Virus record (IMG/VR): IMGVR_UViG_3300046001_001163
Location: 1 to 59,881 of that record
Origin: a virus
Taxonomy: Duplodnaviria > Caudoviricetes
DNA length: 59,881 bases
Strand: one strand, 5' to 3'
Below the pieces are notes generated by a model, which saw nothing but the letters and a program-made list of their open reading frames with translations, searched no databases and had not been told where the DNA came from. Every line of letters starts with the position of its first letter. The stretch's first letter is position 1. Below are positions 1 to 59,881 of the stretch, piece by piece. Both the position numbers and the translations under genes were made by a program.

Positions 1-197
1 CCGACTACTAGTAATAACTTCCATCCACCTTTAGCTTCAGATAAAGTCTTACTTATTTCTCTAATAGCGTCCTTTATTTCTTCCATGTCTTTAGTCATTT
101 TGTCCATGTCCGTTTGAAGGTGTCTTATATCTGCGCTATGAGTAGCAAGCTCTCTTACTGTTTGCATAGCTGGGTCATCTTCTCTACGATGCTCCAT
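1..197 (-). CDS. Hypothetical protein, 3' end outside the window; coiled coil followed by the start of a hydrophobic segment
   Basis: Read by hand: ATG at 197, MEHRREDDPAMQTVRELATHSADIRHLQTDMDKMTKDMEEIKDAIREISKTLSEAKGGWKLLLVV..., open to the window edge. Confidence 0.6.
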   Translation of the reverse strand, partial: MEHRREDDPAMQTVRELATHSADIRHLQTDMDKMTKDMEEIKDAIREISKTLSEAKGGWKLLLVV

Positions 198-200
198 GAC

Positions 201-503
201 TTAGCCATATACTACAGTTACACCCAAAGGTGCTACAGTTCCGGGGACATAAAACATACCACTATTAAATAATATACCTTGTCCGGGCATTAGTATACTG
301 CTTAAGTTAGAGTTTGTGCCTGTGTCTAGAGTTAACAGAATTGGGCCTGTAGCAGAACCATCTCTAAATGTAACAGTACCTGCACCAACCCCACCAGCAA
401 TAACAACACTCTTCATACGATATCGACCTGATACCATCAACACACCACCTGATGCTACAGAAGCACTGGAGTGAGCCGATTTGACGTCTGTTTGCATAGC
501 CAT
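201..503 (-). CDS. Small virion-associated hypothetical protein
   Basis: 100 aa, rich in G/V/T; AGGAG SD; lies in the head gene cluster. Confidence 0.55.
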   Translation of the reverse strand: MAMQTDVKSAHSSASVASGGVLMVSGRYRMKSVVIAGGVGAGTVTFRDGSATGPILLTLDTGTNSNLSSILMPGQGILFNSGMFYVPGTVAPLGVTVVYG

Positions 504-596
504 AATTAATCTCCTAAATGTGTAAAGTTAAGGGCGGGTTTATACATTCTCGTTTAAGGCTAAGGTCGATCAACTCTAGCCCCCTTAGATTAATTA

Positions 597-1085
597 TTAA
601 GCGTCAAACGTAGTTGAACGATCATCAGGTTGTGCATAAGTTAAAGTCACAACAACAGAACCAGCAGTAGGTTGGCCTACAGAAGTAATAGTAGTAACAA
701 TAGCAGAACAAGCTGATTCGCCAGTAATAGCACTAGATACGTCTAAAGTAGTTGATTGCATAGCAAGAAGCTGTGCAGCAGTGAACGTAGGAGTAATTCT
801 ACCAGCGGCGGCTTTAGTATTAACACCAGAAGCGTATTCAGTACCACCTGCAGTTTTACCTACAGACAGTGTAGCAGAAGTAGCTGAGTCAAATACAGTT
901 AAGACATCAACAACAATATTAAGTAACTGACAACCAGAAGGTAAGTAGTTAGTAACAGTTGAAGTTAAAGTGGTGTTGAAAGGAACAGTTTGAATTTGTT
1001 TTAAAACAGTAGTGCCAGTGTTTTTGTATTGATTGTACTTGATAGTACCTGATTTGACTGGACCTGAAAATGTAGTACGTGACAT
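597..1085 (-). CDS. Putative capsid decoration/minor structural protein
   Basis: Start moved to ATG 1085 (MSRTTFSGPVKSG), which follows AAGGA; Thr/Ser-rich beta-type composition; downstream of the major capsid gene. Confidence 0.55.
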   Translation of the reverse strand: MSRTTFSGPVKSGTIKYNQYKNTGTTVLKQIQTVPFNTTLTSTVTNYLPSGCQLLNIVVDVLTVFDSATSATLSVGKTAGGTEYASGVNTKAAAGRITPTFTAAQLLAMQSTTLDVSSAITGESACSAIVTTITSVGQPTAGSVVVTLTYAQPDDRSTTFDA

Positions 1086-1170
1086 ATTAGTTTCCTTCAT
1101 AGAAAGTATAAGCTTAGTAGTCTTCTATGCGTCTGCCGGGGCAGTCTACTAAGCCGGATATTCCCGGTAT
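1086..1170 (-). promoter_or_regulatory. Structured (pseudoknotted) 5' leader of the 597-1085 gene
   Basis: Minus strand: GGCUUAGUAG/CUACUAAGCU stem enclosing a CUGC-CCCG-GCAG hairpin and CAUAGAAG, which can pair with UUUCUAUG directly before the AAGGA SD. Confidence 0.55.
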
Positions 1171-1194
1171 TAGGGTACTTATACTACGGATTTA

Positions 1195-1773
1195 TTATTC
1201 GTGCAAGTTTATTTTATTTGATTTTTTGCTATTTTCTTCACGAGTTATAACTGCTAAGTTCCAAGGCACATGAAGGCCGCTAACAAGCTCGCCACGAAGC
1301 GGCACAATATGATCTACAGCATAGGGTACTCCAGTTACTTTACTTACAAGCATGGCATCTAAATAGAACTGTTTAATTTCTGTCTTATGTTCTTGAGTAA
1401 GCCATTTAGGTGTAGCTTGTTTGTGCTTGGTTCTGCGGTGTTTATCATTGGCTAACACTAGTTCAGGATTGGCTTTCTTCCATGTTTTTCTATACTTTGT
1501 AATATCTTCAGGACTTCTACTTAAAGCCCTTAATTTTACAACTTCTTTATTATTCTCATAGTATTTCTTACCTGCTTTTTTACTAGCTTCCGATTTTGGC
1601 AATAACGCACGTTTAGCATTAGTTTCTTCCCATTCTATTTTTAAACAATCCATGCAAGTGCCTTTAGTTTTACGCAGTGCTATATGCCCATGCTTACAGG
1701 GTACGCCTGTAAAATAATGAGTTGCTTTGGTTTCTTGCGCTTCTTTACGAGTGGTTGGGTATTCACTGTACAT
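1195..1773 (-). CDS. Free-standing HNH endonuclease
   Basis: C-terminal VDHIVPL...GLHVPWNL...ENSKKSN HNH motif; N-terminal CxxxH...CxxC. Confidence 0.85.
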   Translation of the reverse strand: MYSEYPTTRKEAQETKATHYFTGVPCKHGHIALRKTKGTCMDCLKIEWEETNAKRALLPKSEASKKAGKKYYENNKEVVKLRALSRSPEDITKYRKTWKKANPELVLANDKHRRTKHKQATPKWLTQEHKTEIKQFYLDAMLVSKVTGVPYAVDHIVPLRGELVSGLHVPWNLAVITREENSKKSNKINLHE

Positions 1774-1805
1774 TATATTCTCCTGTGGGTTTCGTTACAG
1801 GTAAT

Positions 1806-1833
1806 ATTATACAGATGTTTTTAAAAATAGCAA
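1806..1833 (-). promoter_or_regulatory. sigma70-like promoter for the HNH gene
   Basis: TTGCTA-16 bp-TATAAT on the minus strand, just after the capsid terminator. Confidence 0.5.
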
Positions 1834-1837
1834 ACAT

Positions 1838-1863
1838 AAAAAAGGCCCACCGAAGTGAGCCTT
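1838..1863 (-). terminator. Rho-independent terminator after the major capsid gene
   Basis: AAGGCTCAC-TTCG-GTGGGCCTT followed by a T tract. Confidence 0.85.
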
Positions 1864-1886
1864 AGTTTAGTCAGAGCCCTCTACTA

Positions 1887-2795
1887 TCAAGCGCCGGCAG
1901 AACCGTACATACTCAAGGGATCACTCCAACCGAAGCTGTAACGCTCGCGGCTGCGGTACCTTACATTTCCGGTGTCGAAATCTCCACTCATGTCATTAGT
2001 GATAGGAGCACGAACAAAATGCTTCATACCATTAGGTACATCAGTAGTTAAGAACCACCCATTGCTATCAGTCAAGAAATGGTTAATAGCATAGCCTTGT
2101 GGAATAGAACCGTTGTTTTTCAATGCGTTTAAGTCATTGTCAGCAGTTCCTACACGTTGTTCAGTTTCCAACAAGCGAGTTGCAACGAATTGCAATGCAG
2201 GTGGAACGATCAGCTTTTTAGGTTTAGCAGCAATCAACAAGCCACGCTCATCAGTCCATGCAGCGATTTGGATAACAGCCGCTTCTAAAGAAGTTTCGTT
2301 TAAATCAGCAGGAGTAGAAGGAATGTTGCTGTTAGTAGCGCCATTAACTAAAGGGTGAGCAGATGAGAACAACGCAACGCCGTCACCACCAACATAAGCT
2401 GCAGAGAAACCGTTGTTTAAAACAGCAGCACCTTTAACTTGTTTGGTGTAAGACATAGCACGAGCCAAACCTTTAGTATAACGAGCAGACAAAGAGTCAT
2501 ACAAGTTATCTTCAATAGCTTCTTCAGTTAAAGAAAAACCTAAAGCAATAGTTTCGTGGTTGTAGCGAGCAGTCCAAGCTTCTTGAGCATTGTCATAACT
2601 AATGGCTGAGCCTTCGTTTTTGACAGGTGCTGCTGAGAAACCAGACAATTTTGTTTCTTCTTCAAATGAACGTTCTGATGATTCAGTTTCATAAATTTCT
2701 TTATGTTCTTCACCGTAACGAGCATATTCTAAACCGAAAAGAGCGTTAAGACCCGGAAGCAACTCTTTCAGTAATTGTGCGCGTGAAATAGCCAT
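1887..2795 (-). CDS. Major capsid protein
   Basis: 302 aa, MAISRAQLLKELLPGLNALFGLEY... with a PKKLIVPPAL motif typical of this phage capsid family; strong SD; followed by a terminator; downstream of the scaffold gene. Confidence 0.85.
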   Translation of the reverse strand: MAISRAQLLKELLPGLNALFGLEYARYGEEHKEIYETESSERSFEEETKLSGFSAAPVKNEGSAISYDNAQEAWTARYNHETIALGFSLTEEAIEDNLYDSLSARYTKGLARAMSYTKQVKGAAVLNNGFSAAYVGGDGVALFSSAHPLVNGATNSNIPSTPADLNETSLEAAVIQIAAWTDERGLLIAAKPKKLIVPPALQFVATRLLETEQRVGTADNDLNALKNNGSIPQGYAINHFLTDSNGWFLTTDVPNGMKHFVRAPITNDMSGDFDTGNVRYRSRERYSFGWSDPLSMYGSAGA

Positions 2796-2806
2796 TATTA
2801 AACTCC

Positions 2807-3634
2807 TTAAGCAGCAGTTGCGTTGTAGTAACTTGAAACGCCAAAGTTAAGCTTTACCAATACTTCAGTGTATTGAGTAATAACGATAACAGCGGCAGCA
2901 GGGATTGTAACTTGTGATGCTAAGTTTAAGGCGATAGTAGTACCACCAACAGCAACAGCAGTTGTTACAAATGAGCCTGTTTCTACAATTTGACCATTAG
3001 CTGCAACAAATGCAACGTCAGAGCCAGCAAGAATTGCTACAGGACTAGCAGGGATAGTAATGTTAGTAGTAGTAGTTGAAGTACTAGGAACACTAACTGA
3101 TACAGCTGTTTCAGGAACTACGTCTAATACACGTAATGGAAGAGCAGCAGTAGTAGCAGGAGCGCCAGCAGCAACAACAGCCAATACAGCATTAGTAGAG
3201 TTACCAGCAGCAATGTTACCAGCCGCAGTATCAATCATAGCCATATTCTGACCAATCATAGCTTTGCTAGTAGCACCAACAACAGTAGTACCTGAACAAA
3301 CAACAGCTTTAAATACAGCATCAGGATCGTCACTAACGATAGCAACAGCATCGCCAGCAAGAGTTCCAGTAGGCCAGTACTGTGAAAACAACTTTTGTTT
3401 AGTGGTTGGGTTAGTATAAGAACAACCTAAGAATACACCAACAACTGCACCAGTAGTGTTAACAACTGCACGTACAATAGAACCTCTAGCTAAAGTAACA
3501 GCGTCACCATAGAAGATGTTAGCCGCATATCCGTATTGGATAGGGTATTCACGAGTAGAGCCAGCGAAAACCTGACCTCCAATCAAACTTACGGGTTTCA
3601 GACCGTATGGGGCACTTACAACAGGGTAAGCCAT
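2807..3634 (-). CDS. Putative capsid decoration/cement protein
   Basis: 275 aa, rich in A/V/T; immediately upstream of the major capsid gene; GGAGG SD. Confidence 0.55.
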   Translation of the reverse strand: MAYPVVSAPYGLKPVSLIGGQVFAGSTREYPIQYGYAANIFYGDAVTLARGSIVRAVVNTTGAVVGVFLGCSYTNPTTKQKLFSQYWPTGTLAGDAVAIVSDDPDAVFKAVVCSGTTVVGATSKAMIGQNMAMIDTAAGNIAAGNSTNAVLAVVAAGAPATTAALPLRVLDVVPETAVSVSVPSTSTTTTNITIPASPVAILAGSDVAFVAANGQIVETGSFVTTAVAVGGTTIALNLASQVTIPAAAVIVITQYTEVLVKLNFGVSSYYNATAA

Positions 3635-3659
3635 ATTAAACCTCCAAAATTAAAATTAA

Positions 3660-4106
3660 CTATTGTCTACCAAATGATGTTGTAGATTTTCGCTCATTAA
3701 AGAGTGGCATTCTAGGATCACTTTGGCGCATTAAATTATTATCTACTGCTTCTGTTTGAGCCTGAGTTTGTTTATTGAAATGCTCATTACGCTGTTCAAT
3801 AAATTCTGTAGGGGTCTTACATAGCAATAAACCACCAATCTCTATGTTGTCTCTAAAACGACTAGTAGGGTCGATTAACAGTTGCATTTGCGGTTGTTCC
3901 GACACATTAACAGGTTCCCAGCCTTCTCTCAGTTTTGCTGAAAGGTTACGTGGGTCAGCTGCATTTAATGTTGACGTTCTAATCCATCTGTACGCATAGC
4001 CCGGTTGTTTATCCGGTTCTGGTAGAAGTTCAGCTGGTGCCCACTGCTTAGGACGGGCTGAAGTATCACGCGTTGTTACATCTCTTTGTATTCTGTTATC
4101 AGCCAT
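3660..4106 (-). CDS. Hypothetical head-module protein
   Basis: 148 aa with YRWIR...EGWEPV...GGLLLCK; lies between the scaffold and capsid genes. Confidence 0.6.
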   Translation of the reverse strand: MADNRIQRDVTTRDTSARPKQWAPAELLPEPDKQPGYAYRWIRTSTLNAADPRNLSAKLREGWEPVNVSEQPQMQLLIDPTSRFRDNIEIGGLLLCKTPTEFIEQRNEHFNKQTQAQTEAVDNNLMRQSDPRMPLFNERKSTTSFGRQ

Positions 4107-4107
4107 C

Positions 4108-5058
4108 TTAGGCCTCCAATTTGGTTAGTTCACGGGCGTATTGTTCATTAGTTAGTCCAAATTTCTTGGCTAATGCAACTTGAGTCTTGCTGAGTGACAC
4201 CTTTTTAGGGGCTGTGCTTCTCTTTGCAGACGCTACTACCGTGCTAAGTTTTGATGTACGTTGGGCTTTAGGCTCATCGTTTGAATCGCTAAATTCTTCT
4301 GGGAATCTGCGTTGTACTTCTTGGTCGATACGTTTGTAATATTCATCGCTTCCAACGAACTTATCCCCGTAAGTGTCTACAAGGTCTTCGTGTATGCCTA
4401 CAGCGAATCTACTCATGACTTTCTTAGTTGGGTCAACATACCACGGATTTTCGGCTACCCATTCCGCTGCCTTCGGGTCTTGCTGTACAGCGCGTTGCTG
4501 TTTTTGTAGTAATTGTGCACCTGTATGGGCGTTTTGTGCAGTAGGCCTGAAGTTTTGAGCTTTGTCAAGCTTATTTGTCGCTTTCATCAATTCTTCTTGT
4601 GCTTCGATGATTGCATCGGTATTTCCGTAGTCATAAGCTTCCTTATAATTACGTTTAGCCTTCTCCATTTCTAACTCAGCAGAGGATTGATAAGTGCTTA
4701 TTAACTCCTTTTCTCCTGATTGAAGTAAAGATTTAAGATGATGATTCTCATCCAGTATTTTTTGCGCTACAGCTAGAGCTTCTTCTTGCTCACGATAGGC
4801 TTCTTCTTTTAGCCTACGTTCATCGTGCCACGCTTTTTTATACTGTTTAAACTTAGTTTGTACCTTGCCAGAATAGTCATCGGACTCATCAGCAGTTTCT
4901 AACTCATCTACTATATCTTTAGGTAATGGTGGTCTAGCGTTTCTATCAGCTACGGGTGTATCATCTTCTATTTCAATTTCAATCTCATCATTATCTATTT
5001 CTACATTCCCACCAGCTTCATCAGGGAACTCATAATCATCTGCTTCATACTTAGCCAT
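4108..5058 (-). CDS. Putative capsid scaffolding protein
   Basis: Acidic N-terminus, coiled coil, C-terminal helix (LSKTQVALAKKFGLTNEQYA); position between portal and capsid genes. Confidence 0.65.
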   Translation of the reverse strand: MAKYEADDYEFPDEAGGNVEIDNDEIEIEIEDDTPVADRNARPPLPKDIVDELETADESDDYSGKVQTKFKQYKKAWHDERRLKEEAYREQEEALAVAQKILDENHHLKSLLQSGEKELISTYQSSAELEMEKAKRNYKEAYDYGNTDAIIEAQEELMKATNKLDKAQNFRPTAQNAHTGAQLLQKQQRAVQQDPKAAEWVAENPWYVDPTKKVMSRFAVGIHEDLVDTYGDKFVGSDEYYKRIDQEVQRRFPEEFSDSNDEPKAQRTSKLSTVVASAKRSTAPKKVSLSKTQVALAKKFGLTNEQYARELTKLEA

Positions 5059-5069
5059 TTTATTTTCCT

Positions 5070-5486
5070 TTAAACTCTGGAGATACCGCGAGGATCAAGA
5101 ACAATACCCTCAACACTATCATCATTAATCATGCGCATTTCTGTACCATGTATCTTCATACGAGTACCTGCGTTTGGTCTTACAAGGACAAAATCCCCAA
5201 CCTTGCACCAAGGTCCAGAAGGGAAACGCTCTTTGTCATTGTAACAATCAGGACCCATAGCCACAACAAACAGCACAGTAGCCAGAAGACCTTCATGCCG
5301 CAGCGTTTCATCAGCTTTAAGAATGCCACTTTCATATTCTTTCTCCACTTCAGGTAGTGCGCATAGTATACGATACCCTGTTGGTGTAGGCAGTTGAGTC
5401 GCCTTTTCTTCATTAGTAGCTGAGAAGTCTATAGACCCCACAACTTGAGGATTGTTTGGGTTAGACCCAATTAAGATTTTACTCAT
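5070..5486 (-). CDS. groES: GroES-like co-chaperonin (Cpn10)
   Basis: PTGYRIL...ESGIL...VVAMGP...KVGDFVL...AGT...MINDDSVEGIV matches the Cpn10 pattern. Confidence 0.85.
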   Translation of the reverse strand: MSKILIGSNPNNPQVVGSIDFSATNEEKATQLPTPTGYRILCALPEVEKEYESGILKADETLRHEGLLATVLFVVAMGPDCYNDKERFPSGPWCKVGDFVLVRPNAGTRMKIHGTEMRMINDDSVEGIVLDPRGISRV

Positions 5487-5674
5487 TCGTCTTCAAACTC
5501 CAGTTTCTTAGTTAGTACTTCTATGGCGCTTCGTGCCTGATCTAAGCCTTGAATTTGCCCACATATGTATTTATATGCGGCGTAATCTTCAGCCCGACCA
5601 GATGCTAACGCTTGTGTTAATAACGATATTCTGTCATCAATTTGTTTAAATAGAATCTCCGCTTCTCTATCCAT
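5483..5674 (-). CDS. Hypothetical protein
   Basis: 63 aa; its stop overlaps the groES start (ATGA). Confidence 0.65.
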   Translation of the reverse strand: MDREAEILFKQIDDRISLLTQALASGRAEDYAAYKYICGQIQGLDQARSAIEVLTKKLEFEDE

Positions 5675-5726
5675 TATTTAGTTACTCTTATAATAATCTC
5701 TTCGTGTATTTTATATCCAATACAGT

Positions 5727-5760
5727 ATAAAATAAAACCTAGCACCCCTACGAGTGCTAG
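5727..5760 (-). terminator. Probable terminator after the portal gene
   Basis: CTAGCAC-8 nt-GTGCTAG followed by GTTTTATTTT on the minus strand. Confidence 0.55.
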
Positions 5761-5807
5761 TAGCTTAATAGGTAATAGCACCAATTCTACAAAAATAGTT
5801 CCTGTCA

Positions 5808-8759
5808 TTATTTAGTTCCTTCAACAAGTTCACCTGTAGGTAGTACTAAATGTGTTCCTTTTTTCTCCTGATTAACAAAGTATTCACTTAATTTTTCAGG
5901 TGATTTATTTTTTAAGTTGTGCTCAGATGGGTGAAAGTAATATCGACCTTCCTCTCCTTTTTGCCATTTACCACCTTGTGCATCAGCGTTAGAGTATTTA
6001 CTTTGTTCTGAAAAAGTAGGGTGGTTAGGTAGCTTATAAGTATCTGGATAATGATCTTCTTCCCCTGCACGAGGTTTTATCTTTCCACTTTTAACAGCAG
6101 CTTTATACCCTTCCATATCATAGTCAGAGTGAATTACCCCACCCTCTTTAAAACCTTCAGGCTTTTTTCCACCTACCTCTCCTCCTTTAGTTTGAGCTGT
6201 TCGTTGTGCTTGTCTCTCAGCTTGTTGGTGTTGCCTTTCAGCTAAAAACTTAGCATGATCTTGTTGTTGATTACTTTGGCCTCTTAAATGCTCACGTTCA
6301 CTTTCTTTCATAGCTACATCTATACCCAGTTTTGCAGCTAACTGATCTTGCTTAGCAGTTATTTGAGCTTGAGTATCTTGCAACTTAGCATTGATTTGTG
6401 CACCAGCAGATTGTTGTTGAGCACCAATACGTTCACGATCAACTTGTATCTTCATCGCTTCCAACTGAGCATCAGACTGATCTTTAGCTACTTTACGTTG
6501 TAAGTCTTGAGCTTTAAGTTGCAGCTCTTGTTGTTGCATTTGTATCAACGGGTCTTGAGCTTGTTGCTGAGCTTGTTGCTGTTGAGCTTGTTGTTGCCCT
6601 TGCTGTAACAACTGTTGTGCAGCTTGAGCTGCCATTTGAGATATTTGAACTTCCATATCATCAGGAATTGTTACTTGATTGTCAGATTCATCTTCACCAT
6701 AAGTAGGTATGTTCATACCCATAGCTTGCTCAATCTGTTTTCTATACTCATATCCTAAGTGTTCATTTATATGTGCACTCATAGCAGCTTGCAGTGCTTG
6801 CATAGCCTGTGGATTTTGGCCCATAGATTGTTGAAGCACCTGTTGTATTTCAGGAGATTGCATTGCAGATGTATGTACAGCAATGTGAGCTTGATGATCT
6901 TGATACAAGAACGCCTTAACAGGTTTATTTTTGAGGATGTTCTGATTCTCTGTAACTGGGTCACGGGGTTTCATATCATCTTCCATGGGTACTAACTTTT
7001 GGTAATTAGGAATACCTAACACTTCCAGCATTTGTCTATGTAAAACAGGTAAGTTATATAGCTGTGGTGCGCCTTGTGCTAGTTGTAGGGCTGCCTGATA
7101 CTGGACGACTCTCTGTGCCATTGTGGAGGCATTAGGGTCTGATACAGGAAGTACGTATACCAAATCATAATCAGCTTTCTTAGCGCGTCTGCTACCTTCT
7201 GTAGGGTCATAATCGTATTCATCAGGGGTATAGTCTCTTATAATATTACGTAGTAAGATAAACTCTTGCTTCATCGAGTAGTGTATACGCGACTGTACTG
7301 CACTCATTACTTTAAGCGTTCTCTCGAGTACAGCGAGTGTTGTACCAACAGGACTATTAGAGGACATATCAGAGACAGCAAGATCAGCAGCCCCAGCAAA
7401 ACGGCGACCTTCATCGACTATACTCCCTAGCAAAGTTAATAATGTTTGACTTGGTTCTTTGTACGGCAGTGGCATAAAGTTATCACGCATTACACCTGAT
7501 GGCACATCTACGTCTCTCCACTCACCCGGAGCAATCGGAGTATCATCACCCTTAACCCTTAGTCCTCTAGTTTTAAAGCCCCCCGGAAGATTACTGAGAG
7601 TGCCCGCATCAACCAGCTGGCGAAGGATTGAAGTACTAGACTTGGCGAAAGCACCAATAAGATGAATAAGCCCAAAACAGTAAAAGCCAAAACCCGGCAC
7701 ATAACCATAATGAACGAAGTGATTGCGTTTTTTAGAAGATTCATCATCAGGGTCCCAATTTCTACGAATTGATAGGATTGTGTTTGTGCCTTTTTCGATA
7801 GTAACTACGTACGGCAACGCTATATCAGTTTGCTTTCCTTCATGATCTTCGTGCTCAAAACCTTCAAGATTAATCTCAACATGCATTTCTAACAGTTTAA
7901 ACCGATCATCCGTTGACGCTCTGAAACCAAGCTTATCAGCTATCTTCTTCTCAATATCGTCCATAGTATTGGAAGGTTCACCCAAATCTACATCTCTATA
8001 AAAACCTTCATACTGTAGTCTGCGTATTTCATTCTCAGTCTTCCGCATTATGTGAGTTACACGTTCTGCACTCTGTAAGTCAGCTGCACCATACGGTACA
8101 ACGATATCTTCAGCAGGTACGTACATAGCAACTTGACGGCCTAAGTACGGGTCATAATATACTTTCTTAAAGGCGTTACCAGCCAATCCTAGGCCCCATA
8201 ACATGCGCTCATGCTCTGGTCTGTATTCAGTCATCACATCGGTAAGCTGATAGTTCATGTCGTCTTGAACACGCTGTGCAGCTTCTTTCTTCTCTTCAGT
8301 CTCTTTACCAATGATCTGTGTTTTAACTGGACCAGACGCAGGAAACGTTGCAGTAATAGTCTCTGCTTGGAACTTAATAACAGCCTCAGTTAACAGTGGG
8401 TGATACACACCACATGCACCTTCCCAAGGTTCTGAGCGGTCTTCCATCTTAAGACCTAGTAACTCAAGCCCATCAACATAAGTTTGAACCCAATCTTTCC
8501 TAGCGCTTACATCAGACTCGAAGTCATTAATAAGATCAGAAGCAAGCGATTGTAGAGCCGACTCATCCATCTCTTCAGCAAGATTCATGCTGAACTTTTC
8601 TTCATCAACTTCTTTTTGAATCTTAAGAATCTCTTGTTCACCTAAGCTAATCGTTACTGACTCAGGGTCTTCAATCTCAATCTCTAACGGTTCTTGATCT
8701 TCTTCTATAGGTATAGCATCTAAGCCCATCGGGGCTGGGTTCACACTTTTGTCTATCAT
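5808..8759 (-). CDS. Portal protein (P22-like, long Q-rich barrel helix) with an extra C-terminal domain
   Basis: 983 aa directly after TerL; GNAFKKVYYD and YGYVPGFGFYCFGLIH portal-type motifs; long Q-rich coiled coil. Confidence 0.85.
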   Translation of the reverse strand: MIDKSVNPAPMGLDAIPIEEDQEPLEIEIEDPESVTISLGEQEILKIQKEVDEEKFSMNLAEEMDESALQSLASDLINDFESDVSARKDWVQTYVDGLELLGLKMEDRSEPWEGACGVYHPLLTEAVIKFQAETITATFPASGPVKTQIIGKETEEKKEAAQRVQDDMNYQLTDVMTEYRPEHERMLWGLGLAGNAFKKVYYDPYLGRQVAMYVPAEDIVVPYGAADLQSAERVTHIMRKTENEIRRLQYEGFYRDVDLGEPSNTMDDIEKKIADKLGFRASTDDRFKLLEMHVEINLEGFEHEDHEGKQTDIALPYVVTIEKGTNTILSIRRNWDPDDESSKKRNHFVHYGYVPGFGFYCFGLIHLIGAFAKSSTSILRQLVDAGTLSNLPGGFKTRGLRVKGDDTPIAPGEWRDVDVPSGVMRDNFMPLPYKEPSQTLLTLLGSIVDEGRRFAGAADLAVSDMSSNSPVGTTLAVLERTLKVMSAVQSRIHYSMKQEFILLRNIIRDYTPDEYDYDPTEGSRRAKKADYDLVYVLPVSDPNASTMAQRVVQYQAALQLAQGAPQLYNLPVLHRQMLEVLGIPNYQKLVPMEDDMKPRDPVTENQNILKNKPVKAFLYQDHQAHIAVHTSAMQSPEIQQVLQQSMGQNPQAMQALQAAMSAHINEHLGYEYRKQIEQAMGMNIPTYGEDESDNQVTIPDDMEVQISQMAAQAAQQLLQQGQQQAQQQQAQQQAQDPLIQMQQQELQLKAQDLQRKVAKDQSDAQLEAMKIQVDRERIGAQQQSAGAQINAKLQDTQAQITAKQDQLAAKLGIDVAMKESEREHLRGQSNQQQDHAKFLAERQHQQAERQAQRTAQTKGGEVGGKKPEGFKEGGVIHSDYDMEGYKAAVKSGKIKPRAGEEDHYPDTYKLPNHPTFSEQSKYSNADAQGGKWQKGEEGRYYFHPSEHNLKNKSPEKLSEYFVNQEKKGTHLVLPTGELVEGTK

Positions 8760-8772
8760 TTTGTTTCCTTAA

Positions 8773-10293
8773 TTAATAATAAGCAGCTTTCTTTCTAGCT
8801 TTATAATAGTAGTCGTCAACATCAGCCTCATCACTGGGTAGTCGTAGAAAACCGCCTTGTCTAAACCGCAACAACGCTAGTGTTGTAGAATCCACTAAGT
8901 CATCATGCGTACCACTTGGAAAATCGTTACATTCTTCTATGACTTCTTTAGCCCATCTGTGTTCAGGAGCCCATACTATACCAGCAGAGAACAAATCGGA
9001 TATAGCATTAACTCTACTAATTTTATCTTGACCTTTACCGGGTGTAAACTCGCCTATGGGTACCCCCATACGCCTTAATTCTTGGTACAAAGCGGCCCCG
9101 TTAGACTTCTTTTCAACTATAAAAGAGTCAGGTTGCCATTCCTTGTACTCTTCTAGTACAAGTTTCTTTAGATCGGGGAACTCCAGCCGTCTCTTTATAG
9201 CATTTAATAGTATAATATTAAAGTTATTAGTTTCTTCATTGAAAAATACTCCCCAAATGGTAAGAGCATTGTAATCGGCTCTGTTATTTGTTTCTTGGGC
9301 AGCATCAAGAGCCATAATGGTAAACTCACACTCAGGAGGTGTATTCCCTTCCCAAATGTTCCACCATTCACGCTTAATTAACGCCCCTTCTTCCGAAGTT
9401 GGCTTCTGTAAATACTGAGCGTTCCAGTACCGTACGTCTAACGAGGCTTTCTTAGCTAATAACTCCTCAATATCCCAGAACTCAGGCCACAGTGCAGTGC
9501 CATCATCTTTAATAGCAGGGAATTCTATAACTTCCCATGGGTCTACACCCTCTTCACGTTCCATTTGTGAAACTATCTGCCCAGTAAGGTCTAGTTTAGA
9601 CCACCGAGTCATTACAACAATAATAGCCCCACCCGGCATCAGACGTTGGATAGGACCAGACTGGAACCACTCCCACGCTGGAAGGAAAACACTAGCTTTA
9701 TTCTGTTTAGCGTCTTGCTCTGAGTGTGGATCATCAATTATAAAAAGGTCCGCCCCACGGCCCGCAAGAGCACCCCCCACTCCAATAGCGAAATACTCAC
9801 CATTAAAATTTGTACCCCATCTAGAGGCAGATTTTGAGTCAGACTGTAACTCAACTTGTGGAAAAATACCTTTATATTCATTGGAACCTACTAAGTTACG
9901 TACCCGTCTACCGAAGTTAATAGCTAAGTCAGCAGTGTGAGAAGCCATTATGATCTTCTTTTGTGGGAATTTACCTAAGAACCATGCTGGCGCTAGATAT
10001 GATATAAGTTCAGACTTACCATGACGCGGGGCAATGTTAACTACAACACGTTTTTTCTTACCTGCGGCTATGTCTTCAAAGACTTGTATCAGTTTTAAAT
10101 GGTGAGGCCCTACTTTGTAGTCAGGATATACATGATTAATGAAATCTAGGAAAGAAAGCTTCCCTAATGTCTGAGCTATCTGGGCCTCATATTCTTTTAA
10201 GAGTAGTGCGGTGCGGCGTTTTTGGGCATCAGGCATCGTGGGTAATGCTTGACGCAGTTTAAATAGATCTTCTGGAGTAAGTTTAATACTCAT
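8773..10293 (-). CDS. terL: Terminase large subunit
   Basis: Walker A APRHGKS, Walker B IIDDP, coupling motif VMTRW, RNase H-like nuclease (ALDAA...HDDLVDS). Confidence 0.95.
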   Translation of the reverse strand: MSIKLTPEDLFKLRQALPTMPDAQKRRTALLLKEYEAQIAQTLGKLSFLDFINHVYPDYKVGPHHLKLIQVFEDIAAGKKKRVVVNIAPRHGKSELISYLAPAWFLGKFPQKKIIMASHTADLAINFGRRVRNLVGSNEYKGIFPQVELQSDSKSASRWGTNFNGEYFAIGVGGALAGRGADLFIIDDPHSEQDAKQNKASVFLPAWEWFQSGPIQRLMPGGAIIVVMTRWSKLDLTGQIVSQMEREEGVDPWEVIEFPAIKDDGTALWPEFWDIEELLAKKASLDVRYWNAQYLQKPTSEEGALIKREWWNIWEGNTPPECEFTIMALDAAQETNNRADYNALTIWGVFFNEETNNFNIILLNAIKRRLEFPDLKKLVLEEYKEWQPDSFIVEKKSNGAALYQELRRMGVPIGEFTPGKGQDKISRVNAISDLFSAGIVWAPEHRWAKEVIEECNDFPSGTHDDLVDSTTLALLRFRQGGFLRLPSDEADVDDYYYKARKKAAYY

Positions 10294-10853
10294 GCTAAAG
10301 AAATTATCTGTCTAGCTTCTGCATCTATAACTCTACCCTCAATAATACTAAGGGTGTCTAATAGTTCTTTCTCAACTTCCTCTATAGTCTGTACTTTAAT
10401 AATTACTTCTGTACGGCGTTTGAAAGCATCAACACCATCTACGTCTCCTAAATGTTTTAGAGCAGCAATTCTAGTCTTACTATCTTGAGTATTCTCTATC
10501 TCAGCAACTAACTTATTAATTACATACATTTTAAGATCAGCTAAGTCATCCACAATAGATACATTCATTTGAGCAACCATACCTGCAAGTAGAGCAAGGG
10601 TTTCATTTGGGTATTGTGGGAACTGCGGACGGTAGCTTGGATTAGCAGCCATTTCTGTAGCAATAGCTTTCGCTTCTTCTACGTCAGACGCCGTTGGTGT
10701 AATGGGATTATTAGTTAAATCTGAAAGTAGTTTGACCACGTTTGCCCGCATGTGCAGTTCTTCTGTAGGCGACAGCGTGGGAAACGCATCTTTAGCGTTT
10801 GCAGGTAGAGGTATGTTTTCCTCTATGGTAGGGCAATTATAGTCTAATGTCAT
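10290..10853 (-). CDS. Putative terminase small subunit
   Basis: 187 aa, overlaps the terL start (ATGA); RIAALKHLG helix typical of TerS. Confidence 0.65.
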   Translation of the reverse strand: MTLDYNCPTIEENIPLPANAKDAFPTLSPTEELHMRANVVKLLSDLTNNPITPTASDVEEAKAIATEMAANPSYRPQFPQYPNETLALLAGMVAQMNVSIVDDLADLKMYVINKLVAEIENTQDSKTRIAALKHLGDVDGVDAFKRRTEVIIKVQTIEEVEKELLDTLSIIEGRVIDAEARQIISLA

Positions 10854-10881
10854 ATTTACTGTTTGGTAAAATGTTTTAAGA

Positions 10882-10910
10882 AGTCTAACACATAGGTAAA
10901 TTTTTGCGAA
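10882..10910 (-). promoter_or_regulatory. sigma70-like promoter for the packaging/head operon
   Basis: TTCGCA-17 bp-TAGACT with an extended -10 (TGT TAGACT). Confidence 0.5.
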
Positions 10911-11091
10911 ATATTTTTTTGATGGGGCTTTTTAAAAACGGTAGGGGGGTTTCTGTAACTATACTTATCCTTAGACGCCGTGGACCTAGTGGATTTTGCA
11001 GTTCTATTTGAGCTAGTTCAAGTGTATAGGGCGAGATGGAACCAGATTGAGAAAACGGGGGTATAGGGGTCGCCGTATTGGGTCCAGACGT

Positions 11092-11154
11092 TTTATTCTA
11101 CACCTAAACTGTACTTAACAGATATTTTATGGTCTAATAGAACCGTACCAGATG
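11092..11154 (+). repeat. 63-bp direct repeat, copy 1 (probable early promoter)
   Basis: 56/63 identical to 11933-11995; both copies precede plus-strand ORFs. Confidence 0.85.
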
Positions 11155-11184
11155 AGTACATAACTATAACAACGAGGCAATACA

Positions 11185-11313
11185 ATGAACCTATTAAAGA
11201 TTGAATGTTGGAAAGAACTTAACATAGTAATGAAGGTATACATCTGTATCGGCGCCGCATTTATGGCGGTCATATTAATAGAGAACATAGCAGTCGCTAT
11301 GTTAAGAGGGTAA
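11185..11313 (+). CDS. Small membrane protein (42 aa)
   Basis: Read by hand: MNLLKIECWKELNIVMKVYICIGAAFMAVILIENIAVAMLRG; GAGG SD context identical to that of ORF 11549. Confidence 0.6.
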   Translation: MNLLKIECWKELNIVMKVYICIGAAFMAVILIENIAVAMLRG

Positions 11314-11317
11314 GACA

Positions 11318-11506
11318 ATGAATGATATTGAAGTAAAAGTGTTATACACATTATGGTTTACATATCGAGGCGGTAAGAACGTTGTAGTATTAGAGCGTCT
11401 TATAGAACCTTCAAAGGCTGGTAAGTTCTTAGATATGTATGATGGACTAATGGATAGTATGTGGTACATGTGTCCTACTGAATACTATAACAACAACCTA
11501 AGATAG
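11318..11506 (+). CDS. Early hypothetical protein
   Basis: 62 aa; GAGGG SD. Confidence 0.6.
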   Translation: MNDIEVKVLYTLWFTYRGGKNVVVLERLIEPSKAGKFLDMYDGLMDSMWYMCPTEYYNNNLR

Positions 11507-11548
11507 TAACCCAACGCACAAGGACGTGCATAACAACGAGGCAATACA

Positions 11549-11794
11549 ATGAACACATATGATGATATATCAAAAGAACTAAATGATCTAACAGAACAAC
11601 AAAAAGTTATACTCGCATCAGTTTGGTGTGATTACTATCCTAGGTCCCCATGTTCAAGGATACAAGAGCTATGGGATTATGCAAATGATAGTAACCTATC
11701 TAGTGAGTTATATAGTATGCAGTCTTATAAGATGTGCGTTATGGACTTTGTATCTAAATGTATAGTAGCTGTATCTCAAGAGTTTGGTAGATAA
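11549..11794 (+). CDS. Early hypothetical protein
   Basis: 81 aa; GAGG SD; followed by a terminator. Confidence 0.65.
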   Translation: MNTYDDISKELNDLTEQQKVILASVWCDYYPRSPCSRIQELWDYANDSNLSSELYSMQSYKMCVMDFVSKCIVAVSQEFGR

Positions 11795-11800
11795 CAACAC

Positions 11801-11824
11801 GGAGACCTTCGGGTCTCCTTTTTT
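11801..11824 (+). terminator. Rho-independent terminator
   Basis: GGAGACC-TTCG-GGTCTCC-TTTTTT. Confidence 0.9.
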
Positions 11825-11932
11825 ATACCATGTCAAATTGATACCAGTTATAAGTGCCCGAGCTCGTCACGTTGTGAGCGTGGCGGACGGCGTTAGGCGT
11901 GGCGCACCATATGGACACATGTCCATGTCCTA

Positions 11933-11995
11933 TTTATTCTACACCTAAACTTTACCTAACAAACATATTATGGTTAAATAGAACCGTACCAGATG
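11933..11995 (+). repeat. 63-bp direct repeat, copy 2 (probable early promoter)
   Basis: 56/63 identical to 11092-11154. Confidence 0.85.
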
Positions 11996-12029
11996 CAAAC
12001 GTGCAAACGGACAAATCGAGATTAATACA

Positions 12030-12611
12030 ATGACAATTAAAAAAGATATACAAACAGTTAAAGCGCAAGGTTATAACCAAGCGGTTGCAGGCGATACCAT
12101 AACCACTATAGCAATGTGGTGTATTGCTAATATAGTTGGTTTCCCTGTTAAGGCTGATATACCAAGCGAATCGAAAGACCAGCTCTATCAAGGTTACAGG
12201 TTACGCCGTAATGAATGTTTTAAACCATCTATAAGTACTCTAGATAGTGGGCGGGAGCAACTTGTAACAGTCGATGTTGCTTATTCTTTTAACAGTGTAT
12301 CATTTGGCAAACTTAAAAACGACCAACCCAAGCTATACCACGCCGTTAAGGACGTTAGAATTGCAACTGATAGCTATTGCTCTAAGAACTATAACCGCCT
12401 ACTTGCAAAGGGTTTGGAAATTCAAAACGAGGGTAAAGAACGAGGTAAGAGAACAACACTAAGTTTTGAAGAACAAGTTGCGAAATCATTTGATAGTCTT
12501 GACGGCAAGGCAAGATTAATGGCAAGTAAAGAGATTGAGAACAAAGTAGTCGAGGATAGGTATAAAAGAGCAGTTGTAGCTTTCAATCGGGTTTGGAATA
12601 GTGAGGACTAA
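12030..12611 (+). CDS. Early hypothetical protein
   Basis: 193 aa, monocistronic between repeat copy 2 and a terminator. Confidence 0.75.
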   Translation: MTIKKDIQTVKAQGYNQAVAGDTITTIAMWCIANIVGFPVKADIPSESKDQLYQGYRLRRNECFKPSISTLDSGREQLVTVDVAYSFNSVSFGKLKNDQPKLYHAVKDVRIATDSYCSKNYNRLLAKGLEIQNEGKERGKRTTLSFEEQVAKSFDSLDGKARLMASKEIENKVVEDRYKRAVVAFNRVWNSED

Positions 12612-12619
12612 GTAGTAAA

Positions 12620-12836
12620 TTAAAAACGCCGTAGGCTTAGGTCTACGGCGTTTTTTTTTGGCTTAAATTTTGTCCACATCAAATTGATGCCAGTTATTCG
12701 ATTGTGAGCGTGTTGATTGCGTTATGACCTAGTAGATTATTTCCTGAGTGGAGATTGATGCCAGTTATGAGTTCGTGGGCGCGTTTGATTACGTTTGACG
12801 GCGTTTTAGACTTTGCTTGTTTGTACGTAGTACTTG
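12620..12836 (-). ncRNA. Candidate leftward small RNA (~215 nt)
   Basis: Bounded by a sigma70 promoter (12843-12871) and the bidirectional terminator; no SD-led ORF; two internal ~44-nt imperfect repeats. Confidence 0.45.
12622..12659. terminator. Bidirectional rho-independent terminator
   Basis: AAAAACGCCGTAG-GCTTAGGT-CTACGGCGTTTTTTTTT; T tract on both strands. Confidence 0.85.
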
Positions 12837-12842
12837 AGCTCA

Positions 12843-12871
12843 AGTCTACATCTTTTTTTTTCGCTTGTCAA
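12843..12871 (-). promoter_or_regulatory. Leftward sigma70 promoter
   Basis: TTGACA (12871-12866)-17 bp-TAGACT (12848-12843). Confidence 0.7.
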
Positions 12872-12999
12872 CACTTATTTTCACGATGTGGACACCTGTC
12901 CACATGCTATTTGTTGTAGTATAACGTGGTTGATATAATATTCTCTTAGCTATTAGGTTTATTATATAAACTAAACTTTACCATAAGGCTCTACAGACC

Positions 13000-13800
13000 G
13001 CATTATACCGTTGACGAAATAACATAAGAACACCGTTTGACATATAAAACACCGTTAAGCTATTGATTTATATAGACGCCGTCAGTTTTGTGTCAAAAAC
13101 GTGTGTCATTCTACAGGGTTTTTTTGACACAAGAATTGGGCTAAGTGTAAAGTGGTTGTAGAATCGCAGACCAAGTGTTTTAGCCGTTTGTCTCTTTTTA
13201 CAGTGTAGCATAAGGCTTCGTTGTGCAAACCATGCAAGCATTTTTGGAGGGTATGCCCCGTAGAAATACTTTTTTTAAAGACCTAATAGACCTCGGCAAG
13301 AGCAGTTAAAAATAGTCGGCTAATCCGGAAATACCCCTATACCCTAAATATGCTTGCATGGTTTGCACAACAATATAAAAGTATTCTACAATATATACTA
13401 CTACTACTACTAATAATAATAATAAAATATAATATAAATAAGTAGTTAGACAGTTTTACTTTTCATGGAATGAAACTCAGAAATGAAAAAGCCCTGTTTT
13501 TGTGTACACTGGACATAATGTAGAGTGCACAAATCCGACAGCGTCTATAACCCTCCAGACCAAGTGTTTTAGGCACCTCCAGCGATGTTCCATTTTTGTG
13601 TCACAACCAAATCCCCTAATGTAAAGTGTAAAGTTAGCACCCCAAAAACATCCCCATTGCACCCATTATTGCCCTTAACATTACATATAAAGCCGTATCA
13701 TTCAACACAACATCGCTACAACTTGACAAAATACCCTAATCATTATACAGTACGTTTACATTATATTTTTCCGTTTTTTGACACAAAACTGCGTCAGAAT
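13000..13800. other. Repeat-rich non-coding region, candidate replication origin
   Basis: Nested inverted repeats (17 bp at 13083/13775; 22 bp at 13220/13350), a 17-bp direct repeat (13167/13556) and an AT-rich tract at ~13372-13460. Confidence 0.5.
13723..13751 (+). promoter_or_regulatory. sigma70 promoter for ORF 13857
   Basis: TTGACA-17 bp-TACAGT. Confidence 0.6.
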
Positions 13801-13856
13801 CATTTAAGAAATAATAGAAATGAAATCCCACAACCTTAACCAAAAGAGTACACACC

Positions 13857-14747
13857 ATGCGTAAAGTAGAAGTTGACATTACAGTAGAATGCGAAACACA
13901 CACAATGACTGAATGGGCTAAGATATTAAAGATGAATAGACATACATTCCGTATGCGATACCTACGAGGTCTACGAGGTGAAGCTCTTGTTGCACCACTA
14001 GAGCCAAGAAAGCCTAAAGAAAAGATAATTAACATAAGGACAACTGTCCACATTGAAGATGAAGCAGAGCAAGAAACCCAGACCCAAGCCCAAGAAGCAC
14101 CCCTGCCATACCCACAGCGTCTACTAACTTATAAAGGCAAGACTAAGACCCTAAAAGATTGGAGCAGAATAACTGGCATCCAGTTTGGCACAGTCCTACA
14201 GCGTTATAAGGCAAACAAAACACCAGAGCAGATACTCGCCAAGATTGACCCCACAGCGTCTACCCATGCTAACCAACGCCTACTTACCTATAAAGGCGAA
14301 ACACTAAACATGACTAAATGGGCAAATCGTTACAGCATACCACTAAGTACAGCGCTATACAGACATGCCAGACATGAACTAGGTAAGATAACAACAGAGG
14401 AAGTATTGTTTGGCATAAAGAACGCTAACACTAAACACGATATAGCCAAGAACCTAACAGACTATAGACTACGTCAACTAAAACAGCGTCAGGCAGACCA
14501 GCACAAAGAGAAAGAAGATGCACTACAAGCGTATAAAGACAACGTGGCTTGGATAAAGGGCGAGAAGATTAGAAGAGTAGAAACCCCATACTCAAACCAT
14601 CAGACCAACACACTAAACAAATTCAACGAACCACAGGGCTTCGTGTGGCAGAACACAGGACACATAGAGGTAGCAGAGAAAGACATACCAGAAGAACTAC
14701 GCAACATGGTGGATATATTCAAAGCCCCGAAAGCATATGATGAGTAA
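13857..14747 (+). CDS. Putative DNA-binding protein with three repeated HTH-like modules
   Basis: Three copies of a TYKG.T..L..W....G/N I.....R module like those appended to phage HNH nucleases; no HNH motif seen. Confidence 0.65.
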   Translation: MRKVEVDITVECETHTMTEWAKILKMNRHTFRMRYLRGLRGEALVAPLEPRKPKEKIINIRTTVHIEDEAEQETQTQAQEAPLPYPQRLLTYKGKTKTLKDWSRITGIQFGTVLQRYKANKTPEQILAKIDPTASTHANQRLLTYKGETLNMTKWANRYSIPLSTALYRHARHELGKITTEEVLFGIKNANTKHDIAKNLTDYRLRQLKQRQADQHKEKEDALQAYKDNVAWIKGEKIRRVETPYSNHQTNTLNKFNEPQGFVWQNTGHIEVAEKDIPEELRNMVDIFKAPKAYDE

Positions 14748-14775
14748 TTGGGGAGGGCTAAGATAATAACAAACC

Positions 14776-14844
14776 AAACATCTACCCGACAAACATCTAC
14801 CCGACAAACATCTACCCGACAAACATCTACCCGACAAACATCTA
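14776..14844 (+). repeat. Tandem repeat AAACATCTACCCGAC x4 plus a partial copy
   Basis: Perfect 15-bp units start at 14776, 14791, 14806 and 14821; partial copy at 14836. Confidence 0.95.
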
Positions 14845-14871
14845 ACTCACTTATCTATCGTATTTAGTACC

Positions 14872-14900
14872 TTGACATAGGTAAAGTTTTACTGTATAAT
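14872..14900 (+). promoter_or_regulatory. Consensus sigma70 promoter for the long plus-strand operon
   Basis: TTGACA-17 bp-TATAAT, exact consensus. Confidence 0.9.
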
Positions 14901-15013
14901 AGTACTTGTAGTACGGAATTAGGAATTAAATCAGAAAGGGTTTTAAGGTAGTAAAAGGTGTTTATGTTAATTAACGTGTGGACATGTGTCCACATTACAA
15001 TCGGAGAAGTAAG

Positions 15014-15157
15014 ATGAAAGAGTTACTAGAGGCATTAGCGGATTTGGCTACAAATGCAGATGAAGACTGCCCACATGAGTACAGAAGCAAACATTTTGAT
15101 ATAGCGTTAGATACTGCATGGGATTTAATAGTTAAATATAATAAGGAACTAAAATGA
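15014..15157 (+). CDS. Small hypothetical protein (47 aa)
   Basis: Read by hand: MKELLEALADLATNADEDCPHEY...; GGAG SD; stop coupled to the next start. Confidence 0.6.
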   Translation: MKELLEALADLATNADEDCPHEYRSKHFDIALDTAWDLIVKYNKELK

Positions 15158-15342
15158 ATGAAGATATGATTGATAAAGAGTACAGAGCCTTCACCGTTCT
15201 ATATAAGAAGTCATCAGCGGAGATATGGGCGAAGTCAAGAGAGAGTGCAATGAACAAGGCTCAGAGCCACTTCAAAGTAACAGCTAATCAACGCAACAAC
15301 ATCAGAGTTATTAAAGAATTTGATGCACTAATGGTAGGGTAA
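15154..15342 (+). CDS. Hypothetical protein
   Basis: 62 aa; AAGGA SD. Confidence 0.6.
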   Translation: MNEDMIDKEYRAFTVLYKKSSAEIWAKSRESAMNKAQSHFKVTANQRNNIRVIKEFDALMVG

Positions 15343-15346
15343 TGAG

Positions 15347-15496
15347 ATGGTAAGTCTAGAGAAGATATACACGGCGCAAGCCAATGCACACGGAAACATA
15401 ATAGTATGCCGTGGTACTGAAGTAAGAAACTCTTATAAGATAATAGGTACTGGGTCTTATAAAGAAATGTTAGAACTTAAACTTAAACAGGATTAA
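15347..15496 (+). CDS. Small hypothetical protein (49 aa)
   Basis: Read by hand: MVSLEKIYTAQANAHGNIIVCRG...; fills the gap in the operon. Confidence 0.5.
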   Translation: MVSLEKIYTAQANAHGNIIVCRGTEVRNSYKIIGTGSYKEMLELKLKQD

Positions 15497-15500
15497 TACA

Positions 15501-16556
15501 ATGACTAAAGAAGAATTAGACCAAATGGTGCGTGACATAGAGCAAGCTGAGGCAGAGCTTGTAGAGGAAGGATTGAATAAAGAAGAATTAGACCAAGAGG
15601 AGGAAGGACTGGCATCCGATGTGGACATGTGTCCACACGCTAAAGAAGAAATAGTGCCACAAGTAACGGCGTTGAGCCAACCAAAGCATTTAATATCTCT
15701 TAGCACATCAGCTGTGCTTGTATGTGCAGATGTTCGGGTGTGGAGTGCAACAGCGGTAGACCCAGAGATATCTAGTGAGGTTACAACTGCTAAGAAAGCA
15801 GACAAGAACGCAGGGAAATTCGTTAAGAATATATTAAACAATAATGCCAAGCATAAGGCTATCGTCAACTACAGACAGACTATTTATAACTGGATGAAGA
15901 GACGAACTTATAGATGGAACAAGAGTCAGGACTTGCTACCTAGTATGGACTTACCAATGTTCAAGCAAGAGTGGGCACATCATGAGAACCAATTTAATAT
16001 TATATTAGATGAGTTTATTAATGACTATGACCACATCGTCAGCAACATGGCATTCAGTCAGGGCGATATGTTCAACAGAGATGACTACCCAACTAAAGAT
16101 GAAGTACGTAAGAAGTTTAGTGCTCAGATGTTTGTTGCAGAAGTACCGACCAATGACTTTAGATGCAGTATAGCTAATGATATCGCAGAGGATTTGTACG
16201 ACACATACACCAAGCAGACGGCGTCTATCATCGAGGGCATTGCGAAAGACCAAGGCGAACGGCTAATTGACTTGATGGTTAGTATAAGCTTTTGCTGTGA
16301 CATAGAGGACAAAGACTCTAAAAGACGCCGTAAGATATACGACACTACGCTGGACAAGGCTAAGAGTATGTGTGACTTGTTCAAGACCTTTAACCTTACA
16401 AGTAATCCTCAGTTAGAGGAAGCAAGGGCAAACTTAGAGAGAACGCTCAAGGGTGTAGATGCAGAGGCAATAAGAGGTAGCGATAGCCTAAGAATATCTG
16501 TAAAGAAAGATGTAGATAGTATCTTAGAGAAGTTCAGTAGCTTTAAATGCGTGTAA
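15501..16556 (+). CDS. DUF3150-like protein
   Basis: W......LLP, F...Y, F...DYP...EVR.KF and FNLT..P.LEEAR..LE patterns recalled from DUF3150-like phage proteins; upstream of the AAA/VWA pair. Confidence 0.6.
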   Translation: MTKEELDQMVRDIEQAEAELVEEGLNKEELDQEEEGLASDVDMCPHAKEEIVPQVTALSQPKHLISLSTSAVLVCADVRVWSATAVDPEISSEVTTAKKADKNAGKFVKNILNNNAKHKAIVNYRQTIYNWMKRRTYRWNKSQDLLPSMDLPMFKQEWAHHENQFNIILDEFINDYDHIVSNMAFSQGDMFNRDDYPTKDEVRKKFSAQMFVAEVPTNDFRCSIANDIAEDLYDTYTKQTASIIEGIAKDQGERLIDLMVSISFCCDIEDKDSKRRRKIYDTTLDKAKSMCDLFKTFNLTSNPQLEEARANLERTLKGVDAEAIRGSDSLRISVKKDVDSILEKFSSFKCV

Positions 16557-16765
16557 TCTTTATAAAGACAGACAACGTGCCATCTACTTGCAATTACTTA
16601 ACTAATGGTAAAGAGTATATGGGTAGACAGGAATCACCACTAAGTATAGAGCTACGAGTAGTACGTATTATTAGTGATAGTGGTACTGAGGTAAGTACGC
16701 TCCTTACAGGGTGTGCTCACCTTGATGATAAAGATTGGGAGGTAGTTAGAATATTAGAAGTATAG
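16547..16765 (+). CDS. Hypothetical protein
   Basis: 72 aa with YLT.GKEY and CAHL...DW motifs. Confidence 0.6.
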   Translation: MRVIFIKTDNVPSTCNYLTNGKEYMGRQESPLSIELRVVRIISDSGTEVSTLLTGCAHLDDKDWEVVRILEV

Positions 16766-16820
16766 CAGTAAACAACACATGGACAACTGTCCACATTATA
16801 AATATAACTAAGGAAATACA

Positions 16821-17894
16821 ATGTCACAATTAAACTTTATTAACACAGTAACAATCAACGAACTACGTACAATCATTCCAACTATAGGTGAGCACTTAAC
16901 TCCTATTATCCAGTCTGAACCGGGTTGTGGTAAGACATCGTTACTTGATATGATTCGGGAAGATTTGGGGGATAAATATGATTATATCTATGTTGATTGT
17001 CCAGTTAAGGATATGTCAGACATAGGCATGGTTATTCCGAACCACGCAACACAGAGTTTAGAGTACTACGTAGCAAGCCTTTTCAAATTAGATTCAAATA
17101 AACCTAAAGTAATCTTACTTGACGAGTTCATGAAGTCACCTAAGCTATTGCAAGTAATCTTCACAAGGTTAATGTTAGAAAGAATGGTAGGTGATAGAGC
17201 CTTACCAGCTGGCAGTATAGTATTCGGCACAAGCAACAACGCATCAGATGGTGTGGGTGACTCAATGCTGGCACATGCAGGGAACAGAGTATGTATTCTT
17301 AAAATGGCGAAGCCTACAGTAGACGAGTGGTTGACATGGGCAGGGGAAGCAGGGATTAGTCGAGTCATCAGAGCATGGGTAAATATGTTCCCAAGAGCAC
17401 TGGCATCATACACGAACGGCGACCAGAACGACAACCCATACATTTTCAAACCATCATCGAGTGCTATGTCGTTTTGTTCACCACGTTCATTAGCTAAGGC
17501 AGATGTAATCGTACGTAACACAGACAAGCTAGGTGAGAATGCCACGATGTGTGCGTTAGCAGGAACTATAGGAGCGAGTGCCGCGGGTGATATGGCGGCG
17601 TTTCTATCATTAGAGAAATCATTAATTGATGTTAAGGACATTATCAAAGAACCAAAGATTGTGAAAGTACCAGACGAGATATCAGCGCAGATAATGATTA
17701 TGTTCCAAGCTATAGACATGCTCGACTCGCAAGATGAATTGTCGGCGTTCATGGAGTTTGTAGAGCGTATTAAGTCATCAGAGGTACAGGCTATCTTTTT
17801 CACTATGATGATGCGAGGTAGTAAGAGTGTGCGTCTGGCTAGTAGGAACTTAAAGATTGCGAAATGGGCGGCAGAAAATCACGAGTTGTTCTAA
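16821..17894 (+). CDS. MoxR-like AAA+ ATPase
   Basis: Walker A SEPGCGKT, Walker B ILLDE, sensor GTSN, NR arginine finger, SPRS sensor II. Confidence 0.9.
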   Translation: MSQLNFINTVTINELRTIIPTIGEHLTPIIQSEPGCGKTSLLDMIREDLGDKYDYIYVDCPVKDMSDIGMVIPNHATQSLEYYVASLFKLDSNKPKVILLDEFMKSPKLLQVIFTRLMLERMVGDRALPAGSIVFGTSNNASDGVGDSMLAHAGNRVCILKMAKPTVDEWLTWAGEAGISRVIRAWVNMFPRALASYTNGDQNDNPYIFKPSSSAMSFCSPRSLAKADVIVRNTDKLGENATMCALAGTIGASAAGDMAAFLSLEKSLIDVKDIIKEPKIVKVPDEISAQIMIMFQAIDMLDSQDELSAFMEFVERIKSSEVQAIFFTMMMRGSKSVRLASRNLKIAKWAAENHELF

Positions 17895-17906
17895 TAGGAG
17901 AACATC

Positions 17907-19088
17907 ATGCAAAAGCAAATGACAAGAATAAAGAAAGCCCACGTAGCTATGATGAAGCACCCACAGACGGCGTTATACTCAGGTGTAATGCTAATGGGCA
18001 CATCAGAGGTAGTAGAAGATGCTAAGTTCACAGCGTACACCGATGGAGTTAATAAGAAATATGGGCTTAAGTTCCTTAAGAGTGTAGATAGCAACGCTAA
18101 ACTACGAGGTCTAGTACTGCATGAGAACCTACATGTTGCGCTGAAGCATATCCCACGAGGTGTGGACATGTGGAAGAAAGATAGTAGGATTGCGAACATA
18201 TCAGCAGACTATGTTGTAAATGGAATTATTAAAGACATAGACGGTAAAGTTGCTGGAGGTGTTGAACGTATAGTTGAGCTACCAGATAATGCGTACCAAG
18301 ATGATATGTTTAGAAACTGGAGTATGCGTGAGGTATTTAACTTCTTAATCAAGAACCCACCGCCAGAGGGTAATGGTAATGGTGAGGGTGGTGATGGTGA
18401 TGGTGATGTACATGACTTTGAGAATTGTAAAGACCTAACTCATGAAGAAGCAAAGGCTATGTCTGAGGCAATAGATAAGGCATTGCGTGAGGGTGGCATA
18501 CTTGCAGGGCGAATGGGTGCGACTGTACCGAGAGCTATAGCAGACCTACTAGAGCCGAAGATAGACTGGAGAGAAGTGCTTAGAGAGTTTGTTACATCAG
18601 CTACTAGAGGGAGTGACGAGACTACATGGCGAAGAATGAATAAGAGATACTTAGCCAATGATATGTATGTCGCAGGGTACGAAGCAGAAACTATGGGTGA
18701 AGTTACCATTGCTATAGATACATCAGGTTCTATAGGTAGTGCAGAGCTGACGGAGTTTGCAAGCGAACTGGCATCTATTTGTGGTGTGTGTTGTCCTGAA
18801 CGTGTACGCATTTTGTGGTGGGATACACAGGTACATGGTGAGCAGATATTCGAGACTGACTACGCTGACATAGCCACGCTGTTAAAACCGTTAGGTGGAG
18901 GTGGTACTAACGTATCGTGCGTTAGTGAGTATATTACGAAGCATAAGCTCAATAGTGAGTGTGTGATTGTATTCACAGATGGTTACTTGGAGGACAATAT
19001 TAAATGGAACATAACTATGCCGTCACTATGGCTAGTAACACAGAACAAATCATTTGAACCACCACAAGGTAAGAAGGTAAACGTATGA
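17907..19088 (+). CDS. DUF2201-type metallopeptidase-like + VWA domain protein
   Basis: TAYTDG and HENLH (HExxH) in the N-domain; MIDAS DTSGS, GGGGT and VFTDG in the C-terminal VWA domain. Confidence 0.85.
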   Translation: MQKQMTRIKKAHVAMMKHPQTALYSGVMLMGTSEVVEDAKFTAYTDGVNKKYGLKFLKSVDSNAKLRGLVLHENLHVALKHIPRGVDMWKKDSRIANISADYVVNGIIKDIDGKVAGGVERIVELPDNAYQDDMFRNWSMREVFNFLIKNPPPEGNGNGEGGDGDGDVHDFENCKDLTHEEAKAMSEAIDKALREGGILAGRMGATVPRAIADLLEPKIDWREVLREFVTSATRGSDETTWRRMNKRYLANDMYVAGYEAETMGEVTIAIDTSGSIGSAELTEFASELASICGVCCPERVRILWWDTQVHGEQIFETDYADIATLLKPLGGGGTNVSCVSEYITKHKLNSECVIVFTDGYLEDNIKWNITMPSLWLVTQNKSFEPPQGKKVNV

Positions 19089-19360
19089 GTGCAGTACAAG
19101 AAGTAAGAGAGGAGAAAGCAAGGAAGCTACAGAGCGATGCTGTAAACAGGTATATGAGACTAAAGGAGAATGAGTTAGATACACATAAGAGCGATGCTGA
19201 GAAGTATAAGAACATATGTGTTGGGCTGACGTTAGCCCTAATAATAGCGTTTACAGGGTTAGGGTACAGTCTTAACTATATAGACAATATTAAACCATGT
19301 GAAGTTAAGTACATTAAACCTAACGCTAACGATAAATACATATTAGAGAGATTAAGATAA
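19085..19360 (+). CDS. Hypothetical membrane protein
   Basis: 91 aa with one hydrophobic segment; translationally coupled. Confidence 0.6.
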   Translation: MSAVQEVREEKARKLQSDAVNRYMRLKENELDTHKSDAEKYKNICVGLTLALIIAFTGLGYSLNYIDNIKPCEVKYIKPNANDKYILERLR

Positions 19361-20469
19361 TGAGCACATTAGAAAGAGTAACAACATATAGCCACTGTAT
19401 CCTAGACTACGCGCGACTAGAGCGAGTTACGCAAGGTGAGAAACCATATAGAGGAACAACAGATAGATATCCACTAGAAGAAAGAAGATATGCAACAAAA
19501 TGCTTTAGAGAAGAAACTTTAAACGGTGAGAAAGTATATAGGGTATACAGAGACCATAACTATGAGGCAAAGTTTATAACTGTGGAAGAGTATAACGCCA
19601 TGCCAAGAGCTAAACGAAATAAAGTACACCCCGATGCGACTGATAGACCAGACGAACTTAGACGCTATAAGATGTATGAGAGAACACCATGTGAGATAGG
19701 CATAGTGTACCCAGACAATTCGTTTGAGTTTACTGCGAAGTTTGGTTGGGGGGGTCTTCCACAAGGGCTTAAGATAGCAATGAGCTACAACTGGCTGGGT
19801 AGGGCATCTCTATGTACAAGTAGCAAACATGGTGGGGCGTTATTATCAGGTGGTGGTGTGATAGGTAATAATTATGGATTCACTCACCCTGTGTTTAATG
19901 GACTACGTGTGTATGTGAATACATTAGAGTTGCATGAGTCATGCAGTTACGAGGTATCAGGCTATAAGACTAATAATAAAGCTGTAAAGGCAGTCTTTGA
20001 ACCATATAAGGAATTATTTACTGTAGCTGACGTAATGTTTAGAAACATGAGAGATGAGGACATTATAGAGATGGTTAAAGAGGTTACTCCAGAGACTCTT
20101 ACTTCTTATAGTTACCATAACTATTTAATAGAAAATGAGGAAGAGTATGAAATTGCGCTTAATAACTACGTAGAGGAGCTTGCTGTTAATCCCCTACTAT
20201 CTACGTTAGGTATTGCGTCACTAGGTAATGTCAATAAGCTAAGAGAGCATGTGAGATGGGCTATTAATTATTCTAGACCTATTCTTACAGGGCTTAACAG
20301 GGCTACCCTTGTCGCTAACACAGCTAAGGCATTCAAGCACAAACTATGTAGAGAAGATAGAGATACCTTACTAGTAAAGGTAGCGTATGAGTCTACTAAA
20401 AGGTTCCCTGCGAGCATATGGGGTAACGAGGTTAGAGTAACTGGCATCTTAGTAGAGCAATATAAATAA
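19360..20469 (+). CDS. Hypothetical protein
   Basis: 369-aa ORF in the operon; no motif recognised. Confidence 0.75.
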   Translation: MSTLERVTTYSHCILDYARLERVTQGEKPYRGTTDRYPLEERRYATKCFREETLNGEKVYRVYRDHNYEAKFITVEEYNAMPRAKRNKVHPDATDRPDELRRYKMYERTPCEIGIVYPDNSFEFTAKFGWGGLPQGLKIAMSYNWLGRASLCTSSKHGGALLSGGGVIGNNYGFTHPVFNGLRVYVNTLELHESCSYEVSGYKTNNKAVKAVFEPYKELFTVADVMFRNMRDEDIIEMVKEVTPETLTSYSYHNYLIENEEEYEIALNNYVEELAVNPLLSTLGIASLGNVNKLREHVRWAINYSRPILTGLNRATLVANTAKAFKHKLCREDRDTLLVKVAYESTKRFPASIWGNEVRVTGILVEQYK

Positions 20470-20507
20470 CATGTGGACAACTGTCCATACAATAATTGGA
20501 GCAAACA

Positions 20508-21503
20508 ATGAACGCTAGAGATTATATAAACACAAACTCAGTAATGTTAGACGGTGACTGGGAATCACTACATAAGATTATAGATGATTCACAAGTAGAG
20601 AAGATAGTAAAGTGGTTACACAAAACATATGGCTTGCAAGTGTATAGAATAAAAGAATTAAATACGTCTATATGTATGGCTTACGGCGATGGGTTTCATG
20701 TGTGTGAGTTGTATGCTATTACTAAAGAGATTCCTGATTATAATAGTGTTGCTTATGAAGTCACTAAAGCTTACGAAACTACGTACTACTACGTGTCACC
20801 GTTCAATCTTAGAGATAAATACTCTAGGGAGTATAGGAACGACACTAGAGCAAGTAAGGGTCTAACTAACTTGATGAACATTATAAAGAAGATAATACCA
20901 ATAGAAAAAAGTGTTAATAGTAAAGTTATACATGGCTTTTGTGAGTTGAAAGAAACTATAGAAAAAACAGTACAAGGTATTGACTACAAGAGTAGGTATG
21001 AGCTAGAAGATGGTATGGTTCATGCGTTATTACAGAAAGTATTAGGTGGTAGTAAAGTTGTAGAGTACACATTAGATGTAGAGTTGGCAAGTAGTGTCCT
21101 TATTAAATGGGATAGTGCAGATGCAACTGCATTGGCAAGACGTACAATTTCCTCTCAGTTTCTAGAGAAACCGCTGACTGCGCTCGGAGTAAATATAGAT
21201 GGAACCTATATGATAGGAACTATACAAAAAGATATGTCCTCATGTGTCAATGAATTGTATACAATACTCACCCCATTCAAGCGTATTAGTAAATATAGTT
21301 TAGAAGAGTACCCTATGGCTCAAGCAATGGTAACTATGTTTAGTGTAGTAAATGAAGATAAACAAAAATGTATTGGGTTTATACCTAGTATCGGTGGGTA
21401 CAATGATGATTTAAATGTTATATCAATACCAATAGCTAATAGCTACAGCGGTGAGAGTGGACAATTAGGAGGTATGGGATGGCTTTTGATGCCAGCAGAT
21501 TAA
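20508..21503 (+). CDS. Hypothetical protein
   Basis: Start moved to ATG 20508 (GGAG SD); no motif recognised. Confidence 0.7.
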   Translation: MNARDYINTNSVMLDGDWESLHKIIDDSQVEKIVKWLHKTYGLQVYRIKELNTSICMAYGDGFHVCELYAITKEIPDYNSVAYEVTKAYETTYYYVSPFNLRDKYSREYRNDTRASKGLTNLMNIIKKIIPIEKSVNSKVIHGFCELKETIEKTVQGIDYKSRYELEDGMVHALLQKVLGGSKVVEYTLDVELASSVLIKWDSADATALARRTISSQFLEKPLTALGVNIDGTYMIGTIQKDMSSCVNELYTILTPFKRISKYSLEEYPMAQAMVTMFSVVNEDKQKCIGFIPSIGGYNDDLNVISIPIANSYSGESGQLGGMGWLLMPAD

Positions 21504-21886
21504 CACCAATAAAAATATTCTTTTGTAACAAGAGTATATGGAGAGTACCACTATACAAACCTATTGATGGTGATTACACGCTGTTTGTAAACACAGGGTT
21601 TACAAGAACATTCACTGATAAAACTTTACCACGAAGTTTAAAAAGCTCTATAGCAATGATACTGGCTAGTGATTATCAGTATCTATCATCAGATGAAGAA
21701 GTAAATGAGTACAATGTTTTTACCGCCCCACTAGGAGTAGATGTTACATGGTTCAATATAGGGTGGAAAATATCACCGTCATGGTTCTGTATGTGTATGC
21801 AGGCAGACCAAATAACTTCACTAAAAGGAATAATAAATGAAAACATTATTAGTAATAGCAATGATGATGACAACTACGGTAGCTAA
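21479..21886 (+). CDS. Hypothetical protein
   Basis: 135 aa; GGAGG upstream. Confidence 0.65.
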   Translation: MAFDASRLTPIKIFFCNKSIWRVPLYKPIDGDYTLFVNTGFTRTFTDKTLPRSLKSSIAMILASDYQYLSSDEEVNEYNVFTAPLGVDVTWFNIGWKISPSWFCMCMQADQITSLKGIINENIISNSNDDDNYGS

Positions 21887-22100
21887 TGCAGTAGATGCAC
21901 CTGACTATGGGTATGGCTATAGATATCATGGGTACAACTCACTTGAGCAACAACAAGAAGCCCAACGTAATCAGTATAACTTACAGCAGATAGAGCAGAC
22001 GCAGTTAGATGTACAGGTACTAAACAAACTAAACGGAGGACAAGAGCCTATGTTTAGAGATTTATATGGAGATATGCTAGACACAACGGGCGAAGAATAA
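21837..22100 (+). CDS. Putative secreted/periplasmic small protein
   Basis: Signal-peptide-like N-terminus MKTLLVIAMMMTTTVANA. Confidence 0.6.
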   Translation: MKTLLVIAMMMTTTVANAVDAPDYGYGYRYHGYNSLEQQQEAQRNQYNLQQIEQTQLDVQVLNKLNGGQEPMFRDLYGDMLDTTGEE

Positions 22101-22105
22101 CAGAC

Positions 22106-22134
22106 AAAAAAAGGGCTACTTTTTAAGGTAGCCC
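22106..22134 (-). terminator. Terminator-like hairpin oriented against the plus-strand operon
   Basis: Minus strand: GGGCTAC-8 nt-GTAGCCC-TTTTTTT. Confidence 0.55.
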
Positions 22135-22170
22135 ACATGAGCGCAAAGCGCACACATCAGGATTAATACA

Positions 22171-22779
22171 ATGAGTAATAAAGATATCACAGAAATAGCA
22201 TACCGTAAACAATATTATCGAGATAACCTTGAGAAAAAAAGGGAGGACGCTAGAAAATACTATCATCGGAACAAGGAGGTTCTTAATGCAGAGAAGAGGG
22301 AGAAGACAACTATTAAAAAAGCCACCGCACTTGCAGAGAAATTAAGAACAGAGGGTGTAATTGTTGAAGTCCCTAAGATACCTAAACGTATCCCTAACCG
22401 CACTAAATCTACGGAAACACTCAGAGCTGAAAGAAGTAACAATACATATAACATGGCTGAACTAGCTAAAATAATAGGTATTACATACTCTAAACTGAGG
22501 TCTAAAGTAGCAGTAAACCCACGCTATATGATGCCTAAGCACATGTATATCATGATGGATGGTAGTAAAATTTATAACAAAGCTGAGATAGATGAGTGGT
22601 TGCCATACATAATAGACCTACTAGCATTTGACCCCTGCTCTAACAAGAAGAATCGTATTACTCTATCTGGCAATGCAGTACTAACAATAAATTTCTTACA
22701 TAAAAATAAAAAAGTAGTTAAGTACTGTGATGATATAAGACTTAGACAACTATTAGATGGGAGGATTAACAATGGATAG
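22171..22779 (+). CDS. Putative DNA-binding protein (excisionase/AlpA-like winged HTH)
   Basis: Basic N-terminus; YNMAELAKIIGITYSKLRS...PK...KIYNKAEIDEW. Confidence 0.6.
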   Translation: MSNKDITEIAYRKQYYRDNLEKKREDARKYYHRNKEVLNAEKREKTTIKKATALAEKLRTEGVIVEVPKIPKRIPNRTKSTETLRAERSNNTYNMAELAKIIGITYSKLRSKVAVNPRYMMPKHMYIMMDGSKIYNKAEIDEWLPYIIDLLAFDPCSNKKNRITLSGNAVLTINFLHKNKKVVKYCDDIRLRQLLDGRINNG

Positions 22780-23032
22780 AGACGATGATTTTGCATTAGC
22801 AATAAAAGTACTATACAGCAGGGGGTACAGTTTAGCTTCTATGGCTAGAACAATGGGGGCACCTATCAGTACGTTGAGTACCGTCAAGCAAGAATCTAAA
22901 GACCCCCCAGCGCATTGGTATACAGAATATGAGGGCATCGCGTTAGCAGAATATTATAATAAAGTAACAGGTGAAGTAATGCCAAAAGTAGGAGACCACA
23001 TAGATATAGAGGGTGAAGATTATGAGAACTAA
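22772..23032 (+). CDS. Putative HTH protein
   Basis: GYSLASMARTMGAPISTLSTVK; start moved to 22772 (GAGGA SD). Confidence 0.55.
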   Translation: MDRDDDFALAIKVLYSRGYSLASMARTMGAPISTLSTVKQESKDPPAHWYTEYEGIALAEYYNKVTGEVMPKVGDHIDIEGEDYEN

Positions 23033-23318
23033 AGAGGGCGTAGTTAAAGATAAGGTAGTAGGCGTATTAAAAGCCGCTGATGTATGGTATTTCTTTCCAG
23101 CGGCTAATGGTTACGGTAGGTCAGCTATCCCAGATATCATATGCTGTGTACGAGGGCACTTCTTAGCTATTGAATGTAAGGCTGATAATCTTAAGCCAAC
23201 GGCGTTACAGGAGCGTGAGTTAGGTAAGATTATAGCAAGTGGAGGAACTGGCATCTGTATAAATGCAGAGAACGTAGACCAATTAGAAAACATTTTGAGG
23301 GGGATAGATGAAACTTAA
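23022..23318 (+). CDS. VRR-NUC domain nuclease
   Basis: E..V...IPDII...FLAIECKA...PTALQ PD-(D/E)xK pattern. Confidence 0.85.
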   Translation: MRTKEGVVKDKVVGVLKAADVWYFFPAANGYGRSAIPDIICCVRGHFLAIECKADNLKPTALQERELGKIIASGGTGICINAENVDQLENILRGIDET

Positions 23319-23435
23319 AAATAGATGGTGTCGTATAGCGTGGTTTTTAGATGGCAAGAGAGTCGGTATATATAAATTTGATACTTTACCACCTATACGA
23401 AGCCGACCCCAAAACAGTATGTACTGGAGAAAGAA

Positions 23436-23612
23436 ATGAAATTATATGAATTACCAAGAGATAGTAGATTCACCCTAGTAGACGATGATAGCAACACCGT
23501 GTTCACACTCGAACGTATAGATGGTATGTACTCTAGGTGTTACTTAGGTGACGCCCTTGTGCATATATCAGCCTGTGCTGAAGTTGAGGAGGTGTGTGAT
23601 GAAACTAAATGA
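23436..23612 (+). CDS. Small hypothetical protein (58 aa)
   Basis: Read by hand: MKLYELPRDSRF...IDGMYSRC; GGAG SD. Confidence 0.6.
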   Translation: MKLYELPRDSRFTLVDDDSNTVFTLERIDGMYSRCYLGDALVHISACAEVEEVCDETK

Positions 23613-23811
23613 ATTGGACACCTTCCCTGAACTGGGCAATACAATAGTTCTTGACGGTAACGTATATGTTAAGAAGCAAGAGCCTTTAACACGACAACAA
23701 ATCAGCGAGGGTAATCAATCAATGTTTAACGCTACGAGAGATGCTTTTGTAATGGGTGTTATCTTTGCTGAGAAGATGCACGGTATAAGGAGCTTTGATG
23801 ATGAGTCGTGA
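23599..23811 (+). CDS. Hypothetical protein
   Basis: Start moved to ATG 23599 after GGAGG; EPLT...EKMHGI module. Confidence 0.6.
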   Translation: MKLNELDTFPELGNTIVLDGNVYVKKQEPLTRQQISEGNQSMFNATRDAFVMGVIFAEKMHGIRSFDDES

Positions 23812-24094
23812 AAGAGAGCTATTGAAACAGGTTGTTGAAAATTTTGCTTATGTTCAGGATATGCACTTGATAGTCGCAATTCAAAAGCTACTTAACCAAC
23901 CTGAGCAAGAGCCTGTGGCTTGGATGAATGATTCGGGTGGTTGCTTTTTATCAGACGGTAACAAGTATAGTGAGCAGTGGACACCCCTATACGCATCACC
24001 ACCAAAGCAAGAGCTGTTGAGTGATGAACAAAAAAGATTAGCGGCTATAGCTATTAAACAACGTGAGGCACACGGCATTGGAGGTGGGGAATGA
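23795..24094 (+). CDS. Hypothetical protein (QEPVAW...PLY module)
   Basis: 99 aa; modular motif common in phage accessory ORFs. Confidence 0.65.
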   Translation: MMMSRERELLKQVVENFAYVQDMHLIVAIQKLLNQPEQEPVAWMNDSGGCFLSDGNKYSEQWTPLYASPPKQELLSDEQKRLAAIAIKQREAHGIGGGE

Positions 24095-24339
24095 GTAAGA
24101 AAGATTTAGAGAAAGAAATAAATATACTAGAGCATGAAATATTTATAGAAAGGGTTTTAACTAGAGCAATGGGTAAAAATACTATATCCCTGCGTGACCA
24201 CTTTGCTGGCTTGGCTATGCAGGGTATGTTGACAAAAGTATCTACTACAGTGGGAGCAGATTCAGTTGCTATGGCGGCATACCACGTGGCACATCAAATG
24301 TTAAAGGAAAGAAGTAGGGGGGAGAAAAGAGATGATTAA
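24091..24339 (+). CDS. Hypothetical protein (LRD.FA..AMQG family)
   Basis: SLRDHFAGLAMQG...AYHVAHQMLKER. Confidence 0.65.
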   Translation: MSKKDLEKEINILEHEIFIERVLTRAMGKNTISLRDHFAGLAMQGMLTKVSTTVGADSVAMAAYHVAHQMLKERSRGEKRDD

Positions 24340-24581
24340 AGAATGGCTTATGCTTATGGGTGAAGTATTTATGTTTAATATGGTTGTTTTGTTTTTTGCT
24401 GTTATTACTACAATAATAATTAATTACTTCCTTGGAAACGTGGGGATATGTTAATGACACTTCAACTAATAGTTTTAGCAGTAGAGATAGTAACTCTTAT
24501 ATGGATGATCCCTATTTTGATAAATGTAAACAAAATAGACAGGGATTTGAAAGCTATGAACGAGAGACTGGGAGAAAAGAG

Positions 24582-24761
24582 ATGAGTGAGATAACATTAA
24601 GAGACACCATAGCTATAGCGGCTATGCAGGGGTTTATTCAGTACATGGGTTGCGACCCAGAGGCACAGTTTCATGGTAAGGAAGAGAAGAATAAGGATGT
24701 GCTAACTAAGTCGGCTTACGCCTACGCAGATGCAATGTTAAAAGAAAGGAAAAAGAAATGA
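24582..24761 (+). CDS. Hypothetical protein, paralogue of ORF 24091
   Basis: Start moved to 24582; TLRDTIAIAAMQG...AYAYADAMLKER. Confidence 0.65.
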   Translation: MSEITLRDTIAIAAMQGFIQYMGCDPEAQFHGKEEKNKDVLTKSAYAYADAMLKERKKK

Positions 24762-24994
24762 AAAGAATAATAGACGAAGAAGAACAAGCCTATCTAGACG
24801 AACGAATAATAGCAGATCATTTAAAAATAAAACTAATTAAGAAATTACGTAAATGTTCTGAAATTATAGATGAGATGGGGCATACACCAAGCCGTCAATG
24901 TTTAGAACAACGGATACTCTCAATAATATGGGAGCTAAGAGATGGGTTTAAGGAGGACAGGGGACTGGGGTTTAGAGGAGTAGATAATGAGTAA
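24758..24994 (+). CDS. Hypothetical protein
   Basis: 78 aa; coupled start. Confidence 0.55.
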   Translation: MKRIIDEEEQAYLDERIIADHLKIKLIKKLRKCSEIIDEMGHTPSRQCLEQRILSIIWELRDGFKEDRGLGFRGVDNE

Positions 24995-25363
24995 AGAAGA
25001 GCTACAAGCTAAAGCTGCAGTTGCAAAGGCTAAGTGTAACGGTTGGGAGGACACTCATGATGGGTCTTATGAAGCTTGCCTATCCTATTGTGGGTATTAT
25101 GCTATACTAGCTGACATTTCAAAACTTGAAAATGGTGAGGAAGATAATGAGATTTTATAATGCAGATGAAAGTGAAAAACGAGCTACAAAATACTATGTG
25201 TATGGCGTGATACTAACAGCCTTGCTTCTTACGTCAATAATATTTAACGCTACTTTGTTAGCACATTGTTGAGTTATGGCAAACAAAACTAGCAATAAGC
25301 GAAGAACAACATGGGTATTAACTATATCCTTACGAAACCCTTTCCGAGCATGTGAGAAAAGTT

Positions 25364-25561
25364 ATGGCTGACATCGCTGATCGGGCAAACGACCAAGCCC
25401 AACTTATCTTGGATAAGCAAATATCTTTACAACGTGGTGAACCATTAGATATATTTCAAAATGATTCAGGTCAGTGTTGGGAGTGCGATGCTCCTGTGTC
25501 AGATGGTAGGCGGTGGTGTAGTAAAGAATGTACTGAAAGCGCAGAGAGGAGTGGATGGTGA
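25364..25561 (+). CDS. DksA/TraR-like C4 zinc-finger protein
   Basis: MADIADRA N-terminal DxxD motif; CWEC...RRWCSKEC. Confidence 0.65.
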   Translation: MADIADRANDQAQLILDKQISLQRGEPLDIFQNDSGQCWECDAPVSDGRRWCSKECTESAERSGW

Positions 25562-25827
25562 CTAGAGAGGACTTACAAAAAGTAGTGGATGAGTTAATGC
25601 CGGGGCTTAAGTTACCAGACCCTCGCACTGAAGAAGAATTTCTAGCAGAAGACAATCGTACAACTCTAGGACTACAAGGGTTTAAACAACGTGAGTTACA
25701 TACAGTTATGTGGGCGTTGCGAGAGTTTGCAGATGCAGCTGGAATAGAGTTACATAATGGTATTAAAGAAAGGTATGACGCAGAACGAAAAACTTACGGG
25801 ATAAGTCTTAGATTTTATAAAAAATGA
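25555..25827 (+). CDS. Hypothetical protein
   Basis: 90 aa; GAGGAG SD. Confidence 0.6.
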   Translation: MVTREDLQKVVDELMPGLKLPDPRTEEEFLAEDNRTTLGLQGFKQRELHTVMWALREFADAAGIELHNGIKERYDAERKTYGISLRFYKK

Positions 25828-26168
25828 AATGGGCTGACTTCATATTCCCCCCTATAAACCTTTGGTGCTACCCTAAACAATATGAGGACTATGAGATGCT
25901 TAATGAGGAAACAACAGTGAAACCGATGTGGAAAATAAAAGAAAGTTCTAAACCTGACCCTGTTAACAGTCCTAGTCACTACACACATGGCGGGGTTGAA
26001 ACAATAGACTATATAGAAGCTAAGGGGCTTGACAAAGATTTTTGCCTAGCTAATGTGATTAAGTATGTGTCTCGTGCAGGATACAAGATAAGCAAGCTGG
26101 AAGATTTAAAGAAAGCGCAATACTACCTAAACCGTAGGATTAAAAGCTTAGAAGCGTCAGAGGAGTGA
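25824..26168 (+). CDS. DUF3310 (T7 gp1.7/SaV-like) protein
   Basis: DPVNSPSHYT.GGVETIDYI...NVIKYVSRAG.K...EDLKKAQYYL. Confidence 0.85.
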   Translation: MKWADFIFPPINLWCYPKQYEDYEMLNEETTVKPMWKIKESSKPDPVNSPSHYTHGGVETIDYIEAKGLDKDFCLANVIKYVSRAGYKISKLEDLKKAQYYLNRRIKSLEASEE

Positions 26169-26386
26169 TGGAAATCTCTGAAGAAGCCATGCAACGGCTT
26201 GGTAGAAACGTTAATGCCCTATTAACAGAGATTAAAGAACTACGAGAGGAGATAGAAGAAGTAAAACTAGATGCTTACCGTTATAAGTTCGTGCGTTCAA
26301 CATGTGCAACTACCGAGGAGGCTGTTATAGGGTACGATAAATCAGTTGACGAACATATTAGGAAGCGTAATGAGAAACTTAATTAA
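26165..26386 (+). CDS. Hypothetical coiled-coil protein
   Basis: 73 aa; DAYRYKFVR motif. Confidence 0.6.
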   Translation: MMEISEEAMQRLGRNVNALLTEIKELREEIEEVKLDAYRYKFVRSTCATTEEAVIGYDKSVDEHIRKRNEKLN

Positions 26387-26520
26387 GAGATGGTTCTGTC
26401 CTCCACATAAGTGTACAAGGTTCCGACAATACTACTCACTTAACTTAAAGATATGCACTGAGTGCTATAAAGAGTCAGAGCTTTGGGGCGATAACATAAT
26501 AAAACATCAGAGGTAATACA

Positions 26521-26754
26521 ATGAAAAAAAGAACAGTAAGAGAAGAACTGTCAATGCCTACTAAGGCAATTATAGGTGGGTTGTTTAGTATCATAGATGA
26601 TATGGAAGACTCAGGAGAGTTTGAGGAAGAAATATGGTTATTAGAATCAGCCGCCGCTAGGTTTATGACTCTAATTAGAATACAGAACTTTATACTCTCA
26701 GGGTTTATAGGTACTAACTTAGTATGGATAGCTAATGCTTTAGGATATTTATGA
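26521..26754 (+). CDS. Hypothetical protein with a C-terminal hydrophobic segment
   Basis: 77 aa; GAGG SD; coupled to the polymerase start. Confidence 0.6.
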   Translation: MKKRTVREELSMPTKAIIGGLFSIIDDMEDSGEFEEEIWLLESAAARFMTLIRIQNFILSGFIGTNLVWIANALGYL

Positions 26755-28646
26755 TTATAACTTTAGATTTTGAAACTTACTGGGCGCAGGGCTATACATT
26801 AAGAAAGCAAACTACTGAAGAATATATTAGAGATAAAAGATTTGAGATTATAGGTGTAGGTATAAAGGTAGACAGCGCTCAGACAGAGTGGCATACAGGT
26901 ACACATGAAGAACTAAAAGTATCTCTAGCTAAGTATGACTGGGCTAACTCTATTCTTGTGTGCCATAACACAATGTTTGACGGCGCTATACTCAAATGGA
27001 TACTAGGAATAGAGCCTGAGTTATATATAGACACACTTAGTATGGCTAGAGCGCATCATGGTATAGATGTGGGGGGGTCACTGGCATCTCTGGCTATTAA
27101 ATATAATCTTGGTGTGAAAGGTACAGAGGTTATTAATGCTAAAGAGAAGAGGCTTACTGACTTTAGTAGTTTAGACTTAGTCTTATATGGTGAGTATTGC
27201 GTTAATGATGTTGAGCTTACCTACGCATTATATAAGATACTCATAGCTGACTTTCCACATACAGAACTTAGTTTAATTGATATGACTCTGAGGATGTTTA
27301 TATTTCCAGTTTTAAAAGTTGATGATGCTATGTTAGTGGATAGATTAGAGGAAGTAAAAGAAGAAAAACAACTAATGCTTAGTGCATTGAAAAAGAAACT
27401 TAACTGCGACACAGATGAGGCTGTGCGTAAGAAGTTAGCTAGTAATAAACAATTTGCAGAACTATTAGTTGAGTTAGGGATTAAACCCCCGATGAAGATA
27501 AGCAAGACTACAGGTAAGGAAGCGTTTGCCCTAGCTAAGACTGATATAGGGTTCATAGAGTTATCTGAACATGATGACGAGTTCGTGCAACAACTATGTG
27601 CGGTGCGTCTTGGTACTAAGTCTACGATAGAAGAATCTAGGCTAGAGAGATTCATAGGCATTGGTGAGCGCAACAAGGGCTACTTACCTATACCGTTAAA
27701 GTACTACGGCGCACACACAGGTAGATGGAGCGGTATGGACTCTATCAATGCACAGAACTTACCTAGTAGAGATAAGAAAAAGAAAGCATTAAAGAACTCT
27801 ATCACAGCTGAAGATGGCTACGTGGTTATAAACTGTGACTCTTCACAGATTGAGGCTAGAGTATTGGCATGGTTAGCTGGACAGGATGACGTGGTTGAAC
27901 AGTTTGCTAACAATGAAGACGTGTATTCTATATTTGCATCTAAGATTTATGATAAACCTATTAGTAAGGCTAACCCTATTGAACGTTTCGTAGGCAAGAC
28001 TTGCATACTAGGACTTGGGTTCGGTACAGGTGCGGCTAAATTACAGCACACATTACAAACACAGCCGCCCGGTGCGGAGTTATCCGTAGAAGAATGTGAG
28101 GATATAGTAAAGCTATACAGAAGCACGAACGATAAGATTATATCTTTATGGAAAGATGGCGATGATGTAGTTAAAGATTTAGTAGATTGGGAGTACACAA
28201 ACTTTGCTACTAATGTAGTAACTAGCAAGACGCCTTATTGGTACGGTGAGCACGAGTGCCTACAGATATCTAAAGAGGGTATACGACTACCTAATGGGCT
28301 TTATATTAGATACCCACAACTACACCTTAATACAGACGAAGCTAAGAGCTACCACGCTTACAAGTCACGTGCTGGCATGAAATCTATATGGGGTGGGGCA
28401 TTGGTAGAAAATGTAGTTCAGGCTTTAGCTAGAATAATCGTAGGTGAACAGATGCTACTTATTAATGAGCGTTATAAACCAGCCTTAACTGTGCACGATG
28501 CCGCTGTTTGTGTAGTACCAGAAGCCGAGTTAGAAGAGGCAGAGAAATTCATAGTAGATATTATGTCTACGCCACCGTTATGGGCTAAAGGACTACCTAT
28601 TGCATGTGAATTTACTTCTGGTATTAGCTATGGTAATTGCGGATAA
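26751..28646 (+). CDS. polA: Family A DNA polymerase with 3'-5' exonuclease
   Basis: Exo I DFET, Exo II HNTMFD, Exo III YCVND; TGRWS; motif A DSSQIEAR; motif B RFVGKTCILGLGFG; motif C VHD. Confidence 0.95.
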   Translation: MIITLDFETYWAQGYTLRKQTTEEYIRDKRFEIIGVGIKVDSAQTEWHTGTHEELKVSLAKYDWANSILVCHNTMFDGAILKWILGIEPELYIDTLSMARAHHGIDVGGSLASLAIKYNLGVKGTEVINAKEKRLTDFSSLDLVLYGEYCVNDVELTYALYKILIADFPHTELSLIDMTLRMFIFPVLKVDDAMLVDRLEEVKEEKQLMLSALKKKLNCDTDEAVRKKLASNKQFAELLVELGIKPPMKISKTTGKEAFALAKTDIGFIELSEHDDEFVQQLCAVRLGTKSTIEESRLERFIGIGERNKGYLPIPLKYYGAHTGRWSGMDSINAQNLPSRDKKKKALKNSITAEDGYVVINCDSSQIEARVLAWLAGQDDVVEQFANNEDVYSIFASKIYDKPISKANPIERFVGKTCILGLGFGTGAAKLQHTLQTQPPGAELSVEECEDIVKLYRSTNDKIISLWKDGDDVVKDLVDWEYTNFATNVVTSKTPYWYGEHECLQISKEGIRLPNGLYIRYPQLHLNTDEAKSYHAYKSRAGMKSIWGGALVENVVQALARIIVGEQMLLINERYKPALTVHDAAVCVVPEAELEEAEKFIVDIMSTPPLWAKGLPIACEFTSGISYGNCG

Positions 28647-28650
28647 GTAA

Positions 28651-28659
28651 TGTTATAAT
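28651..28659 (+). promoter_or_regulatory. Extended -10 promoter element
   Basis: TGTTATAAT upstream of the exonuclease gene. Confidence 0.45.
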
Positions 28660-28686
28660 GGACATTAACAATAAAGGAAAACTACA

Positions 28687-29349
28687 ATGAGCTACACATG
28701 GTCATTCTCAGCTTTAAAACAATACTTAAATTGCCCTAAGCAATATCATGCTCTAAAGATATTAAAAACCTATGAGCAGAAAGTATCAGAAGCTATGACA
28801 TACGGAACTGAAGTACATAAAGCTTTAGAAAACTATGTTAAAGATGGTACACCCTTACCTACTAACTATGAGAAGTTTAAGCTAGTAACAGACAGTCTTG
28901 TAGATATAGAGGGTACTAAGCACACAGAGTATGAGATGGCTCTATGCCCTGATAGAAAACCTATAGCGTTTGATTCAGATGGTAGATGGGTACGGGGCAT
29001 TGTAGATTTACTGATATTGCATGGCGACACGGCGTATATCATAGACTATAAGACTGGAAGCAATAGATACCCAGACGTTAAACAGTTAAAGCTTATGGCT
29101 CTTATGACGTTTGCTCACTTTCCAGAAGTACAGCATATAAAAGCAGGGCTATTGTTTATAGTACATAACAGTTTTGTACCTGAAGAGTATAATAGATCAC
29201 AGATAGACAAATTGTGGCTATCATTTACACCGGACTTAGCTAGGTTGAGTATGTCCTATGAAAGAAATGTTTGGACTGCTAACCCCACTCCTTTGTGTGG
29301 ATGGTGCCCATTAGTCGATTGTGAATTTTATAGAGAAAGGAAGAGATAA
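28687..29349 (+). CDS. PD-(D/E)xK (Cas4/RecB-like) exonuclease
   Basis: WSFS...CP, GTEVH..LE, RGIVD, IIDYKTG, QL, C-terminal CGWCP...C. Confidence 0.9.
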   Translation: MSYTWSFSALKQYLNCPKQYHALKILKTYEQKVSEAMTYGTEVHKALENYVKDGTPLPTNYEKFKLVTDSLVDIEGTKHTEYEMALCPDRKPIAFDSDGRWVRGIVDLLILHGDTAYIIDYKTGSNRYPDVKQLKLMALMTFAHFPEVQHIKAGLLFIVHNSFVPEEYNRSQIDKLWLSFTPDLARLSMSYERNVWTANPTPLCGWCPLVDCEFYRERKR

Positions 29350-29351
29350 TA

Positions 29352-29666
29352 ATGGCTTATAAAAACCCAGAAGATAGACCATATAAAAAAGAATACCAAC
29401 AGCAAGTAGCTAGAGGTGAGTTGGCTAACCGTATGGAAAGACAACGTGCTAGACGTGCTATGGATAAAACAGGTGTAGATAAGAATAAAAATGGTGAGGC
29501 TGATAAGCGCGAGGGTAAAGATATTGCCCACGTGAAAGCTTTATCTAAAGGTGGTTCTAATAAAGATGGAGTTCGTGTTGAATCTGCAACTAAAAACCGC
29601 TCGTTCTCACGTAATAGTAAAGGTGGACTAACATCTGAGACTAGCAAGAAAGAACGTAAAAAATAA
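29352..29666 (+). CDS. Small basic HNH-like protein
   Basis: GKDIAHVKALSKGGSNKDGVRV...KNRS, a degenerate HNH motif. Confidence 0.6.
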   Translation: MAYKNPEDRPYKKEYQQQVARGELANRMERQRARRAMDKTGVDKNKNGEADKREGKDIAHVKALSKGGSNKDGVRVESATKNRSFSRNSKGGLTSETSKKERKK

Positions 29667-29731
29667 ATAGGTAGTTAGCATGACGATTAACCTCCGTAAG
29701 AGGTACATTAATTATAAAAATAAGGGACACA

Positions 29732-31297
29732 ATGAAACTTATACATGATGACCAAGCAGTAATGTTTAAGATTATCTCTAGTAAAGTCCCCTTAATAACT
29801 AGCCACTTAGAAAGAAGTATAGTGCTTAGTGATGATGGGGTCTATGCTGACGTAGTAGTCGCATGGGGACTAGAAGAAATGCAACATATGACAAGGGTGT
29901 CTACTACATTAAAGATACCCTCTCCTATTACCAAAGAGTATAAATGGCCCGGACTATACACACCATTTGCTCATCAAAGAACCACAGCTGAGTTCCTATC
30001 ACTACGTAATAGAGCCTTTTGTTTTAACGAAGCTGGTACAGGTAAGTCCGCTAGTGTTATATGGGCGGCAGACTATCTAATGAATAAAGGATTAGTAAAA
30101 CGTGTACTAATAATATGCCCTTTATCTATTATGTATTCAGCATGGCAAGCAGATATATTTAAAACAGCAATGCACCGAACCGCTGGTGTAGCTCATGGTA
30201 GTACATCTAAACGAATTAAGATAATAAATGGTGATTATGAGTTCGTTATTATTAATTTTGACGGCATCTGTACTGTTAATGATGAGATTAAGAAAGCTGG
30301 ATTTGATTTAATAGTAGCTGACGAAGCTTCCGCATTTAAAACAGCGTCTACATTACGATGGAAATCTCTAGCTAAACTACTGAGGCCAAGCACTCGGCTT
30401 TGGATGTTGACAGGTACTCCTGCGGCGCAATCGCCATTAGATGCTTTCGGACTAGCTAAGTTAGTCTCACCTGATCTTATACCTAAGTATCATAATGCGT
30501 GGCGAGATAGAGTAATGACTCAGCTCACACAGTTTAAGTGGGTGCCTAAGCCTACGTCTACTAAGGACGTATTTGATGTACTGCAACCAGCTATAAGATA
30601 TACCAAATCAGAATGTTTAGACTTACCTGACGTAGTGTACCAAACAAGAGAAGTACCACTAACACCACAGGTAGCTAAGTACTATAAAGAACTAAAGAAT
30701 GAACTATTAATAGAAGCCGCTGGCGAAGAAATCAGTGCAGTAAATGCGGCATCTAGAATGACTAAGCTCTTACAAATATCAGGCGGTGCAGTATATACAG
30801 ACAAGCATGAGGTAGTAGAGTTCGATGTATCTCCAAGACTTAAAGAAATGATGAGTGTTATAAATGAAGCATCACATAAGATACTCATTTTTGTCCCTTA
30901 TACACATACCATAGAATTAGTATCGAAATACTTAACAACCAAAGGAGTTACCAATGAAATAATAAGTGGCGCAGTATCAGCATCAGCAAGAAGTTCAATA
31001 ATAACAAGATTTGAAACTACAGCAGAACCGAAAGTTTTAATCATCCAACCCAAAGCTGGCTCACATGGTATTACTTTAGTATCAGCAGATACTATTATAT
31101 TTTGGTCTCCAGTAATGAGTGTAGAAACTTACCTACAATGTATTGCACGTATGGATAGATTAGGACAGGTTAATAAAATGTTAGTTGTAAACTTACAAGG
31201 TTCCGAAGTAGAGCGCAAGATGTATGAGATGCTACAAGGCAAAGTGAGTGCGCATACCAAACTTGTTGATTTATATAAAGAAGAATTAGGAATATAA
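29732..31297 (+). CDS. SNF2-family (SF2) helicase
   Basis: EAGTGKS, VADEAS, LTGTP, GITL, QCIARMDRLGQ. Confidence 0.9.
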   Translation: MKLIHDDQAVMFKIISSKVPLITSHLERSIVLSDDGVYADVVVAWGLEEMQHMTRVSTTLKIPSPITKEYKWPGLYTPFAHQRTTAEFLSLRNRAFCFNEAGTGKSASVIWAADYLMNKGLVKRVLIICPLSIMYSAWQADIFKTAMHRTAGVAHGSTSKRIKIINGDYEFVIINFDGICTVNDEIKKAGFDLIVADEASAFKTASTLRWKSLAKLLRPSTRLWMLTGTPAAQSPLDAFGLAKLVSPDLIPKYHNAWRDRVMTQLTQFKWVPKPTSTKDVFDVLQPAIRYTKSECLDLPDVVYQTREVPLTPQVAKYYKELKNELLIEAAGEEISAVNAASRMTKLLQISGGAVYTDKHEVVEFDVSPRLKEMMSVINEASHKILIFVPYTHTIELVSKYLTTKGVTNEIISGAVSASARSSIITRFETTAEPKVLIIQPKAGSHGITLVSADTIIFWSPVMSVETYLQCIARMDRLGQVNKMLVVNLQGSEVERKMYEMLQGKVSAHTKLVDLYKEELGI

Positions 31298-31299
31298 CA

Positions 31300-31722
31300 A
31301 TGAACGAACAAATAGAACAACAAAATTTAGATGTATTAGTAAAGACATACTTGACATTAAGAGGCGAACGTGAGAAACTAGCCGCTGAGTTTGATGCTAA
31401 AGATAGAGTTATTAAAGATGATATGGCTCTTATAGAACAGGCTATGTTAGCTATATGCAATAGCGCTAATGCTGATAGTATCAAAACATCTCAAGGCACA
31501 GTCATGCGTGGTGTAAAAGAAAGATATGACTGTAATGATTGGAGTGGCTTTAAAGATTTTATCTTAGAGCATCAAGCTGTTGATCTTCTACAACGTAGAA
31601 TCCACCAAAGTAATTTTAAATCATTTCTTTCAGAACATACTATAGAAGCAGAAGGGCTACCGCCCGGAGTTAGTATCTTTAGAGAGCTTAATATAACCGT
31701 TCGTAAACCAACTTCAAGATAG
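31300..31722 (+). CDS. Hypothetical replication-module protein
   Basis: 140 aa; coiled coil plus LLQRRI...PPGV. Confidence 0.7.
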   Translation: MNEQIEQQNLDVLVKTYLTLRGEREKLAAEFDAKDRVIKDDMALIEQAMLAICNSANADSIKTSQGTVMRGVKERYDCNDWSGFKDFILEHQAVDLLQRRIHQSNFKSFLSEHTIEAEGLPPGVSIFRELNITVRKPTSR

Positions 31723-31731
31723 GAAATTACA

Positions 31732-32607
31732 ATGAGCAATGAATTAGCAAATATTTTAGCCTCTAACCCTAACCTAGTTCAAACTGGACTGGACGCAGAT
31801 ACTCTAGCTGTTGCTGGTGGTACAGGCGGTGGTGGTTCTAAAAGTATAAGAATTAAAGGCGGTGTATTCCGTAAATATGTAGGTAGCAAAGAAATCGGCG
31901 CTATTGAAGATCGTCATATGAACATCATCATTGTTAAGATGGCACATAAGGCTTCACGCATGATGTATGACGGTCCGTTTGTAGAGGGTGAAACGTCTAG
32001 TGCAGTATGCTGGTCTACTGACTCTAACAAACCTGACGAATCGGTTGAAGTTCCATCTTCTGTTAGTTGCTCTACTTGCCCTTACAGCATAAAAGGCTCT
32101 GGCACTAATGGTGTTGGTACTAAATGTAGTCTGTTCTGGAAAGTAGCTGTAGTGTTACCTAATGATGTATCTGGTGATGTTATGGAATTAAAGCTTCCTT
32201 CAGCTTCTACTTTTGGCGAAGAGAAAGACGGTAAACGTCCATTCCGTCCATACATACAACACTTAGCTCAACACAATGTAAGTGCTGGTAGAGTTATTAC
32301 TAAGATGCAGTTTGATACTACAGCTACATTCCCTAAAGTAGTATTCTCACCTGTTGGTGCAGTGCCTGAGTCTGACCTAGATGCAGTTGCTAAACAGTCA
32401 CAAAGCAAAGAAGCAGAACATGCAGTGGTTATTCAAGTTTATAAAGAAGCCGCTAAAGCCACTGAGATAGAATTTCTACAAGCTCTTGGTACTACTGTTA
32501 GTGAAGAACCCCAAGCTTTTGCTGAACCTGTTAAACGTGAATCACCCGCTGTGTCCGCTAAAGTTGAAGCAGTAGCAGACGCTGTTAAAAAATGGTCTAA
32601 GACATAA
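31732..32607 (+). CDS. Putative single-stranded DNA-binding protein
   Basis: IRIKGGVF, CWS.D...PD, CxxC...C zinc site; position between helicase and primase. Confidence 0.55.
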   Translation: MSNELANILASNPNLVQTGLDADTLAVAGGTGGGGSKSIRIKGGVFRKYVGSKEIGAIEDRHMNIIIVKMAHKASRMMYDGPFVEGETSSAVCWSTDSNKPDESVEVPSSVSCSTCPYSIKGSGTNGVGTKCSLFWKVAVVLPNDVSGDVMELKLPSASTFGEEKDGKRPFRPYIQHLAQHNVSAGRVITKMQFDTTATFPKVVFSPVGAVPESDLDAVAKQSQSKEAEHAVVIQVYKEAAKATEIEFLQALGTTVSEEPQAFAEPVKRESPAVSAKVEAVADAVKKWSKT

Positions 32608-32942
32608 TGGCACGTACATATAGTAAGGAGTTTATTGATCTAGTAGAGTTGGCTGATCCCAGTAAAGCAGGGATAGTATTAGCTAAAGTTTGTTTGAGGG
32701 CTAAGTTACCAGCTAAGTATATAGCAGTAGCCATGAACGTATCTCGTATGACAATATACAGTTGGTTTAGAGGTAATCCTTTACGTGAGAAGAACCAAGA
32801 GCTTGTTAGGGTTTTTATTGCCATACTAGAGGATGATCTTTCTAAGGGTATACTACCTGTTAAAGGAATAGAACAGGCTAAGGCGTATATAGAAGATATA
32901 GTTGGCACTCAGATAGTAGACGAGGACTTAGAAAGAGTATAA
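32607..32942 (+). CDS. HTH (Cro/CI-like) DNA-binding protein
   Basis: PAKYIAVAMNVSRMTIYSWFRG. Confidence 0.75.
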   Translation: MARTYSKEFIDLVELADPSKAGIVLAKVCLRAKLPAKYIAVAMNVSRMTIYSWFRGNPLREKNQELVRVFIAILEDDLSKGILPVKGIEQAKAYIEDIVGTQIVDEDLERV

Positions 32943-32967
32943 GCTAACCGTCTCATTTCATAAACAT

Positions 32968-32991
32968 AAGCAGGGGCGACCCTGCTTTTTT
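32968..32991 (+). terminator. Rho-independent terminator
   Basis: AAGCAGGG-GCGA-CCCTGCTT-TTTT. Confidence 0.8.
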
Positions 32992-33004
32992 AGCCCCTCA
33001 GAAT

Positions 33005-35857
33005 ATGTTAAAACAATTCTATAAGAAAGCATTACCGAGGCATGGCGTTTACTGTATTAGCGGTATCAATGACGCTAAAAAGATAACTAACCATTTTACA
33101 GAAACAATAGATGGTGTAATAGACCACATAGAAAGCTTAAAAAGCAAAGGATTAAATACATTTGTAGCATTAGGTGCATTCGATGGTTATAGCAGAAAGA
33201 AAGACAACTGCCATAGCTTCCGTTCGTTCTTTATTGATTTAGACGTAGGTGTAGATAAAGCTGAACATGGTAAGGGCTACGTAGACAAAGCCTCCGCTCT
33301 AGAAGCATTAGATAAATTCATAATTGAAAGTGAACTACCTCCTCCTGTAAGAATAGACTCAGGAACTGGCATCCATGCGTACTGGCTGTTAGACGAGGAC
33401 GTTCCATTTGCGGAGTATTTACCCTATGCTATAAAGTTTAAAACCTTTTGTTTGGCTAGGATATTTGCAGACCCTGCGGTTATGGCAGACGGCGCTCGTA
33501 TTATGCGTTGCCCTGATACCTTTAATTACAAAACTAATCCCCCATCACCTAGTGGATTCATAGATACAGAGTTCCACCAATATTCATTTGAAGCATTTAA
33601 AGACTTTCTAGGAGTTACTGAGGAAGAATCAGAAACGGATATATTTGCTAGTATCCCTAAAGGGTTAGATGAAGATACCAAAGCTATGCTTAAACTAGAT
33701 AACTTTGTTTATACATTTGCAGAACTAGCTGATAAAAGTGTAAATGGTAATGGCTGTGCTCAGATACGTAATATATTAGAAAATGTTGAAACTGCACCAC
33801 GAGACCTATGGGCGGCAGGGCTAACTATAGCTATTAAATGTATAGATGGGGAAACCGCTATACACGAGATGTCAAACACACATTCAAAATATAACCATGA
33901 AGAAACTATTAGAACAGCTAATTCCTTTGAAAAGCCCAGAACTTGTGAATGGTTCTATGCCAATGTGCCAGAAATATGCGAGGGATGTAGACATAGAGGA
34001 AAAATCAATTCCCCCTTTGCCCTTGCAAGAGAGTTCCAAGCCGCACCAGCGAAAACTAATAAAGCGGAATCAATTCGGGAAGAACCGAGTGCCCAAACTG
34101 TTCCAGCATTTCCAGAGTTCTTAAAGCCTTTTCTACGAGGTGAGAACGGCGGTATATACCATATACCACCACCAAAACTAGATAAGAATGGTAACTCACA
34201 TTACGATGACCCAATCTTAATAGTACCGCACGATTTATACCCAATACGTAGGATGTTTAGTCCTCTAGACGGTGAGTGCTTAGTGATGCGGCTGATACTA
34301 CCAAATGACGCCGTCAGAGAGTTTTTACTTCCTATGAAGGACGTATACTCTATTGAAAAATTCAAGGCAATAATGTCTAGTAATGGTGTGTTTTATACGC
34401 CGTCATTAGTCAATATTCTCATGCAATACATAGTTAAATGGGGACAATATATGGTCAGTAAAGTACAAGCAGACGTTATGCGTATGCAAATGGGTTGGAC
34501 AGAAGAAAGAACAAGCGGCGATGTCGCATGGTCACATAAAAGTTTTGTAGTAGGTGCAACAGAGATAGATAACTCTGGCACAGAGAAGCCGTCAGCGGCG
34601 TCACCAATGGTGCGTAGCACGTCAAAACATCTTATGCCTATGGGTTCATATAAGAAGTGGCAAGAGGCGGCTAACGAGCTAAATAGAGAGGGATTAGAGC
34701 TACATGCGTTTACCATGCTAGGTGGGTTTGGTTCTCCGTTAATGTGTTTCTCATCTACATCAGGTGTAGCTGTGTCTTTGCTAGGTAGGTCTGGTTGCGG
34801 TAAAACAGGTGCTATGTATGCAGGACTAAGTGTATTTGGTAATCCTAAAGATTTAAGTGTGTTTGAAGCTACAGATAATGGTATGACTGGACGATATCTA
34901 GCCCTCCATAACTTGATGCTAGGCATAGATGAAATAGGCGATAAAGACCCGAAAGTATTAGGGCAATTAATACATAAAATATCACATGGTAAAGCTAAGA
35001 TCAGAATGCAAGGCTCTATTAATGCTGAACGTGAGCATGAGATGTCGGCATCGTTAATTGGTATCTTTACTACTAACCAATCTGTATATAATAAACTAGA
35101 AGGCATTAAAGCATCACCCGATGGTGAAGCCGCTAGGTTGATAGAGTTCTTTGTTAGAAAGCCTGAGATTCTATCAGGGGATAAAGGTAATGAGTTTGGT
35201 AAGCGAGTGTTTGACCAATTCCGTTTTAACTATGGTCATGCTGGCTCTAGATTTATTAAAGAAGTATTCAGAGTAGGAGATAACTATATCTTAGAAACTA
35301 TGAGCGATTGGGGCGATAGGTTTAGAAAAGACTTCCGTTCTGGTGATTCAGCTTATAGATTTTATGAGAACTTAGTTCAAGTATGTATGACTGCAGGAAC
35401 CATTGCTGTAAATGCTGGTATTATTGAACTAGACCTAGAGCGTGTGTACACTAGCGTAGTAGCAGAAATGCTACATATAAAAGATAAAGTAATCACAGTT
35501 AATAAGTTAGATTATCAATCTGTACTAGGGGACTTTGTTAATAAGAACATGGCTAATATACTTGTACTTAAAGAAGGTAAAGTAGCTATGGAACCACGTG
35601 GTCAGTTAGTAGCTAGAGTAGATACGGATAAGAGTACGTTGCAAGTATCTAGGACAGTCCTTAAAGCCTACTTGGCTGAACGTAATATTAGCTCACGTGA
35701 ATTTGAATCTACACTAAGGGAGCTTAGAGTTATGAATACAACAGACTCAAGAGTTAGATTAACTAGTGGGTGGAAGACAGCGGTATCATTAGAACCTGTA
35801 TGGTGCTATGTATTTACTACACAAATTCCAGCTGAATGGGCGAAGGATGCCGCTTAG
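33005..35857 (+). CDS. Primase-helicase (RepB-like AEP primase + Zn site + DUF927-type P-loop helicase)
   Basis: FFIDLD, SGTGIHAYW, RIMRCP.TFN; C...CxxCxH; Walker A GRSGCGKT; Walker B LGIDE. Confidence 0.85.
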   Translation: MLKQFYKKALPRHGVYCISGINDAKKITNHFTETIDGVIDHIESLKSKGLNTFVALGAFDGYSRKKDNCHSFRSFFIDLDVGVDKAEHGKGYVDKASALEALDKFIIESELPPPVRIDSGTGIHAYWLLDEDVPFAEYLPYAIKFKTFCLARIFADPAVMADGARIMRCPDTFNYKTNPPSPSGFIDTEFHQYSFEAFKDFLGVTEEESETDIFASIPKGLDEDTKAMLKLDNFVYTFAELADKSVNGNGCAQIRNILENVETAPRDLWAAGLTIAIKCIDGETAIHEMSNTHSKYNHEETIRTANSFEKPRTCEWFYANVPEICEGCRHRGKINSPFALAREFQAAPAKTNKAESIREEPSAQTVPAFPEFLKPFLRGENGGIYHIPPPKLDKNGNSHYDDPILIVPHDLYPIRRMFSPLDGECLVMRLILPNDAVREFLLPMKDVYSIEKFKAIMSSNGVFYTPSLVNILMQYIVKWGQYMVSKVQADVMRMQMGWTEERTSGDVAWSHKSFVVGATEIDNSGTEKPSAASPMVRSTSKHLMPMGSYKKWQEAANELNREGLELHAFTMLGGFGSPLMCFSSTSGVAVSLLGRSGCGKTGAMYAGLSVFGNPKDLSVFEATDNGMTGRYLALHNLMLGIDEIGDKDPKVLGQLIHKISHGKAKIRMQGSINAEREHEMSASLIGIFTTNQSVYNKLEGIKASPDGEAARLIEFFVRKPEILSGDKGNEFGKRVFDQFRFNYGHAGSRFIKEVFRVGDNYILETMSDWGDRFRKDFRSGDSAYRFYENLVQVCMTAGTIAVNAGIIELDLERVYTSVVAEMLHIKDKVITVNKLDYQSVLGDFVNKNMANILVLKEGKVAMEPRGQLVARVDTDKSTLQVSRTVLKAYLAERNISSREFESTLRELRVMNTTDSRVRLTSGWKTAVSLEPVWCYVFTTQIPAEWAKDAA

Positions 35858-36050
35858 AATAACTGAACCAGAATGGATATTTCCATTTGACTCTATGGAG
35901 GTCGGGGATAGTTTCTTTATCCCCACTTTATGCCCTACAGAAATAATTTATGCTATAGACTGTGGGGCTAAGAGGACTAAGATAAAAGTTAAAGCCTATA
36001 TGGTTACTCATAATAACCTAATAGGTGTTAGGGCATGGAGAGTAGCTTAG
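35847..36050 (+). CDS. Small hypothetical protein (FPF..MEVGDSFF family)
   Basis: Start moved to 35847 (MPLRITEPEWIFPFD); ends with GVRAWRV; converges with the late operon. Confidence 0.65.
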   Translation: MPLRITEPEWIFPFDSMEVGDSFFIPTLCPTEIIYAIDCGAKRTKIKVKAYMVTHNNLIGVRAWRVA

Positions 36051-39000
36051 TAAGGCTTCATACCATATGCTTTAAACTCTTGAAGCAGTTCATTTTTAAT
36101 CACATTTATTTCCAGTGTTATTGGTTTGATTAGAGCTTCTCTTTCTTTAGGAGTTAGCTCTTTCATCTTTCTATATTCTTTAGCTTCATGATATAGGTCA
36201 TTTAAATCACTACCTGTAACCTTATCATATATATCAACTATAGTTTCATCCATTGGGTTAGCAGCTATGTATTTCTCATACTGCTCTGGATTAGACTCAT
36301 ACATCTTTAGCAGACCTCTTTTTTCTTTAATCTGTTCTTCCATCTTACCAAACTCACGAGCATCTACACTAGATGATGTACCAAAGAACGAGCCAATAAG
36401 AGGTAGATCATTTTTAGGACTAAAGTCTTTTTTACCTTTTAATCTCATGTTATACATAGTTTCCCAAAGCCTAGATGCTCCATCAGCATAGCTATTAGCA
36501 AAGAAATATAATGAGTTAGGGGCAATATCAATAGGCTTGCCAGTAAACGGATTGGTCATATTATCTGCCATATACGCCGCTACATCATTCCAAGTTTCTG
36601 GAACTTTATCCCCTCTGTTATAAGCTTCCCCACCTGTACCTGTACCCATAGATTCTTTATAGATATCTTGACCTAGCCCATTTTTATTCAGTGCAAACTC
36701 TAATAAAGGCCTTACTGCGCTTGGTGTAACAGAATCTAAAGCAAACTCTAATGGGTCTTCAAGTGGGTCCATTCTAGAAACTGGTATCGGTACAAATGAG
36801 TCGAGTGAAATTTGCAAAAAGATGTTTTTTAAAGCTTCTTTTATTGGGGTATTTCCGGAGCCTACAGCCGCAAGTTGTGCACCAGCTGACGCAAACGAAC
36901 CTAGACCAAAGCCCCAAGGAATTTGAAATACAATCTCAGTTCCCGGTACATGGAACCTAGCAAACCTAGCCCATTGATCCATATTGTCTGTAGCAGTTTT
37001 GTTTCTACCTTGGTCATCGTCATCTGCCATCATCATAGACATCATGTAAGCCGTTACACCCATACCCATTAAAACGGTTGCCATAATACGAGCATTTTTT
37101 TGTTGGGCTTTATAGTTTTTTGTAAAGCTATTTATAGCACTAGGGTCAGAATATACTCTTTTACCATCGACTTCTTTATATTTAAACGCTCCAGAATTAG
37201 GTAGTCTTTTAACAGCTGCTTCCATAGCACCCGGAAATGCAGGAGCAATGGCCTCTATAGACCTAACAGCACCTGTAGCTGAAGGACGCGCAAACATATA
37301 TAGAGCGCCTAACTCTTTACCATAAGAACCTACTTGTTCAAAGTTAGCTAAGTTTTTTACGTACGATGCAGCTTTTGTGCCAGCGGCGTCTTCTGATAGG
37401 TTTTCATCCATATAAGTCTTTTTCATTACGCCGTATGCGGCTGACCTACTAGCAATTTCAAACATTTCGTTCCATACGTTTACAAAGTAATCTATTTTAG
37501 CTTTAGTATTTAATAGCCCAGATTTTCCTGTAATTTTTAATAGCTCCTCATAGTTAGACTTAACACCCATACTAGCCATATAAGATACTTTCCCACCATG
37601 ATTAATATAGTCCACCATGTCTCTAATATAAGGATCAGTTTTAGCTAATTCTTTTAGTTTATCAGAGTTATTATCTTCATAGAGTTTAGAAACTTTCATA
37701 GCTTTCCATAAACCATTTTGCATGATTACTTTATTTGCTATTGTAGCAATAAATTCTGCACTCTTTTTAGGTCCCCGTTCCGCTCCCATTACCCATGCGT
37801 TTGTAAGTATATCCCGCACAAAGTTCATTGGAGCAAAGTTGTAGTTATACCTAGTATGCACTTGACCTAAAAGACTAGTAACGCTGTTAGCTACATCCCA
37901 GAACGGATGTGAAGAGTCATACGTACGTCTAATAGATTCAAGTATCTTTTTAGATGATGGTTCAAACTTTATAATAACAATACTACCATCAGCGTTGTAA
38001 TGTAAGATACGCATATCTGAACTAGTATCTTTAACAGTATTTCTTTCAGAGAAAGGTATAATTTTCTCTATGTTAGCATTTAAAAGCTTTACTCCTTTTG
38101 AGTCAGGTGTAGCGGCGTTTAATATAGACTGAGTTAAATTCTTTCTACCTGCACGGTCAGCGGCTCTACTTGCATCAGTGATAGTTTGCAATACAACGTT
38201 CTCTGCATCATCACCACGACCACCCCATGCTTTAGCAAAGTCTTGATACTCTTTACCTTGTTTAACAGTATCTAAATCAAAAAACTCATCTACGGTATTA
38301 TGTTTTGGATTACCTTTAAATGGCGAGTAGTCTTCCCATCCGTAAAATGCTACCCAATTACCTACAGGCTTAGACCAAAAATTAGATTCTTTATCCATCT
38401 TCTTAGTATTTTCACTAAGCTCTTTCATAGAATCAAATATTTTTTTAATTAAAGCATGAGTTTTTGGGTCTGTACTAGCTAGATTATTATATTCATCTAC
38501 ATAACTATTTTCTTGTTCAGCAGATATGCCTAACGTGTTGTACTTACTATTATTAGGATTGCCATCTTTAGGGTCTAACGGCGCCGCATAAAGAGCAACT
38601 AAACCATTTACTTCGTCCCGTAGTAGTTTAGCATCAGCTTCTGATAATCTAGGATCATTTAACAAACCTTTATTTGGACTAGCTGGATTAGCTCTATCCC
38701 CTATAATCTCAAACCTACGATCTTGTGGGCTTATCATAGTGCCATCTAGCTTACGTTTTATAACTTCCTTAGTAGACAATGGAACAGTCATAACAAACTT
38801 AGTCAGACGGCGTTCTTTACCGTTTAAACCTAGTCTAAAGTTTTGTATAACATTAAGCGTATCGTCTATAGTATTGCCTTTCAAATGATTATTAAGTTCT
38901 TTAAGGCTTTCTTGCATACTCTCTAAAGGCTTAATTATAAATTTCTTTCTATAGTTTAAGGCCCCTTGTTGGGCTAAAGTAAGTTGCTCATAGATATTAT

Positions 39001-42000
39001 TAAATGCTTTAGCAGGGTCACTTATTATTTTATCAGCTAGTTTAAGTGCATCTTCCCATCTCTTAGCAAAATACCTATCATTTTGAAGCGCATGTACTGT
39101 ATGTGTCCAACCATCTACTGTAAAGAACCTGTGCATAAAGTAAGGTAGTCTTTTAATCTTAGGTTGTTTTAAAGCTGTTTTACCTGTTTTAGTAAATGCA
39201 CTTGTTATGCCTACGTCAGCTTCAGCTTTTTTTGCTTCAGGTTTAGCAAATGCACTCTGTACGCCAGCTTTCTTCTTAGCAAACGAAATACCTTTACCTG
39301 TGTACCCTTCAGTAGGTAACGATGTTAGAGTTAAAATGTCATGGAAAGACTCAGCTAATATAGACGTAGGTATAAAGTTTTTATCAAATAAGGCTTTACC
39401 TATGTTATTAACTATCTCAGTTAATAGATTCTTAGCTTTACTATAAGTAGACACACTAGGCATACCGTTAAGAGCAGCTTGAAAAGCCCTGTTGGACATA
39501 GTCTCAGCTATAAACTCTTTAATTGTGCCTATTTCAAACTTAGTACCTAAAGCTGCTTTTGCTACTTTATAGTTTACATCCAGTCGGTTAAGAGCTGCTT
39601 TTTGTTCTTCAGTTAATGATGCTGCAAACTTTTTGTTCTTTCTATTATCTATCATATGATCTGTTAGATAATGCGCCATTTCATGCAATACAACTTCTTC
39701 TAAACTTCTAGTTCCAATATATTCTTTGTTCTTACCATTTAAAGTTATAACGCCTGTAGCTGGGTCAAACTGCCCATCAGCATTATCTATAGTCTCACCT
39801 AGTCTAAATACTACTTTCGGTGCATTATTACCCTCAGCAAGCTTATCTACTAAGTCCATTAACTTCAGAGCTAAATTTTTAACTGAAGGTGTAGAACCGT
39901 TTTCACTAATAATATATAGAGGCCCAGTAAAAGTGTTTAAATCTTTAAAACCTAGGGCAGCTTGCAAAGCCTTCTGAGAACTAGATATGATTTTAGCAGC
40001 TGGAGCTTTAGGCGCTGTAACGGCGAGGCTTTCTTTCAATTCTAGCTTTAACTGTTTATCTGCTTCTGCCATTTCTATTAGCTGGTCAGACGTATACTTA
40101 ATAGCTCTTATATCACTATCTATGTCTCTAACAGCTTTATTAGTTTTATCACTAACAGTTTCTTCTTGCTCTGCTTCTTGCTCTGTTTCTTTCGCTTTAG
40201 TTTCTTCTGCATGTCTGGAAAAAAGGTTTGCATTTACATGAACCGCAAGGTTCTCTTCCATTGCTTTATTTACAGCTATTTTTTGCTCAGGAGTCAAAGT
40301 TTTTATAAACTCAGCCCTATTTTTTGCAGCTTCTAAACGTAATGCTCCACCTTTATCTGTACCTTTATGCCAATTCTTTAATTCAGCTTTATTTTCTTTA
40401 TATAGTTTTACTACTTCCGAAAGTTTCATAAACTTTAAAACATCGTTTGTAGTATATTTTGGTGCTTTTATTGCATCTAAAGCTTCTTTCTTTAAATCTT
40501 TAAAATGTTTTACCCACTCTTTACTAAGAGGACCTGATTTTTCCTTAAAAGCTATTTGCGATGCAAAACTATCCTCTACTTCTTTTTTTGCATCTTCGGA
40601 CTCCCTATTTGCTTTTTCTTGCGCAATCTGCATTTGAGCTTTAATCTTTGGCTCTATACTCTTTTGCCACGCCGCTGACTCTACCATATCAATAGCTTCT
40701 GCAGCTCCGGCATGTTTAATACCCTCTTCCACAGTTTTAGGGGCATTAGCTTCTTGTATATGTATTTGATTTAAGAAGTTATCAGCTGAAGGTTCTACAG
40801 TTGGTTTATAACCTTTTTCGTATCTTATTATATTATCTAACCCTTCCTCTTCTTTAGGAGCTTCTTTAGCTATTTTAGCTATTACAGCAGTGGCTAATTG
40901 CTCAGGAGTATGTTCAGCATTAAACTCTTCACCTAGTACTTTTTTAGCTAAAGGTTCTATAACCTTCTTAGGTACTACATAACCGGGTTTTTTAATATTT
41001 TTTATTTGGTTAAGCTCTGTCTCATTTAAAACTGGGACTAGCTCGCCTTCTTGTTCTTGCTCTGGTACTTTAACTGCTTCTGTTTCTAAAGCTATAGGTT
41101 TAATATCATTACTAATATCTGAGCTGTGTAAGTTTCCTTGTTGATCTTTGTAAAAAGTAGCCTCAAAAGGGTCACTAAGGTCTTTAACAGGTACTAATTG
41201 AACAGGTATTGGGGCTTTTAATGGTCTATTAGGAAATCTAGGCGATACTACATCATTTAAAAGATGTGTAGGGGTAAACTCTTGCGCTTGTTTTTCTATA
41301 AGAGCACTGATATTGCTGAGTTCTTCATCTTGTTCATCAATAGATAAATTTTGTTCAGCTTCTGACACATTATGCGGCGTTACAGTACTACCCACCTCTT
41401 GTACGTCTTTTTCTTTTTGTTGCTGCTCTTGGTATTCTCTGTATCTTGCATTTGCTGCATTAAATGAATACGGGTGAGTATTATTTTTACCTTTAGCGTC
41501 CGTAAGTTTAAGGTGCGCATCGTAATATTCACCTGCTGGTACAGCAGCGCCTACTTCTCCTAATAAACCTTCTTTATCTATTACAGCTGCATAACGGTCT
41601 AACTTTTTTCCTTTAAAAGAAATATATTGATTTTCTTCTTTCTTTTGCTCTTCTTGCTCCTGCTCCACAGATTTTATTTTAGCTTGCTCTTCTTCACTTG
41701 CTGCTTCAGTACCACCTACTAGGGTGGCAAAGTCTTTATCTTGAGTAGTTTGGTCAACGGCGGCTTCAACTACTTTAGCTTCGTCAAAAGCTTTTTGTTC
41801 TTCTTCCTTTTCCACTTCGCCTGTTGTAGTATCAGGAGGTGGAATTGTTGGAGCCGTTTCAGTACCGCCTGAGATAGCACCTACAGTGCCGCCCATAATA
41901 GCACCTAATAGACCACCTTTAATTGCAGCGTCTTCAACACCTTCTAACAACGGCTTGTCCGTAGCATAGTTCTGAAACATCTTTTCTTGCGCTGATTGTG

Positions 42001-42778
42001 GTGCTTCTTCTAATACGCCCTCACCTAATGTAGAAGTTACAATTCTTCTAAACATACTTGGAGATACAGCTTCTGCTTCACCTACAGTCTCAGCTAAGGC
42101 TTTCTTAGCGCTACCAACTAACAACGTATCAACGTCAATACCGCCAAGCGCAGTTGTTAATTTACTACCCACTGCACCTAGTACACCCGTACCTACACCA
42201 GAACCCAATGCAGAGATTGCTCCTTTACCAGAGAGTTCTTTATCTTCAGACTCTGAGCGTATGCTTGAAGCAGCGCTACCAGCGCCTATTAAACCTTCAC
42301 CTACACCTGCGGCAGTAGCGGTTCCTAAACCTGCAGCTACTTTAGCTACTTTACCCATAATACCGCCAGCTGCTATAGACGGAACGGACTCCATTAACAT
42401 GCCACCAACAGCACTTGGATTAGCTATGGCAGCTAGTATATTACCTGTAATGCCTTCAGCTTTACTAAGGGCAGCGGCTTCAGCTTTTTGTCGTGGTGAA
42501 TATTGCTCGTCTAATAGCTTTTGATTTTTTTCAAAGTCGTAGCCTTTCTCTTCAAGATACTTGCCCGGACTAACACCAAACGGAGTACCAGCTATATCAG
42601 CCAAACCTACTAGTGCTTGTGGTACACCTATAATACCTTTAGCAGCAGATACACCTACATCACTAGCAAACTCTCCAAATGTACGTTCAGGTAGCTTTTC
42701 TTCTGGTTTTGGTGCATCAAATTGGTCAAATACATTTTTAGTTGGGGCTGAATCAAATTGGTCAAATACATTAGCCAT
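36047..42778 (-). CDS. Large internal virion/ejection protein (polyvalent: zincin-like HExxH and LPD38-like C-terminus)
   Basis: 2243 aa; N-terminal NVFDQFD x2 and Gly/Ala-rich hydrophobic region; VVLHEMAH...EFIAE; C-terminal ANF...G...ALYMF...QIPWGFG...P..E.A.NKN..G pattern. Confidence 0.75.
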   Translation of the reverse strand: MANVFDQFDSAPTKNVFDQFDAPKPEEKLPERTFGEFASDVGVSAAKGIIGVPQALVGLADIAGTPFGVSPGKYLEEKGYDFEKNQKLLDEQYSPRQKAEAAALSKAEGITGNILAAIANPSAVGGMLMESVPSIAAGGIMGKVAKVAAGLGTATAAGVGEGLIGAGSAASSIRSESEDKELSGKGAISALGSGVGTGVLGAVGSKLTTALGGIDVDTLLVGSAKKALAETVGEAEAVSPSMFRRIVTSTLGEGVLEEAPQSAQEKMFQNYATDKPLLEGVEDAAIKGGLLGAIMGGTVGAISGGTETAPTIPPPDTTTGEVEKEEEQKAFDEAKVVEAAVDQTTQDKDFATLVGGTEAASEEEQAKIKSVEQEQEEQKKEENQYISFKGKKLDRYAAVIDKEGLLGEVGAAVPAGEYYDAHLKLTDAKGKNNTHPYSFNAANARYREYQEQQQKEKDVQEVGSTVTPHNVSEAEQNLSIDEQDEELSNISALIEKQAQEFTPTHLLNDVVSPRFPNRPLKAPIPVQLVPVKDLSDPFEATFYKDQQGNLHSSDISNDIKPIALETEAVKVPEQEQEGELVPVLNETELNQIKNIKKPGYVVPKKVIEPLAKKVLGEEFNAEHTPEQLATAVIAKIAKEAPKEEEGLDNIIRYEKGYKPTVEPSADNFLNQIHIQEANAPKTVEEGIKHAGAAEAIDMVESAAWQKSIEPKIKAQMQIAQEKANRESEDAKKEVEDSFASQIAFKEKSGPLSKEWVKHFKDLKKEALDAIKAPKYTTNDVLKFMKLSEVVKLYKENKAELKNWHKGTDKGGALRLEAAKNRAEFIKTLTPEQKIAVNKAMEENLAVHVNANLFSRHAEETKAKETEQEAEQEETVSDKTNKAVRDIDSDIRAIKYTSDQLIEMAEADKQLKLELKESLAVTAPKAPAAKIISSSQKALQAALGFKDLNTFTGPLYIISENGSTPSVKNLALKLMDLVDKLAEGNNAPKVVFRLGETIDNADGQFDPATGVITLNGKNKEYIGTRSLEEVVLHEMAHYLTDHMIDNRKNKKFAASLTEEQKAALNRLDVNYKVAKAALGTKFEIGTIKEFIAETMSNRAFQAALNGMPSVSTYSKAKNLLTEIVNNIGKALFDKNFIPTSILAESFHDILTLTSLPTEGYTGKGISFAKKKAGVQSAFAKPEAKKAEADVGITSAFTKTGKTALKQPKIKRLPYFMHRFFTVDGWTHTVHALQNDRYFAKRWEDALKLADKIISDPAKAFNNIYEQLTLAQQGALNYRKKFIIKPLESMQESLKELNNHLKGNTIDDTLNVIQNFRLGLNGKERRLTKFVMTVPLSTKEVIKRKLDGTMISPQDRRFEIIGDRANPASPNKGLLNDPRLSEADAKLLRDEVNGLVALYAAPLDPKDGNPNNSKYNTLGISAEQENSYVDEYNNLASTDPKTHALIKKIFDSMKELSENTKKMDKESNFWSKPVGNWVAFYGWEDYSPFKGNPKHNTVDEFFDLDTVKQGKEYQDFAKAWGGRGDDAENVVLQTITDASRAADRAGRKNLTQSILNAATPDSKGVKLLNANIEKIIPFSERNTVKDTSSDMRILHYNADGSIVIIKFEPSSKKILESIRRTYDSSHPFWDVANSVTSLLGQVHTRYNYNFAPMNFVRDILTNAWVMGAERGPKKSAEFIATIANKVIMQNGLWKAMKVSKLYEDNNSDKLKELAKTDPYIRDMVDYINHGGKVSYMASMGVKSNYEELLKITGKSGLLNTKAKIDYFVNVWNEMFEIASRSAAYGVMKKTYMDENLSEDAAGTKAASYVKNLANFEQVGSYGKELGALYMFARPSATGAVRSIEAIAPAFPGAMEAAVKRLPNSGAFKYKEVDGKRVYSDPSAINSFTKNYKAQQKNARIMATVLMGMGVTAYMMSMMMADDDDQGRNKTATDNMDQWARFARFHVPGTEIVFQIPWGFGLGSFASAGAQLAAVGSGNTPIKEALKNIFLQISLDSFVPIPVSRMDPLEDPLEFALDSVTPSAVRPLLEFALNKNGLGQDIYKESMGTGTGGEAYNRGDKVPETWNDVAAYMADNMTNPFTGKPIDIAPNSLYFFANSYADGASRLWETMYNMRLKGKKDFSPKNDLPLIGSFFGTSSSVDAREFGKMEEQIKEKRGLLKMYESNPEQYEKYIAANPMDETIVDIYDKVTGSDLNDLYHEAKEYRKMKELTPKEREALIKPITLEINVIKNELLQEFKAYGMKPY

Positions 42779-45700
42779 TACATTCCCTCTGGTAAATATC
42801 CAAATTTCTGTTTAAATTGCTCTTTAGCATTAGGATTAGCTTTTAAATACTCAATAGCCGCAGGTGGCGCTGTTTCAACACTTGTTTCAGAAGCATTTTC
42901 AGTATCTACCTCCTCCGCCATATTTATTTCATTTTTATAAAATGAGTCCCTTTTTTTAAGTACAACTAATTCCTTCTTTAACTCAGTTACTTTATCAGCA
43001 TTCTTAGCTGCATACTCAGGGCTAGATAGATATCTATTAAGTTTTTTATTGACCTCTACCATAGCTTTATCATTTGATACAATTTTAGGTCCCAATGCTA
43101 CTAATGAGTCAGCTCTAGACCCACTTCTAGCCTTTGCAGCCTCTACAGTAGCTCCTGCTGCTATTTTTTGTTGGTATTCTTGAGACTCTCTATTCTTAGC
43201 ATTTTCAGAAACAGTTTGATCTAATCTATATTTATCTACAGCTAGAGTAGTTATAGTCTCATCGTGTTTCATAAGTTTAGCAGCGGCTTTCTCTCTTTCA
43301 GCTGCAGCTGCGTCTATTTGTCCCATTGCATCAAGACGTATAGAATGTTCAAGCATGTATGTAGACTTATCTAAATCTTTTATCATAGCTTTATTTTCTT
43401 TAGTATCCTTCATAACGCTAGGCAGCGTTTCTCTTAATGCTTTCATACCAGCAACTAAAGGAGCACCGGGAGTTGAAGCCCAATTAGCCCCAAATTCCAT
43501 AAGGCGCATACCCATTTGTTGTCTAAGCTCATCAGGAGCATCAGCTTTTTGTTTAGCTAGGTCTGCACGATAAGCTTCAGTTCCAGTATCTTTACCTAAG
43601 AATCTTTCCTCAAGGTCTTTTCTTTGTTGGATACGATCTTCGATGGGTATATCAGCTTCTTTTTTAGCTTCATCATAGGTTTTTTGTTTTTGAGCCATTA
43701 AAGCATCTAGTTCATCTGACTGCACTGCTGGTACTACAGCTCGTTGTGGTAATGGTATTCCAGCTGGTTGTACAGGTGTTGCTACAGGTGTTGCTACTGG
43801 TGTTGCTACAGGCGTTACTACAGGCTCTGCTTGTTCAAGTACAATAGGCGCAGCCCCAATGCCCATATCTGTCTTATTAGCTACTATACCTGCTCGTTCT
43901 TGTAACTCTGACCTTTTTTCATGCCTCTTTAATAAAGGGTTTCCTTGTTCATCAACCAAACTACCGTCTGGTTTACCTTTATCACTAGCAAATGCAACAA
44001 TTCCACCTTTAGCTAGTTTAGTAGCAAGCACTTCTTTGGCTAAACCTGTTTGTACAGCACTCTCATTTTTTTGAATGATAGCTTGCAAACGAGGTCTGTC
44101 TAAATCTTCCAACTTACTGCGCATACTTTCTTCAATACTACCGCCTAGCTTATACCCAACGATACCTCCTTTAGCATAACCTTTGTCTTTAATTGCACCG
44201 CCGTCAGCTTTTAGTGCAGCATAAGCACCCAGACCAGTAGCCGCTAGACCGCCAATTTGACTTGCCATACCCGGTTGAGCTTGGTATTGAGTTTGCGTAG
44301 TATTGCCTGTCTGAGTACCATGTAAAAGATCAGACATAAAGCCCAACTGCATATACGGATACTGTTGAGCATTTTGGTAGTTGAGTATGGCTTGGTTAAT
44401 AGCTTGTTGTTGTTGAGCTTGTTGTTGCCCACCGATCGTATTCTGAGTATTCATTACTCCAGTTTGTGCGGCAAGCTCTGCGGTGCCTAAGTTACCTAAA
44501 GTAGCCGCAGTATTACTTGACCCTGCATACCCTTGTTGGGCACCTTGTACACCTTGAAGACCTGCTTGCGCCCCAGCCATACCTTGTTGCGTTCCAGCCA
44601 TAGCTTGATTAATCCCTGCTTGTGCACCGCTAACGCCTTGTAGACCATATCCCACACCTTGAAGTGCTTGCCCCATACCCGCTTGTTGCATTTGAGAAGC
44701 ATTAGTTTGGGCTTGCACACCTGACAAACCAATTTGCGCACCTTGAAGTGCTTGATTAGCCCCTTGTTGTTGCATTTGAGAAGCATTAGTTTGTGCTTGT
44801 ACACCTTGAAGACCCGCTTGGGCACCCGCTACACCTTGTTGATAACCTTGAAGAGCTGTATTAACACCAGAAAGACCTTGTTGATAACCTTGTAATCCAG
44901 TTTGCATAGCTTGATTACCCGCTTGCATTCCTTGTAGACCTAAGTTTGCACCAAACTGTTGATTTGCATTTGCAGCTGTATAGGCGTTTTGTAACCCAGT
45001 TGCGTAAATACCACCAATAGCTGTGTTTCTATTACGTTCATTTTCAGAAGCCATAAGAGCTTCACGAGTACCACCAAACGCCCCTGCTTGCGTTGCTTGC
45101 CCTTGTTGTTGAGCACCTGTTATATCATACTGACGATTAGCCGCACTTACTTGTTGTGCCATAACATTCTGCATATACGGAGACATATACGCGCCTACCG
45201 AATTAGGATCAGTAGCTTGTTGTGCATATTGCGCACCAGCGCCGTAACCTTGTCCAGCCATACCAGCAGCTTGCATACCTAAGTCAGCACTTTGAGCTCC
45301 GTAACCAAGTCCACCTATTGAACCTACATTGGCAGCGTCTTGCCCAAATTCGGCACCTTGACCACCGTACATACCCGCTTGAGCTTGTTGTTGTCCAGCT
45401 TGGTTGGCTGATGCTAATGCACTACCCATACCAATATCCATACCCTGAGCTCCGTACATACCCGCTTGAGCTTGTTGTTGTCCTGCTTGGTTGGCTGATG
45501 TTAAAGCACTTAAGTTGCCTAAATCAGAACCTTGACCTCCGTAATTAAGGGCCTGTTGTGCTGATTCTAAACCACCAGCAATACCTATACCTTGCCCCGT
45601 TTGTCCAGATTGATAACCTTGATCACCGTAACCCAAAGCTGTTTGTGCTGAACCTAATTGACCGATACCTGCAACCCCTGCCATTTGTGTAGCTGGTGCA

Positions 45701-45993
45701 AATTGACCGGGAACTTGTAAACCAGCTGCACTGGTTTGAGCTTGTTGTTGTAGTGGACTAAACCCCGCAACATAATCTTCAGCGTTAGTACTATACGGTT
45801 TATAAGTATCCTGTGTTAAAGTTTGCGCACTATTAAGCATCTTTTTATAGTACGGCATTAACTGCGAGGGTATGCTATTTATATTTTGAGTGGTAGTAGA
45901 AGGCTGAGACGGCATTTTAGGCGCATCGCCATAAAACCGTGGGCAGATATACGTGAAAAAGAATTTGTGAAGGCTACTTGGTTTAAATATCAT
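42778..45993 (-). CDS. Internal virion/DNA ejection protein (Q/G/A-rich)
   Basis: 1071 aa; YMSPY...AGAFGGTR motif and QG-rich repeats typical of podovirus DNA-transfer proteins. Confidence 0.7.
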   Translation of the reverse strand: MIFKPSSLHKFFFTYICPRFYGDAPKMPSQPSTTTQNINSIPSQLMPYYKKMLNSAQTLTQDTYKPYSTNAEDYVAGFSPLQQQAQTSAAGLQVPGQFAPATQMAGVAGIGQLGSAQTALGYGDQGYQSGQTGQGIGIAGGLESAQQALNYGGQGSDLGNLSALTSANQAGQQQAQAGMYGAQGMDIGMGSALASANQAGQQQAQAGMYGGQGAEFGQDAANVGSIGGLGYGAQSADLGMQAAGMAGQGYGAGAQYAQQATDPNSVGAYMSPYMQNVMAQQVSAANRQYDITGAQQQGQATQAGAFGGTREALMASENERNRNTAIGGIYATGLQNAYTAANANQQFGANLGLQGMQAGNQAMQTGLQGYQQGLSGVNTALQGYQQGVAGAQAGLQGVQAQTNASQMQQQGANQALQGAQIGLSGVQAQTNASQMQQAGMGQALQGVGYGLQGVSGAQAGINQAMAGTQQGMAGAQAGLQGVQGAQQGYAGSSNTAATLGNLGTAELAAQTGVMNTQNTIGGQQQAQQQQAINQAILNYQNAQQYPYMQLGFMSDLLHGTQTGNTTQTQYQAQPGMASQIGGLAATGLGAYAALKADGGAIKDKGYAKGGIVGYKLGGSIEESMRSKLEDLDRPRLQAIIQKNESAVQTGLAKEVLATKLAKGGIVAFASDKGKPDGSLVDEQGNPLLKRHEKRSELQERAGIVANKTDMGIGAAPIVLEQAEPVVTPVATPVATPVATPVQPAGIPLPQRAVVPAVQSDELDALMAQKQKTYDEAKKEADIPIEDRIQQRKDLEERFLGKDTGTEAYRADLAKQKADAPDELRQQMGMRLMEFGANWASTPGAPLVAGMKALRETLPSVMKDTKENKAMIKDLDKSTYMLEHSIRLDAMGQIDAAAAEREKAAAKLMKHDETITTLAVDKYRLDQTVSENAKNRESQEYQQKIAAGATVEAAKARSGSRADSLVALGPKIVSNDKAMVEVNKKLNRYLSSPEYAAKNADKVTELKKELVVLKKRDSFYKNEINMAEEVDTENASETSVETAPPAAIEYLKANPNAKEQFKQKFGYLPEGM

Positions 45994-46415
45994 AATACTA
46001 ACTCCAGACTAATTTGGTTACTAGGGGTAAAGCCCATCTTGTTTTTTAATAATCGTGCTACAGAGGGTCTAGCCGAACACTCTACTCGTGTTGCGCCCAT
46101 AGCTTTTAACCACTTTATAAACTCATTATATATTTCTAACTCGGCACCTATATTAGCGCCAAAAGTAGTTATATACGCTACTCTAGAATTGGGGTAGTTA
46201 CACCATTGGATTGTAACCTCCCCTTGAAGCTCCCCGTTCTCATTAACTCCAACAAGCATAACTTGTTCACCTTTAATAATATATTCTTTTAGGTTATCTA
46301 TAGAGTAGTAATTAGATAATAAACTTTTTTTAAATACAGGTGTGATCCACCGTTCAACTTCAGGCCACACTTGATGTATATAAATAGGGTCTACGTGCTG
46401 TACTTTTATACTCAT
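45990..46415 (-). CDS. GNAT-like protein of the ejection module
   Basis: 141 aa; beta-rich core with AYITTFGA...MGATRVECSAR..VARLL...GF; position resembles T7 gp13/P22 gp14-type genes. Confidence 0.55.
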   Translation of the reverse strand: MSIKVQHVDPIYIHQVWPEVERWITPVFKKSLLSNYYSIDNLKEYIIKGEQVMLVGVNENGELQGEVTIQWCNYPNSRVAYITTFGANIGAELEIYNEFIKWLKAMGATRVECSARPSVARLLKNKMGFTPSNQISLELVL

Positions 46416-48076
46416 GCTAATTCTTTACGTGCTCTTGAGTTTACAGCAACTTTGCCTTTACCTACAGTTTTACTTCTACGTTTTTGCACCCTATCTACCA
46501 TTGCTTGCAGGGCTTTAGCCCCAGCTTCAGTAGAACCATTACCTAACTCAGATACAATGCGTGAAGGAATAACAAATTCACCGTCTGCAAGTCTAGCAGG
46601 TTGTTTACCACTGTCTCCTATTTGAGCAGGGATGCTATCACTAACGCCATCACCCGGACCTCTAGTTAGACCTGCAATACCCCCATGAGAGTATCCACCT
46701 AAGTTATCCTGCATAATACCACCAGCGGCTCTTCGTATAGGTTCTACAGGAACTATAGGAGTTACAGGAACTATAGGAGCTACAGGTGCAACCCCTTGAG
46801 CAGTTAATTTTTTAGTTTCATTATTTACTTGCTTTAAAAAACTACTACGGGCCTTAGCATCTTTACCAAATAATGTATCACCTATACCCGGAGCTAGTGC
46901 CTCACCTATAGTAGCTCCGTACAAACTTTTTAATAAATCAGAACCCGGAATACCGCCTGTTAAACCTCCACTAGCAAAGTTTTGTTGTGGTTGCATTTGA
47001 GGTTGTTGCATTTGAGGTTGTTGCATTTGAGGCGGCGGCATTGGAATACCTGCTTGCGGTTGAGCTTGTTGAGTTTGTTGAGCTTGTTGAGCTTGTTGAG
47101 CTTGTTGAGCTTGTTGAGCTTGATCTATACCCATCTGTGCAAAAGGGTTCATAGGTTTAGGCTCTTCTGGTGTATTTTGTATAGACCCATCTACACCTGT
47201 TAATCCACCTTCAGCATAATTATAATATCTAGGTACACGAGTTCTAGGAATCTCAGTGGTATTAGGTTCGTCTGGATCGTATATAGATTCAGGTTGCGAA
47301 GTTGGGGCTAGGGCTGTATTACCACCATCTGAACCTAGTAGAAACGCTCCTCCTGCTCCAAGTAGCCCTGCAGTTGCTAACTTGCCATAGTTATCCTTAA
47401 TAAAATCCCCTGTAGATTGTGTTTCTGGTGTTGGGGATAAAATAGAAGGTTTTCCGGGGTCCACAACTGCATTATTTTTAGCAAACTGTGAGGCAAACTG
47501 TGTACCAGCTTCTGAGTTTGCAAGATCAGGCCCAACAATATTTGGATTATTCGCTACATTTTGTGCGCCTATAGAAAAATCAGGTAAAAGAGTTTCCCCC
47601 TCCCCTATTCCGGGTTTATACCTATCCAAAGCCCCCGCATAGTCAGTAGGTTTCCCTGTAAACCCCATAGGTAATGATTCGGTAAAGTTAGACAGAGCTG
47701 CATTACCTGTATTGGCCCCTTGAGGAAACAAATCTCTTCCGCTCATATTTGGGTCTATAAGAGCTTTGCTTCCAATATCTGGTCCTTTAGCATACCCCCT
47801 CGCGGCTCCAGCTATACCGCCCATTAAGGCTCCTTGTCCTATGTTTTCACCATATGCAGCATTAGCCGCCATACCACCAAGAGCTCCACCTATACCTTCT
47901 GAGGCCATTGCTCCGCCCATAGACGAACTACCCAATGCCCCACCTACAGCACCACCTACGGCACCACTTATTGCGGTTTTTGCTGTGGCCTTTCCTATTT
48001 CGTCTTTATTTTTACCCGCTATTGCTAAAATTGCTGCCTGTACCGCCATTTGAGCTGCTACACTTACAAACGCCAT
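46412..48076 (-). CDS. Internal virion protein with a C-terminal GPGDG.SDSIPA...DGEFVIP domain
   Basis: Gly/Ala-rich hydrophobic N-terminus, Q/P repeats, four xxxGG motifs and a tape-measure-like C-terminal motif. Confidence 0.65.
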   Translation of the reverse strand: MAFVSVAAQMAVQAAILAIAGKNKDEIGKATAKTAISGAVGGAVGGALGSSSMGGAMASEGIGGALGGMAANAAYGENIGQGALMGGIAGAARGYAKGPDIGSKALIDPNMSGRDLFPQGANTGNAALSNFTESLPMGFTGKPTDYAGALDRYKPGIGEGETLLPDFSIGAQNVANNPNIVGPDLANSEAGTQFASQFAKNNAVVDPGKPSILSPTPETQSTGDFIKDNYGKLATAGLLGAGGAFLLGSDGGNTALAPTSQPESIYDPDEPNTTEIPRTRVPRYYNYAEGGLTGVDGSIQNTPEEPKPMNPFAQMGIDQAQQAQQAQQAQQAQQTQQAQPQAGIPMPPPQMQQPQMQQPQMQPQQNFASGGLTGGIPGSDLLKSLYGATIGEALAPGIGDTLFGKDAKARSSFLKQVNNETKKLTAQGVAPVAPIVPVTPIVPVEPIRRAAGGIMQDNLGGYSHGGIAGLTRGPGDGVSDSIPAQIGDSGKQPARLADGEFVIPSRIVSELGNGSTEAGAKALQAMVDRVQKRRSKTVGKGKVAVNSRARKELA

Positions 48077-48495
48077 TATAATGCTCCTAACAGCAGTCGC
48101 TGTTCATATTCTTCAAAAGTATCAGAGACAAGTTCTTGTTCTATGTCGTCAATCTCTGTGTTGGCTGTCTTATGTACGGTGATGAATGTTACATCTGTCT
48201 CTGCATACCCGATGCGTTTAACACCGGGTTTGTCCACCATAATATGTGGAGCAGTTAAGACATAAGAATCAGTACCGTTAGATACTCGAATAGTGCCCTG
48301 TGCTAGGATAGCTATGTTTTCAAAATTGTGAATCTTCCCTGTTAAGATAGTCCCTGCAGGTATGAACATACTCCTTACGTACACGCCGTCAACTTGGTAA
48401 TGCTCAACTGGAAGAGTGACTTGAGGCATCTTTTCTATTTCTTTTTCAATGCGCAGGATTTCTGGCATACTACCTAGTTCCGCCAAGTTGCTCAT
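48076..48495 (-). CDS. Cupin-fold hypothetical protein
   Basis: H....GVY.R...IPAG...TGKIH......GT...D.TFITVH double-stranded beta-helix pattern. Confidence 0.6.
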   Translation of the reverse strand: MSNLAELGSMPEILRIEKEIEKMPQVTLPVEHYQVDGVYVRSMFIPAGTILTGKIHNFENIAILAQGTIRVSNGTDSYVLTAPHIMVDKPGVKRIGYAETDVTFITVHKTANTEIDDIEQELVSDTFEEYEQRLLLGAL

Positions 48496-48527
48496 ATTAA
48501 CCCTTATGTATTGTTTTCAAGAGTTTA

Positions 48528-49187
48528 TCACGCTGGGAGTGCAGATACAAATGTAACAGTTAATATAACGGCAGGTGATTGTGGATGTATGGGAGCAACT
48601 ACTGATGCAGGTACTGTAGCAAGAGAAACTGAAGCATCATCCGCTAACCATATGAGCTCAAGATAATCCCCTGCCTGTACAGGAATCAGTAGATTAAGAG
48701 CTAAGATTGTTTCAGAGTTAACAGACCCACGTTTAACAGGTAAGTTTACAACAGACGATGAATTAGGGATGTCTACCCCATTCTGTCTTACCCACACTTC
48801 TAAAGGATGAATTTGAGCAGCACTGTTAGAAACTTGAATACTAAACGCGTAATTATACACTCCAGCATTAGTTATATAAATACGTGATGTAGGTGTACCT
48901 ATATAGACTTGGCTTGAGTTAGTATTTACACCATTAAATAACACAGGCGCAGATACATTAGCTACAGCTGCCACCGTAGAAGTATCTATAAAAGACCCAT
49001 AGGGGGCACTAAATGCAGTCATACCTACGACACCTAAGATCGCAGATGTTATGTTATCTATAGTATTAAAGTATAGGTGTAAGATATTGCTGTACATATC
49101 CACAGCCCGTGAATCATATACTACAGGAGCTACGGGTAAGTTAGGAGCCTTAGACGCTCTTACTAGGTTTACATTTATGTTAGCCAT
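48528..49187 (-). CDS. Tail-associated protein (needle/spike-like, C-terminal beta-sandwich)
   Basis: 219 aa directly after the nozzle gene; GVYN.AFSIQ...W.RQNG...AGDYLELIW. Confidence 0.55.
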   Translation of the reverse strand: MANINVNLVRASKAPNLPVAPVVYDSRAVDMYSNILHLYFNTIDNITSAILGVVGMTAFSAPYGSFIDTSTVAAVANVSAPVLFNGVNTNSSQVYIGTPTSRIYITNAGVYNYAFSIQVSNSAAQIHPLEVWVRQNGVDIPNSSSVVNLPVKRGSVNSETILALNLLIPVQAGDYLELIWLADDASVSLATVPASVVAPIHPQSPAVILTVTFVSALPA

Positions 49188-49219
49188 AAAACTCCTTTAA
49201 AACACCATCACTATACACG

Positions 49220-51454
49220 TCATCTTCTGCCATCAGGACGCACATCATATCGAGGATGACCTAACTGCCAAGCTACCCCTAACGAATCAGAACCTATTCT
49301 AAAACTCATCTGACGACCTCTTAAGCGAGTATAAACCTGACCTGTAAACTCTTGTACTACGTACACGCTTGAGTTAGGTGGATAAGGTGGAGCAAAGTTG
49401 TCTGCACTAGTAACTAAAGGCGCATCTGCTGTACCATATGGAGCACCAGAATTTTGTCTAGGTTTAATAGTAATAGATACATAAGGATTATTAACAGCCG
49501 AGCCGTTAAAGTTTACGTCAGGCAACATACGCCATACAAACCCAAAGTTTTGCCCATCGCCAATATCAAAGTCAGATGACTGCACGTACGAAACTATTGG
49601 CTCTGTAGTAAGACCTGAGTTATCGTCCACAGAAGACTCGTGATACAACATACGATTATTATAATCTGCAGCCATTGGGAATGGACGTATACCTGAGTCT
49701 ATCCATGCTGAACGAGACATAGTGCCAGAATACCAAACCTGATCTACATAATTATAAATAACATACCTATCAATAACGGTTGTATCTTCAGAGCAATAAA
49801 ACCACCACACTTCGTTATAACCAGAGTTACCACCAGCAAATACTTGATACCCTTGTACTGAGTTAAGGTCTTCAAATACATACTGTTTTAATGTACAAGG
49901 CAGTGTATTTACTGTACCGTTATACATATAGAACTTATCAAGCCCCATCCAGTACGTCACATTGTTTATACTAACAGCCGCATTAGGAGAGATAATAGAG
50001 ATGTTATCCATCAATACATCAAACTTGTACACGTAGGGTGGCCCTAAGTACTGCATAGAGTAAAGGCAAGAATCCGTCCATATTAAGTTTTCAACACGGG
50101 CTACTTGCGCCGCTACAATGAAAGACCCATGTGTAAGCCTAAACTCACCAGACTGATTAGTAATAGCTGGAACCCATTGGTATGGGTTAGCTTGATCTGA
50201 CCAACGTACAAGCATAGGGTCAAATGTTGTTGGAGTAACGTTTTGTGCAGCTGAATATGGGTTTGATCCAAAGGCTATTACAAAACGCTGTAGGGCTGAA
50301 GCAAGTATTTGATTAGTAGCCGTAGGGACAAATACACCATAGCCTATACCTGCGGGTGTATTACCTAAAGCAGCGGTAGATAACGTAGCTAATAGTTGTG
50401 CCCTAACAGATACACCTGTAACATCTGCCCAATAGTAAATAGCTCCACCACGAGGTGCTATAACAAGGTCTTGTCCATAGTTGTCATTAGACCAAAGACG
50501 AAGCTGTTGACCAATACCAGTAATATAAGCAGTCCCCCATCCATGAACTGTTCCAGAGTTTTTATACACAGTAACTGCGCCGCCTGATGCTGCAGTTGAA
50601 GAAGTGGTATAGGTTAGTGAGCCTATGACTGTAGATATAGTATAAGTATTAACACCTACATAAGTTATTTGAAATGCTTTTTGTAGTACTACATTAGATA
50701 TACCGCAAGCATTAGCCGCAATACTTGAGAAATAAACAGAATCACCAGTAATTAAACCGTGCGCTGTTTGAGTTACTGTAAGTACAGATATACCCGTAGC
50801 TGTGGCTGTAAATGGGTTTGTAAGTGTAGTAGCCACATAAGGAGAAAAAGGACCTGCGCCCCAACCTGTGCCAATAACATAAACATCCAAACCTGTTAAG
50901 ATTTGGAACACTGCAGTTATACCTGCACCTCCATTTGTTACAGCACTTGTGGCAGTTGTAGCAACAACTATACTGAAGTTATTAGAATCAATAAAAGTTA
51001 TTTGATGCTCAGTATTTAAATCACCAGCAGGTACTCCACCTACAGCAGTTGAACCAGAAAAGGTAACGAAATCGTCTTGTGTTGCGCCATGTGCAGTGAT
51101 AGTAACTTTTACAACGTTAGAGCTAGTAGTCGTAGTAAAACAGTTATTAGTAGCAGGTGAAGTAAATGTAGCTCTAATAGGAGTAATATCATTATATGTA
51201 CCCCCTTGTTCAATGTAGTACTTAAGGTTAGTACCTACGCCCAGATAATTTGAACCACCAAAGTCAATCCAATTCCATAGTGCACGAGCTGTGCCTTGAT
51301 ACGTAGAGTCAGATAAACGTGACCAACCGCCTATCTTTTCAGGATAACCAGAACGAAAGCGTATCTTATCACCATCGTACCAACCACCCTCATTTCCATA
51401 ATTTGTTGATTCTCTGTTAAGTCCCGGTGTTAGTACTAACTTCTGTAATGGCAT
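49220..51454 (-). CDS. Tail nozzle/head-closure protein (P22 gp10/T7 gp12-like)
   Basis: 744 aa; RFRSGYPEKIGGW, VRWSDQ and NEVWWFY beta-propeller-type motifs; two inserted AHG...GD.V beta-barrel domains. Confidence 0.7.
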   Translation of the reverse strand: MPLQKLVLTPGLNRESTNYGNEGGWYDGDKIRFRSGYPEKIGGWSRLSDSTYQGTARALWNWIDFGGSNYLGVGTNLKYYIEQGGTYNDITPIRATFTSPATNNCFTTTTSSNVVKVTITAHGATQDDFVTFSGSTAVGGVPAGDLNTEHQITFIDSNNFSIVVATTATSAVTNGGAGITAVFQILTGLDVYVIGTGWGAGPFSPYVATTLTNPFTATATGISVLTVTQTAHGLITGDSVYFSSIAANACGISNVVLQKAFQITYVGVNTYTISTVIGSLTYTTSSTAASGGAVTVYKNSGTVHGWGTAYITGIGQQLRLWSNDNYGQDLVIAPRGGAIYYWADVTGVSVRAQLLATLSTAALGNTPAGIGYGVFVPTATNQILASALQRFVIAFGSNPYSAAQNVTPTTFDPMLVRWSDQANPYQWVPAITNQSGEFRLTHGSFIVAAQVARVENLIWTDSCLYSMQYLGPPYVYKFDVLMDNISIISPNAAVSINNVTYWMGLDKFYMYNGTVNTLPCTLKQYVFEDLNSVQGYQVFAGGNSGYNEVWWFYCSEDTTVIDRYVIYNYVDQVWYSGTMSRSAWIDSGIRPFPMAADYNNRMLYHESSVDDNSGLTTEPIVSYVQSSDFDIGDGQNFGFVWRMLPDVNFNGSAVNNPYVSITIKPRQNSGAPYGTADAPLVTSADNFAPPYPPNSSVYVVQEFTGQVYTRLRGRQMSFRIGSDSLGVAWQLGHPRYDVRPDGRR

Positions 51455-51457
51455 AGT

Positions 51458-51994
51458 CTATCCTATTAATGTCTTAGCTGTTGCATCAACAGCACTAGTA
51501 CGTGCCAACCAACCTTTACCGTATATATTGAAAGAAGGAATAGCTCTATAAAATACTTCTTTAGCGTTTGTGTACTTATTAATAAGTTCTTTTGAATCTA
51601 TAGCTTTTACTGCTGTAAGTGTTTTAGGACCTATAGCGCCGTCTGCTGGTACACCTGCAACTGTTTGCAATGTCTTTATAGCGCGTCCGGCCCCTGCGTT
51701 GATAGCAAAATCAAAAGCAAGATAGTCAACGCCGCTGGGTAAATCATTTCCATGTACTGCATCCCAATACCTACGTTTATAAAATGGAGCTACCTTATCA
51801 GGTGTTAGAGCTTTCATATCTGCAGTGCTAACTTTATGCCCTACATACGCTTCCCACACTGCTTGAGTTACGCCTAAATTAGTACAGCCTTTTCTACCAT
51901 CAGGCAGTCTATTACCATTATCTCTAGGGTCGTCTTGAAAACCACCTTCACTTTTAAGGATATGATCTAGTGAAGATTTAAAATTAGTTTCCAT
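51458..51994 (-). CDS. Endolysin, glycoside hydrolase family 108 with peptidoglycan-binding C-terminus
   Basis: EGG catalytic motif, DPRD, TNLGVT, FD.AINAG, DGAIGPKT, GKGWLAR. Confidence 0.9.
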   Translation of the reverse strand: METNFKSSLDHILKSEGGFQDDPRDNGNRLPDGRKGCTNLGVTQAVWEAYVGHKVSTADMKALTPDKVAPFYKRRYWDAVHGNDLPSGVDYLAFDFAINAGAGRAIKTLQTVAGVPADGAIGPKTLTAVKAIDSKELINKYTNAKEVFYRAIPSFNIYGKGWLARTSAVDATAKTLIG

Positions 51995-51995
51995 A

Positions 51996-53756
51996 TTACT
52001 CGTACATTACGTTAGCATAACCACCATCAAAAATTTGCGTACCGTTAATATAAAATCTAATTGCAGTTAAAAGTGATGGCATTGATATTGACGAAGATGT
52101 AAAACATAATCGGGCAACATTTGTTTGAGAGCCTAGTAATGTTCCTACCCATTCATTACTCATCAGAGTTAATGTTAAGCACCCTTGATAAGTATCTGCT
52201 GCTACCGCACTGTTGCCCGTAAGATTTATCCCTGCTGAAATTAATGAAGCAGAGGGGCTCGATTGAAACATATCGGTAGCGCCATCGTAACCAGAGGTTA
52301 AATAAGTAGTAGCACCATAACCTAGTTGGATTAATGGAGGTGCGGTTCCATTTGTAGAAAGCCCAGTATATGTCACAGTAATGCGTTTAACCCAAGATGG
52401 AATACCTGTAAAATTAACGGCTGAATTTGGACTAAGGCCTTGAGCTGGGAAATCAGTCAACACGCCTACACCGATTGGTGTACCAGAAATTATTGGAGAA
52501 GCAAGAGTAGGGTAATTAAGAGTAGGTGAAGTACCAAATACAGCACTGCCAGAGCCTGTCTCATTAGTAAGAGCAGTTGCTAGTTGAGCTGAAGTAAAAG
52601 ACCCTAGAGAAGTTACATTACTACCACTAGAAGTTACTGCACCTGAAAGATTAGCATTAGTAACAACAGTAGTTGCATTACCAACAGAAGTTACACCCCC
52701 AGTAAGATTGGCATTAGTAACAACAGTAGTTGCATTACCAACAGAAGTTACATCCCCAGTAAGATTGGCATTAGTAACAACAGTAGTTGCATTACCAACA
52801 GAGGTTACACTTCCAGTAAGATTGGCATTGGTAGTAACATTACCAGCAGTTAAGCCAGAAGCAGTTCCAGTAATATTAGTACCTACAAGAGCCGATGGGG
52901 TTCCAAGAGCCGGAGTTACTAAAGTAGGGCTTGTTGCAAATACAGCACTGCCAGAGCCTGTCTCATCTGTAAGAGCTGTAGCGAGGTTAGCTGAAGTAAA
53001 AGACCCTAAAGAAGCAGCATTGCCTACAGAAGTTACCATACCAGTTAAGTTAGCATTAGTAACAACAGTAGTTGCATTACCCACAGAAGTAACTGCACCA
53101 GTAAGATTAGCGTTAGTAGTAACCGTAGCCGCATTCCCTCCAATAGAAAGCCCTGCAGCCGTACCAGTAATATTAGTACCTACAAGAACCGTTGGCGTAC
53201 CTAAATTTGGTGCAGTTAATGTAGGAGAAGTTAATGTTTTATTAGTTAAAGTCTGAGTGCCTGTTAATGTTGCAACTGTAGAATCAATACTTACAGTGTT
53301 TGTAGCCCCTACTGTTGCTATAGAAATCCCTGTACCAGCTGCTACAGCAGTTTGATTAACAGCTAAGTTAAAATTAGTTCCATCACAATAGACTATACTA
53401 GTAGCGCCATTTGATATCGAGACACTTGAGCCAGTAGCCGCTTTAATATTAATAGCAAAGCCACCAGTGGTGTTATTCTTTATAGTATAAGTTTTTGCAA
53501 CAAGTGGCGCTATAATATCCCTAGCTGCGGTATTAGTACCACTAACAACTAAAACTGCTTTCCGAGCTTCATCTGATACACCATTAAAATTAGATAATGT
53601 GTAGTTAACATCAAACATTGTTATATCTTGAACACCTACAATAGACTGCTCTAAAAGAGTACCTAAGTTAGTATTAGTAGTGGTGCCCCAAGTACCAGAC
53701 TGTTCTCCAGAACCAATTAATTCTAGACGTAATGAGGGACTATATGTACTTGGCAT
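51996..53756 (-). CDS. Tail fibre protein 1
   Basis: N-terminal GEQSGTWGTTTNTNL anchor; TQTLTNKTLTSP and TDETGSGSAVFATSPTL fibre motifs; 19-aa repeats. Confidence 0.8.
   Translation of the reverse strand: MPSTYSPSLRLELIGSGEQSGTWGTTTNTNLGTLLEQSIVGVQDITMFDVNYTLSNFNGVSDEARKAVLVVSGTNTAARDIIAPLVAKTYTIKNNTTGGFAINIKAATGSSVSISNGATSIVYCDGTNFNLAVNQTAVAAGTGISIATVGATNTVSIDSTVATLTGTQTLTNKTLTSPTLTAPNLGTPTVLVGTNITGTAAGLSIGGNAATVTTNANLTGAVTSVGNATTVVTNANLTGMVTSVGNAASLGSFTSANLATALTDETGSGSAVFATSPTLVTPALGTPSALVGTNITGTASGLTAGNVTTNANLTGSVTSVGNATTVVTNANLTGDVTSVGNATTVVTNANLTGGVTSVGNATTVVTNANLSGAVTSSGSNVTSLGSFTSAQLATALTNETGSGSAVFGTSPTLNYPTLASPIISGTPIGVGVLTDFPAQGLSPNSAVNFTGIPSWVKRITVTYTGLSTNGTAPPLIQLGYGATTYLTSGYDGATDMFQSSPSASLISAGINLTGNSAVAADTYQGCLTLTLMSNEWVGTLLGSQTNVARLCFTSSSISMPSLLTAIRFYINGTQIFDGGYANVMYE
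52649..52830 (-). repeat. 57-bp tandem repeats (TSVGNATTVVTNANLTG.V)
   Basis: About 3 near-identical units with period 57; a further copy near 53045-53120. Confidence 0.85.
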
Positions 53757-53777
53757 CTTTTTATCCTTTATTAATTG

Positions 53778-54536
53778 TTAACAACATGATGTAACATTAT
53801 CGTTTACATCAGTCCAAATTGTAGTTTGAGTATTATTAATGTTACCCCATGTTGTAGCTTGGTCATCATATATAGGCGACCATCCTATTTTTGCAGGGAT
53901 TAATTTACCACTTGATTCAGCAAACGCTAATTCAGCAAAGCTTTCTGTACTATATGTTTGTGGCTGATAAGACTGCTGGTCATTATCTATCTTAATCCAT
54001 CCAGCGGCACACTGACAGTCTGTTAACACAACTTGCTCTAAACAACTAGGTTTAAATTGAGCTAAAACTGATTCAACAGAAGATAGGCTTAAAGACTCTA
54101 CACTTACACCTACAAACCCTACCTGTACAGCATTTACATCTGTTAAAGTAATGCTCTCAACTTGAGAAACACTATACTGAAACCCGCCAACTTGTATCTC
54201 AGTTAAAGTTTGACTATTGGCTTGTGTTGCTACAAAAGCAGCAATTACATCTTCTAATGTACTTAGTGTTACAGCACTACTGTTTTCAGTTACAGGAAAA
54301 TCTTGTACAGCCGTCTCTACATTACTTAATGTTTGAGTTTCAGTTAAGCTTCCTATGAACGCTGCAAGTACATCAGTTGTGTCTGTTAAAGTCTGAGTGT
54401 TAACCTGTGTCCCTACAAACTGAGCAGAGCCTGTTTGAATATCTGTTAAAGATATAGTCTCGCTAACACTATCGACATAATCAATAATACCTAATCCAGC
54501 AAATGTAGACTGCGCAAACGAGGTTATAGCAAACAT
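53778..54536 (-). CDS. Virion-associated hypothetical protein with ~19-aa periodic repeats
   Basis: Recurrent E/Q.(I/L)TL(T/S)D units; C-terminal W..I.D.Q.T.W repeats. Confidence 0.55.
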   Translation of the reverse strand: MFAITSFAQSTFAGLGIIDYVDSVSETISLTDIQTGSAQFVGTQVNTQTLTDTTDVLAAFIGSLTETQTLSNVETAVQDFPVTENSSAVTLSTLEDVIAAFVATQANSQTLTEIQVGGFQYSVSQVESITLTDVNAVQVGFVGVSVESLSLSSVESVLAQFKPSCLEQVVLTDCQCAAGWIKIDNDQQSYQPQTYSTESFAELAFAESSGKLIPAKIGWSPIYDDQATTWGNINNTQTTIWTDVNDNVTSCC

Positions 54537-55015
54537 TACTTACTTATCCCACAGTTATTATCCACCACAAACTTTTGGCATAGTATAGCATACGCACTTA
54601 TTTCGTCTGCTCGGTAGGCTTCAGACTTGAGAAATTCCGTAAGTTCGTTTGAAAGTTCGTGTCTATCTTCAGTGGCTCCAGCAGTGGGGTTGGTATTATC
54701 ACCTTTTGTTGCGGTGCAACTACTACTTTTCCTGCTGTTGTCGTACATGCGCACAGACTTAAAACTATCGTGCTGGCTGTTAATTGCGTTAATCGCTGAG
54801 ACATTAGCATCCTCCAATTCTTTATTAAGTTTTAAGGCTTCTGTATGGGCCTTATCCGCTTCTTCAGTTAGAGTCGCTAGTTGTATGTCAGCTTCTCGGT
54901 TCATAGTAGAGATGCTCTCTGCCATCTCTCTAATTTCTGCTTGTGATACTTTATAAGCAAAACCATATCCAGAGGCAAAACTCGCAACAATAATACCAAC
55001 GAATAAGTATGGCAT
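54536..55015 (-). CDS. Rz-like inner-membrane spanin
   Basis: N-terminal TM helix, coiled coil, C-terminal AYRADE....LCQKFV. Confidence 0.8.
   Translation of the reverse strand: MPYLFVGIIVASFASGYGFAYKVSQAEIREMAESISTMNREADIQLATLTEEADKAHTEALKLNKELEDANVSAINAINSQHDSFKSVRMYDNSRKSSSCTATKGDNTNPTAGATEDRHELSNELTEFLKSEAYRADEISAYAILCQKFVVDNNCGISK
54598..54810 (-). CDS. Rz1-like outer-membrane lipoprotein spanin, embedded in Rz
   Basis: Fully nested in an alternate frame; GGAGG upstream; signal peptide with lipobox-like LSLCAC; Pro-rich mature part. Confidence 0.75.
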   Translation of the reverse strand: MLMSQRLTQLTASTIVLSLCACTTTAGKVVVAPQQKVIIPTPLLEPLKIDTNFQTNLRNFSSLKPTEQTK

Positions 55016-55176
55016 CAGTCTTTTAGTATCACACCTAAGCCACCAGCAACCCCGCCAGCGAGTAGTAATAATTGGTCTACAGGTTTACCTAGGAAAACAA
55101 ATACACTTCCTATTACAGCAGTTGCAACCCATATGATACCTCGTTTAGTGGAGGCTTCAGACCATTCTATTTTCAT
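55015..55176 (-). CDS. Putative holin (53 aa, two TM segments)
   Basis: Read by hand: MKIEWSEASTKRGIIWVATAVIGSVFVFLGKPVDQLLLLAGGVAGGLGVILKD; directly upstream of Rz. Confidence 0.65.
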   Translation of the reverse strand: MKIEWSEASTKRGIIWVATAVIGSVFVFLGKPVDQLLLLAGGVAGGLGVILKD

Positions 55177-55328
55177 TCTACTACTTCTTCTTTTGGTAAC
55201 GCCTCAACTTGTGGTATTGCTTGGGCTTTAATCTTTTCCACTAACTCTGCTACTTGTGCATAAGGTGCTTGACCTAACGCTTGTAGGATAAGGTTAATTT
55301 CTTGTACGCTTAAGTTTAAATCAATCAT
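55173..55328 (-). CDS. Small hypothetical protein (51 aa)
   Basis: Read by hand: MIDLNLSVQEINLILQALGQAPYAQVAELVEKIKAQAIPQVEALPKEEVVE. Confidence 0.65.
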   Translation of the reverse strand: MIDLNLSVQEINLILQALGQAPYAQVAELVEKIKAQAIPQVEALPKEEVVE

Positions 55329-55330
55329 TT

Positions 55331-55660
55331 TTATACAATCCAAGGTAGAGGTGGAGTGACGATAGTCGGGTTAATTTGTGCTTCAATTTGGTCAGCAACA
55401 GACTTTTCATAAGAGGCAACTTGTTCTTCGCCCAATGATGCTTGTGTCCAAGCAATAACTTCTTCCAAAGTTAAATCTTCGTAAGGGGTATAGTCAGGTT
55501 TATCAGGATCAACTTCAAATGACGCTGTGCCGTATACTGAGCCTGTGTAAGTACCGTCTGTAGCAGTTAAAGTCCAGTGGCTTGTTACCACATAATCAAG
55601 CATACCGTTGACATCAGGTTTGCAGTTCATTGCTACGATATTCCAAGTGTTTGTAATCAT
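55331..55660 (-). CDS. Putative tail fibre assembly/chaperone protein
   Basis: 109 aa after the fibre gene; PYEDLT.EEVIAW...PLPW. Confidence 0.55.
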   Translation of the reverse strand: MITNTWNIVAMNCKPDVNGMLDYVVTSHWTLTATDGTYTGSVYGTASFEVDPDKPDYTPYEDLTLEEVIAWTQASLGEEQVASYEKSVADQIEAQINPTIVTPPLPWIV

Positions 55661-55661
55661 T

Positions 55662-57878
55662 TTATAATCCTGCTTTAGTTAGTCTTGCGGTTAATTCTTC
55701 TATTGTTGCGAGTGCTTTTTGCAAAGACAGAACAGTTACTGCCAACACAGAACGATCATAGTAGCCCCAAGGCTTTCCTTCTTCGGGGGTAGGTGCTGCT
55801 TCTGGGCCAATGGCAGCGTTTACATTTTGAGCATAAAAACCTAGTTGCCTATCAGTACCAAATATGGGTGCTTTTTCATCGTTGTAGTACCAATATCCCG
55901 GTTCAAGATTTTTGAGCATGGAATCAGCATCAACGGGAACACCGTCTTTTATTTTCCAAGTTTCATCGGAAACAGAACTAATAACCCCTGCTGCTGAAAA
56001 TGTTGCTGCGCCTGCGCCATACGCAGACATAGTAACGATGCCGGAGGAGTTGATGCGCATGCGTTCTGATACAACTTCTGCTCCTCGTGTTGAAAATATT
56101 AAATTTCCATGTGCTCCTGAACCTGTAGCGTCCCAAGCACCTTTTATATTTGCTAAGATTTGACTATTTTGATATTGAAAATTTATAGACGGCCCGTAAT
56201 CTTTAATAAGAGAAGTGCTTCCTTGAATTGATAACGGAACAGAATTATCAGTTGCATTATATACAGTTAATTTAGTAGGCGCTGCTGTAGTCCCAATCCC
56301 CACGTTGCCGGAGGAGTCGATGCGCATGCGTTCTGCGTATGTATCGGTCGTTCTGTTGTAACCCAACCATGTAAAAGTACCTAAACCTGTTCCATTGCCG
56401 CCAGAATAGCAGCTTAACTCATAAGTACTACCACCTATATCTGTTCCAAAACCGGAAATAGCGTTAGAGTCGTTATATACATTTAGTTTTCTACCAAAAC
56501 CTGTACCTAGGTCTAATTTAGCGGCAGGATTAGTAGTCCCAATCCCCACGTTGCCGGAGGAGTCGATGCGCATGCGTTCTAAAAGAGATGCTCCACTATG
56601 TGTAGAAAATGACATTTGTGATTGAAAATTGGATGCGCTATTCTGAATAAAATCTATGGCTGTTTGCACATTATTTACATAGTTATACCCAGCAATCCGC
56701 AAAGAGGCTGCATCCACACCCGCACTGTTTTGAAAGCCAATTACGTTTGTAACAGCAGAGGCAGTTGCTGAAACTGATAATCCTAGTTTTCCGTATGAGC
56801 TTGGCGAGCTAGTCCCAATCCCCACGTTGCCGGATGGGTCGATACGCATACGTGGGGTAGCGTTAGTGCCAAAAATTACAGGAGCAGATGATCCAGTACC
56901 AATAGCAAGGCCACCAAGCGCTCCATAACCACCACCACCAGTGCCATCCACAAAAACTGCGTTGGCTGGTATATATCCAGTTGAGGCTCCAGCGTTATAG
57001 CCAATGCCGATACGATGAAAGTTTACCGCATCGCCATTTCGTACCATCATGCCAATGTTTGCACCAGAACCAGTGTCTTGTATTGTTAAACGGGTTTGTG
57101 GCGAATTAGTACCAATCCCCACGTTGCCGGAAGCATCTTTATAGACTTGACCTGAGCCAATGTTCAGTACACCTGTGGAGCCTGTGAGTGTGCCTGTATA
57201 ACTTAAATTAGTAAAGGCACCTGTAGTTGCAGTAGTAGCGCCAACTGTTCCGTTAATATTGATTGACGCAGTACCAGTCAAATTAGTAACTACACCTGAA
57301 GCAGGGGTTCCAAGTACAGGAGTTACCAATGTAGGTGAAGTAGCAAATACTGCACTACCAGAACCTGTTTCATCTGTAAGAGCAGTTGCTAATTGTAAAG
57401 AAGTAAAAGACCCTAAAGAAGTAGCATTACCTGTAGAGGTTATAGCCCCAGTAAGATTGGCGTTAGTAGTGACATTGCCAGCAGTTAAGCCAGAAGCAGT
57501 TCCAGTTATGTTAGTACCTACAAATGCAGCAGGAGTTCCAAGTCCTATAGCGTTACCGGAAGCATCTTTCCACAAGCCTTTTGAAGAAGGGTAGGTTACA
57601 AATACGTCTTTAATACCAGCAGTAAATGCTACTAACGCATCAGCATTGGAAGAAGATAAGACTGTGGTACGAGCAAGTGTAGTTCCTGAAGCCGTATAAG
57701 TTCCAATACCAACTTCCCAGTTAGCGCCACCTTGATCTGCTATACAGTAATACGTAGTGTTAGCGTTACCTACAACAGCAAAAGATTGAAAACCTGTAGT
57801 TGCGCCTAATAGAGTCGCCGTACCTGTACCCGTTACAGTAGTTGTCTCTTTTACCCGGTCATATAATGCGAGTGCCAT
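55662..57878 (-). CDS. Tail fibre protein 2 with C-terminal intramolecular chaperone (peptidase S74-like)
   Basis: DRVKETTT N-terminal anchor; repeated ERMRIDSSGNVGIGT junctions; SD...K...GFYAQNV...coiled-coil ICA pattern. Confidence 0.85.
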   Translation of the reverse strand: MALALYDRVKETTTVTGTGTATLLGATTGFQSFAVVGNANTTYYCIADQGGANWEVGIGTYTASGTTLARTTVLSSSNADALVAFTAGIKDVFVTYPSSKGLWKDASGNAIGLGTPAAFVGTNITGTASGLTAGNVTTNANLTGAITSTGNATSLGSFTSLQLATALTDETGSGSAVFATSPTLVTPVLGTPASGVVTNLTGTASININGTVGATTATTGAFTNLSYTGTLTGSTGVLNIGSGQVYKDASGNVGIGTNSPQTRLTIQDTGSGANIGMMVRNGDAVNFHRIGIGYNAGASTGYIPANAVFVDGTGGGGYGALGGLAIGTGSSAPVIFGTNATPRMRIDPSGNVGIGTSSPSSYGKLGLSVSATASAVTNVIGFQNSAGVDAASLRIAGYNYVNNVQTAIDFIQNSASNFQSQMSFSTHSGASLLERMRIDSSGNVGIGTTNPAAKLDLGTGFGRKLNVYNDSNAISGFGTDIGGSTYELSCYSGGNGTGLGTFTWLGYNRTTDTYAERMRIDSSGNVGIGTTAAPTKLTVYNATDNSVPLSIQGSTSLIKDYGPSINFQYQNSQILANIKGAWDATGSGAHGNLIFSTRGAEVVSERMRINSSGIVTMSAYGAGAATFSAAGVISSVSDETWKIKDGVPVDADSMLKNLEPGYWYYNDEKAPIFGTDRQLGFYAQNVNAAIGPEAAPTPEEGKPWGYYDRSVLAVTVLSLQKALATIEELTARLTKAGL
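56035..57131 (-). repeat. Five GC-rich junction repeats within tail fibre 2
   Basis: 56287-56334 and 56533-56580 identical over 48 bp; related copies at 56035-56067, 56810-56853 and 57107-57131. Confidence 0.9.
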
Positions 57879-58627
57879 TATATATTACTCCAAAGTTCAC
57901 GGGTCCAAGTATAACCTTTATGAGACTTACGTTCCCCATTAATGCATTTAATTATATTTGAGTGTTGTAATCCAGTTTCTAACATTTCTTTTTTTCCTAT
58001 GTATTTGACTACTTCGCCTGTGATGGTATTAGTTCCCACCCAAACCCAAGTGCGCCTAGCTGTATTACCAGTGGCGTAGCTGTTACCTTTAAATAAAGCA
58101 CTTGCGGTAGCTTTTTGTTTTTCCGATGAAGGTAATCCTTGTCGCCATTTATTACCTTTATGGAGGGCGCTTATTTTAGCTTTAAATTCTTCAGAATGGA
58201 TAGGCCCAACCCTAACTCCTTTATTCCAAGGAACTTGCCCAATATGACCAAGTCTATTATTTTCAATGTGCTTTTCTGTAGATTTAGCTCCTTTGTTCCA
58301 AGCAGGTTGCCCTATATGAGTAAGTCTATTTCTTTCAATTTGCTCTACTGTAGCTTTATACCCTGAAGTACCTTCCCCACCATCAGTTACGTTACATAAC
58401 TTAAATCCTTGTTCGCGATAGTGTTTTATTAATTCAATTTCTTTAGCAAAAGCATCTTGTTCAATATCAAATTCGGCTAGTATTTTTACTATTGGGGAAC
58501 CGTGTTTAGCCACCACGTTATTCCAATGCGTTCCCCGTTGATAAAACACATACGCTCGGTTTTTAAACCCTTTGCCTATATAAAATAAACGTCCCTCAAG
58601 GGTATAATGTGCATAAACATAAAACAT
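57878..58627 (-). CDS. GIY-YIG-like homing endonuclease with NUMOD3-type repeats
   Basis: FYVY...FYIGKG...R...E..LI...LCN.TDGGEG; repeated H.GQ.(A/P)WNKG units; C-terminal HTH ...RKSHKGYTW. Confidence 0.8.
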   Translation of the reverse strand: MFYVYAHYTLEGRLFYIGKGFKNRAYVFYQRGTHWNNVVAKHGSPIVKILAEFDIEQDAFAKEIELIKHYREQGFKLCNVTDGGEGTSGYKATVEQIERNRLTHIGQPAWNKGAKSTEKHIENNRLGHIGQVPWNKGVRVGPIHSEEFKAKISALHKGNKWRQGLPSSEKQKATASALFKGNSYATGNTARRTWVWVGTNTITGEVVKYIGKKEMLETGLQHSNIIKCINGERKSHKGYTWTRELWSNI

Positions 58628-58647
58628 ATACTTTAAATTATATATGG

Positions 58648-59211
58648 CTAGTTGGCGGTTGCGCTATAGCTGACACTAAGCGTATCGCCTGACGTTACAG
58701 TTTTAGACCCTGCAGTAAAGTCACCCGCACTGAATAAAGTGCCTGTAGTGTTGTCAATAGTAGCCGAACCCCCAATGTTAATAAAGCAACCCGCAATAGT
58801 ACCAGAGCCTGTCATTGTAAATACAACAGGAGTAGACGTAGCTTTAACCCCCGCAGATGCTGCGCCAAAGACTGGTGTTTTACGAGTACCCGAATACGTA
58901 GGAGCATTTGCTAATCCTACTTCTAACCATGTGTGTGACGCTTGAGTATCAGCTACATCAGCTGTACCTGTACCTTTAAGTCCCATAACAACAGCACCGC
59001 CAGCGGTGTTACCTAACACGGTGTCCATAGTAAAGTTCTTACCGACAGTAGTTACTAGATTGCCAATAACGTCAGCCCATTTAAGAACGCCAAATCTATC
59101 ATGGCATATTACTTCATAAGTTCCGTGTAGGCTCATAGACTCTTCATAACTTGCTCCACGATCTACTGAGGCAGAACAGCTATCACCTACATTTGTTTTT
59201 TCATTATGCAT
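58648..59211 (-). CDS. Virion structural protein (tail-associated)
   Basis: NLVTTVGKN...GTLFSA.DF...VTSGDTLSVSY; tail cluster context. Confidence 0.6.
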   Translation of the reverse strand: MHNEKTNVGDSCSASVDRGASYEESMSLHGTYEVICHDRFGVLKWADVIGNLVTTVGKNFTMDTVLGNTAGGAVVMGLKGTGTADVADTQASHTWLEVGLANAPTYSGTRKTPVFGAASAGVKATSTPVVFTMTGSGTIAGCFINIGGSATIDNTTGTLFSAGDFTAGSKTVTSGDTLSVSYSATAN

Positions 59212-59220
59212 TTTAATTCC

Positions 59221-59640
59221 TTAAGATATTCGTATAACAGCTGTTGTAGCTGTAGCTGGTGGGAAGGTAACTGTAAATGTACCTGATGCAGTCTTGTCTG
59301 AACCAAAGTCTAAAACAGCTACAGCGGCATTAGTTGTACTATTATATATTAAAGCTCCACGAGATAGGAAGCTAGATGCTGACCATGAGACGTTATTAAA
59401 TGATATGTAAGCTGTTGAGCCTGAACTAGCAGGTGCTATAGGTGTTAATACATTGCCCCCTGCGACATACCCTGTCCCAACTACTTCATTTAAAGTTGTA
59501 TAAACTAAAGTTGCCGCATTGAGGTCCGCATTAGCTGTATATAAAGCTATCTTATATACATAGGGTGTACCAACAGCAAAGTTCTCTAAGCCACTTAGCA
59601 GTTTTTGTTTAAAAATAGTAGTCTGACCTTGAACTATCAT
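59221..59640 (-). CDS. Virion structural protein (tail-associated)
   Basis: KIALYT...NEV.GTGY.AGG...GALIYN...VAVLDFGSDKT. Confidence 0.6.
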   Translation of the reverse strand: MIVQGQTTIFKQKLLSGLENFAVGTPYVYKIALYTANADLNAATLVYTTLNEVVGTGYVAGGNVLTPIAPASSGSTAYISFNNVSWSASSFLSRGALIYNSTTNAAVAVLDFGSDKTASGTFTVTFPPATATTAVIRIS

Positions 59641-59881
59641 AAGCTGCTATAAGGTAGTTTAGTTTGATTGTTTCTGTACGAGTCACCTCTCTCTAAACCA
59701 TCACCAAGACGTTTCAGTTGACCTAGGGCTTCTTGATACTTTTGTTCGTAGTACCCTACCATATCTGCTTCACCTTTCATAAAAATCATAGCTTCACGCA
59801 TAGCGCCGTATAACAATACAGGATCATAATTATCACCTAACCAACTGGTACCTGATGCGTTTGATATTGAGGTTACAGTTA
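59637..59881 (-). CDS. Head-tail adaptor/tail tubular protein A-like, 5' end outside the window
   Basis: Read by hand: ...TSWLGDNYDPVLLYGAMREAMIFMKGEADMVGYYEQKYQEALGQLK...; stop overlaps the next ATG. Confidence 0.6.
   Translation of the reverse strand, partial: TVTSISNASGTSWLGDNYDPVLLYGAMREAMIFMKGEADMVGYYEQKYQEALGQLKRLGDGLERGDSYRNNQTKLPYSSL

Follow-up and report, generated by a model that had tools for sequence, protein, structure and literature searches.

A covarying leader RNA with two predicted pseudoknots adjoins the ribosome-binding site of a candidate capsid decoration gene in freshwater phages

In the gene neighborhood that follows the major capsid gene of the virus record IMGVR_UViG_3300046001_001163 (Duplodnaviria; Caudoviricetes), we identified an mRNA leader that is almost certainly a selected RNA structure. 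Comparison with its relatives predicts a three-helix junction composed of P1 (10 bp), P2 (3 bp), and PK (8 bp) and locked by two pseudoknots, namely, PK itself and a second one, PK0, which ties the extreme 5′ tail to the loop of P2. The motif is found in many freshwater phages, where it is abundant, and we infer that it most likely governs the protection and translation of its gene's message.

The window, by which we mean the whole stretch of DNA that was analyzed, comprises 59,881 bases (positions 1 to 59,881 of the record, the completeness of which was judged to be 94%). The minus-strand genes run from the portal gene through small open reading frames (ORFs), a scaffold-like gene, and further ORFs to the major capsid gene, which is followed in turn by a terminator-like hairpin, an HNH gene, the leader, and a gene of 162 codons. 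In Pfam, the capsid protein matched Phage_capsid_4 (PF25209; 2.3e-11) and Mu-like gpT (PF10124; E value of 1.7e-8). The neighborhood is laid out as follows.

2795-1887, minus strand: major capsid gene (PHROG major head protein, 6.2e-20)
1842-1863, minus strand: strong intrinsic-terminator-like hairpin after the major capsid gene, found by a terminator scan
1195-1773, minus strand: HNH endonuclease gene, between the capsid gene terminator and the putative leader promoter (context, outside the RNA)
1171-1083, minus strand: leader of the gene after the major capsid gene
597-1085, minus strand: downstream gene, 162 amino acids, jelly-roll cement/decoration-like product with a conserved N-terminal arm

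Hairpins equivalent to the one at 1842-1863 are also present in relatives of this phage, and the HNH gene is missing from three of them (L007-L009). A same-strand homologue of the capsid gene lies upstream of the leader in 77 of 85 loci, at a distance of 11 to 1869 nt; of the other 8 loci, which have no such homologue upstream, 6 have less than 1 kb of upstream sequence. The gap between capsid gene and leader grows in steps, holding no insert, a small ORF, an HNH gene, or other ORFs. There is one copy of the leader per genome, and in the window a covariance model found it once (102.4 bits; the next match scored 14.2 bits). The isolate relatives are only distant ones: HTVC023P-type pelagiphages, roseophages CRP-901/902, and Planktothrix and Synechococcus phages.

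Within and just upstream of the leader, we distinguish the following elements, in which all pairings are predicted. Every element that an earlier note on this DNA had listed, from the window sequence, is present where it was placed on the minus strand.

1201-1206, minus strand: -35-like hexamer TTGCAC, overlapping the final codons of the inserted HNH gene
1178-1183, minus strand: -10-like hexamer TATAAG, separated from the -35-like hexamer by 17 nt
1163-1167, minus strand: 5′ tail CCGGG, the 5′ strand of PK0 (with 1136-1140) or, alternatively, of the local hairpin P0
1167-1154, minus strand: local hairpin P0 (CCGG..CCGG)
1154-1157, minus strand: 3′ strand of P0 (CCGG), of which G1155 and G1154 double as bases 1 and 2 of P1
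G1155-G1146 with C1120-U1111, minus strand: outer stem P1, 10 bp, the first being G.U
1146-1155, minus strand: 5′ strand of P1, GGCUUAGUAG
C1144-G1142 with C1135-G1133, minus strand: inner hairpin P2 (CUG/CAG), 3 bp closing the loop CCCCGG (1141-1136)
1130-1132, minus strand: junction ACG; the other two junction bases are A1145 and A1121, and each junction reads AG-A-C
C1129-G1122 with U1105-G1098, minus strand: pseudoknot PK, 8 bp, the last being G.U
1122-1129, minus strand: 5′ strand of PK, CAUAGAAG
1111-1120, minus strand: 3′ strand of P1, CUACUAAGCU
1098-1105, minus strand: 3′ strand of PK, UUUCUAUG, preceded by a 5-nt linker (1110-1106)
1093-1097, minus strand: Shine-Dalgarno (SD) sequence AAGGA, directly 3′ of PK with no spacer
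1085-1083, minus strand: start codon ATG

A single sequence says little about such a fold. The minimum free energy structure of the window sequence recovered P1 with z scores of -1.79 (131-nt slice) and -1.78 (89-nt slice), and for each slice 11 of 200 shuffled sequences folded equally well. The fold in this one sequence is indistinguishable from chance, and it is comparison that settles whether it is real. Our comparison rests on an alignment (A2) of 86 distinct leaders from phage contigs, 27 of which were obtained by protein-based retrieval and 59 by pattern search. It was reduced from 103 unique longer slices, with the omission of identical slices, leaders with fewer than 36 nt of upstream sequence or with no ATG within 20 nt, a leader with a 1-nt insertion in the 5′ strand of PK (L083), and a candidate taken up below (L128). 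The pattern search fixed 27 letters, so the invariance of these letters in the 59 rows is by construction; the 27 protein-retrieved rows show no variation at these letters either.

Across the 86 leaders, 98.5% of the 1,804 cells that make up P1, P2, and PK were paired, versus 28 to 44% when the partners were slid by 1 to 3 columns, and none of 500 column shuffles reached the observed paired fraction or covariation score. Compensatory changes (i.e., on both sides of the pair) were found at 10 of the 21 pairs. P1 was 97.9% paired, with both-side changes at 7 of its 10 pairs, and P2 was 100% paired, with such changes at 2 of 3 (UA in 76 leaders and AU in 10; GC in 83 and AU in 1). PK was 98.7% paired; its first four pairs are invariant, and its fifth, neither side of which was fixed by the search pattern, occurs as all four Watson-Crick types (CG in 43 leaders, GC in 25, AU in 11, and UA in 7). 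Covariation in homologous leaders thus extends to both features drawn in the earlier note, the 10-bp outer stem and the pseudoknot of 8 bp that abuts the SD sequence. The inner hairpin, which had been drawn with 4 bp, keeps three of them; the candidate fourth pair is ambiguous (UG in 43 leaders, CG in 38, and other combinations in 5), and its G also takes part in PK0. The junction letters (AGAC, GAC, and GAC) are invariant in A2, although pattern fixed in 59 of the 86 rows, and are invariant too in the 27 protein-retrieved rows.

The 3′ edge of the motif is just as constant, in that the 3′ strand of PK is set against the SD sequence without a spacer in 86 of 86 leaders. PK adjoins the SD sequence, but the latter lies outside it. 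The spacer between the SD sequence and the ATG varies in length among leaders, and the frame, relative to the gene, of an upstream ATG within the 3′ strand of PK is not conserved. RNAalifold independently recovered P0, P1, and P2. It also proposed a small, weak, invariant hairpin, CUUU/GAAG (alignment columns 91-94 with 99-102), which competes with PK and touches the SD sequence.

The strand on which this structure forms can be read from its wobble pairs. G.U was counted in 61 leaders at pair 38-84 (the foot of P1) and in all 86 at pair 73-92 (the end of PK); since these would be A.C on the other strand, the sense RNA is indicated as the folding strand. The same pairs bear on whether the stretch might be conserved as DNA, either as a recombination linker or for the binding of a protein. 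The upstream spacer is indeed an insertion hot spot, and the motif precedes swappable gene bodies; nonetheless, with compensatory changes in four helices and G.U pairs that are strand specific, we find conservation at the DNA level barely credible.

The fourth of these helices, PK0, emerged from the 5′ tail, which covaries with the loop of P2 to give a second, G+C-rich pseudoknot of 5 bp. The tail/loop combinations include CCGGG/CCCGG, CGGGG/CCCCG, CCAGG/CCUGG, CCGAG/CUCGG, CUAGG/CCUAG, and CUGGG/CCCAG. A contiguous Watson-Crick complement between loop and tail, sought in each leader's own 22 upstream nucleotides, is at least 4 letters long in 86 of 86 leaders and at least 5 letters long in 83 of 86, whereas complements of at least 5 letters were found for 0.9% of shuffled upstream segments and for 760 of 4,862 loops swapped between classes. 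The five pairs were counted as CG 84; CG 65, GC 14, and UA 7; GC 71, AU 14, and CG 1; GC 81 and AU 5; and GC 83 and AU 1, so that pairs 2 to 4 covary. The counts for PK0 and P0 come from a custom script that took the best loop complement as the register, which makes the paired fraction lean toward PK0 but leaves the variety of pair types unaffected.

The same tail has a local partner. In 82 of the 86 leaders, the 5′ segment folds into P0 at -1 kcal/mol or better (median, -5.5), and P0 is absent in exactly the four others (L147, L164, L211, and L214). The small CCGG hairpin at 1154-1167 had been described in the earlier note as an element lying upstream of the structure; it is present, but it is part of the motif rather than separate from it, its tail being the strand that covaries with the loop. 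P1 opens with the last two G residues of P0 (pairs 38-84 and 39-83). Since the tail and these two residues are each used twice, P0 and the combination of PK0 with a full P1 are mutually exclusive, and conservation holds for each. By a rough energy estimate for the window sequence, the nested form containing P0 lies at -16.5 kcal/mol; the alternative was estimated at -11.7 for P1 (10 bp) plus P2 (3 bp), with a further -10.8 for the PK0 duplex and -8.2 for the PK duplex before loop penalties.

Covariation alone cannot separate pairing within a molecule from pairing between molecules, and it might be supposed that the tail of one leader pairs with the loop of another, so that leaders dimerize or form rings in the manner of the loops of the phi29 packaging RNA. 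A 6-nt loop closed by only 3 bp would, moreover, probably be strained by intramolecular pairing. Against this, the leader is part of an mRNA with an SD sequence and a start codon, and both the local competitor P0 and its overlap with P1 fit a fold made within one molecule. Pairing between molecules strikes us as extremely improbable.

The tail also lies close to where transcription is predicted to begin. In 63 of 85 leaders, a strict sigma-70-like box (TTGNNN-N16-18-TANNN[TG]) lies 4 to 12 nt ahead of the tail, in line with the earlier note's guess of a promoter at this site. In all 63 strict cases, the -10-like box lies 8 to 11 nt before the tail, and the -35-like hexamer is TTGCAA in 30, TTGCAC in 23, TTGCAT in 4, TTGCTT in 3, and one of three other hexamers, once each, in the rest; most of the leaders outside these 63 carry the -10-like box only. 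If the box is active as a promoter, as its sequence suggests, the transcript would be expected to start 0 to 4 nt before the tail, and in the window at about 1170-1171. In the four leaders that lack P0, the start lies some 25 nt beyond the stop codon of the capsid gene, and neither terminator nor promoter is present, and yet they keep PK0, P1, P2, and PK.

Contigs from four metatranscriptome runs (lake water or freshwater), 90 to 99% alike, cover the leader and gene. One RNA-library contig bridges 1107-1287, which takes in the leader and the 3′ end of the HNH gene, and two others, from two studies, stop at 1156 and 1158, although contigs cannot show transcript ends. Nor do such contigs demonstrate transcription or allow starts, strand, or level to be read, and DNA may be present in the libraries. 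The stretch 1328-1891 is uncovered by RNA-library contigs, a gap to which we attach no meaning.

These observations bear on two further explanations. One is that the leader serves RNA processing, either by cleaving itself as a ribozyme or by being cut by RNase III or RNase E, and so detaches the message from read-through of the capsid or HNH gene. It does sit between genes, the four promoterless leaders must be cotranscribed with the capsid gene, an RNA-library contig bridges 1107-1287, and the double-pseudoknot topology recalls that of some ribozymes. However, no Rfam ribozyme family matched at an E value of ≤10, the strand order (tail, P1, P2 loop, PK, P1′, and PK′) is by eye unlike the HDV-like order, and most leaders have a promoter box of their own; we therefore regard a processing element as quite improbable. 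We think it very improbable, too, that the motif acts on transcription, whether as a promoter-proximal RNA that modifies RNA polymerase or as an attenuator. The put RNA of phage HK022, which brings about antitermination, is an example of the former, and the motif does begin a few nucleotides from the predicted start, just after a strong terminator. But its 3′ strand is fixed against the SD sequence with no spacer in every one of the 86 leaders, four leaders are promoterless, and P1 is AU rich with no U run after it, the terminator scan having found no terminator there.

How widely the motif occurs was examined by retrieving relatives of the downstream protein from IMG/VR. The single protein led to 41 loci, and a 9-sequence profile led to 215 relatives, 80 of which we retained. 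Among AT-rich relatives whose upstream sequence was long enough, all carry this leader, down to a protein identity of about 56%, and the leader core is 79 to 89% identical where the proteins are 56 to 68% identical. A pattern made of only unpaired or invariant letters matched at least 120 further IMG/VR stretches; it replaced a stricter pattern with a fixed loop length, which had matched only 6. One candidate from this viral scan was dropped (L128; 25.4 bits, P1 missing). When prokaryotes were scanned with the pattern, at one genome per species, three stretches matched, of which only L254, lying on a 4.2-kb contig from an uncultured bin, was confirmed by the covariance model (95.3 bits); the other two (L253 and L255) are chance matches according to that model. 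No cultured phage with the motif was found when the leader was compared by blastn with 50,697 isolate phage records, the only match being a 22-nt chance one (E value of 3).

The more distant, G+C-rich relatives lack the leader and carry a spacer of 15 to 25 nt or a plain G+C hairpin instead. In 24 such sources, 3 of them isolate relatives and the other 21 G+C-rich loci, the covariance model gave no matches. We did consider one G+C-rich leader in the same position as a related fold, the strand order being alike by eye, but its 7 distinct variants show no covariation and one of them breaks a pair; we have not counted it as support.

Searches of the 162-amino-acid downstream protein against Pfam, PHROGs, and PDB sequences returned nothing. 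One GenBank relative is annotated as a “minor capsid protein.” An AF2 model built from a 37-sequence alignment (pLDDT, 74.8; pTM, 0.70) predicts a beta sandwich with a disordered N-terminal arm. The top Foldseek rows, all weak (best E value, 4.8e-3), were the cement protein of Helicobacter pylori phages KHP40/KHP30 and the capsid of Ralstonia phage GP4. With VIA-align, the GP4 capsid chain 8h89_J scored a Z of 9.9 (root mean square deviation of 2.9; 123 aligned), KHP30 scored 9.7, and the KHP40 cement protein scored 8.6, but a tail/baseplate chain of a tail complex scored 9.6 and the coat protein of a plant satellite virus scored 8.0, and a shared protein fold shows no function. Judging from the model, the protein is likely, but not proven, to be a jelly-roll capsid cement or decoration protein.

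The proteins that follow the leader have little in common beyond their first residues. Of 99 such proteins of at least 40 amino acids, 95 share an N-terminal arm (M-x-x-T-T-F-S-G-P-like); the bodies are otherwise unrelated, falling from residue 21 on into 10 blastp clusters (90 proteins of at least 100 amino acids), and the profile of the window's protein matches 48 of the 99. Synonymous differences in the arm codons indicate that the arm is conserved as protein. By these sequence comparisons, the leader is independent of the protein body.

A protein-operated translational operator would be one way to account for so constant a leader. The cement protein (via its N-terminal arm), the capsid protein, or another late or host protein would bind the junction and either stabilize or melt PK beside the SD sequence, tuning synthesis to assembly. 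T4 gene 32 and regA and the coat protein operators of the RNA phages are precedents for regulation of this type. The invariance of the junction letters and of the first four PK pairs is what an operator would be expected to show, as are the association with a single gene, the occurrence of one leader copy per genome, and the bistable pairing of the tail, and leader and arm do occur together in 95 of 99 cases. On the other hand, 4 of the 99 downstream proteins keep the leader without the arm, the bodies belong to 10 unrelated clusters, and the modeled jelly roll has no known RNA-binding feature. Among 11 downstream proteins drawn from different clusters, Pfam identified no nucleic-acid-binding family. 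On balance, we consider an operator of this kind unlikely.

A small-molecule riboswitch, in which the three-way junction would serve as the aptamer and a ligand would set the equilibrium between P0 and PK0, or that of PK, and thereby ribosome access, fits the architecture, in which the junction is conserved, the stems covary, one pseudoknot stops at the SD sequence, and the 5′ tail has alternative pairings. Rfam 15 (4,227 models, including preQ1, SAM-II/V, ZTP, fluoride, twister, pistol, hatchet, hammerhead, HDV-like, and xrRNA) was scanned with cmscan under permissive filters over 1-6000 and 1060-1230, and no family was found at the site, even at an E value of ≤10, apart from two chance matches to long noncoding RNAs (12.7 and 8.7 bits; E values of 6.5 and 7.1). 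Moreover, the sole associated gene is a virion accessory gene rather than one for metabolism or transport, and the SD sequence takes part in no conserved, covarying alternative helix. A riboswitch in this sense seems to us improbable. The earlier note was right to take the element for a leader RNA located in cis and possibly unnamed, and this RNA is conserved and covaries, but its description as “riboswitch-like” found no support: no ligand, no anti-SD pairing, and no link to a metabolic gene was found, and the SD sequence lies outside the pseudoknot. That the leader sets structural protein stoichiometry, as was also proposed there, is conjecture. Three features had gone unnoticed in that note, namely, PK0, the exclusivity of P0 and PK0, and the fact that the downstream genes share only the N-terminal arm.

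The reading that we tentatively favor, and consider quite possible if short of probable, is that the finished fold is a constitutive, built-in expression cassette, in which the 5′ end is tucked away and the ribosome site displayed. While transcription is at an early stage, the local hairpin P0 would hold the tail and guard the nascent 5′ end. Completion of P1 would then take two bases from the foot of P0, so that P0 would be displaced and the tail freed to form PK0. The finished knot may hide the 5′ end and so protect the message from 5′-end-dependent decay, and it may also remove the AU-rich single strand of the leader from the reach of decay enzymes. The SD sequence and start codon would stay unpaired where a rigid stack of helices ends, and translation of an abundant capsid protein would thereby be insulated from a variable upstream region (i.e., the terminator and the inserted homing endonuclease genes). 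The folding order and every functional effect in this scheme are presumptive.

Several observations sit uneasily with a constitutive cassette. Mutually exclusive tail pairings that are both conserved are equally expected of a regulated switch. The invariant junction letters exceed the needs of a mere stabilizer, although this is partly a matter of ascertainment (59 of 86 rows being pattern fixed). PK does not cover the SD sequence, so any effect on ribosome binding is putative, and the weak, invariant hairpin that touches the SD sequence could compete with PK. Since the four promoterless leaders keep PK0, protection of the 5′ end cannot be the whole story. Finally, the G+C-rich relatives do without the motif (0 of 24 sources).

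The main rival to the constitutive cassette is a switch operated by a protein or a ligand. We give a real, if minority, chance to the idea that the leader represents a new class of RNA switch, in which some ligand, or a phage or host protein, would pick between P0 and PK0 and so gate ribosome entry through the knotted junction. If this were the case, the leader would be the first regulatory RNA that times or doses a capsid decoration protein, and it would do so from a mobile cassette (promoter, leader, and N-terminal anchor) placed before at least 10 unrelated protein bodies.

Structured cis-acting RNAs in the late or structural operons of phages are almost uncharted, and the leader is useful for asking how phages dose their capsid accessory proteins. 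It is also well suited to structure determination, for it is abundant, four helices covary cleanly, the topology is unusual and interleaved, and the 5′ end can pair in either of two exclusive ways. A portable cassette for expression and anchoring (promoter, leader, and N-terminal arm) that precedes interchangeable decoration domains would matter to phage capsid display and to the annotation of the many “hypothetical” genes of freshwater viromes.

By position, the nearest known element is Mu-gpT-DE (RF03012), likewise a conserved structured element that follows a Mu-gpT-like major head gene and ends at the next SD sequence and start codon. The leader shares this placement, coming after the gpT-like capsid gene at 1887-2795 and ending at an SD sequence, with the HNH gene inserted between. 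Mu-gpT-DE, however, is a single hairpin (53 model positions) with an SD-start tail, whereas the leader is a double pseudoknot, and the Mu-gpT-DE covariance model gave no match at 1083-1171 at an E value of ≤10. Its only match in the window, at 1771-1802 before the HNH gene, is at chance level (15.4 bits, against a gathering score of 49).

The leader of T4 gene 32 has one H-type pseudoknot far from the SD sequence, followed by an unstructured tract that is coated by the single-stranded-DNA-binding protein. Like the leader described here, it is a phage mRNA 5′ leader that begins with a pseudoknot, and it acts on translation of the next gene; unlike it, ours has two pseudoknots, a three-way junction ending at the SD sequence, and a jelly-roll capsid accessory protein as its predicted product. 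The preQ1-II, SAM-II/V, fluoride, and ZTP riboswitches also have a compact leader pseudoknot near the ribosome site, with a conserved junction and covarying stems. They differ in that our leader matches none of them in Rfam, has its SD sequence outside the pseudoknot, and precedes a virion protein gene. Where riboswitches sequester the SD sequence, it lies inside a pseudoknot or a covarying anti-SD helix, which is not so in the leader, and the sole proposed helix that touches its SD sequence (CUUU/GAAG) is invariant and weak and does not covary.

Stabilizers such as the 5′ untranslated region of E. coli ompA pair the extreme 5′ end, as the leader is predicted to do, and likewise place structure near the ribosome site of an abundant message, but these are simple hairpins with no sequence conservation across taxa, while the leader is doubly knotted and its junction is invariant. 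The exoribonuclease-resistant RNAs (xrRNAs) of flaviviruses share with it a three-way junction whose 5′ end and 3′ flank are tied back by pseudoknots. The partners, however, are swapped, the 5′ end of the leader pairing with the apical loop and its 3′ flank with a junction strand, and no Rfam match was found. The likeness is one of topology.

The autoregulatory pseudoknot of the T4 gene 32 leader is mentioned in a passage of PMC10690425, a catalog of over ten thousand candidate viral RNAs that are listed in its supplements. Our literature searches, to which that supplementary list was external, returned no description of the motif, and it may be an unnamed entry in the catalog. By the features compared, the leader was assigned to none of the T4 gene 32 leaders, pseudoknot riboswitches, 5′ stabilizers, and xrRNAs, and it is a new and well-supported RNA family of a known general kind, the structured cis-acting leader.

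The spacer between the terminator of the capsid gene and the promoter of the leader is an insertion hot spot, and the gap from capsid gene to leader ranges from 11 to 1869 nt among 77 loci. The features concerned, all on the minus strand of the window, are as follows.

1195-1841, minus: variable spacer, seen by comparison with loci L002, L004, L007-L009 and L010
1833-1806, minus: promoter-like site of the HNH gene itself, TTGCTA-16-TATAAT, read from the sequence
1771-1802, minus: match to Mu-gpT-DE (RF03012), 15.4 bits against a gathering score of 49, E 9.4, chance-level

In the window the spacer is occupied by an HNH endonuclease gene, and in other loci by a different ORF; both run into the conserved -35 region, and both end with the C-terminal residues KINLHE. 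Locus L007 lacks the HNH gene, yet retains its last ~12 codons. The segment matched to Mu-gpT-DE is a short hairpin followed by AGGAGA..AUG, lying directly 5′ of the HNH start codon.

Downstream of the leader (genes of loci L129-L239, e.g., L129:1919-2515, L133:583-1050 and L147:659-1345), 95 of the 99 proteins carry a conserved N-terminal arm of the type M-x-x-T-T-F-S-G-P-V, fused to at least 10 mutually unrelated bodies of 110 to 230 aa each, none of which was assigned to a Pfam family. The arm looks like a common capsid anchor bearing interchangeable decoration domains. Separately, the portal-like ORF (window 5808-8759, minus strand, 983 aa) is unusually long; it includes a low-complexity stretch rich in glutamine and alanine, and has an additional region at its C terminus.

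Within the leader itself, the three strands that join its helices (P1, P2 and the pseudoknot helix, PK) all read AG-A-C, so that AGAC occurs three times. Positions are from A2, an alignment of 86 distinct leaders, 59 of them from a pattern search whose fixed letters included the junctions; in the other 27, retrieved by protein, these letters are invariant as well.

A2 columns 46-49, window 1147-1144, minus: AGAC, P1 to P2
A2 columns 61-64, window 1134-1131, minus: AGAC, P2 to PK
A2 columns 72-75, window 1123-1120, minus: AGAC, PK to P1

One possibility for this threefold repeat is a pseudo-threefold junction; another is a recognition element that is repeated.

Other sequences occupy this position elsewhere.

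L243 (GenBank MW202675.1) 2422-2492: leader of a G+C-rich lineage in the same position; also in L093-L096, L246-L252, L256 and L257
L244 (Planktothrix phage Pag-Yong1, OL906435.1) 2396-2500: 104-nt spacer separating the capsid gene from a "minor capsid protein" gene, a homologue of the gene served by the window's leader

The G+C-rich leader looks unrelated; judged by eye, its strands interleave in the same order as in the window. GCCCAG, directly after the first strand of a 7-bp stem (UGACCGC/GCGGUCA), pairs with the 5′ tail CUGGGC; the partner of UUGCAC is GUGCAA, two bases of which also belong to the SD AAGGAG. Except for one broken pair in L247, the paired strands are identical among the seven distinct variants, which therefore offer no covariation test of the proposed pairings. 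Two G+C hairpins lie in the Planktothrix phage spacer. The second has a loop, CCGUCUCC, that by eye could pair with its complement GGAGACGG, within which the SD lies, and this would be another candidate pseudoknot at the ribosome site of a homologous gene.

The contents of the spacer upstream of the leader look like a presence/absence polymorphism of homing endonucleases.

Follow-up and report, generated by a model that had tools for sequence, protein, structure and literature searches.

The nut sites of phage lambda, two in number, combine boxA, which is conserved among related phages, with the phage-specific hairpin boxB that follows it downstream of the early promoters; the loop of boxB is what is read, and its specificity evolves in step with a small early protein of the phage. 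The repressor of phiC31, a temperate phage, binds conserved inverted repeats, 17-bp dyads, at many sites of the early region. Dispersed, phage-specific repeats near gene starts are already known from the Cluster O, K and A mycobacteriophages, and for most of these the reader protein and the mechanism are still to be found. According to the available parts of the literature on Cluster A phages such as L5 and Bxb1, their stoperators are asymmetric sites of 13-14 bp that are bound by a monomer and occur in 20-30 copies over the whole genome of these temperate phages, and each phage group's consensus co-varies with its repressor (PMC6550527, PMC9283540). The Cluster O palindrome, TGTTCGGNNNCCGAACA, has 17 bp and 34 copies genome-wide, with one sequence in the five phages described in the available sections of the source (PMC4351075). 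In Cluster K, the accessible text places the SAS over the ribosome site and gives the ESAS imperfect 17-mer arms with a variable spacer of 4-13 bp (PMC3203893).

The array described here belongs to uncultured lake phages of an abundant group akin to the HTVC023P type. The HTVC023P-type literature that was checked does not discuss promoters or repeats in its available text, in the accessible portions of PMC9599517 and PMC12753301 a text search found neither promoter nor palindrome mentioned, and the literature search found no single paper in which pelagiphage, promoter and inverted repeat occur together.

Seven palindromes in the early region

The window, by which we mean the whole stretch of 59.9 kb that was analysed, is a record complete as given and a nearly complete genome (estimate 94%) of such a phage. 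It holds seven copies of the core GGACA-NN-TGTCC (GGACANNTGTCC), beginning at 11913, 12890, 14038, 14980, 15623, 16781 and 20475, and the array is non-random, with a mean of 0.02 copies and a maximum of 1 in 100 dinucleotide shuffles; among all 5+5 palindromes of the genome GGACA-N2 is far ahead, the runner-up reaching 3 copies. All seven lie within the early region, between 11.9 and 20.5 kb, and there are no further copies elsewhere, because the window is the whole record. An earlier reading of the sequence only had claimed both the seven copies and their restriction to the early region, and both claims hold. Compared with the full 18-mer TGTGGACANNTGTCCACA, the copies carry 0, 0, 0, 1, 2, 2 and 3 mismatches, so that only three of the seven are perfect, and their centres run CA, CC, AC, TG, TG, AC and AC. 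The sites have the dyad symmetry, and conserved arms about one helical turn apart, that are expected of an operator, and the dimeric binder suggested earlier agrees with this, conserved arms around a free centre being the pattern expected of a factor that reads sequence as a dimer. Scanning the window for Rfam families and tRNAs gave no matches, nor did megablast of positions 11000-21000 against cultured phages.

Copy 1 (11910-11927, unstranded, with 3 mismatches to the 18-mer) has the mirrored form of an AT-rich box on its right (11929-11936); a terminator (11801-11818) precedes it, and a promoter-like repeat follows downstream, before the gene at 12030. The perfect copy 2 (12887-12904, also unstranded) has its mirrored box at 12906-12913, and the TTGTTG-17-TATAAT after it (12911-12939) is a by-eye reading that matches at 9/12 positions and is absent from the promoter scan list. 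The second terminator of the early region (12622-12655) is followed by a lone half-site, TGTCCACA at 12671-12678, and another, TGTGGACA at 18161-18168, lies within the vWA-like gene, neither with a strand assigned; both had been listed in the earlier reading and both are present, though two such 8-mers are about what chance gives.

The other copies are assigned to the plus strand. Copy 3 (14035-14052) forms with its box TAATTAAC (14026-14033) a unit at 14026-14052 inside ORF 13857-14747, and its counterpart in the closest relative has the same arms with changed centre and flanks. The promoter scan located a consensus sigma-70-type promoter (TTGACA-17-TATAAT, 14872-14900, plus strand), and in its predicted transcript copy 4 would fall at about +70 to +88; this perfect copy, with box TAATTAAC at 14968-14975, makes up the unit 14968-14994 and ends 20 nt before an ATG (15014) that has a GGAG ribosome site. 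Copy 5 (15620-15637), also perfect and without a box, lies about 14 nt 5' of GTG 15651. The long reading frame around it (15501-16556, DUF3150-like) resembles its relatives only from residue 55-58 onwards, so that GTG 15651 is probably the true start and copy 5 probably belongs to the leader; of two in-gene copies claimed earlier, the one in ORF 13857-14747 stands and this one probably does not. Copy 6, with box TAAACAAC at 16769-16776, occupies 16769-16795 and stops 25 nt short of the ATPase start at 16821, and copy 7, with box TAAATAAC at 20463-20470, occupies 20463-20489; the latter box includes the stop codon of ORF 19360-20469, and the element ends 18 nt before ATG 20508. Folded as RNA, all seven copies can form hairpins (-5.3 to -12 kcal/mol), those of copies 3 and 6 with stems of 4-5 bp only. 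The conserved box by the palindromes, their promoter and leader context and the probable leader position of copy 5 had been overlooked in the sequence-only reading.

Turnover of the dyads beside a conserved box

Of 47 related contigs that extend 4 kb or more upstream of the ATPase gene, 45 have a 5+5 palindrome family of their own (at least 3 copies), in site sets that contain some chance 5+5 matches and over loci many of which are close kin; in mononucleotide shuffles, 3 copies were reached in only 3 of 80 loci. The turnover is family-wide, with more than ten different half-site types at corresponding places. The exact motif of the window is multi-copy only in its closest relative (L005, 6 copies), and L037, L071 and L081 each have one lone match to the core, without the flanks. 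L006 and L007, whose ATPases are 87-90% identical, carry GTCGTCA-NN-TGACGAC at the equivalent places, where other relatives have arms such as TCTGTCA, GTAGTGA, CCCAGC and TCCGTC. Five complete or nearly complete relatives hold 7, 6, 9, 9 and 7 copies of their own palindromes, against 0, 0, 0, 2 and 0 for the reversed pattern, and in each every copy is confined to a single early stretch of about 6-13 kb. Throughout, the arms are conserved and the centre of 2-6 nt is free, varying within every genome. The sites flank variable small genes and also enter coding sequence: 12 of 51 loci have their own palindrome in the vWA-like gene, always at about residues 140-169 of the window protein and in 8 half-site types, and in the PLPxG codons of the ATPase the synonymous choices track the palindrome type of the genome. 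The sequence-only reading had proposed conservation in relatives as a check, and what is found is the stronger result that positions are kept with the sequence replaced genome by genome. HTVC027P (50 kb), DSL-LC04 (33 kb) and the N4-like phage Pastis, of which the first 12 kb were covered, showed no comparable palindrome family.

What stays constant is an AT-rich box, TAWWTARC, which is conserved across the lineage and stands 1-2 nt 5' of the left arm, at a fixed distance in all types. It has a clear polarity: of 273 sites, 67 have an 8/8 match on the side upstream of the gene and 5 have one on the opposite side. A fainter mirror image of the box appears in the flanks at +13, +14, +17 and +18, and in the sense strand the centre is slightly enriched in A and C. 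Among the 156 sites with a box match of at least 6 of 8, 68 have a start codon and a ribosome site 20-50 nt past the centre. The -35 elements of strong promoters concentrate between -85 and -81 relative to the palindrome centre (26 sites), the other strand having no such peak, and about two copies per genome lie some 50 nt (about +31 to +58) into transcripts from strong sigma-70-type promoters. At these promoter-linked sites a leader hairpin of variable sequence ends 0-1 nt 5' of the box, which thus stands between hairpin and palindrome; the hairpin came from single-sequence folds of 25 leaders (mean z-score -2.1, with 15 of 25 below -1.5), and RNAalifold on the same leaders found the palindrome alone. 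In two relatives (G001 and G002) one copy lies just 5' of a TTGACA -35 in a divergent region, and no rightward promoter was found upstream of this site 1. At imperfect arm positions G.T is not in excess over A.C (for example, 20 vs 40 and 26 vs 50). The box as a stop codon only was also considered, and as the stop of the upstream ORF falls inside it in just 21 of 54 cases with a nearby ORF end, this role does not account for it.

Possible readings and candidate factors

The explanation that we place first, tentatively and at somewhat less than an even chance, is that the palindromes form an array, of operators or roadblocks, for a factor that the phage encodes and whose sequence specificity changes along with its sites. 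The seven palindromes would then be cis-regulatory sites of the early transcription units, each unit combining the lineage-wide box with a genome-specific dyad of 16-18 bp, and the dyad would be read as double-stranded DNA by a symmetric, presumably dimeric factor that has drifted in specificity in step with all its sites. Bound 3' of strong host-type promoters, between cistrons and within genes, such a factor could block or gate RNA polymerase, and the array, much like an operator and 'stoperator' set, might time or shut off early expression; where a copy lies beside the -35 of the first early promoter, as in some genomes, binding could regulate initiation too. We count in favour of the DNA dyad the conserved arms with a free centre, the weak mirror of the box, the lack of a G.T excess, the 4-5-bp RNA stems of copies 3 and 6, and the copy of G001 and G002 that lies beside a -35. 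Against it we count the one-sided, type-independent box, which a symmetric dimer leaves unexplained, and the mild A/C bias of the centre, together with the polarity of the unit and the position of the box between leader hairpin and palindrome, which would also suit an RNA signal.

Such an RNA signal, acting in early transcripts in the manner of lambda nut, is a doubtful but serious competitor. A host or conserved factor would read the single-stranded box and a phage protein the phage-specific hairpin, with an effect on antitermination, on mRNA processing or stability, or on translational control of the next gene. The box polarity follows gene direction and its distance to the hairpin is fixed in all types, the two or so promoter-linked sites per genome sit early in strong sigma-70-type transcripts directly after a leader hairpin, start codons with ribosome sites follow many of the centres, and in the window all seven copies are foldable and two terminators are present, all of which this reading would accommodate. 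However, conserved stems with free loops are the opposite of boxB-type recognition, G.U pairs are not preferred and two stems of the window are marginal, some copies (site 1 of G001 and G002) have no detected promoter that would drive a transcript through them, and 6-10 sites per genome exceed what antitermination needs. More remote, and in our view improbable, is that box and palindrome make up a promoter for altered machinery, be it a phage RNA polymerase or sigma-like factor (an N4-like hairpin, or a T4-late-like TATAAATA) or a MerR-type activator with the dyad in an overlong spacer. The AT-rich box does resemble a -10 or a T4-late element, in N4-like phages genes similar to the ATPase and vWA genes adjoin those for RNA polymerase II, and copies 4, 6 and 7 of the window can be read by eye as TTAACG, ACAACA and ATAACA followed after 19 nt by TACAAT, TATAAA and AATAAT, with the dyad in mid-spacer. 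Yet the scanned ORFs of the window include no RNA polymerase or sigma family, the site profile has no -35 signal, the last base of the box is A instead of the T that a -10 requires, and the real strong promoters lie about 80 nt upstream; the MerR-like register is also not general among the other types, and in G004 it would put the ribosome site before the predicted start.

The parS-like loading that the sequence-only reading had favoured, together with roadblock action, fares differently from the latter, which is among the better readings. A loading or spreading array, or a set of recombination or cassette-boundary sites, seems very unlikely: clustered palindromes of 16-18 bp that flank variable small genes would fit, and the arms TTCACGT and TTTCAC of two relatives (L036 and L084) recall the letters of parS, but no ParB-type family was found in the scanned ORFs and no integrase or recombinase family in the early region, the spacing is unlike that of parS, and the sites are positionally ancient, non-mobile and associated with ribosome sites, with promoters and with the direction of the genes. 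Least credible of all are back-to-back DnaA boxes, or other host-factor sites that would titrate or recruit a host protein, an alternative raised in the earlier reading. The half-site TGTCCACA agrees with the 9-nt DnaA box TTATCCACA at 7 of 8 overlapping positions; but a 9-mer of this kind is not kept, since the relatives' arms at equivalent places, including GTCGTCA at 87-90% ATPase identity, lack the CCACA core. DnaA boxes are conserved across bacteria, and a host box under such conservation would not show the turnover of these arms.

As to the factor of the operator array, the gene here called P1 (12030-12611, plus strand) is weakly the leading candidate, judged from sequence comparison. 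It encodes 193 aa of no known family and is the first conserved early gene, present in most relatives and fast-evolving. Its identity tracks half-site distance best of seven proteins, with a partial correlation given ATPase identity of -0.64 against -0.17 to -0.46, in a comparison confounded by shared descent. The tree test of protein against site type is non-discriminating, all six gene trees requiring the same 10 type changes, and by an exact-arm criterion just 10 of 39 loci have a palindrome in the 300 nt 5' of P1. Family searches returned only unnamed metagenomic proteins of about 200 aa, and an atlas search gave weak leads to DUF3102 and Phage_Repressor_c at 0.80-0.81, the second of which was dropped after hhalign against the phiC31 repressor (probability 0.1%). 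The alternatives are P2 (19360-20469), P3 (20508-21503) and P4 (21479-21886), which lie together on the plus strand (19360-21886); like P1 they are fast-evolving, lack a known family and recur in most relatives. In sequence searches P1-P4 matched neither a Pfam or PHROG family nor a solved structure, an atlas search of P2 gave no usable match, and P2 and P3 did not match the subunits of the N4-like RNA polymerase II (hhalign probability below 1%). Three of the four binders proposed in the sequence-only reading do not fit: among 80 related loci, homologues of ORFs 13857, 22171 and 22757 turn up in no more than 3, 2 and 1, respectively, and all three ORFs are outside the six-genome core. The fourth, the helix-turn-helix protein of ORF 32607 (32607-32942, plus strand, 111 aa), though universal, has a recognition helix that hardly varies between genomes whose palindromes differ, and was rejected as determinant of the variable arms; speculatively, it could at most read the conserved box.

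It is conceivable, though we consider it rather unlikely, that the box and the dyad are an undescribed two-part signal of widespread uncultured lake podophages, with a reader family without known fold (P1 being the best guess) that has more than ten mutually distinct specificities, or else a nut-like RNA with a new form of antitermination or processing outside the lambdoid phages. Either version, if true, would offer ready-made orthogonal regulator-site pairs and a new mode of early-gene timing in lytic phages.

Comparison with known systems

The family resembles lambda nut in pairing a box with a phage-specific hairpin a constant interval further on, 3' of an early promoter in about two sites per genome, and differs from it in having a free centre rather than a conserved loop and 6-10 sites instead of two; no N-like protein was recognised among the ORFs of the window scanned for known families. 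From the repressor of phiC31, P1 is distinct in the hhalign comparison given above.

With the Cluster A stoperators, as far as the available parts of the sources describe them, the lake phages share many sites in transcribed DNA that are oriented with transcription, few in promoters and most of them intergenic, as well as a consensus of its own for each phage group. Unlike the stoperators there described, their sites are dyads of 16-18 bp with a conserved box, number 6-10 per genome and are restricted to the early region, and no integrase or repressor family was found in the scanned ORFs of the window. The Cluster O palindrome is similar in its invariant 7-bp arms, free centre and many intergenic or near-start copies with some in genes, whereas the available sections of that paper report neither an adjacent conserved box nor an orientation (PMC4351075). 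In the accessible text on Cluster K, SAS and ESAS are likewise limited to the non-structural half, lie just 5' of start codons and are kept at corresponding genes, and the inverted-repeat consensus of the ESAS differs by subcluster (PMC3203893). Beside these systems the lake phages form an unusually clean comparative series, with constant gene order, site positions and box, more than ten site sequences and synonymous codons bent to suit the site, which should make it testable whether DNA or RNA is read, which protein reads it, and how specificity shifts at all sites together.

Number and confinement of the palindrome

The window holds seven copies of GGACANNTGTCC, whereas dinucleotide shuffles average 0.02 and never exceed 1, and GGACA-N2 is its commonest 5+5 palindrome (7 copies versus 3 for the runner-up). 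Over the 18-mer in full, three copies are perfect and the other four carry 1-3 mismatches. None lies outside 11.9-20.5 kb, and since the window is the entire virus record (estimated to be 94% complete), this restriction is genome-wide; the sequence-only reading of seven copies marking only the early region is borne out. The lone half-sites it placed at 12671 and 18161 are also present, but their number is about that expected by chance.

The minus-strand blocks at 1-10.8 kb and 36-59.9 kb carry structural, packaging and lysis genes, and the plus-strand block at 11-36 kb carries early and replication genes, encoding a DUF3150-like protein, a MoxR-type ATPase, a DUF2201 metallopeptidase/vWA protein, DNA polymerase A, a helicase and a DUF927 primase. 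By terminase, the nearest cultured phages are HTVC023P-type pelagiphages and lake phages (43-51% identity); the ATPase is nearest to that of N4-like phages (about 25% identity), in which the ATPase gene adjoins the RNA polymerase II genes. Family searches of the window's ORFs gave no match to an RNA polymerase, sigma factor, integrase, repressor or ParB. A 2243-aa protein with LPD38 and SprT-like domains (36047-42778) looks like a polyvalent virion protein, probably ejected, and is not recognisable as an RNA polymerase. Directly upstream of the DUF927 primase (33005-35857) lies a small helix-turn-helix protein (32607-32942), a layout reminiscent of the AlpA-primase pairs in P4-like elements.

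Other repeats occur in the early region. A 63-nt promoter-like segment is doubled at 89% identity (11092-11154 and 11933-11995), and a 25-nt segment comprising a ribosome site and start is duplicated exactly (11166-11190 and 11530-11554); it seems that the genome has copied its own early control cassettes. Intergenic DNA past the two terminators carries three copies of another repeat family, ATTGATRCCAGTTAT... (11837-11868, 12683-12714 and 12754-12785). The ORF-poor stretch of about 950 nt at 12909-13860 is 96% identical in the closest relative, L005, above the flanking genes, and its counterpart was undetectable in the relatives L006 and L007. It contains a 26-nt inverted repeat (13220-13245 and 13346-13371), gave no match in Rfam, and may represent a non-coding RNA or an origin.

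Turnover of the palindrome among relatives

Eighty related viral contigs were collected with the window's ATPase as query, and among them the window's motif is multi-copy in L005 only (6 copies). L037, L071 and L081 have a single lone core match each, lacking the window's flanks, and nearly all other contigs carry a repeated palindrome of their own instead. The half-site types include GTCGTCA-NN (L006 and L007), TCTGTCA-NN, TCCGTC-N4, CGTCGT-N6, TGTAGTGA-NN, TTCACGT-NN and CCCAGC-N4, along with many TTCCACG and CCCACG variants. With site sets defined by exact 5+5 arms, which let in some chance matches and leave out imperfect copies, a palindrome family has at least three copies in 45, at least four in 38 and at least five in 26 of the 47 loci that extend 4 kb or further upstream of the ATPase, counts that do not equal independent events as many loci are close kin; shuffled controls reached three copies in just 3 of 80 loci. 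Five complete or nearly complete relatives have 7, 6, 9, 9 and 7 copies, each set confined to a single early stretch, and the reversed-pattern control gave 0, 0, 0, 2 and 0. Corresponding places are reused: sites recur downstream of the gene for the early protein P1, ahead of the DUF3150-like gene and of P3 and, in a subset of genomes, ahead of P1 as well. The expected conservation in relatives held for the position of the sites and, outside L005, failed for the window's sequence itself. The cultured relatives examined lacked a comparable palindrome feature.

Copies inside genes are real across the phage family. The vWA-like gene contains the genome's own palindrome in 12 of 51 loci (8 half-site types), without exception in a low-complexity linker at about residues 140-169 of the window's protein. 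Where a copy overlaps the ATPase's PLPxG codons, as it does in 15 of 66 loci, codon choice tracks the genome's type (CCG TTG CCA GAC GGA in a TCCGTC genome versus CCA CTA CCA CGT GGA in a TTCCAC genome). Two in-gene copies had been proposed for the window: copy 3 (14035) does lie within ORF 13857, and L005 keeps its arms and differs in centre and flanks, but copy 5 (15620) is probably in the leader of the DUF3150-like gene. One relative, L045, has a copy within a CxxC...CxxC zinc-ribbon gene; this family of small proteins, which several relatives encode among their early genes (L088:11881-12120, L100:660-878, L091:18298-18516), was not recognised in the window.

Anatomy of the unit and the nature of the signal

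Aligned by their palindrome centres, 283 unique sites taken from 68 loci show an AT-rich box at -18 to -11 (T, A at 81%, w, w, T at 73%, A at 70%, r, C) and a weaker mirror of it at +13, +14, +17 and +18; no -35 signal was found in this profile. The box matches 8/8 on the gene-upstream side at 67 of 273 sites versus 5 on the opposite side. A start codon with ribosome site follows 20-50 nt past the centre at 68 of the 156 sites with a box match of at least 6/8, and a frame is open through the site at 68 of 261, far below chance for a densely coding region. In the window, the box stands on the left of copies 3, 4, 6 and 7 (14035, 14977, 16780 and 20472), is mirrored on the right of copies 1 and 2 (11910 and 12887), and is missing from copy 5.

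Strong sigma-70-type promoters (at least 10/12 match) form a sharp peak with the -35 at -85 to -81 from the centre (26 sites), 13 further sites having it between -100 and -86; the opposite strand has no peak at that distance. The unit runs TTGACT-17-TATACT, leader hairpin, box, palindrome, ribosome site and start codon. The hairpin varies in sequence from site to site, with its 3' end 0-1 nt ahead of the box, and most leaders fold more stably than shuffles (mean z -2.1; 15 of 25 below -1.5). In hairpins of relatives, such as L009:655-718 and L048:7372-7435, the loop often contains GGGAGG and the stem varies between sites. The window's equivalent promoter, its sole 12/12 match, lies at 14872-14900, which places copy 4 at about +70 to +88. 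Immediately upstream of this promoter, the 15-bp unit CAAACATCTACCCGA is repeated perfectly in tandem (14775-14844, 4.7 copies); the array is iteron-like and could be an origin or a further binding array.

We tentatively read the palindromes as DNA operator or roadblock sites, which is quite possible given that the arms are conserved and the centres free, that the flanks are partly mirrored, and that imperfect arm positions show no excess of G.T over A.C. Also in favour of DNA, RNA stems are marginal in two of the window's copies, and some copies adjoin a -35 in a divergent region; in the related genomes G001 and G002, one copy lies directly 5' of a TTGACA -35. An RNA signal, which we regard as possible but less likely, is favoured by a box that has polarity, a leader that is structured, a location fixed ahead of ribosome sites and a centre mildly A/C-rich on the sense strand.

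Candidate readers and known systems

Because the half-site types grade into one another, it is likely that a single homologous factor reads them all. The fastest-evolving core early proteins are P1 (12030-12611), P2 (19360-20469), P3 (20508-21503) and P4 (21479-21886), at 24-31% mean identity to the window over six genomes; half-site distance is tracked best by P1 identity, which does not discriminate because all gene trees mutually agree. The four matched no family or solved structure, and comparison led us to reject P2 and P3 as N4-like polymerase subunits and P1 as a phiC31-repressor-like protein. Among the binders proposed earlier, ORF 32607 is universal among relatives, and its nearly invariant recognition helix across relatives with differing types speaks against it; the other three (ORFs 13857, 22171 and 22772) were found in the window's clade only.

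A term search of the main text of papers on HTVC023P-type phages found promoters and palindromes unmentioned. The lambda nut site offers an analogy to the units of box and palindrome, as do the conserved inverted repeats of phiC31 to the palindromes. The 17-bp palindrome of Cluster O (PMC4351075) and the SAS/ESAS of Cluster K (PMC3203893) are also close, and neither has an assigned function. Closest of the systems already described are Cluster A stoperators: they are asymmetric and monomer-bound, unlike the dyads described here, but are likewise oriented and dispersed, and they co-evolve with their repressor (PMC6550527).
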